This document shows, one piece after another, positions 1 to 22,899 of a stretch of 22,899 nucleotides of DNA (the stretch's first letter is position 1; each line of letters starts with the position of its first letter). Under the pieces are notes generated by a model. The model did no database searches. It was not told the DNA's origin and saw only the letters and a program-made list of their open reading frames with translations. The DNA lies in IMG/VR virus record IMGVR_UViG_3300030379_000127, positions 1 to 22,899 of that record, one strand, 5' to 3'. A program made the translations under genes and the position numbers. Source of the stretch: a virus. Lineage: Duplodnaviria; Heunggongvirae; Uroviricota; Caudoviricetes.

Positions 1-203
1 CGTGCTTGATAAGTATAAGTGAGCTGAAACACACGGTGGCAGTCACGGCAGCGAAATCTGTCACGGCCTTTAGGGTTTTGACCATGGCGGTAAACCCGAG
101 CTAACTGACAACGGGGACAATGAATATTAACGCTGGTTATGAGATAACCTCAAAAGCCCGTATTATACATCAGATTCAACTAATTAGAGGCATCACCAGA
201 AAT

Positions 204-231
204 GGCTTGCTTCCATAGTCTAAAGCAAGCC
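204..231 (-). terminator. Candidate stem-loop downstream of the last minus-strand ORF
   Basis: 9-bp stem ggcttgctt / aagcaagcc with a 10-nt loop, about 65 bp past the stop of the 298..606 ORF; only a weak T-run follows on the transcribed strand. Confidence 0.2.
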
Positions 232-297
232 ACAACACATTTACCTTAAGTACACAATTAACATACCAGAACAGGTTATTTTAACACTATCAGGGAG

Positions 298-606
298 TTA
301 ATATACGATCTGGTCTACATGATTACCAAAATCATCGTCGTCGTCCTCATCGCCACCATCTACAGATGGCCAATCAACAAACCAGCCAGCGTAAAGATGC
401 AGCGTTCGGAGAACATCACTTACGGGAGCATCAAGGGTGTTAACGAATCCCATATAGCTATTGGGATTTGCCCCAGCTATGGCTTCAGTGATCATGTCCT
501 CGGTAATGTCACCGGAGATAATGCTTAAACGCCCGGAAACTTCTTCATTATCATCAAATTCGATAATGGCATCTCCGCCTAATGGCGCTGCGATTTTAAT
601 CTGCAT
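298..606 (-). CDS. Hypothetical acidic protein (102 aa) at the distal end of the operon
   Basis: Intact ORF whose start overlaps the stop of the upstream 995-aa gene; C-terminus is a poly-Asp/Glu run (GGDEDDDDDFG). No motif I recognise. Confidence 0.4.
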   Translation of the reverse strand: MQIKIAAPLGGDAIIEFDDNEEVSGRLSIISGDITEDMITEAIAGANPNSYMGFVNTLDAPVSDVLRTLHLYAGWFVDWPSVDGGDEDDDDDFGNHVDQIVY

Positions 607-3583
607 TATTTAGCTCCTTTGCCACACCTAATAACAGTTCCAGCAATCCGTCACCATTCATCAGTGATGCGGCAGCGGCCTCTTTGTCATGATACAACTG
701 AAGAGCCATAGAGAATACTTCCGTTGCTGACGTTTTGGAAATAGTCGGTGATTTCTGCCGAATTTTCCCGGTGTTACTTACTGAGGCTGGCGGGTATACC
801 TTCGCCATATAAATATTACTCAATCGAGATCTGAAGCACCATTCAGGCTTGCCACGCCCACCGATATTAACGAAAGATGGCTTATCCCCTTCAACATTGG
901 CCTTCAGGAATGACCGGGCTTTCTCTAACAAACCAGGGTTACTGTACTCAAGATGATGACCCAGCTCGTGCCACAGTGCACTTGCATTTTCATCGTTCAA
1001 ATTGACAGCAACAACACCATTTAGATTTGCATATGCCCTTCCCTGGTGGTGAACCACCTTTGATAAGGTCGAAATTTTACCGCCGGTCAGGCGATAAATA
1101 TCAGCAAGTTCCTTGCGCAGGTCTATCCCACCATTCTGTCCAGCGCGGGCTTCTTCCACTTCTTCCGTGATAAAAGAGTCGGCCCACTCAAGAGCTTTTT
1201 CTTCAGATACGGATGAGTTGGCGATCGCACTGTTCATGGCAGATAACACTTTCTCGTGGACCGAACCCATACTTCGCTGATTCATTTGCCAGCGTGTCTG
1301 CGGGTTATATGAGAATCGCTTAAGTAGTTGGTCAAGATGCTCAAGTTCTTCTTCGCTGACATACTTTTTAGCCTCACAAATAATGCCGGGGAGAATATTG
1401 CCGTTAGGATTAAACGCTCGCGAAAGGAAGAGTTTCAGCGCCCCCATGCCCTCCGATGCTTCAATATCACCAATAACCCGGTTAACAATGGCCGCACTCT
1501 TCGGATTAGCATCCGCCAACGCTCTGGCTACGATTTGCAGGGACGATACGACCTCACGCTGCATATCCGTCCTGATCTCATCAATAAACTCTGGCGTTAT
1601 GCCGTGCTCTTTAAGGATATCCCTGCCTTCCGCCGTTACCCCATCGATATCACCGACATGTTTATTAACCCGACTTTGCAATGCCTTAAATGCCTTCAGA
1701 ATTCCACGGGCATCATCCACTTTACTAACGGCCTTCCTGAATGCTGGCAAGAAGTCAGAGTTAACCTCATTTTGTTGATCGGCCCACTGAATGGAGGCTT
1801 CTTTCATCTCGTCCAGAGTCAGATCACCCAACGCGGTATGGTCTGTGAATATGAGCGACAACCTCTGAACCATTTCTGCCAATGGTGATGCCGAATGCGC
1901 CGCGCTAAGGAATGCTTTCACCCTGGTTGGGCGAATGGAAAACCAGTCAATAGCTGGTGGCATATCTCCGTTTTTTATCGCCTGCGCTATCTCATCAAAG
2001 CCGTCGCGCCCAAGGGAGGATGCGTGATTTAACAATCCGCGAAGTAACGAATTGCTGATACCGAATAATCGGCACCATTTTTTTACGTCGGCAACAGGCA
2101 TTCGGACAAAATGCGCAAGCACTTGTACAAGCTGCTCATCCTGGGGATCGGTGCGGGATAGCAGCCTGATCAGATGAATAATGTCTTTGATGCCGGATGC
2201 CCGATGTAATAGCAAGCTGGTATATGGAGCAACACCGTTGTAACTACCGCCGGAAACGGACTCGAAAAGACCGCCGGATATCCCTTGCATGCCTTCGTTT
2301 TCCAGTTCCTGAGACACCTGGCGAAGGATATCCTGTAACGACACATCGCCGCCGCCAAACATATCCCCGAGCGCCTGGCCCTGGTGCTGTAACTCATCAT
2401 TGATACGTTGCGCCATCAACTTAAAGGCGGTGGCCATACGCTTCGCGCTACGGTTATTCGCGACGATGAACAACGCGAGTGCTTTCACTTCCGGGGCCGT
2501 TTCGCTGAACATATCCCCCTGAGCAATAACATCGGTAATATGCTGGCCTGACTCCTTCGATTGCCTTACCAGGTCTACCGCATCTTTCAATGCCGCCAGC
2601 GCCTTTTTATCGAGGCTATCCGCTGTCTCAATGCCATCAACAATAGTTGTCACAGCCTGCTTGTGCGCTTCTCCTGACAAAGCCTGCATCTGGACAAAAT
2701 CATTGGCTGCCGCATTAAGCGCCGTCAGAACATTACGCATATCCGGATCAGGTTCTTCTGCAACCATCCTTACCAGGCGCGCATCCTTATATGCCTTGGC
2801 AAAGATCGCGTTTTGTATACGGTCTACAAGTTGCCGTGTTGGTCGCCCATCTTCAGTTACAAGGCCAGCCGCCTGTGTGGCACCAACTTGCGTCATAAAT
2901 CCGCGAATAAACGTGTCATTACTGCGGCTAAGCAGATCTCCGCTTTCTGACGGGTTAAAAAGCGCCATCATCGCCGGTGTTATGCTGTCGGCATCAACAA
3001 AAGCCTTTTCACTGGCTGCCATTTCCTGAAGATCAGAAATATTTGAGTCCTTGGCAAACTGAACGCGGTCAACCTTAGTTAACCGGCGGCGCACCAGTAC
3101 CGGAGCCGTCATTGATTCAACCTTTTCAGGTCGTATGCCGAATTCGGTCGCATGATCAATCAGGTACTCACGATACCGATCCGCATTGCCGTCCTGATAG
3201 GCTTTAATGATCCCCATGGTCCGTCCATTACCTGACTCAACGGCATTGTCCTCACCAATTATCGGCGCGCCATGGCTGGATAGACCGGAATCGGTAAGCT
3301 GAGCAGGCCGCAAATCCTTGGATATCTGGTTAACCTGAAGAAGGCTGGATGCGCGGGTCCGGTCGCGCGGTTGAAGTTCCTGGGGATAGTCAGGATTAAT
3401 TTTCCCATCCAGAGTATTGGATACCAAAAGAGCTGAGGCATCGACGATATCAAACGCTGTTTTTACCTCGTCTCCCTTCGCTGTCACCACATACGAAACC
3501 CGCCCATAATCGGGCAAGTTCTTTAGCAGCTCGATCAGCGTTTCTATGCTGGTGGCCATTACCACCTGATCGCTTAAGCTCAT
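596..3583 (-). CDS. ddrB: Large DarA-operon protein, DdrB-like (995 aa), with an HEXXH zincin-like motif
   Basis: Long uninterrupted ORF immediately downstream of the ddrA-like and darA-like genes; size and position match my recollection of P1 ddrB. HELGHH motif is encoded at 953..970 (minus strand). Confidence 0.45.
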   Translation of the reverse strand: MSLSDQVVMATSIETLIELLKNLPDYGRVSYVVTAKGDEVKTAFDIVDASALLVSNTLDGKINPDYPQELQPRDRTRASSLLQVNQISKDLRPAQLTDSGLSSHGAPIIGEDNAVESGNGRTMGIIKAYQDGNADRYREYLIDHATEFGIRPEKVESMTAPVLVRRRLTKVDRVQFAKDSNISDLQEMAASEKAFVDADSITPAMMALFNPSESGDLLSRSNDTFIRGFMTQVGATQAAGLVTEDGRPTRQLVDRIQNAIFAKAYKDARLVRMVAEEPDPDMRNVLTALNAAANDFVQMQALSGEAHKQAVTTIVDGIETADSLDKKALAALKDAVDLVRQSKESGQHITDVIAQGDMFSETAPEVKALALFIVANNRSAKRMATAFKLMAQRINDELQHQGQALGDMFGGGDVSLQDILRQVSQELENEGMQGISGGLFESVSGGSYNGVAPYTSLLLHRASGIKDIIHLIRLLSRTDPQDEQLVQVLAHFVRMPVADVKKWCRLFGISNSLLRGLLNHASSLGRDGFDEIAQAIKNGDMPPAIDWFSIRPTRVKAFLSAAHSASPLAEMVQRLSLIFTDHTALGDLTLDEMKEASIQWADQQNEVNSDFLPAFRKAVSKVDDARGILKAFKALQSRVNKHVGDIDGVTAEGRDILKEHGITPEFIDEIRTDMQREVVSSLQIVARALADANPKSAAIVNRVIGDIEASEGMGALKLFLSRAFNPNGNILPGIICEAKKYVSEEELEHLDQLLKRFSYNPQTRWQMNQRSMGSVHEKVLSAMNSAIANSSVSEEKALEWADSFITEEVEEARAGQNGGIDLRKELADIYRLTGGKISTLSKVVHHQGRAYANLNGVVAVNLNDENASALWHELGHHLEYSNPGLLEKARSFLKANVEGDKPSFVNIGGRGKPEWCFRSRLSNIYMAKVYPPASVSNTGKIRQKSPTISKTSATEVFSMALQLYHDKEAAAASLMNGDGLLELLLGVAKELNNAD

Positions 3584-3595
3584 CCCTGTTACGCC

Positions 3596-3961
3596 TTATG
3601 CTGCCTCTTTAATGTTGGCGGCTATCCATGCCGCCGTGTGCTGTTTAACCTGGTCCAGGTCGATGTATGTGCCAACATATTGACTCAAATCCTGCAAGGT
3701 ACCGATAAATGCATCGGTGCTCTGATCGACGAATTTATCAGCCAGGAAATCAGCAACCAGTTTTGGCACACCATCATGTTCCGAAGGTTGTTTTTCCTCG
3801 CCACTACCACCTCCGGACGCGCCGTACCCCATCTGTTGCATGATCTGGTCGATTTCATCGCTGATATCCAGCAACTCCATGCCACTCGCGGTAGCCGCTT
3901 TGGACATCAGAGCATCCAACTTATCGCTGAGATCCATTAACTCAATAGCTGATAGTGTCAT
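3596..3961 (-). CDS. ddrA: Small DarA-operon protein, DdrA-like (121 aa)
   Basis: ORF whose start overlaps the darA-like stop by 4 bp (translational coupling); assignment is by position and size only. Confidence 0.4.
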   Translation of the reverse strand: MTLSAIELMDLSDKLDALMSKAATASGMELLDISDEIDQIMQQMGYGASGGGSGEEKQPSEHDGVPKLVADFLADKFVDQSTDAFIGTLQDLSQYVGTYIDLDQVKQHTAAWIAANIKEAA

Positions 3962-5877
3962 GCCGCTACCCCCGCTTTCTGGATTGCTACCAGCAGATCA
4001 GCCAGGTGGCGAGCAGCGCCATTAACCAGCTCTTCGTTTTCCTCAAAACGCCCGGCAGCCTGAAGGGCTGCAATCGCTTCCCGGACATTGCCCCGGGCGT
4101 TACGGATCTCCGCCATGTCAGTGCTTTGCATATCCATCACGTTATTGAGATATTCAATGGCTTTATTAGCCTCTGCATCTGCTTCGCTAACCGTTTCATC
4201 AGGCTGTGCCGGGGCAGGTTCTGGCTGAGTAATCTCACCGACTTCGGCCTGCAATGCATTGATCATGCTCTGCACCATTTTTTCGGTGCCAGCGCCCCCC
4301 GGATACGCAATATTGGGGAAAGTTTTTTGAAACTGAGTTTTCAGCATTACGCGGAACTCGTCTGGTGAGCTGGTGGCCAGCTCCAGAGCTTTTTGTGCAT
4401 ATTTGCCAAACGGACCATTAGTAAGTGTCTTCGCCAAGAAGTCGAAAGAATCCTCGCGAGGCAATAACTTCAGGTCGTACTCACTCATTTGCTGATCAGA
4501 AAGCGGGGTATCGTAAGTAGCAATGCCGTAGCGTGCATATTCATAATACGGGTCACCTTCATCAGGGCGCGGCAGAATTGCTTTGTTACCTTCAGGTATT
4601 GCGCCAGGGGCCGCCGGACGCATTTGCAGGGCATATCGATATGCACCTACAGAGACTTCTGGTTCAGGCGAAGAGCTACCGGTATCCTCCGCTGGTTCAG
4701 GTTCGACGTTTTCCGGTTTATGTTCTTCTGGTTGGACCAGGTATTCCGATACATTACCCGCTTTATAGGCTTTAAACAGCTTGCCGATCGCATCTGCCAT
4801 GTCCACACCCTGTATGGATTTAGCCTTGATCATGTACACGCTGCCATCCGAATCGGTTAACTGGATATACCCTTCACCGTCCTCAATGAATTGCTTCATT
4901 GATGCACCATTACTGAGCGTCACTTCCCCGTTCATATGCATACGATTTTTGATACTTGCAAGGCGATCCGTCATCGCGCGAGAGTGTCCACCAGTCATCC
5001 CCGCAGGAGCAATGGTTTCGCGCCCACCAGTTCGATTGAGCTGATCAATCTCCGTCTGCAAACGCTCATTCTCTTCATAAAGAGAATCCGCTTCCGATGC
5101 AACAGCGTTAATTTTCTGCTCCAGATCTACCTTCTGCCCTTCTACCGCTGCCACCTGATCCGCGAGGTCGCTCATGGCATCCTCTTTCTGGTCACTGTCA
5201 GCCTGTAGTTGGGTTATTTCATCAACCAGGGCTTTTTTCTTCTTCTGCGCACGCTGGAATTTTGCCGAGTTTTTCTCTGCAAGGTTGGCAAGTTTCATGG
5301 TGACCTGCGCCAGCGTCATATCACGTCCACTCATCGGAGCAACGGTATGAGTAACGTCTTTTTTATTCAGTAAGAACTGGAAAGCAATCAGCGTATCGCT
5401 ATTGGTGATCCGGTTTTCCGCTGTCGGGCTATGAAACAGAATGCTGATAGTCTGACCATCACTGAGCGGAATAATGGCTGGCAGGACCGGCAGCCCGTTA
5501 ACGTTACGTGCCCGGCCAATTTCAGCCCCGCCGATCGCGCGTGCACCGTTCTGGGCCACATCCCCCGTTTTATCACTCCCCGCAGAGATTCCGGTACCAT
5601 TCAGCTTCTGGTTTAATGCCCGGACAAATGCCTGCATGGTCCGGTGTAACTGCAAACGAGTAGAACTAATCGCCTCCAGTAAATCCGTAGCACACCAGTG
5701 GATCGGCGTGTCATAGAAGAACGTAGCCTCGATTTCCTCCAGGGTGTTGGATTCCGTCATCAGATAGCGGTCCTCACCGGCCATTAATGCGCGATATTCA
5801 TCATCAGTCACTGGCGGGGGAAGCACGTCAAGCCCAGGCTTGATCGTCACCCCTTTATTGATATTGAACTGTTCCAT
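3958..5877 (-). CDS. darA: DarA-like antirestriction / internal head protein (639 aa)
   Basis: 639-aa ORF with a central coiled-coil region (QLQADSDQKEDAMSDLADQVAAVEGQKVDLEQKINAV). Residues around LSDGQTISI...EKNSAKFQ are homologous to the upstream 203-aa ORF, the relationship expected for hdf (homolog of DarA fragment) and darA. Confidence 0.6.
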   Translation of the reverse strand: MEQFNINKGVTIKPGLDVLPPPVTDDEYRALMAGEDRYLMTESNTLEEIEATFFYDTPIHWCATDLLEAISSTRLQLHRTMQAFVRALNQKLNGTGISAGSDKTGDVAQNGARAIGGAEIGRARNVNGLPVLPAIIPLSDGQTISILFHSPTAENRITNSDTLIAFQFLLNKKDVTHTVAPMSGRDMTLAQVTMKLANLAEKNSAKFQRAQKKKKALVDEITQLQADSDQKEDAMSDLADQVAAVEGQKVDLEQKINAVASEADSLYEENERLQTEIDQLNRTGGRETIAPAGMTGGHSRAMTDRLASIKNRMHMNGEVTLSNGASMKQFIEDGEGYIQLTDSDGSVYMIKAKSIQGVDMADAIGKLFKAYKAGNVSEYLVQPEEHKPENVEPEPAEDTGSSSPEPEVSVGAYRYALQMRPAAPGAIPEGNKAILPRPDEGDPYYEYARYGIATYDTPLSDQQMSEYDLKLLPREDSFDFLAKTLTNGPFGKYAQKALELATSSPDEFRVMLKTQFQKTFPNIAYPGGAGTEKMVQSMINALQAEVGEITQPEPAPAQPDETVSEADAEANKAIEYLNNVMDMQSTDMAEIRNARGNVREAIAALQAAGRFEENEELVNGAARHLADLLVAIQKAGVAA

Positions 5878-5878
5878 G

Positions 5879-6490
5879 TTAATTTCCTGCTTTCAGTTGC
5901 TTAAGACGGCGTTTGAGTTCGCCATTTCGGGCCTTTTCGTTATTGAGTCGGCCTGTCTCCTTATCCAGCTTCGCCCGCAAATCAGTGATCTGCTGTTGAT
6001 TGAAAGACACCGAGTTCTGCGCTGATTTATAAGCGGCAACCACCTGAGCATTCCGCTGTTTTGCCTCTTGCAGGCGCTGAAAGTTGGATTTTACTGCCGG
6101 TTTCTTGTCTACCGGATTGGCAACACGTTTCGCTTTGGCGATCAGTGATTTCTGGAATTTTGCGGAGTTTTTGCGGGCCGCTTGCCCCATGACGGTACCA
6201 AGCGTCTTGATATCCGGCGACTGAGCGTTAGGAATAGCTTTTCCATTCAGCCTCACAGACGATATATCGCCAGTATCGTTTACCTGTATGGCAAGAATTT
6301 GTCCGTCGTTAAGAACCAGCTTTGCGGTTTTAACTTTAACGCCATCTTTCGTTGTTGCGCGGTTGCTGGAGTCAACCTCAATTACCGTAACACCGGTTTT
6401 ATTGATCGCCGCGATAAGGGATTTCAGCCCCTTTTCATTAACCTGGTCAAAATCGACCGTTGCATACTTATTTTTCGTCATCTGACACAT
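5879..6490 (-). CDS. hdf: Hdf-like protein (203 aa), homologous to an internal segment of the DarA-like protein
   Basis: LNDGQILAI...ARKNSAKFQ parallels LSDGQTISI...EKNSAKFQ in the 639-aa ORF; shared DNA motif aattttgc(g/c)gagtttt at about 6157 and 5263. Lies directly upstream of darA. Confidence 0.55.
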   Translation of the reverse strand: MCQMTKNKYATVDFDQVNEKGLKSLIAAINKTGVTVIEVDSSNRATTKDGVKVKTAKLVLNDGQILAIQVNDTGDISSVRLNGKAIPNAQSPDIKTLGTVMGQAARKNSAKFQKSLIAKAKRVANPVDKKPAVKSNFQRLQEAKQRNAQVVAAYKSAQNSVSFNQQQITDLRAKLDKETGRLNNEKARNGELKRRLKQLKAGN

Positions 6491-6911
6491 CCTGTGCGAG
6501 ATTTATTACGTAACTTCTGCGGATTTGCTGAGTAACAGGGAAAATCCGATACAACGGGTTAATGAACGAGTCGCCATGCGTAACCATGACGTTGAAATGC
6601 CACAGTCGCTCTCCTTTACCCATATATTCAGTGGGTATGTACAACCATTCACTGTTTTCGCCCTGTTCAGCCGACGTCAAACAACGTTGTTCGCCTTCAA
6701 TCACTGTCGTCGGCTTCTGAACATCGCGGATCCAATATCTGACCGTTGCGCCGCGCAAAAACGGGAATTTAGACCGGTATTTGAACGGCACCCGGATGAA
6801 ACCCGGTTTAATTTCCACATCACCAAGTTCTAAATGCGTGATGTCCTTGCGTTTTAGCAAATAGCGATCGGCTAAGGCTAACGCAAGAACGCATACACCC
6901 CAGCCAATCAT
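6468..6911 (-). CDS. lydB: Putative antiholin / lysis-regulator (147 aa), LydB-like by position
   Basis: Start overlaps the stop of the upstream 109-aa membrane protein by 4 bp; hydrophobic N-terminus (MIGWGVCVLALALA). Position and size only. Confidence 0.3.
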   Translation of the reverse strand: MIGWGVCVLALALADRYLLKRKDITHLELGDVEIKPGFIRVPFKYRSKFPFLRGATVRYWIRDVQKPTTVIEGEQRCLTSAEQGENSEWLYIPTEYMGKGERLWHFNVMVTHGDSFINPLYRIFPVTQQIRRSYVINLAQDVSDDEK

Positions 6912-7237
6912 TTCCCGCCTCCCTTTTTCACCAAACTTGTAAGAACATTCAGAATGCTATCGATATTCACTCGTTTCATCCCTGAAATCACCTCATGACC
7001 GTTATTGCTGGCTATCGTTACCATTAAGTACGTAATTGATAACTCCCAGCCCTCGTGTTGCCCCAATAGGTACGCCACCGCGCCAGCTGTCACTGCAACA
7101 AAGATCTCCGTAACCAATCCCAACAAATTGCCAGACTGGCGACCGTCTCGGACATCCATCAGGAACGTGCCTATCCCACCAATTACTGAAAGCAGGAGCG
7201 CAATAGCAACTGGAGCTAATTCCTGTGTGTCAAGCAC
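6908..7237 (-). CDS. lydA: Putative holin (109 aa), LydA-like
   Basis: Small protein with two to three hydrophobic helices (VAIALLLSVIGGIGTFLM, IFVAVTAGAVAYLLG) and a charged C-terminus (KKGGGK); first gene of the operon that continues into hdf-darA. Confidence 0.4.
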   Translation of the reverse strand: MLDTQELAPVAIALLLSVIGGIGTFLMDVRDGRQSGNLLGLVTEIFVAVTAGAVAYLLGQHEGWELSITYLMVTIASNNGHEVISGMKRVNIDSILNVLTSLVKKGGGK

Positions 7238-7311
7238 AAGTTCCCTCCTACGTTGTCAGGAGGTAATGGTATGCAAAGTAACTTCTCAACCGGTTATGTT
7301 GCATAAGAGAC

Positions 7312-7575
7312 TTACCTATTCAACCGACTTTTGGAACCTTCAATAATAAGCCTGCTATTGGCGCTGAAAATAAGAACCATGCAGCTCTGAAGGCTTTCAT
7401 TCATGTCCTTATATTCCGCGAGATACATGCCAATAAAGCCAGCAAGTACGGCGGAAATACATTCGGCCAGCAATTTCTTGCATGAAGACTCGTAACGGTT
7501 TTCACATAGCCCACTCAAATACGAATACACCCCACCAAGAAGGGATAACATCACGATATGTACATAAAATGTCAT
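7312..7575 (-). CDS. Hypothetical small membrane protein (87 aa)
   Basis: ORF with two hydrophobic segments upstream of the holin-like gene; no recognisable motif and it may not be expressed. Confidence 0.25.
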   Translation of the reverse strand: MTFYVHIVMLSLLGGVYSYLSGLCENRYESSCKKLLAECISAVLAGFIGMYLAEYKDMNESLQSCMVLIFSANSRLIIEGSKSRLNR

Positions 7576-7871
7576 TTTTTACCTATACAACAGTAAGTTG
7601 AACAACATTTGAGAACGGTATGCACTTTGTGATTTCCACACACACTGGTTTTGTTAATTAAAACCTGTAGCTTGCAATAAATAACGATAGTGGGCAGAAA
7701 ATATGCTAATAGGCTATGTACGCATATAGACAAATGAACAAAACACAGCTATGCAGTGAAAAGCACTTGAAAGCGCAGGATGTGAGCTAATTTTTGCGAA
7801 TAAGGCGAGCAGCAAAAAAGCTGGGCACCCTGGGTTAAAAAAGGTTCTGCGTATGCTTTCCAGAGGTGATA

Positions 7872-7890
7872 CCCTAGTCTCGGACTAGGG
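7872..7890. promoter_or_regulatory. Perfect palindrome ccctagtc-tcg-gactaggg in the 435-bp intergenic region
   Basis: 8-bp inverted repeat with a 3-nt spacer, seen directly; lies between the lyd/dar operon start and the 3' end of the invertase fragment. No T-tract follows, so an operator is more likely than a terminator. Confidence 0.2.
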
Positions 7891-8010
7891 ACAACATTTC
7901 GAGAACAGTTTTCATTAGCGGTCAGCAGGCGCTAGATACATCGAATTGATGTGCCGCGCGATAAATGTACCTATTCTATCAAGATAAATTACACCGACGC
8001 GGCATTAGAA

Positions 8011-8238
8011 TTACAGCTCAGATTGAGTTTGGCGCTTCTCTACAGGATGATAACGATAAATCGTCGATACACCGATATCGTAAATAATTGCCAACTGTTT
8101 CCTGCTGTAGCCATTTTCGATCAACCTCGCTATTTGCTCATGTTGTTCTTTTGTCAACTTCGGGCGACGTCCGCCAATGCGTCCCTGTTCGCGTGCAGCT
8201 GCCAGTCCGGCCAGTGTTCTCTCAACAATTAATTCACG
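8011..8238 (-). pseudogene. cin: Serine DNA-invertase, detached C-terminal (helix-turn-helix) fragment
   Basis: Minus-strand translation RELIVERTLAGLAAAREQGRIGGRRPKLTKEQHEQIARLIENGYSRKQLAIIYDIGVSTIYRYHP matches the C-terminal DNA-binding region of Gin/Cin/Hin/Min invertases. Homology starts abruptly at 8238, at a crossover core; the ORF sequence upstream of it is unrelated antisense of cassette 1. Confidence 0.85.
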
Positions 8239-8252
8239 TTGGTTTGGGGGAA
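8227..8252. other. Hybrid crossover site (junction B): aattaattcacg-TT-ggtttgggggaa
   Basis: Right half-site ggtttgggggaa is identical to the cassette sites; the left half is invertase coding sequence. The TT core at 8239..8240 is the breakpoint. Confidence 0.75.
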
Positions 8253-8705
8253 GGCTCAGCATTGCCTGTTGGCGTACCTGTTCCGTGGCCCTCAGCCACT
8301 CCGCCAACGGGGTGGCTGAAATGTAACGGAGCAGCATTTTCTTCTGAAAAGTACCCAAATCTGGCAAAGGCTTACCCTACTAATAAATTGCCGGATTTAC
8401 GCGGTGAATTTATTCGTGGCTGGGATGACGGACGTGGTGTGGATGCCGGGCGACAATTATTATCTTCACAGGGGGATGCAATAAGAAATATTGAGGGGTT
8501 CGCAGATGGCGGGATCGGCATGTCTTTTGATGCAATCAGAGGGGCTTTTTACGATGCAGGAACACGATCAGCGAGAATGCCGAATAACACAACTACTATA
8601 GACAAAACCGATGACCTTGGATTCGACGCCTCTCGTGTCGTGCCAACAGCTAATGAAAACCGTCCTCGTAATATTGCCTTTAATTATATCGTAAGGGCGG
8701 CATAA
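8241..8705 (+). CDS. Tail-fibre C-terminal cassette 1 (promoterless 3' gene segment)
   Basis: Reads GLGEGSALPVGVPVPWPSATPPTGWLKCNGAAFSSEKYPNLAKAYPTNKLPDLRGEFIRGWDDGRG, then a unique core, then RPRNIAFNYIVRAA-stop. No start codon or RBS of its own. Confidence 0.75.
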   Translation, partial: GLGEGSALPVGVPVPWPSATPPTGWLKCNGAAFSSEKYPNLAKAYPTNKLPDLRGEFIRGWDDGRGVDAGRQLLSSQGDAIRNIEGFADGGIGMSFDAIRGAFYDAGTRSARMPNNTTTIDKTDDLGFDASRVVPTANENRPRNIAFNYIVRAA

Positions 8706-8724
8706 AAACGTTGGTTTGGGGGAA
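8699..8724 (+). other. Crossover site 2: ggcataaaaacg-TT-ggtttgggggaa
   Basis: 26-bp site with a 2-bp core; resembles gix/hix (TTATCnAAAACC-nn-GGTTTnnnGAAA-like). The left half overlaps the stop codon of cassette 1. Confidence 0.7.
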
Positions 8725-9144
8725 GGCTCTGCACTGCCTGTTGGTGTGCCCGTTCCGTGGCCCTTAGAAACACCACCAACGGGCTGGCTAAAATGCAATG
8801 GTGCAGCATTTTCTTCTGAAATGTATCCCAAACTGGCAAAAGCCTACCCCACCAATAAATTACCGGATTTACGCGGTGAATTTATCCGTGGCTGGGATGA
8901 TGGGCGCGGGATTGATGCGGGACGTACCCTGCTTTCAGGGCAGGATGGTACAAGTTTTTCTCATTACGGAGGTAATTTCGACATTGGGTCTGGTCATTCA
9001 ATCAATAACTATGACCAAATTGTTTCTAACCAACCAGGATTTTCCCGTTTTTCATTTGCAGGGCCTTCACGAGGTGATGGGGTTAATTATGTAACCATTC
9101 GTCCTCGTAACATTGCGTTTAATTATATCGTAAGGGCGGCATGA
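8713..9144 (+). CDS. Tail-fibre C-terminal cassette 2
   Basis: Conserved 5' end (GLGEGSALPVGVPVPWPLETPPTGWLKCNGAAFSSEMYPKLAKAYPTNKLPDLRGEFIRGWDDGRGID), unique core, conserved 3' end RPRNIAFNYIVRAA. Confidence 0.75.
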   Translation, partial: GLGEGSALPVGVPVPWPLETPPTGWLKCNGAAFSSEMYPKLAKAYPTNKLPDLRGEFIRGWDDGRGIDAGRTLLSGQDGTSFSHYGGNFDIGSGHSINNYDQIVSNQPGFSRFSFAGPSRGDGVNYVTIRPRNIAFNYIVRAA

Positions 9145-9163
9145 AAACGTTGGTTTAGGGGAA
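9138..9163 (+). other. Crossover site 3: ggcatgaaaacg-TT-ggtttaggggaa
   Basis: Same architecture as site 2; overlaps the stop codon of cassette 2. Confidence 0.7.
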
Positions 9164-9658
9164 GGCTCGGCGCTGCCCGTTGGTGTACCTATTCCATGGC
9201 CCTCAGCCACACCGCCAACGGGGTGGCTGAAATGCAATGGTGCAGCATTTTCTTCTGAAAAGTACCCAAATCTGGCAAAGGTTTACCCAACGTTAAAATT
9301 ACCTGATTTACGCGGTGAATTTATCCGTGGCTGGGATGATGGGCGCGGGGTGGATGCTGGCCGCGCTTTGCTTAATTGGCAGCCACACACAATTTTGGAC
9401 CATGCACACTATATGGAATTATGGACAGGGGACGGACTCGCCGCAGGAAGTGCACGGGAAGGCGTAAATCCAGGAATACTAGCTACATACGGTGACGGGG
9501 GAATAGTTAAAACGGACGAACCCGGTCATAAGGTGCCTTCCTCACTACGAGCTATTAGCTCTCGTAGTGTTAAACGTTATGGTGAAATTAGTGGAAATGT
9601 AGGTACAGAAACTCGCCCTCGCAACGTTGCATTTAATTACATCGTAAGGGCGGCATAA
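9152..9658 (+). CDS. Tail-fibre C-terminal cassette 3
   Basis: In-frame translation from the site gives GLGEGSALPVGVPIPWPSATPPTGWLKCNG...GWDDGRGVDAGRALLNW..., ending ETRPRNVAFNYIVRAA. The ORF track lists only the 3' part (9350..9658) because there is no in-frame start codon upstream, consistent with a silent cassette. Confidence 0.7.
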   Translation, partial: GLGEGSALPVGVPIPWPSATPPTGWLKCNGAAFSSEKYPNLAKVYPTLKLPDLRGEFIRGWDDGRGVDAGRALLNWQPHTILDHAHYMELWTGDGLAAGSAREGVNPGILATYGDGGIVKTDEPGHKVPSSLRAISSRSVKRYGEISGNVGTETRPRNVAFNYIVRAA

Positions 9659-9677
9659 AAACGTTGGTTTAGGGGAA
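9652..9677 (+). other. Crossover site 4: ggcataaaaacg-TT-ggtttaggggaa
   Basis: Conserved 26-bp site overlapping the stop codon of cassette 3. Confidence 0.7.
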
Positions 9678-10136
9678 GGCTCTGCACTGCCTGTTGGTGT
9701 GCCCGTTCCGTGGCCCTTAGAAACACCACCAACGGGCTGGCTAAAATGCAATGGTGCAGCATTTTCTTCTGAAATGTATCCCAAACTGGCAAAGGCTTAC
9801 CCTACTAATAAATTGCCGGATTTACGCGGTGAATTTATTCGTGGCTGGGATGACGGGCGGGGGATTGACTCTGGCCGTAATTTATTATCTGCACAGAATG
9901 ATGCAATTCAGAATATTGTTGGTTCTTTCGGGCGTACTCAGCTTTTTAGAGATGTACTTAGTTCAGGGCCATTTAGTCAACATGGTCAAGTATTATCTAC
10001 AGGCCTAAAGGAAACGGAAATTATTGAGGGTTATGGCTCTTATAACTGGACATTCGACGCCTCTCGCTCAGTTCGTACAGCATCTGAAACCCGCCCCCGT
10101 AATATTGCATTTAATTACATCGTAAGGGCGGCATAA
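9666..10136 (+). CDS. Tail-fibre C-terminal cassette 4
   Basis: Conserved 5' and 3' ends, unique core (...LLSAQNDAIQNIVGSFGRTQLFRDVLSSGPFSQHGQVLSTGLKETEIIEGYGSYNWTFDASRSV...). Confidence 0.75.
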   Translation, partial: GLGEGSALPVGVPVPWPLETPPTGWLKCNGAAFSSEMYPKLAKAYPTNKLPDLRGEFIRGWDDGRGIDSGRNLLSAQNDAIQNIVGSFGRTQLFRDVLSSGPFSQHGQVLSTGLKETEIIEGYGSYNWTFDASRSVRTASETRPRNIAFNYIVRAA

Positions 10137-10155
10137 AAACGTTGGTTTAGGGGAA
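10130..10155 (+). other. Crossover site 5: ggcataaaaacg-TT-ggtttaggggaa
   Basis: Conserved 26-bp site overlapping the stop codon of cassette 4. Confidence 0.7.
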
Positions 10156-10650
10156 GGCTCGGCGCTGCCCGTTGGTGTGCCTGTTCCGTGGCCCTCCGCC
10201 ACACCACCAACGGGGTGGCTGAAATGTAACGGAGCAGCATTTTCTTCTGAAAAGTACCCAAATCTGGCAAAGGTTTACCCAACGTTAAAATTACCTGATT
10301 TACGCGGTGAGTTTATCCGTGGTTGGGATGATTCGAGAGGGATTGATACAGGGCGTTCATTGCTAAGTGGTCAGACTGCAACATTTATTCGTACAGCTTT
10401 GCAGGATTATTACGGTGTCGATCTGACTACTAATGTCAAAGTAGGTATCGCTTATGCTACTGCTGATTCTGTTATAACTGTTGGAAACCCTGCTAATCCT
10501 AAAGCAGGAGATAATAGCGATTATGTTCCAGCATCATCAGATAACTCCATAACAGGCACTCAAAGGACGGCAGAGGATAATTTTACCGGGGCATGGATAT
10601 CAATGCGCCCCCGCAACGTTGCTTTTAATTACATTGTAAGGGCCACATAA
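10144..10650 (+). CDS. Tail-fibre C-terminal cassette 5
   Basis: Conserved 5' end, unique core, conserved 3' end (RPRNVAFNYIVRAT). Confidence 0.75.
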   Translation, partial: GLGEGSALPVGVPVPWPSATPPTGWLKCNGAAFSSEKYPNLAKVYPTLKLPDLRGEFIRGWDDSRGIDTGRSLLSGQTATFIRTALQDYYGVDLTTNVKVGIAYATADSVITVGNPANPKAGDNSDYVPASSDNSITGTQRTAEDNFTGAWISMRPRNVAFNYIVRAT

Positions 10651-10669
10651 AAACGTTGGTTTAGGGGAA
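10644..10669 (+). other. Crossover site 6: cacataaaaacg-TT-ggtttaggggaa
   Basis: Conserved 26-bp site overlapping the stop codon of cassette 5. Confidence 0.7.
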
Positions 10670-11158
10670 GGCTCGGCGCTGCCCGTTGGTGTGCCTGTTC
10701 CGTGGCCCTCAGCCACACCGCCAACGGGGTGGCTGAAATGCAATGGTGCAGCATTTTCTTCTGAAAAGTACCCAAATCTGGCAAAGGTTTACCCAACGTT
10801 AAAATTACCTGATTTACGCGGTGAGTTTATCCGTGGCTGGGATGATGGGCGAGGGATTGACTCTGGTCGCTCTATTTTAAGCGAGCAAGGATATGCAACG
10901 GAGGATCATGCTCACGGATTACCGTCAAAATCAACCGTAGCAACTGACCGCTCAATTAATTTCTACTTTGACGAGGCATGGGCTACTAGTGGTAATACGG
11001 GAGTTATCAGATGGGGGAACACAAGCGATGCAGGATTGCCAGCCCCTAATTATGGAACTTTTAAAACATATAAACAGTCCGTAGCTAATTTAGGTACTGC
11101 TGGCTTAGAAACCCGCCCTCGTAATATTGCATTTAATTATATTGTGAGGGCGGATTAA
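10658..11158 (+). CDS. Tail-fibre C-terminal cassette 6 (last of the plus-strand array)
   Basis: Conserved 5' end, unique core, 3' end RPRNIAFNYIVRAD-stop. No crossover site follows; it abuts the 3' end of the convergent tail-fibre-assembly gene. Confidence 0.75.
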   Translation, partial: GLGEGSALPVGVPVPWPSATPPTGWLKCNGAAFSSEKYPNLAKVYPTLKLPDLRGEFIRGWDDGRGIDSGRSILSEQGYATEDHAHGLPSKSTVATDRSINFYFDEAWATSGNTGVIRWGNTSDAGLPAPNYGTFKTYKQSVANLGTAGLETRPRNIAFNYIVRAD

Positions 11159-11163
11159 TTATA

Positions 11164-11775
11164 TCAACTGGCTGTAGAAAGTTGTTTTTCAGGCCAGTTG
11201 AGATCTGGTGCCGTGGTTAAATCCATCGCGTTCAGCTCGTCTATATAATCTAGCACGGAGTTAAGCTGCGTGGTTTCTGCCTGCGTCAACTTCCGTCCAG
11301 CCCGTAATTTCAACTGAATCAGACTAATGGAATCCATCGCAGTATCAATCAATGACTGACGTTTTGTTTCTGCTGCCTCTACAGCTGCACTATGTTGAGC
11401 CTCAGTATCAACCACCCATTTCTCTCCATCCCATTTGTCGTATGGTGTTAGCGGGGCGATAGTGGTTGTATTTTCCGGATAGTCACCCAACACCGTGATT
11501 TCTTCGGGATTCCCAGTGTCAATGCTATAGACAGTTTCGCCACGATGATCTGGCACATACTCCCATGAACTTAAATCCTCTGAACGGAGAATCGCATAAC
11601 CTGCTTTATGTGAGCCTGGAGCATCCAAACAAGAATTTGCCGGAATACCAACGCCAACAGCAAGATATTCAGTTGATGCAGAAATATATTCCCGATTACC
11701 ACCATCATAGTTATAAACGATAATGTTTCCTGCCTGTATGGCTATAAGTTCGCTATTTAATATCGCATTATCCAT
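11164..11775 (-). CDS. Tail-fibre assembly chaperone (Tfa/U-like, 203 aa)
   Basis: Start overlaps the cassette 7 stop (TAATG). C-terminal region (LIQLKLRAGRKLTQAETTQLNSVLDYIDELNAMDLTTAPDLNWPEKQ) fits the conserved C-terminal pattern of caudoviral tail-fibre assembly proteins. It is the only such gene in the array. Confidence 0.6.
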   Translation of the reverse strand: MDNAILNSELIAIQAGNIIVYNYDGGNREYISASTEYLAVGVGIPANSCLDAPGSHKAGYAILRSEDLSSWEYVPDHRGETVYSIDTGNPEEITVLGDYPENTTTIAPLTPYDKWDGEKWVVDTEAQHSAAVEAAETKRQSLIDTAMDSISLIQLKLRAGRKLTQAETTQLNSVLDYIDELNAMDLTTAPDLNWPEKQLSTAS

Positions 11776-12236
11776 TATGCTGCTCTCACAATATAATTGA
11801 AGGCAATGTTACGTGGGCGGGTTTCATTCCCCCCAGATAACTCCGTTCTGTATTGACTGGTAAATTTACCATTAATCGCTCCTTGCCGGACGGCGTTATC
11901 TGTCGACAACAGACTATCCCCCCCTCTGTCATTTGGCACCAATACCGTGTTATCCCACGCGTCCCATGACCGAATATTATGATAATGACTTCCTGTTAAC
12001 CACCCCTGTATGCTTAAGATGACCCTTCCCGCATCCACACCTCGCCCATCATCCCAACCACGGATAAACTCACCGCGTAAATCCGGTAATTTATTGGTGG
12101 GGTAGGCCTTTGCCAGTTTGGGATACATTTCAGAAGAAAATGCTGCACCATTGCATTTTAGCCAGCCCGTTGGTGGTGTTTCTAAGGGCCACGGAACGGG
12201 CACACCAACAGGCAGTGCAGAGCCTTCCCCCAAACC
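11775..12236 (-). CDS. Tail-fibre C-terminal cassette 7 (opposite orientation to cassettes 1-6, co-oriented with tfa)
   Basis: Minus-strand translation (G)LGEGSALPVGVPVPWPLETPPTGWLKCNGAAFSSEMYPKLAKAYPTNKLPDLRGEFIRGWDDGRGVDAGR...ETRPRNIAFNYIVRAA; begins at crossover site 7. Confidence 0.75.
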   Translation of the reverse strand, partial: GLGEGSALPVGVPVPWPLETPPTGWLKCNGAAFSSEMYPKLAKAYPTNKLPDLRGEFIRGWDDGRGVDAGRVILSIQGWLTGSHYHNIRSWDAWDNTVLVPNDRGGDSLLSTDNAVRQGAINGKFTSQYRTELSGGNETRPRNIAFNYIVRAA

Positions 12237-12250
12237 AACGTTTTAGTCTT
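12225..12250 (-). other. Crossover site 7 (inverted): reverse complement aagactaaaacg-TT-ggtttgggggaa
   Basis: Same right half-site as the other cassettes but in inverted orientation; its outer flank leads into the invertase 5' region (SD aagagg at 12289..12294, ATG at 12305). Confidence 0.7.
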
Positions 12251-12304
12251 AATCCCTACCTATACCAACGATGTATTTTTAACTAAACAAAGAGGTTGTT
12301 TTTC

Positions 12305-12742
12305 ATGCAAATTGGCTACATTCGTGTGTCAACAAATGACCAAAACACAGATTTACAAAGAAATGCACTGAACTGCGCAGGATGTGAACTGATTTTTGAA
12401 GATAAAATAAGCGGAACAAAGTCAGCCAGACCAGGCTTGAAAAAGCTGCTCAGAACGTTATCAGAAGGAGATACGCTGGTTGTCTGGAAGCTGGATAGGC
12501 TTGGCAGAAGTATGAAACACCTTATCACGCTTATAGAGGAGTTGCGGGAAAAAGGTGTTAATTTCCGTAGTCTGACAGACAGTATTGACACATCAACACC
12601 CATGGGGCGTTTCTTTTTTCATGTCATGGGTGCTTTAGCAGAAATGGAAGGTAATCAAGAACGCTCTGAATACTGGTCTTACCAAGAATGGCGCGTCCAA
12701 CACTTGTCAATGCAGTTAACGCGGCACGATCAACACCTGTGA
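12305..12742 (+). pseudogene. cin: Serine DNA-invertase, N-terminal catalytic fragment (about 115 aa of homology, then 30 unrelated codons)
   Basis: MQIGYIRVSTNDQNTDLQRNALNCAGCELIFEDK...LVVWKLDRLGRSMKHL...SLTDSIDTSTPMGRFFFHVMGALAEME is a typical resolvase/invertase catalytic domain with the active-site Ser in RVSTNDQ. Homology stops at 12649, at the AA core; the rest of the ORF is antisense of the tail-fibre 3' end. Confidence 0.85.
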
Positions 12743-13997
12743 AATAAGGGAGTTTATCTGCTGCTGTAGCTAGTGCCGCTAGAGCAGTGAGCGTAGCGTC
12801 TGCCGCTTGCTTTCCATTAGCCAAATCATATGCAGCCTTGACAGCTTTCGGTGTGGCGGCCAGCACTTCGGACGTGCTATTGGTAGCACTGCTGAGTTGG
12901 ACTATCCCTTTTTGAGCCGTGGTTGCATCCTGGGCTGTATACTTCCCGTTAGCCAAATCATATGCAGCCTTGACAGCTTTCGGTGTGGCGGCCAGCACTT
13001 CAGACGTGCTGTTAGTGGCACTACTGAGCTGAGTGATGCCTTTCGCTGTCAATGAAGCTGTTGGCACACCAGTGATCTGATTCCAGGGATGTGTATGACT
13101 GGATGGTGCCTTTCCGGCTGCTAGATCGTATGCAGCTTTAACCGCTTTTGGAGTTGCAGCTAATGTTTCAGAAGTGCTGTTGGTGTCGCTACTGAGCTGA
13201 ACTATCCCTTTTTGTGTCGTGGTTGCATCCTGGGCTGTATACTTCCCGTTAGCCAGGTCATATGCAGCCTTGACAGCTTTCGGTGTGGCGGCCAGCACTT
13301 CAGACGTGCTGTTAGTGGCACTACTGAGCTGAACTAATCCCTTTTGCGTTGTGCTTGCATCCTGCGCCGTATACTTGCTTTTCGCCAGATCGTAGGCTTT
13401 TTTAACTGCCAGCGAACTCGCAGCAACATCACTTCTGGTACTGGTTACAGAGTCTGAAATATCAATGCCGATCGTGCGGTTGATACGCTCGGATGTATCA
13501 ATCATCTCTTGAGTAATGGTAGATACGCCAGCAGGGATATTCACCGTACAAACCAGCAGTTCCCCATCACCTAACTGATATGAATCGGTATAGGTTCTGG
13601 CAACAAATTCAGCTGCATGAATATGTGACGCGGTATTCACCTGATAGGTATCTTCTCCAAGAAGGTATCTTCCCTTCAGCACAATTGCATATTTCTTGCC
13701 TGCGTTAAGTGCAAGAGAGATATCCTTACGATGCTGAATAGTTACCTGGTAGAATTCACCAATATCCACTGACGCCGCGCCAGCGGTTTTATCTCCATCC
13801 ACTGAGGTGATTAACAGGTTCATCCCACCGCCAGGCTTAGGCAAGAAACCAGCATAAAATCCCGGGTCAACAATTCCCCTGAATTTTCGGTTTAGAGCGG
13901 CTGACAGATATGGTTCGTGGTATTGCACATCAGCCACCAGAGCCAACGACTCGGGTGATGGGTAAGTAACCGATGTAACAACTGTAACGTCATTCAT
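12624..13997 (-). CDS. Tail-fibre protein, constant N-terminal portion, disconnected from all C-terminal cassettes
   Basis: Start MNDVTVV with SD aagga 8 nt upstream (the ORF track's 14084 start overlaps the upstream gene). Contains the tail-fibre repeat KYTAQDATTTQKGIVQLSSATNSTSEVLAATPKAVKAAYDLANG about four times. Ends ...SIQSVLDYL then PFLLKHP-stop, where a cassette (GLGEGSALPVG...) would be expected. Confidence 0.8.
   Translation of the reverse strand: MNDVTVVTSVTYPSPESLALVADVQYHEPYLSAALNRKFRGIVDPGFYAGFLPKPGGGMNLLITSVDGDKTAGAASVDIGEFYQVTIQHRKDISLALNAGKKYAIVLKGRYLLGEDTYQVNTASHIHAAEFVARTYTDSYQLGDGELLVCTVNIPAGVSTITQEMIDTSERINRTIGIDISDSVTSTRSDVAASSLAVKKAYDLAKSKYTAQDASTTQKGLVQLSSATNSTSEVLAATPKAVKAAYDLANGKYTAQDATTTQKGIVQLSSDTNSTSETLAATPKAVKAAYDLAAGKAPSSHTHPWNQITGVPTASLTAKGITQLSSATNSTSEVLAATPKAVKAAYDLANGKYTAQDATTAQKGIVQLSSATNSTSEVLAATPKAVKAAYDLANGKQAADATLTALAALATAADKLPYFTGVDRAALTALTSVGRAILGKTSIQSVLDYLPFLLKHP
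12636..12661. other. Hybrid crossover site (junction A): tagcagaaatgg-AA-ggtaatcaagaa
   Basis: Right of the AA core (12648..12649) is the fibre constant-region half-site (reverse complement TTCTTGATTACC, like the hix left half TTCTTGAAAACC); left of it is invertase coding sequence. Confidence 0.75.
12810..13425. repeat. Tandem 111-bp (37-codon) repeats inside the tail-fibre constant region, about 4.5 copies
   Basis: Near-identical DNA blocks (for example gccagcacttc(g/a)gacgtgct(a/g)tt(g/a)gt(a/g)gcact(g/a)ctgag...) recur with 111-bp period; the plus-strand antisense ORF 12807..13055 shows the same periodicity. Confidence 0.8.
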
Positions 13998-14008
13998 CAA
14001 GCATATCC

Positions 14009-14443
14009 TTATGCTGTAGTCGAGTTTATGGCCATAACTGCGGTATATGTTTTGCCCACATACAGCGAGTCTTCCTGGACACAAATAATGGCGATTGGCT
14101 TATTCTCGTTATCCAGAACAACCAGAGTGTTGAATGGGTAGTTTTTCCCTTCCTGCAACTGACTTTGATCAAGGTCCATTCGGACAGTAATTATCCCGCC
14201 TGAGTAGGTTGGGACGAGGTTGATGGTGCAAAATTGACTGGTCAGTTCTGCCAGATCGAAAGCCTTAGGCAGTTCTCCAATCTCATAAGTGCCATCTCCT
14301 TTCTTAGTAACCAGTGAACTGGTACCAAAAACGGCCTTGCTGATTAAAAATCGAGAGCCTTTGTTAATGGACGATTCAGCGCGCCGCTGATAGTAATAGT
14401 CCAACAACTGACTCTTATAGAGGTTTGTTGAGACGTCAGACAT
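14009..14443 (-). CDS. Tail-fibre operon protein upstream of the fibre gene (144 aa), positionally like P1 R
   Basis: Intact ORF ending 11 nt before the fibre start codon; no motif recognised, assignment by position only. Confidence 0.4.
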   Translation of the reverse strand: MSDVSTNLYKSQLLDYYYQRRAESSINKGSRFLISKAVFGTSSLVTKKGDGTYEIGELPKAFDLAELTSQFCTINLVPTYSGGIITVRMDLDQSQLQEGKNYPFNTLVVLDNENKPIAIICVQEDSLYVGKTYTAVMAINSTTA

Positions 14444-14521
14444 GATTTTCCCTAATCAATGTTGTGAAGCCTCATTGTAAGATAAGTAACTTGTCACCCC
14501 GCCCTGCGGACGGGGTGATTG

Positions 14522-15361
14522 TCACGCATCGCTATCCAACAGCAAATCATCTGCGCGGGTGCGATCAAACGTAGGCGTTGCTTTCACAATAGTGCCGCCC
14601 GGCGTTGCAGTGATCGGGGCGTTAATCGACGTAACTTCAGTAAGCGAAGTTGTATCCGAAGTTTCAAACCAGCAGAATGCTTTTTCGGTATCAGAAATCT
14701 CATTCAAAGTAATCATGTCGGCCTGTTCATTTACAACAACCGACAAATAGAGCGTAAGCCCATCAAACACTATATGCAGTGGCAGTAGAGGCTTTACGAA
14801 CTGATTAAACTTTCTGAGAATTTCTTCTGTAATTGCGGACTGATCTATCGTTCCAGTAATACCCATTGTCCGGGCCAGGTCGTTTATGGGAATACTGATC
14901 ATTCCTCTGGAAGTCAGAAACATCTCGCCGAATGTGCCGCCGGTGGTTTCCAGTGTGCTTTCTGGAATCAGGACCGTGCCATAGGGATGACGTTCAAAGT
15001 CCACCGGAGCATATATGGGATCCCATAAAACCGATATACCGTTAAATTCGCGATAAATTGTCTGGTTTATAGGGCGTTCAGTACCCTTAAAATGGATCTC
15101 ATCAAACCGCTGTTGTAACAACATCGGAACGGAAGATGAATTCGACGTCCTGATAGTAAAAAACTGGCCAAGTTCATTTGTCCTAGTCTCCAGATCCTCC
15201 TTGCTCATGGAGAAAATAGACTTCCGGTTGGTAATTCGCTCCAACCATGGGTCAACAAAGGTGTCCATCATTGACTGAACCAAATCAGCCAATGATTTAT
15301 AAAGTAATGACTTTTGCTTAGCTGATGTAAGCCGGTTATTAAACCAGGAACGCTGCATCAC
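14522..15361 (-). CDS. Baseplate / tail structural protein (279 aa)
   Basis: Start overlaps the stop of the upstream 477-aa gene by 4 bp; sits between the baseplate genes and the fibre operon. Functional call is positional. Confidence 0.4.
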   Translation of the reverse strand: MMQRSWFNNRLTSAKQKSLLYKSLADLVQSMMDTFVDPWLERITNRKSIFSMSKEDLETRTNELGQFFTIRTSNSSSVPMLLQQRFDEIHFKGTERPINQTIYREFNGISVLWDPIYAPVDFERHPYGTVLIPESTLETTGGTFGEMFLTSRGMISIPINDLARTMGITGTIDQSAITEEILRKFNQFVKPLLPLHIVFDGLTLYLSVVVNEQADMITLNEISDTEKAFCWFETSDTTSLTEVTSINAPITATPGGTIVKATPTFDRTRADDLLLDSDA

Positions 15362-16791
15362 TCCTCCTCATACGAAATATTAAAGGTGGAGTTTTCTGTA
15401 TCCAGATAAACGAAATCGTAAAAGCCGTTGGACTCATTCCACTCGACAAATTCCAGATAAAAGTCGCGGAAATAACCCAGCGTTTCGATAAATGCCCAAA
15501 CGTCTTTTTTCTTGATTAGGATGTACTTGCCGACACGGTTCGGATCAAAGAAAGTTGAGTCACGCCCAAATTTTGTTTCCAGTGCCGACTTCAGCTCATC
15601 AGTCACGTTCTCAATGGTCAGGCTTGCCGATATCCGCCCAGTGATGGTGATCTTAAAGGGGAGTTTTCTGACCTCTTTATACGAGAATTTCTTGTTCAAC
15701 TCATTCGGCACCTTCTTAAAGGCAGCCAGGATCATTTCTTCAAGCTCTGACTGGCTTTTGTTTGGATGCCATCCTGAAATAAATATCTTATTGATATTCC
15801 GAACATTATAAGCACCATCTAATTTCTCTTGCTGGCCTTCGCCCCATGCCTTTACCCAGGACAGTCCCGGGATGTTACGCACCAGAAAATACGTATAGTC
15901 CCCGCCCCATACGACCTGATCATCATAGGCAAGGTAATATTGTGCACGATTACGTGTGATCTCCGTTGTTTCGGCATCGGTACCTGCGGTTATGGGTGTC
16001 GTTGTCTTAACTGAAATCAAATTAGCTAAATTAGCCGCAGAATCGACAGGAGTCAGGTTTTGGCCAGCAACCAGGGTTATATCTCCGTTGGTGCACCATA
16101 CCTTAAGTGTAATGGTCGAGCCTTCTGGCGGTATTTGCCCAATTAGCCCATCACCGAATCGAACCCCCAACTGCTCGGATGGCTTATAAAACTCAACGTA
16201 GACCTGGCTTTTACTACCGGCTAACCGGAACATAGTGCTGGAAGACCACTGCGTGGTCTTACCATCGGTCGTCACGAATACTTCCAGCTTACAGCAGACA
16301 GCAGTGAGAGCCTTTGATAACACGACTTCCAGAAATTCTTTGGCTGCCGTAACGGTATATGTCACCTCCTGGATTTCCAACTGTGCCACTTCTACCGTAC
16401 CGGTGCCGTCAACCAACCTGCATACATCCATAGTCATGTAAGGGTACTGGTCGTCAGATATTAAAGGCATGTTTTTGGGGATTACCGCTGGGGCATCTTC
16501 ACTTGTGGCGGTGATCTCAATCATCCCCGATGACGGTGTTGGCTTGGTACCAACGTAACTATTCGTTTCTGCCGCTGCCAGGATAGAGGAACGCCGCGTC
16601 GCGGTCGATATAAAGCCTTCAGCCAGCGCCGCATCGGCATACTGAAAGCACCTGTAGACAATCTGGGTAATAAACAATGTCAGCATCGAGACAAATTGAG
16701 AGCCGACAAACTTCGACCAGAATGAATCTTTCTCGACAAGCTCTTCAAACTCTGCACGAATACTGTCTTTAGTCGGTGTTGTTTTACTCAT
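15358..16791 (-). CDS. Baseplate protein (477 aa), possibly Baseplate-J-like
   Basis: Large ORF translationally coupled to both neighbours (ATGA overlaps), immediately downstream of a small gp25/W-sized protein; the family call is from gene order, not a recognised motif. Confidence 0.4.
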   Translation of the reverse strand: MSKTTPTKDSIRAEFEELVEKDSFWSKFVGSQFVSMLTLFITQIVYRCFQYADAALAEGFISTATRRSSILAAAETNSYVGTKPTPSSGMIEITATSEDAPAVIPKNMPLISDDQYPYMTMDVCRLVDGTGTVEVAQLEIQEVTYTVTAAKEFLEVVLSKALTAVCCKLEVFVTTDGKTTQWSSSTMFRLAGSKSQVYVEFYKPSEQLGVRFGDGLIGQIPPEGSTITLKVWCTNGDITLVAGQNLTPVDSAANLANLISVKTTTPITAGTDAETTEITRNRAQYYLAYDDQVVWGGDYTYFLVRNIPGLSWVKAWGEGQQEKLDGAYNVRNINKIFISGWHPNKSQSELEEMILAAFKKVPNELNKKFSYKEVRKLPFKITITGRISASLTIENVTDELKSALETKFGRDSTFFDPNRVGKYILIKKKDVWAFIETLGYFRDFYLEFVEWNESNGFYDFVYLDTENSTFNISYEEE

Positions 16792-17147
16792 AGCACCACG
16801 TCCTGTGTGATAGTTATATCCCTGATACGAATGGATATTTTCAACTTATCAAAAGCATCTCCCTCGGCTACTGACAAGCCAGAAATCGGTATGTCAGGTA
16901 AATCTACCGTCAGTTTTTGCAACAGCATTGCCTCAACCGCAATTTGAACATGCGACAAGTTGGTCGGTTCGTGTTTAAACTGCGGTAAAACATTGCCCCA
17001 TGACGGATCTCCGTATACCTCACCCTGATAAGTGTTTAGCCACTCATATAAACGAGCGCCCCAGGCCTCCTCCTGGGACTCATACGTTTTTACGCCGGAT
17101 AACTCCAGCGTCAGTAAAGGATCAATTTCATTATTGTTGGCCATCAA
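16788..17147 (-). CDS. Small baseplate protein (119 aa), gp25/W-sized
   Basis: 119-aa ORF overlapping the Sit-like gene stop by 4 bp; size and position are typical of the baseplate wedge lysozyme-like subunit. Weak call. Confidence 0.3.
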   Translation of the reverse strand: MMANNNEIDPLLTLELSGVKTYESQEEAWGARLYEWLNTYQGEVYGDPSWGNVLPQFKHEPTNLSHVQIAVEAMLLQKLTVDLPDIPISGLSVAEGDAFDKLKISIRIRDITITQDVVL

Positions 17148-20100
17148 TCAACTCTCGCGTAGTCATTCATCAACGGATCATCAATTGACAGTGGCACCGT
17201 GCGCATAACGCCCGGTTGAGGCGTGCTGACCTTTACGACAGTTCCCTGGCCTTTCGCCGAGTCTTTAGTGTGCTCTTCAATCCTGGCAAGCAATGAGGTC
17301 ATCTGCGCAAACAGCCGCTTCGTTTCACCATCAAGTGAAACGGTATTATCAGCCAACTGCATTGTCGGCTTGGCACCGGAGCCGCCAAGGTCACTAATAA
17401 CCTGTCCGTCTATCTGCATACGACCGGTTGGTTGCTGCAAATCGTTGGCGGCAGTCGTCACCTGGGACGTGGAGGCTGGTTCAGGCGCATTATTTTTCCG
17501 CATCCCCGGCGAGTTGCGGAGTTTATCAAATAGCCCATCAATCCCCATTTGTGCGCCGAGTTGGTCAAAGTAACTTGAGTTGCTGGCCACCGGACGCGCC
17601 TCTTCAACTGGCATCGGAGTATCAACATACACATTGCCAGCTGCTGTTGCGGTCCCCTTCCCTCGTGCACGTTCTTCGAGCGTTCCCTGAACGACTTCCC
17701 GACGCATACCCCGGCCATTCATGAATTTGTTGACCAGATCGTTAACGCCAACAGCATTGCCAATTTTGTCTACCAGACCGCCTTTCTCAAACGGGCTATC
17801 ACCAGGGGTAAACGCCAGGCCAGTAGACTGATCGATAACAGCGTTATCAGGCAGTGGTCCCCTCACTCCATATTGCGCCCCACCCTGTGCTCCTGCTCCA
17901 GGTGTATAGATTTCACCACCTAAATAGCGAGCACGATGAGTATTGACCTTGATCGCGTACTCACGGTTTTCTTTCGATAAGTCACCTGTGCCTTTTTTCC
18001 ACTTATTGATAGTGCCAAACCCAGCATTATATGCAGTGATGGCCTCGTTTAAGTCTCCATTGGCTTGCTTCAGATATTTGCTCATGAGAAGAGCCGCAGC
18101 TTCTGCCGATTTCACAGGATCAAACGATTCACCTTCAGCTAAGCCAGTCTCTTCACGAGCAATCCCCGTGAACTGAAACATCCCCAGAGCACCGGTTTGG
18201 GATTTTGCATACGGATTACCACCAGATTCAGTTGCAGCAATCGCGTAAAGAGTGCCTTCTGGAAGACCGTATTTATTCTCTAGTTCGGCAAAATACGGAG
18301 CCAACTTATCGAGATTTGCCTTACCTTCAGCGCCAAGACTTCCGACTTTTACATCCAAGTTGCCATTGTTGTAGGTATCCGCAGCTTTCTGAATGTCATT
18401 CCTGGTGCCAGTGGTATTAAGCGACGATGATGACGAGCTATTTTGACCAATAGCTTTATCAATTTTCTGCAACGCGCTATTGCCCGTTTCTACGGCATTT
18501 GCATTGATAATCTGATTAGCAGTTTCTTTAACTGTTTTATTGCTATCTTTCGCCGTGTCCAGTGCCGCATTTATCACGCGGGTAACAATATTAGTCTGTT
18601 TGGCATCGGATTCAGTTTTAGAATCAGATGTCTCCTGGTGGCTATTAACCGGAGCTTTTAACTCTGGAGTGATTTCTTTCGCATTAGCCTCGCCGATCGG
18701 ATTGGGTATTTTTGATACAATCATTGCCGCAGGGGTATTTTTAACGGCATCAACCGCTGCATCTAATGCTTTACCTGGTAAATTTTTAACCCCATCCCAA
18801 ATATTACCAGCCGCCTCTTTAATGTGTTTCCCTGGGTTCTTAATGAAATCAATTGCACTATCAATTGCATCACTGAAAACCTGTTTCAGGTTATCGACAG
18901 TAAAGAAGTCTTTGATGGCATCCAGCTTTTCAAGCAGCTTATTAGATGTATCGCTAAACCATGCTGAAACAGCATCACCAATCTTTGCTGTGTAATCATC
19001 GAACTTGGTAGAAATGGTGTCGCCAAGGTTAGAAATATATGTTTCTAAGTTGGTAATCCCACTATCAATGGCATGGGCAATACTTTCCGTCGAAAATGAT
19101 TGCAACATATTGCCGATATCCTCAAATCCAAGTGATTTGAGAACCTCACCAATGGCGCTGCTAATACCAGATACCAGTCCCCCCATATCAAGAATATTAG
19201 CTAACGTATAAGCGGCTTTTTGCTGGAATGATGGATCTTGTCCTGATTTAAGCCCAAACGCTCGACGTTGCGCTTCTGTATCATTCCAACCGGTTACCGC
19301 ATCATAAATACCTCCAACCACTGTGCCGACTAGGGGAATTGCGCGTAACGCCCCTTTACCAACTGCCTTTAATCCAAGTTTACCTGCTGCCCGGGCAGCC
19401 AAATCTCCGCCTTCATGGGCGAGAGTCTTCTTACCACCACCGCGTAGCATTCCTACAAGTTTCTTTGCCCCCAGAGCGCCAAAAGCGAGTGCTCCAGCTT
19501 TTTTCAGCATGCCACGCCCCATTAACAACGACGCGACGCCACCGGCCCCCTTCCCTAACAGGCTAAATAGTTTGGACAGCAAGCCGCCCTTCTTTTTCCC
19601 GGTGTTTTTGGCTATCTGATCAAGGGCGCTGAGAATCTTGTCATTGCCCTCTTTAATTTCGCTGGTCTGCTCCTGAAGTTCCTGAACCGTCCGTTTTTGG
19701 GTGTTAACCTGAACGACATCGGCACTATTTTGCGATTTACGCCTAAAAAAACCTTTTCTACGGCTGTTATCGTCATTGCCACGAATCACATCGGCAATAG
19801 ACTTTCTGGCACCATTAAGCGATCCGCCAACTTCTTTTGATATCCCGCCAAGCTCCTTCCCTGCTGCCCACAATGGACCTGCAACGGCATAACCTAACGC
19901 ATCGACAGCACGAGTCTCTGAAGGGTTACCTATGCCTTCAGCTACTTTTGACAGTTTTTTTAATAAACCTGATTCAGCATTTAGACGCTCATCATCCTCT
20001 TTTCGCCTGGCCTTTTCTGCTCGTTCAGCACGGGCATCTTCCGCTGCGGCCTTACTCCCTGACTTTCCAATAAAACGACCACGCGCATCGCGTTGGTTTT

Positions 20101-20536
20101 GGCTTTTTTGCGCACCGCCTTTTTGACCGAACATTTCGCGAGCGTGTTCGGCTGCTTCGGTCCGTTGTGCCTTTACATCCTCTGGTATAGCCTTCCTGCG
20201 TCGTTTTTTACCCTTTGGTGTGGTTGATTTGGCCCGCTGTTCCTGTTGAGCAACATCTTCCTGAACTACACGAGAAACGTCCCCTAAATTAAGCCGTTTC
20301 ATTGCCTCAACAATAGGGTCCACTGATGGCGCATTGGCCACAAAGTCTGGCCGGGAATTTTCGATTGTGCGATTTAATGCCGACACACTGCGAGAGACAG
20401 GATCAACAGTTGCAACGCGTCCCCCTTTCAAATCTTCAACAGCTTCCCGGATACCTGCAAGCTCTTCCAGCTCTTTTGCACTGGCGGTTTCAACTGTCCT
20501 TATAACATCGTCAATGTTGGCGTTTTTTCTTTCCAT
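17144..20536 (-). CDS. sit: Tail tape-measure / injection transglycosylase, Sit-like (1130 aa)
   Basis: Lytic-transglycosylase motifs LYAIAATESGGNPYAKSQTGALGMFQF and AYNAG in the C-terminal third (roughly 17930..18300); Lys/Gly/Ala-rich low-complexity central region; size matches P1 Sit as I recall it. Confidence 0.6.
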   Translation of the reverse strand: MERKNANIDDVIRTVETASAKELEELAGIREAVEDLKGGRVATVDPVSRSVSALNRTIENSRPDFVANAPSVDPIVEAMKRLNLGDVSRVVQEDVAQQEQRAKSTTPKGKKRRRKAIPEDVKAQRTEAAEHAREMFGQKGGAQKSQNQRDARGRFIGKSGSKAAAEDARAERAEKARRKEDDERLNAESGLLKKLSKVAEGIGNPSETRAVDALGYAVAGPLWAAGKELGGISKEVGGSLNGARKSIADVIRGNDDNSRRKGFFRRKSQNSADVVQVNTQKRTVQELQEQTSEIKEGNDKILSALDQIAKNTGKKKGGLLSKLFSLLGKGAGGVASLLMGRGMLKKAGALAFGALGAKKLVGMLRGGGKKTLAHEGGDLAARAAGKLGLKAVGKGALRAIPLVGTVVGGIYDAVTGWNDTEAQRRAFGLKSGQDPSFQQKAAYTLANILDMGGLVSGISSAIGEVLKSLGFEDIGNMLQSFSTESIAHAIDSGITNLETYISNLGDTISTKFDDYTAKIGDAVSAWFSDTSNKLLEKLDAIKDFFTVDNLKQVFSDAIDSAIDFIKNPGKHIKEAAGNIWDGVKNLPGKALDAAVDAVKNTPAAMIVSKIPNPIGEANAKEITPELKAPVNSHQETSDSKTESDAKQTNIVTRVINAALDTAKDSNKTVKETANQIINANAVETGNSALQKIDKAIGQNSSSSSSLNTTGTRNDIQKAADTYNNGNLDVKVGSLGAEGKANLDKLAPYFAELENKYGLPEGTLYAIAATESGGNPYAKSQTGALGMFQFTGIAREETGLAEGESFDPVKSAEAAALLMSKYLKQANGDLNEAITAYNAGFGTINKWKKGTGDLSKENREYAIKVNTHRARYLGGEIYTPGAGAQGGAQYGVRGPLPDNAVIDQSTGLAFTPGDSPFEKGGLVDKIGNAVGVNDLVNKFMNGRGMRREVVQGTLEERARGKGTATAAGNVYVDTPMPVEEARPVASNSSYFDQLGAQMGIDGLFDKLRNSPGMRKNNAPEPASTSQVTTAANDLQQPTGRMQIDGQVISDLGGSGAKPTMQLADNTVSLDGETKRLFAQMTSLLARIEEHTKDSAKGQGTVVKVSTPQPGVMRTVPLSIDDPLMNDYARVD

Positions 20537-20617
20537 GATCTTATCGCCTACCGTTTCGGTTTAAGTTTTTCTTCCAGTTTCTCCAACAGGAAAAACGCAT
20601 AGGATTCAGTAAGCCTT

Positions 20618-21499
20618 TCAGCGTCCTGAATCGGTATACCCCCATACAAAACCAGGTTGGACACTAAGGTCTGATAGCTTTTCAATCCCCACCTGTGGAA
20701 TGAAGTCGGTAGCCCGAAAGGGCACCCACAGACGGGTATACGCACCCTCTGTGGACTCCTTTTTATCCTGATTTGGGCATTTATGCGGCGGGAGACGAAG
20801 ACGCATTTCACCTTTATCGATGTAGCACGGTAAACCATGTTCGAGCTTTTCATGAGCCAGTCGGATGTGTGCCGCCAGCTTCATAAATTCAGTATCAATG
20901 GCCATCCGTTTAATCGTTTCATAACGACGCTCAGCCTGATCTTCACGAGTACCGCTAACATCGTTATAAAGCTCACACTGATAAGCGAATTCCCAAAAAC
21001 GCAAATCAACGATCGCTTCTTTGAATTCCGCGTCGTCTTCAGGTGGCAATGCTGCACGGCGCATCTCCAGCATTTCCATTGCCCAACCATCAAGCGGCAC
21101 GATACGCCATTGATAAGGTACTCCCTCTACAGACACCTCAATATCGTCAATGAAAGGTTCCACTTCCAGGACCTGGATATCTTCAGCCAGAGCATTCATA
21201 TCGCAATCGTAATAATGCTCTTTACCGCAATGTTTACAGGTGTAAGTGAATGTCTCGACCGGTGTTTCACGGGAGCCGGTAAATATCCACCATAACGCGG
21301 TAATCCGGTCCTGCGCCGTCCATGTCAGGGGATCATGTTTCGCGGGTTCAGCCAGCAAGGCTTTTAAATACGCCGTTGTCTGTTGTTCTTGTTCCTCCGG
21401 TGTTATCGAGTTGAAACGCATCGCATCAGCAATATTTGGCTGACGGAACTGGATCAATTCAGTTGGCCGCGATGGTAGCGGGAAAAGGGGTAAAAGCAT
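20618..21499 (-). CDS. Tail morphogenesis protein (293 aa) with a Cys-rich motif
   Basis: ORF upstream of the Sit-like gene containing CKHCGKEHYYDC; the true start may be the internal Met (MRFNSITPEE). Function not recognised. Confidence 0.35.
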   Translation of the reverse strand: MLLPLFPLPSRPTELIQFRQPNIADAMRFNSITPEEQEQQTTAYLKALLAEPAKHDPLTWTAQDRITALWWIFTGSRETPVETFTYTCKHCGKEHYYDCDMNALAEDIQVLEVEPFIDDIEVSVEGVPYQWRIVPLDGWAMEMLEMRRAALPPEDDAEFKEAIVDLRFWEFAYQCELYNDVSGTREDQAERRYETIKRMAIDTEFMKLAAHIRLAHEKLEHGLPCYIDKGEMRLRLPPHKCPNQDKKESTEGAYTRLWVPFRATDFIPQVGIEKLSDLSVQPGFVWGYTDSGR

Positions 21500-21513
21500 C
21501 CTTGCTCCTTAAT

Positions 21514-22125
21514 TCAAAGAGAAAAACTAAAGCCCAGAAGGGAAGCCAAAGAACTTGAGGATTGGTTAAACGTGCTGTGCAATGCGAAGGTCATTGGGAA
21601 TGACTTAAATTCCGTAACCTGATCCCGCGCATAGGTGACATCGCCGGTAGTGACCGGGAATACAGTCATCTCATTTTCCAGTTTGGTTAAGCCGGAAGAC
21701 AGCAACCGATAAATACGCACATTGAGCAAATATTTAGACGGTATATTCCCGGTACCGTCTGGATTAATCACCCGACTTTTTGCCGTCTTAAACCAGTCCA
21801 AAACGAGGCCATCAACGGTATCCCTGACCATCATTGTTATCTGCCCTGGCGAACGCTCCGTTGGTTGAAGGATATTCCCTCCGCCGATTTTAATCGTTTC
21901 ATATTCGATGCTGTAATCGTGGTAGGTAATATCTTTGGCAAAGAAGTCTGCTCCCTCCAGTCCATCAACTTCGACAGAGAACTGCCATCCTTGCGCGAAC
22001 AGCATTTTGTTCATGATGATTGACGTCAGCTTACCAACTTCCCGCTCACCAACGCCGGAGCCAAATAATGTCGTCGTTAATGCCGAAGATACATAAGACT
22101 TTACTGAAGCAACATTAAGCCCCAT
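21514..22125 (-). CDS. Tail structural protein (203 aa), possibly the tail tube
   Basis: ORF in the tail-gene run; tube assignment rests on size and position only. Confidence 0.3.
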   Translation of the reverse strand: MGLNVASVKSYVSSALTTTLFGSGVGEREVGKLTSIIMNKMLFAQGWQFSVEVDGLEGADFFAKDITYHDYSIEYETIKIGGGNILQPTERSPGQITMMVRDTVDGLVLDWFKTAKSRVINPDGTGNIPSKYLLNVRIYRLLSSGLTKLENEMTVFPVTTGDVTYARDQVTEFKSFPMTFALHSTFNQSSSSLASLLGFSFSL

Positions 22126-22135
22126 ATCAGCCCCC

Positions 22136-22743
<608 letters not shown>

Positions 22744-22899
22744 TAGTCATTTGTTCATTGAGTAGGAATATTGTTGTCTGGGGGGTAATCAGTGTAGGTG
22801 GGGTAATGACTCCAACTTATTGATAGTGTTTTATGTTCAGATAATGCCCGATGACTTTGTCATGCAGCTCCACCGATTTTGAGAACGACAGCGACTTCC

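What the first reader, a model, noticed from the sequence alone, without database searches (positions are those of the whole stretch)
8011..12742. Invertase gene bisected and tail-fibre gene truncated by an inversion through a site inside the invertase ORF
The invertase catalytic half (MQIGYIRVSTNDQ...HVMGALAEME, plus strand 12305..12649) and its DNA-binding half (RELIVERTLAGLAAAREQGRIGGRRPK...IGVSTIYRY, minus strand 8238..8011) lie 4.4 kb apart on opposite strands. Both breaks fall on a 2-bp AA/TT dinucleotide. Junction A now reads gcagaaatgg-AA-ggtaatcaagaa and junction B reads aattaattcacg-TT-ggtttgggggaa. Exchanging partners at the dinucleotide rebuilds an uninterrupted invertase (...ALAEME|RELIVERT...) of about 189 aa. 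It also rebuilds a tail fibre that reads from the constant region straight into cassette 1 (...SIQSVLDYL|GLGEGSALPVGVPVPWP...) through a site TTCTTGATTACC-TT-GGTTTGGGGGAA. The rebuilt map is canonical: constant region, invertible cassette region, boundary site, then the invertase transcribed away from the segment. As it stands the fibre ORF ends 7 codons past the core (PFLLKHP-stop) with no receptor-binding tip, and the invertase lacks its helix-turn-helix domain. Crossover at a 2-bp core is how serine recombinases exchange strands, so this looks like the invertase recombining the fibre expression site with a secondary site in its own gene (tagcagaaatgg-AA-cgtgaattaatt, about 6 of 12 matches in one half-site). 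The result is a locked switch.
Basis: partly seen in the sequence, partly recalled or inferred. Interest (0 to 1): 0.92.

Follow-up and report, generated by a model that had tools for sequence, protein, structure and literature searches.

The report
Invertase split by its own inversion
In a P1-like phage-plasmid from a human gut sample, the enzyme that flips tail-fibre gene cassettes recombined the fibre gene with a weak look-alike site inside its own gene, breaking both; the same internal site was hit independently in two P2-like prophages, so this is a recurrent failure mode of these switches.

Summary
The invertase N-half (12305..12649, +) and C-half (8238..8011, -) lie on opposite strands. 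Inverting 8241..12647 in silico rebuilds a 573-nt gene identical at 573/573 nt to the intact invertase of E. coli plasmid p64EVA-6. It also rebuilds an S fibre that reads into cassette 1. Both breaks fall on the 2-bp core of the fibre expression site, with no base gained or lost. This is the signature of serine-invertase strand exchange at a secondary site.

The locus is a p15B-Min-type multi-cassette switch (seven cassettes, one tfa) in a P1-like plasmid. Both novel junctions are reproduced base for base by at least three assemblers, but all from one metagenome sample. The junction is absent from 5,426 complete E. coli genomes, PLSDB, INPHARED, IMG/VR and GTDB representatives.

New here: the same dinucleotide (codon E115|R116) was used independently in two P2-like prophage lineages. 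One is an inversion with both junctions on an NCBI contig, whose rebuilt protein is 100% identical to an intact allele. The other is a deletion against the neighbouring boundary site. That position is the best of 103 AA/TT positions in the gene against the Gin inner-core consensus AAASSWWSSTTT.

Verdict: a real, rare, recurrent self-inactivating accident. It is a new variant of known quasi-site recombination.

The parts
8011..8238 (-). Invertase C-terminal half: codons 116-190 plus stop, the end of helix E and the HTH_7 DNA-binding domain
   Evidence: Translation. Pfam HTH_7 E=1.9e-15. Identical to nt 346-573 of the intact p64EVA-6 gene.
8011..8367 (-). Chimeric ORF of 118 aa: 42 codons antisense of cassette 1 fused to the invertase C-half
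   Evidence: The same protein (P0123) occurs only on contigs of the same sample.
8227..8252 (+). Junction B hybrid site AATTAATTCACG-TT-GGTTTGGGGGAA (core 8239-8240): in-gene half plus cassette half
   Evidence: 100% identical in L002 and L003.
8241..8705 (+). Cassette 1 (154 aa alternative fibre C-terminus), the cassette expressed before the event
   Evidence: Pfam Collar.
8699..10669 (+). Five silent crossover sites, (GGCAT/CACAT)RAAAACG-TT-GGTTTRGGGGAA, at 8699, 9138, 9652, 10130 and 10644
8713..11158 (+). Cassettes 2-6 (143, 168, 156, 168 and 166 aa). Their order and number depend on the assembly.
   Evidence: They are collapsed into one hybrid cassette in SPAdes contig L003.
11164..11775 (-). 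Tail fibre assembly gene (tfa/U-like), 203 aa
   Evidence: Pfam Caudo_TAP E=3e-30.
11775..12236 (-). Cassette 7 (153 aa), forming a unit with tfa
12225..12250 (-). Boundary crossover site AAGACTAAAACG-TT-GGTTTGGGGGAA next to the invertase promoter region
   Evidence: The same site is found next to the intact invertase in p64EVA-6 (L001 4331-4356).
12305..12649 (+). Invertase N-terminal half: codons 1-115, the catalytic domain with the RVSTNDQ serine motif, cut inside helix E
   Evidence: Pfam Resolvase E=1e-43. Aligns with Mu Gin 3UJ3/4M6F residue for residue.
12323..12394 (+). Putative Fis-dependent recombinational enhancer (gene nt 19-90), now carried inside the inverted segment
   Evidence: Assigned by position and sequence similarity to the enhancer annotated in P1 cin. 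Not tested functionally.
12305..12742 (+). Chimeric ORF of 145 aa: invertase 1-115 plus 30 codons antisense of S
   Evidence: P0121.
12636..12661 (+). Junction A hybrid site TAGCAGAAATGG-AA-GGTAATCAAGAA (core 12648-12649): in-gene half plus S-constant half
   Evidence: 100% identical in L002, L003 and L004.
12624..13997 (-). Truncated S tail-fibre gene (457 aa as assembled). It ends 7 codons past the core and has no receptor-binding cassette.
   Evidence: Phage_fiber_2 repeats, no Collar domain.

Best explanation
The window is the late region of a P1-like phage-plasmid. Its tail-fibre gene S is diversified by a p15B-Min-type multiple-inversion system: seven C-terminal cassettes, each preceded by a 26-bp crossover site, one tfa, and a Gin/Cin-family serine invertase. 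In the immediate ancestor the layout was invertase(-) | boundary site | cassette 7 + tfa | cassettes 6..1 | S constant region, with S reading into cassette 1.

An invertase then synapsed the S expression site TTCCCCCAAACC-AA-GGTAATCAAGAA with a secondary (quasi) site inside its own coding sequence, TAGCAGAAATGG-AA-CGTGAATTAATT (codons 111-119, in helix E). The enzyme was most likely this one, but it could have been a cross-reacting one in the cell. It made the usual 2-bp staggered cuts at the matching AA/TT cores, rotated the subunits and religated. The 4.4-kb segment between the cores was inverted.

Shown: the two reciprocal hybrid junctions; exact conservation of sequence; the AA cores in opposite orientation, as inversion requires; and independent recurrence at the same dinucleotide. 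Inferred: the enzyme responsible and the consequences. The N-fragment lacks half of helix E and the HTH, so it should be inactive. S lacks a receptor-binding tip, so virions should not adsorb. The switch cannot reverse unless another Din-family invertase acts in trans on the hybrid sites.
For: Reciprocity and conservation: inverting 8241..12647 rebuilds both ORFs. The rebuilt invertase gene is 573/573 nt identical to the intact p64EVA-6 gene.

Crossover position: the parental sequences share only the AA dinucleotide. That dinucleotide is the core of the intact expression site in relatives.

Polarity: in the rebuilt map the + strand reads TT at the in-gene site and AA at the S site. The cores are therefore inverted relative to each other, which is the arrangement that gives inversion.

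Intact layout in relatives: p64EVA-6 and the STEC1590 prophage.

Reality of the junctions: both are identical in contigs from three assembly pipelines, SPAdes coverage 17x, with the MEGAHIT contigs crossing each junction separately.

Recurrence:
- L009 (NCBI GCA_037047765.1) and L008 (Logan ERR11200800) are P2-like prophages carrying TTCTTGATTACC-TT-CCATTTCGGCTA and TTCTCCTAAACC-AA-CGTGAATTAATT.
- Their rebuilt 199-aa protein is 100% identical to the intact WP_001165544.1 of STEC1590. It is a different allele from the window's.
- L010/L011, P2-like prophages at a different chromosomal locus, carry TTCCCCCAAACC-AA-CGTGAATTAATT with an intact H expression site and no N-half. This is a deletion between the boundary site and the in-gene site.

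Site quality: the inner 12 bp AATGG-AA-CGTGA match AAASSWWSSTTT at 9/12. This is the single best of 103 AA/TT positions in the gene and in the top 2% of the window. The consensus is taken from PMC5175349.
Against: All reads behind the window come from one metagenome sample (PRJEB6997/ERR589835). No reads could be mapped, so a minority or mixed population cannot be excluded.

Outer half-site similarity of the in-gene site is no better than background: 11/24, and 22% of AA-core 26-mers in the window do as well. Binding by the HTH domains is therefore not explained.

The cassette array is repetitive and was assembled differently by different tools.

The junction is absent from 5,426 complete E. 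coli genomes, PLSDB, INPHARED, IMG/VR and GTDB representatives. The event is rare.

My search for recurrences was anchored on invertase ORFs. It cannot show that the invertase gene is preferred over other quasi-sites.
Confidence: 0.85

Rival explanations
1. Assembly artefact: the junctions are chimeras created when short reads from a population of flipping cassettes were assembled, and the true molecule has an intact invertase and fibre.
For: The source is a short-read gut metagenome. The cassette region is repetitive and demonstrably mis-assembled: L003 collapses six cassettes, and the S repeat block differs between assemblies.
Against: The in-gene site is not a repeat. It shares only 2 bp with the S site, so no de Bruijn or overlap graph can join them without reads that contain the junction. 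Three pipelines reproduce both junctions base for base, with no branch to the intact form. The same junction type occurs in an NCBI genome contig with both junctions on one contig, and in Logan assemblies of other runs. The breakpoints coincide exactly with the enzyme's cleavage dinucleotide.
Confidence: 0.04
2. Real junctions, but only a transient or minority isomer. The invertase visits the in-gene site reversibly, and the sample holds a mixture in which intact molecules still supply enzyme.
For: The hybrid sites each keep one good half-site, as natural silent sites do, so reversal in trans is conceivable. Coverage is only about 17x.
Against: All assemblers pass through both junctions without breaking, which argues against a comparable amount of the intact path. 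The P2-like inversion state is fixed in genome assemblies from several runs, with one nucleotide difference between them (P0001 vs P0122). This indicates stable inheritance.
Confidence: 0.08
3. Illegitimate or microhomology-mediated inversion, such as a replication template switch or RecA-independent event, unrelated to the invertase.
For: Only 2 bp of identity lies at the junctions, which is compatible with microhomology events. The outer half-sites of the in-gene site are poor.
Against: The exchange is perfectly reciprocal with no loss or gain. The S-side break lies exactly at the known crossover core. The same in-gene dinucleotide was used three times, with two different bona fide crossover sites as partners (expression site, boundary site). 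That dinucleotide is the best inner-core match in the gene.
Confidence: 0.02
4. Programmed self-inactivation: the in-gene site is a selected 'fuse' that lets the element irreversibly lock or disable the switch.
For: Recurrence at one dinucleotide in three lineages. The site lies in a conserved motif whose GAA codon supplies the AA core. The P1 cin gene has the same ATGG-AA-CGTGAG.
Against: The inversion product also destroys the fibre, which is a dead end for the phage. The event is very rare: 0 of about 1,000 invertase-bearing records in complete E. coli genomes. The amino acids AEMERE are conserved for protein reasons, as they are in Gin, and GAA is simply the common Glu codon. No functional product is created.
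Confidence: 0.03

Closest known systems
Min multiple-inversion system of plasmid p15B (Sandmeier, Iida, Arber; cited in PMC5903667 and PMC6906374)
   Same: It sits on a P1-related plasmid. It has several 26-bp crossover sites in front of alternative tail-fibre C-terminal cassettes. A Din-family invertase gene lies at one edge, transcribed away from the cassettes. Intact relatives of this window have exactly that layout.
   Different: Here the invertase gene itself is one of the recombining partners. As a result the invertase and the fibre gene are both disrupted.
Cin / C-segment of phage P1 and Gin / G-segment of Mu
   Same: The backbone is the same: the window is 97% identical to P1 outside the switch. 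The enzyme family is the same: about 75% identity to Gin over 185 residues. The sites share the 2-bp core and the AAACC-WW-GGTTT inner site, and the enhancer lies in the 5' end of the gene.
   Different: P1 has two sites and one invertible segment. Its cin faces the segment, with cixL at its 3' end. This locus has at least eight sites and the opposite gene orientation.
Quasi-cix / secondary crossover-site recombination by Cin, and pseudo-gix sites used by engineered Gin
   Same: Low-frequency recombination occurs between a bona fide site and a weakly similar site that has the same central dinucleotide. The exchange is exact at the core. It depends on the inner 12 bp AAASSWWSSTTT (PMC5175349). 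The classical Cin quasi-site work by Iida and colleagues (1980s-90s) is recalled from memory and could not be read here.
   Different: Those cases were laboratory observations on plasmid or chromosomal targets. Here the quasi-site lies in the recombinase ORF. The events are found in natural isolates and metagenomes, recur in P1-like and P2-like elements, and inactivate the enzyme.
Phase-locked invertible switches caused by recombinase loss (for example hin or fim recombinase mutants)
   Same: The end state is an invertible region frozen for lack of its recombinase.
   Different: The locking lesion is produced by the recombination reaction itself, not by point mutation, IS insertion or deletion. 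It freezes the fibre gene in a non-functional configuration.

Membership tests
Din-family serine DNA invertases (Gin/Cin/Hin/Pin/Min) | N-terminal resolvase-type catalytic domain with the serine nucleophile motif | tested here: met
   Pfam PF00239 E=2e-51 on the rebuilt protein and E=1e-43 on the N-half. RVSTNDQ is present.
Din-family serine DNA invertases (Gin/Cin/Hin/Pin/Min) | C-terminal HTH_7 DNA-binding domain joined through helix E | tested here: met
   PF02796 E=3e-15 at residues 138-180 of the rebuilt protein. In the window as it stands the domain is on the other strand, 4.4 kb away.
Din-family serine DNA invertases (Gin/Cin/Hin/Pin/Min) | Close end-to-end similarity to a characterised member | tested here: met
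   phmmer E=4e-92 to Mu Gin 4M6F/3UJ3, residues 1-185 aligned without gaps. P1 Cin is also collinear.
Din-family serine DNA invertases (Gin/Cin/Hin/Pin/Min) | 26-bp crossover sites with a 2-bp core and AAACC/GGTTT inner arms, in inverted orientation | tested here: met
   Eight sites are listed. The inner 12 bp score 10-12/12 against AAASSWWSSTTT.
Din-family serine DNA invertases (Gin/Cin/Hin/Pin/Min) | Fis-dependent enhancer in the 5' part of the invertase gene | tested here: inconclusive
   The region homologous to the annotated P1 cin enhancer (nt 19-90) is present and similar. Fis binding and function are not testable here.
Din-family serine DNA invertases (Gin/Cin/Hin/Pin/Min) | Catalysis of inversion | not testable with these tools
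   Inferred only, from isomeric cassette arrangements among relatives.
p15B-Min-type multiple-inversion tail-fibre system | More than two crossover sites, each preceding an alternative fibre C-terminus that shares conserved 5' and 3' ends | tested here: met
   Seven cassettes of 143-168 aa all start GLGEGSALPVG and end RPRN(I/V)AFNYIVRA. Each carries a Collar domain.
p15B-Min-type multiple-inversion tail-fibre system | A constant fibre gene ending at a crossover site and fused in frame to one cassette | tested here: not met
   In the window, S ends 7 codons after the core with no cassette. The feature is met only after in-silico re-inversion, and in relatives. The system is therefore a disrupted member.
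Secondary (quasi-site) recombination by a serine invertase | Crossover confined to the 2-bp core, with the same dinucleotide in both partners | tested here: met
   AA in both parents. The flanking bases differ on both sides, so the exchange is mapped to the dinucleotide.
Secondary (quasi-site) recombination by a serine invertase | Conservative, reciprocal products | tested here: met
   Both junctions are present and the rebuild is 573/573 nt. The same holds for L009, with 199/199 aa.
Secondary (quasi-site) recombination by a serine invertase | Partial resemblance of the quasi-site to the natural site | tested here: inconclusive
   The inner core matches 9/12, the best in the gene. The outer half-sites are at background level, 11/24.

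The most novel reading that the evidence does not exclude
The codon-115/116 site is not just an accident-prone sequence. It would be a conserved, functionally relevant secondary site of Min/Cin-type invertase genes, giving these phage switches a built-in, low-frequency, irreversible 'off' reaction by inversion or deletion. This reaction would remove the recombinase and freeze or disable host-range variation, and could contribute to prophage domestication.
Probability: 0.05. Interest if true: 0.8.

Novelty: new variant of a known kind. Interest (0 to 1): 0.5.

Why it matters
It shows in natural DNA, at base-pair resolution, that a tail-fibre invertase can destroy its own gene and its target gene in one off-target reaction. 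It also shows that the same internal dinucleotide is hit repeatedly in unrelated phage backbones (P1-like and P2-like).

This gives a concrete, testable explanation for some 'truncated invertase' and 'truncated tail fibre' pseudogenes annotated in prophages and phage-plasmids. It provides a natural data point on what a Din-family enzyme needs in a target: the inner 12 bp and a matching core dinucleotide seem to matter more than the outer HTH-binding arms. It also flags a liability for anyone using these invertases or cassette systems as engineering parts. A synonymous GAA-to-GAG change at codon 115 should remove it.

Tried and rejected
- Searches for the exact junction A 24-mer in IMG/VR and GTDB representative genomes found nothing. 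A generic junction B 21-mer found nothing in IMG/VR or GTDB, and only the same-sample SPAdes contig in the metagenome collection.
- Megablast of junction A against complete E. coli genomes, PLSDB and INPHARED found no record crossing the junction.
- Literature searches for quasi-cix and secondary crossover sites returned nothing relevant in the held library. The 1995 J Bacteriol paper and the P1 genome paper are not held.
- pSvP1 (MN510446), described as having a partial N-terminal invertase ORF, is not in the collections.
- Loci L002-L004 and L008-L011 were not exposed to Python, so comparisons used DNA alignment and get_sequence.
- Other resolvase-only ORFs were checked as possible further cases and rejected. 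Most are frameshifts (P0015-P0023, P0026, P0040, P0116), IS insertions (P0002, P0039) or different breakpoints (P0071, P0077, P0088-P0091).
- The 88% single-strand match of L009 to STEC1590 looked at first like another split copy. It is an intact isomer.
- Simple half-site identity was rejected as an explanation for site choice.

Full report
**What the window is.** The 22.9-kb window is collinear with phage P1 at about 97% identity over 76% of its length: ddrB, darA, lydA/B, then S, R, 16, bplA and sit. The part that does not match P1 is the tail-fibre switch. In place of P1's two-site C segment there is a multi-cassette region of the p15B-Min type. Closely related E. coli phage-plasmids such as p64EVA-6 show the intact layout. 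They have a 190-aa recombinase on the minus strand, a boundary crossover site, eight silent fibre cassettes with one tfa, and an S gene that reads into a further, expressed cassette. The crossover sites in the window and in p64EVA-6 have the form X12-TT-GGTTTRGGGGAA. The expression site in p64EVA-6 is TTCTTGATTACC-TT-GGTTTAGGGGAA.

**Checking the observation.**
- The plus strand 12305..12649 encodes invertase residues 1-115 and then runs into 30 nonsense codons, which are the antisense of S.
- The minus strand 8238..8011 encodes residues 116-190.
- S ends ...VLDYL-PFLLKHP-stop.
- The hybrid junctions are TAGCAGAAATGG-AA-GGTAATCAAGAA (12636..12661) and AATTAATTCACG-TT-GGTTTGGGGGAA (8227..8252).
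- Inverting 8241..12647 in silico restores both reading frames.
- The rebuilt 573-nt invertase gene has no mismatch against the intact gene of p64EVA-6.

The exchange was therefore conservative to the base, and it was recent. Pfam assigns Resolvase to the N-half, HTH_7 to the C-half, fibre repeats to S, Collar domains to the cassettes and Caudo_TAP to tfa. The rebuilt protein aligns without gaps to Mu Gin (3UJ3/4M6F, E about 1e-92). This places the break inside helix E and the HTH at residues 138-180.

**Is it an assembly artefact?** The chimeric 145-aa ORF and the chimeric 118-aa ORF were looked up by exact sequence in about 15 billion public proteins. They occur only on contigs derived from one human-gut metagenome (PRJEB6997, run ERR589835, sample SAMEA2737840). 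That sample was assembled by at least three pipelines: a scaffolded assembly, metaSPAdes (NODE_1811, coverage 17) and MEGAHIT. The window is the JGI/IMG copy.

Junction A is 100% identical in all four sequences, and junction B in all three that reach it. The MEGAHIT contigs cross each junction separately. The in-gene site and the S site share only two bases, so no assembler could join them without reads that contain the junction. By contrast, the repetitive interior is unreliable. SPAdes collapses six cassettes into one hybrid, and the S repeat block differs in length between assemblies. The junctions are therefore real DNA. What remains untested is what fraction of the population carries them.

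**Rarity.** No record in 5,426 complete E. coli genomes, PLSDB or INPHARED crosses junction A. Exact junction patterns are absent from IMG/VR and from GTDB species representatives. In the metagenome collection they occur only in the same-sample contig.

A homology search with the chimeric ORF found a 90% cluster of three sequences with the same break, AEME|GNQE..., but a different antisense-fibre tail.

*First additional lineage (inversion).* These sequences lie on P2-like prophages, not P1-like plasmids: Logan ERR11200800 (L008) and NCBI GCA_037047765.1 (L009). L009 carries both junctions on one contig. They are TTCTTGATTACC-TT-CCATTTCGGCTA at the end of fibre gene H, and TTCTCCTAAACC-AA-CGTGAATTAATT in front of the C-half. 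Its two halves rebuild a 199-aa protein that is 100% identical to the intact recombinase WP_001165544.1 of the STEC1590 chromosome. The DNA differs from that gene at only about three synonymous positions. It differs from the window's allele at many synonymous sites and in the whole C-terminal tail. Each split allele thus has its own intact twin, so the two inversions arose independently.

*Second additional lineage (deletion).* L010 and L011 are P2-like prophages next to serS, whereas L009 lies next to pgsA/uvrC. They have TTCCCCCAAACC-AA-CGTGAATTAATT joined to the C-half, an intact H expression site, and no N-half or promoter. This is the product expected from a deletion between the boundary site and the in-gene site. 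Those two sites are direct repeats about 415 bp apart in the intact layout.

Altogether, one dinucleotide in the gene was used in three lineages, with two different bona fide partner sites, and in two reaction types.

**Why that position?** Ungapped identity of the outer half-sites to any natural half-site is 11/24. This is unremarkable, because 22% of all AA-core 26-mers in the window do as well. The inner 12 bp, AATGG-AA-CGTGA, match the sequence reported as important for the Gin catalytic domain, AAASSWWSSTTT (PMC5175349), at 9/12. The SS-WW-SS centre is fully matched. This is the single best score among the 103 AA/TT positions of the gene, and it falls in the top 2% (71 of 3,586) of the window.

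If AA/TT positions in the gene were chosen uniformly, three lineages hitting the same one would have a probability of about 1e-4. One caveat applies. My search was anchored on invertase ORFs, so it cannot show that the invertase gene is favoured over the roughly 60 comparably scoring positions elsewhere in the window. Two factors could also enrich for this class among surviving products. One is proximity to the enhancer (gene nt 19-90 by homology to P1). The other is that killing the enzyme makes the event irreversible. Both are inferences.

**Mechanism and consequences.** The evidence fits strand exchange by a serine invertase between the S expression site and a quasi-site in the invertase ORF. 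The exchange is at 2-bp staggered cuts, the cores are matched and oppositely oriented, and the products are reciprocal. The remaining steps are inferred.
- The 115-residue fragment lacks half of helix E and the DNA-binding domain, so it should be inactive.
- S lacks any receptor-binding cassette, so particles should not adsorb.
- The plasmid prophage can still be inherited.
- 'Locked' is conditional. Din-family invertases cross-complement (established knowledge; see reference 33 in PMC5903667), and both hybrid sites keep one good half-site, as natural silent sites do. A trans-acting enzyme could reverse the event. It could also fuse S to another cassette, or delete the N-half and restore S-cassette 7-tfa.

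**Rivals.** These are a pure assembly chimera (about 4%), a real but minority or reversible isomer (about 8%), microhomology-mediated illegitimate inversion (about 2%), and a selected 'fuse' (about 3%). Each is weighed in the rival-explanations section.

**Comparison with known systems and novelty.** The enzyme and sites pass the sequence-level membership tests for the Din family. The locus is a disrupted member of the p15B-Min-type multiple-inversion systems. Recombination by Cin at quasi-cix sites with matching central dinucleotides is classical laboratory knowledge. Pseudo-gix sites are exploited in engineering (PMC5175349). I did not find, in the searchable literature, a description of a natural, recurrent quasi-site inside the invertase gene itself that inactivates both enzyme and target. 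I rate this a new variant of a known kind.

**Interest.** Interest is moderate at 0.5. The finding is mechanistically neat, recurrent and immediately testable.

Noticed in passing
Proteins P0031, P0042, P0044, P0048, P0050, P0051, P0052; not in the window: Salmonella Typhi 'site-specific recombinase' ORFs all lose homology to the invertase after ...ERTRA (residue 125). They continue into at least seven different tails, one of them an in-frame fibre cassette. This could be a second breakpoint class or a draft-assembly artefact.
   Followed up: no
Proteins P0091 and P0152: There are CP-933H-type fusions: invertase residues 1-108 joined to the C-part of Tfa, and the N-part of Tfa joined to the invertase from about residue 121. 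They are not reciprocal at one dinucleotide, since 12 codons are missing, so this is a different kind of rearrangement between the invertase and tfa genes.
   Followed up: no
window 12800..13500 (S constant region repeats); L003 10065..11138: The Phage_fiber_2 repeat block of S gives a 457-aa S in the window, L002 and L004, but 357 aa in the SPAdes contig. The complete S of p64EVA-6 is 793 aa (about 640 aa of it constant region). The repeats are probably collapsed by short-read assembly, so the length of S in the window should not be trusted.
   Followed up: partly
window 8241..11158 versus L003 8196..8604: The six direct cassettes share about 210 bp of near-identical 5' sequence. One assembler collapsed them into a single cassette-1/cassette-6 hybrid. 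The order and number of cassettes in the window depend on the assembly.
   Followed up: partly
L007 (P1) 2161..2735 versus window 12225..12649, L001 3704..4356: P1 cin is transcribed toward the C segment, with cixL overlapping its stop codon. The Min-type gene is transcribed away from the cassettes, with the boundary site upstream of its promoter. P1 cin nevertheless carries the same ATGG-AA-CGTGAG sequence at codons 114-117.
   Followed up: partly
window 11164..11775: There is only one tail-fibre assembly gene for seven cassettes. It forms a unit with cassette 7. In the rebuilt ancestral map it points away from S, so it would not be co-transcribed with the expressed cassette 1.
   Followed up: no
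Literature: pSvP1, GenBank MN510446 (PMC6906374): A published P1-like plasmid is described as carrying only a 'partial invertase orf [N-catalytic domain]'. It might be another product of recombination at the in-gene site, but the record is not in the available collections.
   Followed up: partly
L010 1041..2860: The P2-like prophage that carries the deletion product also has an IS3-family element that truncates both the integrase and the 5' part of fibre gene H. It is a decaying prophage with several independent lesions.
   Followed up: no

What the first reader, a model, noticed from the sequence alone, without database searches (positions are those of the whole stretch)
8227..12661. Seven-cassette, seven-site multiple-inversion array for the tail-fibre tip
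Seven alternative tail-fibre C-terminal segments are present: six in tandem on the plus strand (8241..11158) and one on the minus strand (11775..12236). Each is preceded by a 26-bp site of the form xxCATAAAAACG-TT-GGTTT(A/G)GGGGAA, which resembles gix/hix/cix sites. Every cassette has the same layout: about 60 conserved residues, a 50-90 residue core unrelated between cassettes, and a conserved tail RPRN(I/V)AFNYIVRA. Six plus-strand cassettes sit inverted relative to the fibre constant region, which is the geometry that lets an invertase bring any one of them to the expression site. This is far more complex than the two-state G and C segments of Mu and P1, and is closest to the Min system of plasmid p15B as I recall it.
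Basis: partly seen in the sequence, partly recalled or inferred. Interest (0 to 1): 0.8.

Follow-up and report, generated by a model that had tools for sequence, protein, structure and literature searches.

The report
Min-type tail-fibre shufflon, self-locked
This is a P1/p15B-type phage-plasmid locus that swaps seven alternative tail-fibre tips by DNA inversion, a well-known kind of system, caught here after a mis-targeted inversion cut its own invertase gene in two and left the fibre gene without a tip.

Summary
There are seven in-frame tail-fibre tip cassettes (143-168 aa): six in tandem on the + strand and one on the - strand followed by the only tail-fibre assembly gene. Each starts 14 nt into a 26-bp Din-type crossover site (12 + TT + 12).

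The kind is not new. The locus has the grammar of the p15B Min multiple-inversion system. All seven variable cores recur at 97-100% aa identity in sequenced E. coli IncY P1-like plasmids. One of these, pSX12-6, carries ten cassettes.

No cassette is joined to the fibre constant part, and the invertase gene is split: codons 1-115 at 12305-12649 (+), codons 116-190 at 8238-8011 (-). Re-inverting 8239..12649 in silico restores a 573-bp invertase gene with 0 mismatches to the one in intact relatives, and an in-frame Sc-C1 fibre. Both junctions lie exactly at the central TT. I read this as a conservative inversion between the expression site and a weak quasi-site inside the invertase gene.

The locked form appears in three human-gut metagenome assemblies. 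It was absent from 5,426 E. coli genomes and 72,556 plasmids. It is a known kind of system in an unusual dead state.

The parts
7704..7883 (+). Pseudo-invertase 5' fragment, cin-like, with in-frame stops. It occupies the position of psi-win in p15B.
   Evidence: Alignment to the P1 cin 5' end. tblastn finds residues 1-59 at 63% identity. The P1 record notes the homologous p15B segment.
8011..8238 (-). Invertase C-terminal fragment: codons 116-190 plus stop, containing the HTH DNA-binding domain.
   Evidence: Joined to 12305-12649, it gives a 573-bp gene with 0 mismatches to the pLAO54 recombinase WP_001165547.1.
8227..8252 (+). Hybrid crossover site A: AATTAATTCACG TT GGTTTGGGGGAA. The left half is invertase coding sequence and the right half is the start of C1.
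   Evidence: This left half occurs only in the window and its metagenome twins, and in none of the seven related plasmid loci surveyed.
8241..8705 (+). Cassette C1 (154 aa + stop).
   Evidence: Pfam Collar domain.
8699..8724 (+). Crossover site 2. Its left half holds the last codons and the stop of C1; its right half holds the first codons of C2.
8713..9144 (+). Cassette C2 (143 aa + stop).
9138..9163 (+). Crossover site 3.
9152..9658 (+). Cassette C3 (168 aa + stop).
9652..9677 (+). Crossover site 4.
9666..10136 (+). Cassette C4 (156 aa + stop).
10130..10155 (+). Crossover site 5.
10144..10650 (+). Cassette C5 (168 aa + stop).
10644..10669 (+). Crossover site 6.
10658..11158 (+). Cassette C6 (166 aa + stop). 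No site follows it. It is convergent with tfa.
11164..11775 (-). The single tail-fibre assembly (chaperone) gene, 203 aa. Its ATG overlaps the C7 stop (TAATG).
   Evidence: Pfam Caudo_TAP, E = 3e-30. It corresponds in position and length (203 aa) to the tail fiber assembly gene WP_000367945.1 annotated in the relatives.
11775..12236 (-). Cassette C7 (153 aa + stop). It always travels with tfa and C6 as one segment.
12225..12250 (-). Crossover site 7: AAGACTAAAACG TT GGTTTGGGGGAA. Its left half is the fixed flank next to the invertase promoter.
   Evidence: Seven of the eight related loci carry exactly one site with this left half; p10_578_3, pSX12-6, pKFu022_2 and pLAO54 also carry exactly one Sc-type left half.
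12305..12649 (+). Invertase N-terminal fragment: codons 1-115, the catalytic domain. It holds the presumed recombinational enhancer at about 12323-12394. It reads on into antisense Sc, giving a 145-aa ORF that ends at 12742.
   Evidence: Pfam Resolvase match truncated at model position 124 of 145. 58 of 72 bases identical to the annotated P1 cin enhancer.
12636..12661 (-). Hybrid crossover site B: TTCTTGATTACC TT CCATTTCTGCTA. The left half is the Sc half-site and the right half is invertase coding sequence.
12624..13997 (-). Tail-fibre gene S as it now stands: the constant part Sc (449 aa, ATG at 13997, five Phage_fiber_2 repeats), then 7 foreign codons (PFLLKHP) and a stop. No tip is attached.
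14009..14443 (-). Homologue of P1 gene R, the first gene of the fibre operon.
   Evidence: Pfam Phage_P1_tail_fiber_R on the identical gene in L010.
14474..14492 (-). P1 late promoter LPs, conserved base for base.

Best explanation
The locus is the tail-fibre host-range switch of a P1/p15B-like IncY phage-plasmid found in a human gut metagenome.

How it works when intact:
- A Din-family serine invertase, with Fis bound at an enhancer inside the 5' end of the invertase gene, inverts DNA between any two oppositely oriented 26-bp sites.
- Each site lies entirely in coding sequence. The left half holds the last codons and stop of one cassette, or the end of Sc. The centre is TT. The right half holds the first four codons (GLGE) of a cassette.
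- Each inversion that involves the Sc site therefore fuses the constant fibre shaft in frame to a different tip.
- The conserved head and the conserved C-terminal strand of each cassette are the two parts of one collar domain. The variable core is the distal receptor-binding excursion.
- Five cassettes are simple segments. C6, tfa and C7 form one two-headed segment. With seven sites, this grammar allows 1,440 isomers and seven different fibres.

The present state:
- An inversion took place between the Sc|C1 site and a weak quasi-site with the same TT core inside the invertase gene, at codons 115/116.
- It inverted 8239..12649.
- It split the invertase gene and replaced the fibre tip with 7 nonsense codons.
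- As encoded here the element cannot switch, and it should make tip-less, non-adsorbing fibres.
- Only an invertase supplied in trans could restore a fibre, either by reversing the event or by recombining hybrid site B with sites 2-6.

Shown by the sequence: the anatomy, the frames, the exact reciprocal junctions and the identity to intact relatives. Inferred: that the element's own invertase did it, the enhancer function, the phenotype and the structural reading.
For: Cassettes, sites and frames:
-.
- The sites match the Din consensus and the EC958 Phi2 sites (PMC4134206).

The split invertase and the junctions:
- The re-joined invertase fragments give 190 aa / 573 bp with 0 mismatches to the pLAO54 recombinase gene. 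pSX12-6, p10_578_3, pe1-39_A and pKFu022_2 are annotated with the same protein, WP_001165547.1.
- That exact protein is UniRef100 Q05517_ECOLX and was seen on at least 1,000 contigs.
- The restored Sc-C1 junction reads SVLDYL|GLGEGS, as in the intact pLAO54 fibre.
- Both junctions fall on the central TT, with no base lost or gained.
- No other invertase gene is in the window.

Comparison with relatives:
- Relatives follow the grammar. In the four loci that span the whole array there is one Sc left half, one invertase-flank left half and one C6/tfa/C7 segment. The same cassettes appear in different orders and orientations.
- A breadth-first search of that grammar gives 240 isomers for six sites and 1,440 for seven. 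240 is the figure I recall being published for p15B.

Junction B is real:
- It is reproduced by three ENA assemblies made with different assemblers.

Domains:
- Collar domain in all seven cassettes, Caudo_TAP in tfa, Phage_fiber_2 in Sc, truncated Resolvase in the N-terminal fragment.
- C7 aligns to the T4 gp37 tip structure 2XGF at both its ends, including NIAFNYIVR.

Context:
- The P1 late promoter LPs is conserved upstream.
- Invertasome mechanism: PMC3798978.
- The Min shufflon as a serine-invertase system: PMC6109161.
Against: - The quasi-site is a poor match. It ranks 337th of 3,584 TT-centred 26-mers with a matrix built from the seven sites, and matches about 8 of 22 consensus positions. 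Sequence alone does not explain why it was chosen.
- There are no read-level data, so inversion activity in this element and a minority of intact isomers are both untested.
- The three assemblies that share the junction probably come from one cohort or sample (PRJEB6997/ZHAN15). They are identical outside repeats, so they do not prove independent or long-lived inheritance.
- The order of C1-C5 rests on short-read assembly through heads of about 200 bp that are nearly identical. One assembly skips them.
- I could not obtain the p15B sequence or the original papers. The comparison with Min rests on the annotated P1 record, secondary citations and my memory.
- The structural reading rests on sequence homology only. 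The AlphaFold model failed.
Confidence: 0.85

Rival explanations
1. This is an active seven-cassette Min-type shufflon in an ordinary isomeric state. The encoded invertase can bring any + strand cassette to the expression site.
For: The sites are intact and highly conserved. The cassettes are open and in frame. The six + strand sites are inverted relative to Sc.
Against: - The only invertase gene is split into 12305-12649 (+) and 8238-8011 (-).
- Sc is fused to antisense invertase sequence and stops after 7 codons.
- Two sites carry foreign half-sites never seen in relatives.
- This state is not among the 1,440 legal isomers.
Confidence: 0.03
2. The split invertase and the tip-less fibre are assembly artefacts of a mixed population of isomers. 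The real molecule is intact.
For: The window is a short-read metagenome contig. Invertible regions are known to confuse assemblers (PMC4134206). Different assemblies disagree on the cassette array.
Against: - The two partners share only the 2-bp TT, far too little for a graph assembler to join without reads that span the junction.
- The two junctions are exactly reciprocal.
- Junction B is found by three assemblers, including a k=127 contig.
- Legal isomers never involve the invertase coding sequence.
Confidence: 0.04
3. The same reciprocal inversion occurred, but it was catalysed by a different Din-family invertase acting in trans, for example one from a resident prophage, rather than by the element's own enzyme.
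For: Din invertases cross-complement (established knowledge). The EC958 paper infers trans action on a prophage with a truncated invertase (PMC4134206). E. coli chromosomes are rich in related invertible fibre regions.
Against: Nothing argues specifically against it, and the sequence outcome would be identical. The cis-encoded enzyme and its enhancer are the most economical source.
Confidence: 0.15
4. The intragenic crossover is a built-in, recurrent lock rather than an accident. Under this reading the system uses the quasi-site to switch off both the invertase and the fibre, reversibly.
For: The quasi-site has the correct TT core. It lies in a stretch (AEMERELI) conserved in P1 Cin. The event leaves both gene halves mutation-free.
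Against: - The junction is absent from 5,426 complete E. coli genomes and 72,556 plasmids, although hundreds of them carry this family.
- It is also absent from IMG/VR and the GTDB representative genomes.
- The site is weak.
- Conservation there is explained by protein function.
- Reversal would need an invertase the element no longer makes.
Confidence: 0.04

Closest known systems
Min multiple-inversion system of plasmid p15B (E. coli 15T-; Sandmeier, Iida, Arber 1990-92)
   Same: - Both lie on a P1-like IncY backbone with the same gene order: holins, pseudo-invertase 5' fragment, invertase, invertible array, Sc, R, late promoter LPs.
- Both use a serine invertase and 26-bp sites with a 2-bp core.
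- Both fuse a constant 5' fibre part, rich in repeats, to alternative 3' parts.
- The site grammar derived here reproduces the 240 isomers for six sites that I recall being published.
   Different: - The window has seven cassettes and sites (1,440 isomers) rather than six.
- The present copy is locked by an inversion into its own invertase gene.
- Direct sequence comparison with p15B (X62121) could not be run.
Min-type arrays in sequenced E. coli P1-like plasmids (pSX12-6, p10_578_3, pKFu022_2, pe1-39_A, pLAO54)
   Same: - These plasmids are annotated with the same invertase protein, WP_001165547.1, that the re-joined fragments encode, and with one tfa gene in the same place.
- The half-sites are the same, and the C6/tfa/C7 segment recurs in pLAO54, pSX12-6 and p10_578_3.
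- All seven window cores are found at 97-100% aa identity in pSX12-6.
   Different: - Their invertase is intact, and in the four loci that reach Sc it is joined to a cassette.
- Array sizes range from 3 to 10 cassettes.
- Cassette order differs.
Cin/C-segment of phage P1 and Gin/G-segment of phage Mu
   Same: - The invertase is 73% identical to Cin.
- The central dinucleotide TT is the same, and the right half-site is similar (cixL ...AAACC TT GGTTTAAGAGAA).
- The enhancer lies inside the 5' end of the invertase gene.
- The Sc/Sv logic is the same.
   Different: - P1 and Mu have two sites, two long Sv parts and two chaperones (U, U'), giving two states.
- Here there are seven short collar-type tips and a single chaperone gene.
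Cin quasi-site (cixQ) recombination (Iida and Hiestand-Nauer 1986/87; cited in PMC4134206; content from memory)
   Same: It is a rare crossover between a true site and a poorly matching site that shares the central dinucleotide, and it produces hybrid sites.
   Different: Here the quasi-site lies inside the invertase's own gene, so the event inactivates the system. I found no report of that, but the relevant older literature is not in the searchable library.
R64-type shufflon and the bifidophage Rin shufflon
   Same: Both assemble variable C-termini onto a constant N-terminal part through multiple inversions (PMC6109161).
   Different: Those use tyrosine recombinases and short asymmetric sites. 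Here there is a serine invertase and 26-bp dyad sites.
T4 gp37 long-tail-fibre tip (PDB 2XGF) and gp12-type short tail fibres (1OCY, 9CUY)
   Same: The N-terminal collar sequence and the C-terminal ...NIAFNYIVR strand are conserved. HxH motifs occur in cores C3, C6 and C7.
   Different: The cores here are much shorter (51-76 aa). No structure could be predicted.

Membership tests
Din-family (Min/Cin/Gin/Hin/Pin) invertase-driven fibre switch | A serine invertase (Resolvase catalytic domain plus C-terminal HTH) encoded next to the invertible DNA. | tested here: inconclusive
   The gene is present but split. The N-terminal fragment hits Pfam Resolvase. The re-joined 190-aa product is identical to the intact invertase of relatives and 73% identical to P1 Cin. 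As encoded, no functional invertase is made.
Din-family (Min/Cin/Gin/Hin/Pin) invertase-driven fibre switch | 26-bp crossover sites: two imperfect 12-bp inverted half-sites around a 2-bp core. | tested here: met
   There are seven sites with a TT core. They match the published consensus and the EC958 Phi2 sites, and resemble P1 cixL.
Din-family (Min/Cin/Gin/Hin/Pin) invertase-driven fibre switch | A Fis-dependent recombinational enhancer in cis, within the 5' end of the invertase gene. | tested here: inconclusive
   Window 12323-12394 aligns to the annotated P1 cin enhancer at 58 of 72 bases. Fis binding and enhancer activity were not tested.
Din-family (Min/Cin/Gin/Hin/Pin) invertase-driven fibre switch | A constant 5' gene part fused in frame to alternative 3' parts at the crossover. 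| tested here: met
   The Sc frame (…GAT TAC CTT) continues into GGT TTG GGG GAA of every cassette. All cassettes start at site position +14. At present no cassette is fused.
p15B Min-type multiple-inversion system (shufflon) | More than two crossover sites, giving overlapping invertible segments. | tested here: met
   There are seven sites. The grammar gives 1,440 isomers.
p15B Min-type multiple-inversion system (shufflon) | P1-like backbone context: lyd holins, pseudo-invertase fragment, invertase, array, S, R, LPs. | tested here: met
   (Pfam LydB, P1 holin, P1 tail fibre R, P1 Gp16).
p15B Min-type multiple-inversion system (shufflon) | Sequence identity of the invertase and cassettes to p15B Min (X62121). 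| not testable with these tools
   p15B is not in the collections, and its papers are not held. Indirect evidence: another plasmid of this group has an invertase 98.5% identical to Min (PMC6906374). Our protein is UniRef100 Q05517_ECOLX, whose origin I could not check.
p15B Min-type multiple-inversion system (shufflon) | Observed population of isomers, meaning inversion actually occurs. | not testable with these tools
   No reads are available. Indirect evidence: identical cassettes sit in different orders and orientations in relatives with an intact invertase.
R64-type shufflon | A tyrosine recombinase (Rci) and sfx-type sites. | tested here: not met
   The recombinase is of the Resolvase/serine type, and the sites are of the Din type.

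The most novel reading that the evidence does not exclude
The crossover inside the invertase gene is not a one-off accident but a recurrent, selectable lock. Min-type systems would then occasionally use the TT-centred quasi-site at codons 115/116 to switch off both the recombinase and the fibre. This would convert an infectious phage-plasmid into a fibre-less plasmid, which a trans-acting invertase from another prophage could reactivate.
Probability: 0.04. Interest if true: 0.6.

Novelty: new member of a known kind. Interest (0 to 1): 0.3.

Why it matters
- The element documents how much tip diversity Min-type arrays carry: 7-10 interchangeable collar-type tips served by one chaperone gene, and 1,440 or more isomers. 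That is useful for host-range prediction and for engineering P1-based delivery particles.
- The locked state is a clean natural example of off-target action by a serine invertase destroying its own gene.
- It is also a simple one-step route by which a phage-plasmid can lose infectivity while persisting as a plasmid.
- Neither point changes how these systems are understood.

Tried and rejected
- AlphaFold2 of cassette C7 with the seven-cassette alignment gave a mean pLDDT of 37. The model was unusable, so no fold search was run. This is expected for a shallow alignment of an intertwined trimer.
- The sigma-70 promoter and terminator scan of 7500-14600 found nothing above shuffles. P1 late promoters are not covered by that scan. 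LPs was found instead by direct comparison with P1.
- The original p15B and P1 papers, the Johnson 2015 review and pJIE250-3 (MN510445) are not held. A literature search for quasi-site recombination returned only noise.
- The tfa protein has no sequence relative in the PDB.
- I considered treating ERZ773108 NODE_1811 as an independent lineage sharing the lock. I rejected this because all mismatches to the window lie at repeat edges. It is the same element with collapsed repeats.
- I considered a tyrosine-recombinase shufflon. Pfam rejected it.
- I considered assembly chimerism. I rejected it because the junctions are reciprocal, share only 2 bp, and are recovered by three assemblers.

Full report
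**1. The observation**

The region contains seven cassettes that translate without stops:

| Cassette | Coordinates | Strand | Length |
|---|---|---|---|
| C1 | 8241-8705 | + | 154 aa |
| C2 | 8713-9144 | + | 143 aa |
| C3 | 9152-9658 | + | 168 aa |
| C4 | 9666-10136 | + | 156 aa |
| C5 | 10144-10650 | + | 168 aa |
| C6 | 10658-11158 | + | 166 aa |
| C7 | 12236-11775 | - | 153 aa |

- Each cassette begins exactly 14 nt into a 26-bp sequence of the form 12 + TT + 12, with the right half GGTTT(A/G)GGGGAA.
- The strict pattern gives 6 matches where shuffles give none.
- Heads of about 76 aa are 84-96% identical. Cores of 51-76 aa are 12-34% identical. The last 16 residues are 75-100% identical.
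- All seven cassettes carry a Pfam Collar domain at residues 11-58.
- The description is therefore correct, with small corrections. The head is longer than 60 aa. Only five sites have the left half xxCAT(A/G)AAAACG. C1/C4 and C3/C6/C7 share short motifs.

**2. What surrounds it**

- Downstream of C7, and overlapping its stop, lies the only tail-fibre assembly gene (11164-11775, -, Caudo_TAP).
- On the - strand to the right lie three features:
  - the fibre constant part Sc (ATG at 13997, five Phage_fiber_2 repeats);
  - the homologue of P1 gene R;
  - the P1 late promoter LPs, conserved base for base.
- To the left lie P1-type holins and a cin-like 5' pseudo-fragment with stop codons (7704-7883). 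This is the layout that the annotated P1 record attributes to p15B.
- Megablast finds parts of the region in 535 plasmid records, mostly E. coli and mostly non-mobilizable. The relatives examined are typed IncY.

**3. The key finding: the system is broken by its own chemistry**

- The window has no intact invertase gene.
- Codons 1-115 lie at 12305-12649 on the + strand. Codons 116-190 lie at 8238-8011 on the - strand. The two pieces flank the array in opposite orientation.
- Joined, they give a 573-bp gene with zero mismatches to the recombinase gene of pLAO54. pSX12-6, p10_578_3, pe1-39_A and pKFu022_2 are annotated with the same protein, WP_001165547.1.
- The exact protein is UniRef100 Q05517_ECOLX, seen on at least 1,000 contigs.
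- Sc ends …SVLDYL and then reads PFLLKHP-stop through antisense invertase sequence.
- The two junctions are:
  - A (8227-8252, +): AATTAATTCACG TT GGTTTGGGGGAA
  - B (12661-12636, -): TTCTTGATTACC TT CCATTTCTGCTA
- Re-inverting 8239..12649 in silico does two things at once. It restores the invertase. It also restores a proper site, TTCTTGATTACC TT GGTTTGGGGGAA, with Sc fused in frame to C1 (SVLDYL|GLGEGS), exactly as in the intact pLAO54 fibre.
- The event was therefore conservative and reciprocal, and it was placed on the central dinucleotide of a true site. That is the signature of a serine invertase.
- Its partner was a quasi-site in the invertase coding sequence, AATTAATTCACG TT CCATTTCTGCTA, which shares the TT core. 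Otherwise it is a weak match, ranking 337th of 3,584 TT-centred 26-mers.
- Use of quasi-sites with a matching core is known for Cin. That statement rests on my memory of Iida and Hiestand-Nauer 1986/87, cited in PMC4134206.

**4. Is the locked form real?**

- A 30-mer across junction B is absent from IMG/VR and from the GTDB representative genomes.
- No record among 5,426 complete E. coli genomes or 72,556 plasmids spans the junction.
- It does occur in ENA human-gut metagenome assemblies:

| Assembly | Contig | Relation to the window |
|---|---|---|
| ERZ28658024 | scaffold_1371 | 100.000% identical over the 20,438 bases compared, including all seven cassettes in the same order |
| ERZ914957 | k127_134905 | 100% identical; breaks in the C7 head |
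| ERZ773108 | NODE_1811 | Has both junctions; lacks C1-C5 and 300 bp of Sc repeats |

- All mismatches between NODE_1811 and the window sit at repeat edges. It is the same element with repeats collapsed or deleted.
- These assemblies probably derive from one cohort (PRJEB6997/ZHAN15). They show that the junction is not an assembler artefact. They do not show independent inheritance.
- The order of C1-C5 is less certain than the junctions.

**5. How the intact system works**

- In the related plasmid loci, exactly one site carries the invertase-flank left half (AAGACTAAAACG); this holds for seven of the eight related loci examined, counting the ERZ773108 contig. In the four loci that extend to Sc, exactly one site carries the Sc left half (TTCTTGATTACC). 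Every other left half is the end of a cassette (…GCA TAA AAA CG).
- C6, tfa and C7 travel together as one segment with a cassette start at each end; this is seen in pLAO54, pSX12-6 and p10_578_3.
- The same cassettes appear in different orders and orientations in different plasmids.
- A breadth-first search of this grammar, allowing only inversions between oppositely oriented sites, gives these counts:
  - 240 isomers for six sites, the number I recall being published for p15B;
  - 1,440 isomers for seven sites.
- The present arrangement is not one of them.
- The enzymology is established for this family (PMC3798978) and inferred here: dimers bind each site, Fis and the enhancer assemble the invertasome, a 2-bp staggered cut is made, and subunits rotate.
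- The stretch corresponding to the P1 enhancer is 58 of 72 bases identical.

**6. What the cassettes are**

- C7 aligns over its full length to a solved short tail fibre (9CUY).
- It also aligns at both ends to the T4 gp37 tip (2XGF): residues 6-70, and residues 131-153 including NIAFNYIVR.
- This supports the reading that head and tail are two parts of one collar domain and the core is the distal, receptor-binding excursion.
- HxH motifs in C3, C6 and C7 recall the metal-binding motifs of gp37 and gp12 (from memory).
- A structure prediction failed.
- A single chaperone gene serving all the tips fits the invariant head and C-terminal strand, but that is inference.

**7. Consequences of the present state (inferred)**

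- The late transcript from LPs would encode R, a tip-less S, then untranslated C7, then tfa. Virions should lack functional fibres.
- The 145-aa product of the N-terminal fragment lacks the DNA-binding domain.
- An invertase supplied in trans could reverse the event. It could also recombine hybrid site B with sites 2-6 to create Sc-C2..C6 fusions without repairing the invertase.

**8. Comparison and novelty**

- The kind of system is known. PMC6109161 summarises the p15B Min shufflon as a serine-invertase system generating variable fibres.
- Every component of this copy recurs in public plasmids, some with larger arrays (10 cassettes in pSX12-6).
- Decay of this region is also common in the family: an IS insertion in pe1-39_A and frameshifts in others.
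- The individual point of interest is the suicide inversion into the invertase gene. I did not find it reported, but the older literature could not be searched.
- Interest is modest (0.3). Novelty: a new member of a known kind.

Noticed in passing
window 7704-7883 (+): A cin-like invertase 5' pseudo-fragment with in-frame stop codons. It is closer to P1 cin than to the element's own invertase, and it sits where p15B has psi-win. Its enhancer-equivalent stretch is 62 of 72 bases identical to the P1 enhancer.
   Followed up: partly
window 11164-11775 (-), relative to Sc at 12650-13997 (-): There is only one tfa gene for seven tips, and it is fixed to C7 in the two-headed C6/tfa/C7 segment. In every isomer with that segment in the C6-first orientation, including the inferred parent of the present state, tfa is antisense to the fibre operon. 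Half of the legal isomers would then lack read-through expression of the chaperone, unless tfa has its own promoter.
   Followed up: no
window 12624-14084 (-): The mechanical ORF start (TTG at 14084) is spurious. The true S start is the ATG at 13997, 12 nt after the R stop. Sc here is 449 aa, shorter than in pLAO54 (703-aa fibre) and p10_578_3 (776-aa fibre). ERZ773108 has 300 bp fewer still. The copy number of the Phage_fiber_2 repeats therefore varies, or collapses in assembly.
   Followed up: partly
window 14474-14492 (-): The P1 late promoter LPs (-22 box and -10) is conserved base for base upstream of the R homologue.
   Followed up: yes
L006 (pe1-39_A) 8166-10417; L007 (pKFu022_2) 4070-4390, 5198-5657, 6633-8487; L003 (pSX12-6) 6561-6939: Related plasmids often carry damage in this region: ISEc10 inserted in the fibre gene, and frameshifted cassettes or fibre genes. 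Decay of the host-range module seems common among P1-like plasmids.
   Followed up: no
L008 (p98222) 2368-3358: A related array has a different central segment with two convergent tail-fibre assembly genes, as in P1 U/U', instead of C6 facing a single tfa.
   Followed up: no
window 12305-12742 (+): The truncated invertase reads through into antisense Sc, giving a 145-aa ORF: the catalytic domain without the HTH. This exact product is called on four metagenome contigs and is a convenient marker for the locked state.
   Followed up: yes

What the first reader, a model, noticed from the sequence alone, without database searches (positions are those of the whole stretch)
8241..12236. Cassette 5' regions fall into two sequence families, with cassette 1 a mosaic
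The first roughly 180 bp after each site is nearly identical within two groups. Cassettes 2, 4 and 7 encode ...PLETPPTGWLKCNGAAFSSEMYPKLAKAYPTNKLPDLRGEFIRGWDDGRG(I/V)D. Cassettes 3, 5 and 6 encode ...PSATPPTGWLKCNGAAFSSEKYPNLAKVYPTLKLPDLRGEFIRGWDD(G/S)RG. Cassette 1 begins like the second group (PSATPP...SSEKYPNLAK) and then switches to the first (AYPTNKLPDL, with matching DNA aaggcttaccctactaataaattgccggattta). That pattern suggests gene conversion or homologous exchange between cassettes. These long direct repeats are also substrates for RecA-dependent deletion, independent of the invertase.
Basis: seen in the sequence. Interest (0 to 1): 0.5.

Follow-up and report, generated by a model that had tools for sequence, protein, structure and literature searches.

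The report
Recombining tail-fibre cassette starts, P1-like plasmid
The seven swappable tail-fibre tips of this P1-like phage-plasmid share a roughly 200-base start that has been patched together by homologous recombination between the copies; this is real but ordinary, because the array is almost identical to the long-known p15B "Min" multiple-inversion region.

Summary
Seven cassettes start at the motif GTTGGTTT[AG]GGGGAAGGCTC. Over their first 200 nt, c2/c4/c7 form one group (95-98% identical) and c3/c5/c6 another (93-97.5%); between groups identity is 83.5-88%. Cassette 1 is c5-like at nt 42-123 and c4-like at nt 134-196 (MaxChi p=0.0002; Rm=4; PHI-like p=0.0002).

The region is a p15B Min-type multiple-inversion tail-fibre array in a P1-like phage-plasmid. 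Its unique DNA is 99.9% identical to pMCR_SCKP-LL83. The conserved start holds half of the 26-bp crossover site and the code for a tail Collar domain.

Cassette 1's mosaic was not made in this molecule: the same allele is in three other complete plasmids. Its second half matches only c4 at DNA level, so it is a third haplotype, and c4 is equally mosaic. In relatives the same variable body carries different starts. The differences from pMCR_SCKP-LL83 are clustered patches that copy a neighbouring cassette. This indicates non-reciprocal homologous exchange. RecA-dependent deletion is plausible (arrays hold 2 to 15 or more cassettes) but is not shown.

Noticed in passing: the invertase gene is split by an exact inversion between the fibre's crossover site and a cryptic site inside the invertase gene.

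The parts
8238..8705 (+). Cassette 1 (155 codons). Its 5' conserved block is 8238-8437 and its variable body about 8453-8645. Its left half-site now comes from the invertase gene. Mosaic breakpoints lie at 8273-8279 and 8360-8371.
   Evidence: Pfam Collar PF07484 at aa 12-59, E=3e-15
8710..9144 (+). Cassette 2 (group A); 26-bp crossover site at 8699-8724
   Evidence: differs from the pMCR_SCKP-LL83 orthologue at one base in 435 nt
9149..9658 (+). Cassette 3 (group B). A patch at 9191-9214 (nt 43-66) differs from the pMCR_SCKP-LL83 orthologue and equals that plasmid's c6-type cassette.
9663..10136 (+). Cassette 4 (group A at nt 1-123, c1-like at nt 132-196). It carries a window-specific 4-base patch at 9775-9785 (TTCA, as in c2/c7; the other six complete plasmids with this body have ACAT).
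10141..10650 (+). Cassette 5 (group B); 510/510 identical to the pMCR_SCKP-LL83 orthologue
10655..11158 (+). Cassette 6 (group B). It carries a window-specific patch at 10693-10702 (G39, G43, G48, as in c5).
11775..12239 (-). Cassette 7 (group A), the only cassette in inverted orientation; crossover site at 12225-12250
   Evidence: (inverted repeats I1-I6)
11164..11775 (-). The single tail-fibre assembly (chaperone) gene, downstream of cassette 7
   Evidence: Pfam Caudo_TAP E=3e-30; 612/612 identical to pMCR_SCKP-LL83
12305..12649 (+). N-terminal 115 codons of the Min-type serine invertase (catalytic domain), cut off at the hybrid site 12636-12661
   Evidence: Pfam Resolvase E=9e-43; reconstruction
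8011..8238 (-). C-terminal part of the same invertase gene (helix-turn-helix domain), joined to cassette 1 at the TT core 8239-8240
   Evidence: Pfam HTH_7 E=7e-16
12650..13997 (-). Constant part of tail-fibre gene S (Sc). It now runs into antisense invertase sequence and stops after 6 extra codons (stop at 12624-12626).
   Evidence: five Phage_fiber_2 repeats; about 94% identical to P1/P7 Sc

Best explanation
The region is a p15B Min-type multiple-inversion tail-fibre array of a P1-like phage-plasmid. A constant fibre shaft gene (Sc) can be joined, by a Hin/Gin/Cin/Min-family serine invertase acting at 26-bp sites, to any of seven alternative 3' cassettes.

Each cassette starts with the right half of the crossover site and about 190 nt that code for the same Collar domain. 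A cassette-specific receptor-binding body follows, and then a conserved end (RPRNIAFNYIVRA).

All cassettes share the collar-coding stretch at 84-100% identity, so it is a substrate for homologous recombination. Short non-reciprocal transfers (gene conversion) between cassettes move blocks of mostly synonymous polymorphisms from one cassette to another. The transfers can occur within one array or between co-resident related phages. This yields a few haplotype groups and mosaics such as cassettes 1 and 4.

Shown here: the block structure; identical bodies carrying different 5' alleles; patches that copy neighbouring cassettes; and linkage to the body that decays towards the crossover site.

Inferred: that the host RecA pathway or a phage recombination function does this, and that the same homology drives gain and loss of cassettes.
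For: System identity.
- There are seven sites with the core TT.
- Domains found: resolvase + HTH_7 invertase, Collar domains, Caudo_TAP and Phage_fiber_2.
- The gene order is P1-like.
- Unique DNA differs at 3 of 2791 nt from pMCR_SCKP-LL83. That plasmid's invertible region is reported as 99% identical to p15B min (PMC5786510).
- The sites fit the published invertase consensus. A 227-bp imperfect repeat around such a site is already described for EC958 prophage Phi2 (PMC4134206).

Recombination.
- MaxChi p=0.0002, Rm=4 and PHI-like p=0.0002.
- Between the groups, 16 of 26 differing bases lie in synonymous codon changes, while the bodies are unrelated (47-64% identical). Neither purifying selection nor recent duplication explains 100% identity over 90 nt.
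- In 10 complete plasmids, same-body cassettes differ 5 times more in nt 1-200 (mean identity 0.967) than in the rest of the cassette (0.994).
- The c1 body occurs there with five 5' alleles, whose nt 1-81 are A-like, c5-like or c1-like while nt 87-200 stay constant.
- In three IMG/VR loci (L046, L062, L068) the c1 body, 99.3% identical, sits behind a 5' region that is only 77% identical.
- Against pMCR_SCKP-LL83, all 11 differences in the 5' regions fall in three clusters, and each base equals a paralogue's base. The presumed donors (c2/c7, c5) are unchanged, so the transfers were non-reciprocal.
- The ratio of same-body to different-body mismatch falls from about 0.7 at nt 1-75 to 0.04 at nt 201-225.
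Against: An excess of 5' similarity within arrays appeared in the IMG/VR loci (0.896 vs 0.835). It was not reproduced in complete plasmids (0.880 vs 0.882). That signal probably reflects lineage structure, or short-read assemblies, rather than ongoing homogenisation.

The two window-specific patches (c4 9775-9785, c6 10693-10702) could be polishing artefacts from reads mis-mapped between repeats; no read data are available.

The direction of each transfer, and whether the donor lay in the same molecule, are not proven. RecA dependence is untested. No Chi site lies in the array.
Confidence: 0.8

Rival explanations
1. The groups reflect descent only. Cassettes of one group are recent duplicates, and the shared blocks are inherited rather than exchanged.
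For: c1 and c4 share both the nt 132-196 haplotype and the most similar bodies (64%), so that block may be shared by descent. c1's allele is stable across four plasmids.
Against: c2, c4 and c7 are 100% identical over nt 41-130, yet their bodies are 53-58% identical. The same body carries up to five different 5' alleles. Of the informative-site pairs, 149 of 406 fail the four-gamete test, and the failures are spatially clustered.
Confidence: 0.08
2. The two 5' types are selected protein variants matched to particular receptor-binding bodies (co-adaptation or convergence), not products of exchange.
For: The groups differ at five protein positions: LET/SAT, M/K, K/N, A/V and N/L.
Against: Most differences between the groups are synonymous (16 of 26 bases). 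The same body is found with A-like, B-like and other 5' regions in different plasmids.
Confidence: 0.04
3. The invertase itself makes the mosaics. It would do so either by recombining at secondary sites inside the 5' region, or by making breaks at the crossover site that are then repaired from another cassette.
For: Linkage to the body is weakest next to the crossover site. The same enzyme family demonstrably used a cryptic site in this window. The patches in c6 and c3 could start at the site.
Against: The breakpoints lie at many positions (nt 36/39, 56/57, 81/87, 93/113, 123/132), none resembling a site. The c4 patch excludes nt 9, so it did not start at the site. A gradient towards the site is also expected from plain linkage decay.
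Confidence: 0.08
4. Part of the mosaicism is an assembly or polishing artefact of 200-bp repeats.
For: The provenance of the window is unknown. IMG/VR contigs show far more 5' alleles (157 distinct alleles) than complete plasmids (33). Spurious contigs from such regions are documented (PMC4134206) and were seen here (CP088785.1).
Against: The c1, c2, c5 and c7 5' regions are base-for-base identical in an independent complete plasmid. Alternative alleles recur in several independently sequenced complete plasmids.
Confidence: 0.1

Closest known systems
Min multiple DNA inversion region of plasmid p15B (Sandmeier et al. 1990, 1991, 1992; Iida et al. 1990; titles seen in reference lists)
   Same: Both have a P1-related plasmid backbone and a serine invertase next to a cluster of crossover sites. 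In both, one constant tail-fibre gene is joined to several alternative 3' segments, and there is a single tail-fibre assembly gene. The window's unique DNA is 99.9% identical to pMCR_SCKP-LL83, whose inversion region is reported as 99% identical to p15B min.
   Different: The window has seven cassettes; pMCR_SCKP-LL83 has nine, and from memory p15B is described with six sites. The window carries three small converted patches. Its invertase and S genes are broken by an inversion through a cryptic site. The p15B sequence and papers could not be read here.
Cin/C-segment of phage P1 and Gin/G-segment of phage Mu
   Same: The invertase family, the 26-bp site type and the purpose are the same: switching the tail-fibre C-terminus and host range. 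Sc is about 94% identical to P1/P7 Sc.
   Different: P1 and Mu have two sites and two alternative Sv-U sets, each with its own chaperone (from memory). Here there are seven short cassettes, and they share one chaperone gene.
Invertible tail-fibre region of E. coli EC958 prophage Phi2 (Forde et al. 2014, PMC4134206)
   Same: The site sequence is nearly the same (GAGAGATAAACGTT GGTTTGGGGGAA). [quoted passage not shown] This is the same long 5' homology as described in this finding.
   Different: Phi2 is a chromosomal prophage with two sites and a single 2-kb invertible segment.
R64 shufflon (Rci, pilV)
   Same: Many alternative C-terminal cassettes are joined to one constant gene by multiple inversions.
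   Different: It uses a tyrosine recombinase and a conjugative pilus adhesin, and its sequences are unrelated.
Gene conversion in repeated antigen or adhesin cassettes (for example Neisseria pilE/pilS)
   Same: Non-reciprocal transfer of short tracts occurs between partly homologous silent and expressed cassettes.
   Different: Here conversion affects the conserved framework rather than the variable, receptor-binding part. The programmed switch is site-specific inversion.

Membership tests
Hin/Gin/Cin/Pin/Min ('Din') serine DNA-invertase switching system | A small serine recombinase with an N-terminal resolvase catalytic domain and a C-terminal HTH_7 domain | tested here: met
   Pfam Resolvase E=9e-43 and HTH_7 E=7e-16 on the two gene halves. 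The re-joined gene gives 190 aa, 190/190 identical to WP_001165547.1 of pe1-39_A. In the window as it stands, the gene is split.
Hin/Gin/Cin/Pin/Min ('Din') serine DNA-invertase switching system | 26-bp imperfectly palindromic crossover sites with a central dinucleotide, placed at the constant/variable junction of the target gene | tested here: met
   Seven sites of the form ...AAAACG TT GGTTT(A/G)GGGGAA. They match the consensus and the EC958 Phi2 sites tabulated in PMC4134206. The reading frame is continuous across the site in the reconstructed S gene.
Hin/Gin/Cin/Pin/Min ('Din') serine DNA-invertase switching system | Evidence that the segments actually invert | tested here: met
   The same cassette bodies occur in different orders and orientations in ten complete plasmids. 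The window itself carries an exact reciprocal inversion at a TT core.
Hin/Gin/Cin/Pin/Min ('Din') serine DNA-invertase switching system | A Fis-dependent recombinational enhancer in cis (within the 5' part of the invertase gene in Hin, Gin and Cin) | not tested
   No scan was made. Fis sites are too degenerate for a reliable call.
p15B Min multiple-inversion region | More than two crossover sites, giving overlapping invertible segments and several alternative 3' ends for one tail-fibre gene on a P1-related plasmid | tested here: met
   There are seven sites, six direct and one inverted. The flanking genes are P1-type: darA, hdf, lyd, R, baseplate and sit homologues.
p15B Min multiple-inversion region | Sequence identity to the p15B min region itself | tested here: inconclusive
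   The evidence is indirect only: 99.9% identity to pMCR_SCKP-LL83 in unique DNA, plus that paper's statement of 92% coverage and 99% identity to p15B min. The p15B record (X62121) is not in the collections searched.
Phage Tail Collar domain (PF07484) | A score above Pfam's gathering threshold | tested here: met
   55-56 bits against a cut-off of 24, at aa 12-59 of every cassette tested. PDB relatives: 9cuy short tail fibre E=4e-32, T4 gp37 2xgf E=2e-15 and T4 gp12 1ocy.
Gene conversion / homologous exchange among paralogous cassettes | Polymorphisms in blocks, with phylogenetic incompatibility that is spatially clustered | tested here: met
   MaxChi p=0.0002; 149/406 incompatible pairs, Rm=4, PHI-like p=0.0002.
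Gene conversion / homologous exchange among paralogous cassettes | The recipient changes to the donor's bases while the donor stays unchanged (non-reciprocal) | tested here: met
   The c4 patch equals c2/c7 and the c6 patch equals c5, while c2, c5 and c7 are unchanged relative to pMCR_SCKP-LL83. Both patches are unique among ten complete plasmids. A polishing artefact is not excluded.
Gene conversion / homologous exchange among paralogous cassettes | Dependence on RecA or a phage recombinase | not testable with these tools
   This needs genetics.

The most novel reading that the evidence does not exclude
Double-strand breaks that the invertase makes at the crossover sites may seed homologous repair from other cassettes. 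Site-specific inversion and gene conversion would then be mechanistically coupled, and the collar-coding homology would act as a built-in second layer of tail-fibre diversification. The same promiscuity lets the enzyme occasionally destroy its own gene through a cryptic site, as in this window, which freezes the array.
Probability: 0.1. Interest if true: 0.5.

Novelty: already known. Interest (0 to 1): 0.25.

Why it matters
Tail-fibre tips decide which bacteria a phage or phage-plasmid can enter, and P1-like plasmids carry resistance genes such as mcr-1. The shared collar-coding stretch lets receptor-binding bodies be re-attached and moved between arrays and between phage types by ordinary homologous recombination. 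That helps explain why the same bodies turn up in about 2000 of 5426 complete E. coli genomes, on plasmids and on chromosomes. For this window, however, the result is confirmatory. The array is a close copy of one sequenced in 1991, and the mosaic allele is inherited. The practical lesson is for annotation and assembly: these repeats produce spurious contigs and possibly polishing errors.

Tried and rejected
1. Within-array homogenisation (concerted evolution). It was significant in the mixed IMG/VR set but absent in ten complete plasmids. I dropped it as a general claim.

2. A deletion footprint for the two cassettes that pMCR_SCKP-LL83 has and the window lacks. The hybrid 5' regions do not match the expected products; the c6 patch matches c5, not the missing cassette. 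The result is inconclusive.

3. Chi sites as a recombination hotspot. There are none in the array.

4. The same split-invertase junctions elsewhere. An 80-nt query across each junction found no contiguous match in 5426 E. coli genomes or in 72,556 plasmids. Exact 17-19-nt junction strings were absent from the 70 loci held at the time.

5. Reading the original p15B papers (PMC206102, PMC329034) and the P1 genome paper (PMC523184). None is held.

6. A literature search for Cin quasi-sites returned only irrelevant clinical papers.

7. Conversion tracts initiated at the crossover site. The c4 patch excludes nt 9, so this is not general.

8. Structure prediction was not run, because the Pfam and PDB sequence matches already place the Collar domain.

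Full report
**What is in the window.** The region 8011-14084 belongs to a P1-like phage-plasmid.

- On the minus strand lies the constant part of tail-fibre gene S. It has five Phage_fiber_2 repeats and is about 94% identical to P1/P7 Sc.
- Seven short cassettes each begin with GTTGGTTT[AG]GGGGAAGGCTC. Six are on the plus strand (8238, 8710, 9149, 9663, 10141, 10655) and one is on the minus strand (12239).
- Each cassette runs 144-169 codons to a stop just before the next site. Each ends with ...RPRN(I/V)AFNYIVRA.
- A single tail-fibre assembly gene (Caudo_TAP, 11164-11775, minus strand) follows cassette 7.
- The flanking genes have the P1 order: darA, hdf, lyd on one side and R, baseplate, sit on the other.

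The sites have the form AAAACG-TT-GGTTT(A/G)GGGGAA. They fit the 26-bp consensus for Hin/Gin/Cin/Min invertases and are almost the same as those tabulated for E. coli EC958 prophage Phi2. That paper already notes that the site lies inside a 227-bp imperfect repeat encoding a Tail Collar domain (PMC4134206).

**Checking the observation.** The seven cassette starts align without gaps for about 200 nt.

| Comparison, nt 1-200 | Identity |
|---|---|
| Within c2/c4/c7 | 95-98% (100% over nt 41-130) |
| Within c3/c5/c6 | 93-97.5% |
| Between the two groups | 83.5-88% |

Eighteen positions are fixed differences between the groups. The variable bodies are only 47-64% identical.

Cassette 1 follows group B, and most closely c5, at nt 42-123. 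It follows c4 at nt 134-196. The informative-site pattern against c5/c4 is 0011011111111111000000000000000, and the MaxChi permutation gives p=0.0002. Among 29 informative sites, 149 of 406 pairs fail the four-gamete test. The minimum number of recombination events is 4, and a PHI-like permutation gives p=0.0002.

At DNA level the second half of c1 matches only c4 (97%); it is 86-87% identical to c2 and c7, so nt 130-200 has three haplotypes. Also, c4 is itself mosaic by the same test: against c2/c1 it breaks between nt 123 and 132, with p=0.0002.

**What the conserved start encodes.** Residues 12-59 of every cassette tested are a Phage Tail Collar domain (PF07484, about 55 bits against a cut-off of 24). 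The whole of cassette 1 aligns with a solved short tail fibre (9cuy, E=4e-32). Its first half aligns with the collar regions of T4 gp37 (2xgf) and gp12 (1ocy).

The roughly 200-nt block therefore consists of half a crossover site plus a shared structural adaptor between the shaft and the receptor-binding tip. Protein constraint explains why it is conserved. It does not explain 100% nucleotide identity over 90 nt between cassettes with unrelated bodies. It also does not explain why 16 of the 26 bases that differ between c2 and c6 lie in synonymous codon changes.

**Relatives.** The array type is common.

- It matches 244 PLSDB plasmids.
- It matches 2134 records in 2043 of 5426 complete E. coli genomes, on both plasmids and chromosomes.
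- A scan of IMG/VR with the site motif gave 67 further loci.

The closest complete relative examined is pMCR_SCKP-LL83 (MF510496.1, locus L071). [quoted passage not shown]

| Window DNA compared with L071 | Mismatches |
|---|---|
| lyd region | 3 / 1543 |
| Invertase C-terminal part | 0 / 228 |
| Assembly gene | 0 / 612 |
| Intergenic plus invertase N-terminal part | 0 / 408 |

P1-like plasmids with Min-like invertases have also been noted by others (PMC6906374). The window is therefore a p15B Min-type array, a system known since 1990-92.

**Is cassette 1 a new mosaic?** No. The 5' regions of c1, c2, c5 and c7 are base-for-base identical to their counterparts in L071. Among ten complete plasmids, c1's allele also occurs in L075 and L078.

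In other plasmids the same c1 body carries a different nt 1-81: A-like in L002 and L077, and c5-like in L073. Its nt 87-200 never change. c1 and c4 also have the most similar bodies (64%). The c1/c4 haplotype at nt 132-196 is therefore best read as native to that pair of bodies, with the stretch nearer the site overwritten in different ways.

**Evidence that exchange really happens.**

1. In the ten complete plasmids, cassettes with the same body differ five times more in nt 1-200 (mean identity 0.967) than in the rest of the cassette (0.994). Bodies carry up to five different 5' alleles.
2. In the wider set, the c1 body at 99.3% identity sits behind a 5' region that is only 77% identical in three loci (L046, L062, L068).
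3. Against L071, the 11 differences in the seven 5' regions form three clusters, and every changed base equals the base of another cassette:
   - c4, nt 113/117/120/123: TTCA in the window, as in c2/c7; ACAT in L071.
   - c6, nt 39/43/48: GGG, as in c5.
   - c3, nt 43-66: equal to L071's c6-type cassette.
4. The presumed donors are unchanged, so the transfers were non-reciprocal. The c4 and c6 alleles are unique to the window among the complete plasmids, so they are probably recent.
5. Linkage between the 5' sequence and its body decays towards the site. The ratio of same-body to different-body mismatch is about 0.7 at nt 1-75 and 0.04 at nt 201-225.

The breakpoints fall at many positions, which fits homologous recombination rather than a second recombinase site.

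**Caveats.** An apparent excess of similarity among cassettes of one array vanished when only complete plasmids were used (0.880 vs 0.882). I do not claim ongoing array-wide homogenisation.

IMG/VR contigs, many presumably from short reads, show many more alleles than complete plasmids do. Some of these may be chimeric. The two window-specific patches could be polishing artefacts, and no reads are available to check.

RecA dependence is inferred, not shown. The array contains no Chi site.

**Deletion.** Arrays range from 2 cassettes (pToe51-2) through 7-9 to at least 15 with repeated members (pMTY9975). One IMG/VR locus has two identical copies of a cassette in tandem.

I found no diagnostic hybrid junction for the two cassettes that the window lacks relative to L071. 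Invertases of this family can also delete between direct sites at low frequency; a paper on Gin 'inversions and deletions' is cited.

**A second feature, outside the finding.** The invertase gene is in two pieces.

- Codons 1-115 lie at 12305-12649 on the plus strand.
- The remainder lies at 8238-8011 on the minus strand.
- The junctions read TAATTCACG-TT-GGTTTGGGG (at 8239-8240) and, on the minus strand, GATTACC-TT-CCATTTCTGC (at 12649-12648).

Re-inverting 8241-12647 in silico restores a 190-aa invertase that is 190/190 identical to that of pe1-39_A. It also restores an S gene reading ...SVLDYL-GLGEGSALP... into cassette 1. The restored arrangement is collinear with relatives, in which the invertase is intact.

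The event was therefore an exact reciprocal inversion between the fibre's crossover site and a weakly similar cryptic site with the same TT core inside the invertase's own coding sequence. This is the behaviour described for Cin 'quasi sites' (titles of Iida and Hiestand-Nauer 1986 and 1987, in the reference list seen).

The inversion truncates both the invertase and the tail fibre. Neither junction occurs contiguously in 5426 E. coli genomes or in 72,556 plasmids.

**Verdict.** The gene-conversion reading is supported in substance, but cassette 1 is an inherited allele and not the only mosaic. The whole structure is a close copy of a long-known system, so interest is low to modest.

Noticed in passing
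window 8011-8240 (-) and 12305-12661 (+): The serine invertase gene is split by an exact reciprocal inversion of 8241-12647. The inversion joined the tail-fibre crossover site to a cryptic TT-core site inside the invertase coding sequence (codons ...AEME|RELI...). It truncates both the invertase and tail-fibre gene S. Re-inversion in silico restores both. No identical junction was found in 5426 E. coli genomes or in 72,556 plasmids.
   Followed up: yes
window 11164-11775 (-); L071, L002, L073-L078: The array has only one tail-fibre assembly (chaperone) gene, always directly downstream of the cassette-7 body type. The other cassettes have none, unlike P1 and Mu, where (from memory) each alternative fibre end has its own chaperone.
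   Followed up: partly
CP088785.1 (L072, 2058 bp); also NZ_CP148414.1 (2415 bp) and NZ_JBQJRS010000014.1 (2380 bp): Public assemblies contain tiny 'circular plasmids' made only of cassette, assembly gene and inverted cassette. They are probably assembly by-products of mixed inversion states, as reported for EC958, rather than real replicons or excised circles.
   Followed up: partly
L077 (NZ_CP135665.1) and L054:10849-11872: Some arrays are greatly expanded: L077 has at least 15 cassettes, with several bodies present two or three times in both orientations. L054 has two 510-nt copies of one cassette in tandem, 100% identical.
   Followed up: partly
L002 (NZ_AP040955.1) 8266-10517: An IS21-family element (ISEc10, istA/istB) is inserted inside the cassette array of plasmid pe1-39_A.
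   Followed up: no
L046, L062, L068, L040 (IMG/VR loci); The same receptor-binding bodies (for example the cassette-1 body at 99.3% identity) also occur behind a much more divergent 5' collar-coding block (77% identical). In L040 the site context matches that of chromosomal prophage Phi2 of EC958. In the E. coli search, 4206 of the 5661 matching places are chromosomal. Bodies therefore move between different phage types.
   Followed up: partly
window 12810-13464 (-): The constant part of S contains 223-nt direct repeats (69-86% identical) that correspond to the Phage_fiber_2 repeat units. The window is only 95% identical to pMCR_SCKP-LL83 there, against 99-100% in flanking DNA, which suggests separate exchange in the shaft repeats.
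   Followed up: no
window 8516-8602 (cassette 1 body, nt 279-365): The six differences between the cassette-1 body and its pMCR_SCKP-LL83 counterpart lie within 87 nt. The pMCR_SCKP-LL83 state at these positions appears to recur in cassettes of this body type at L043 and L044. This looks like an allelic patch rather than independent mutations.
   Followed up: no
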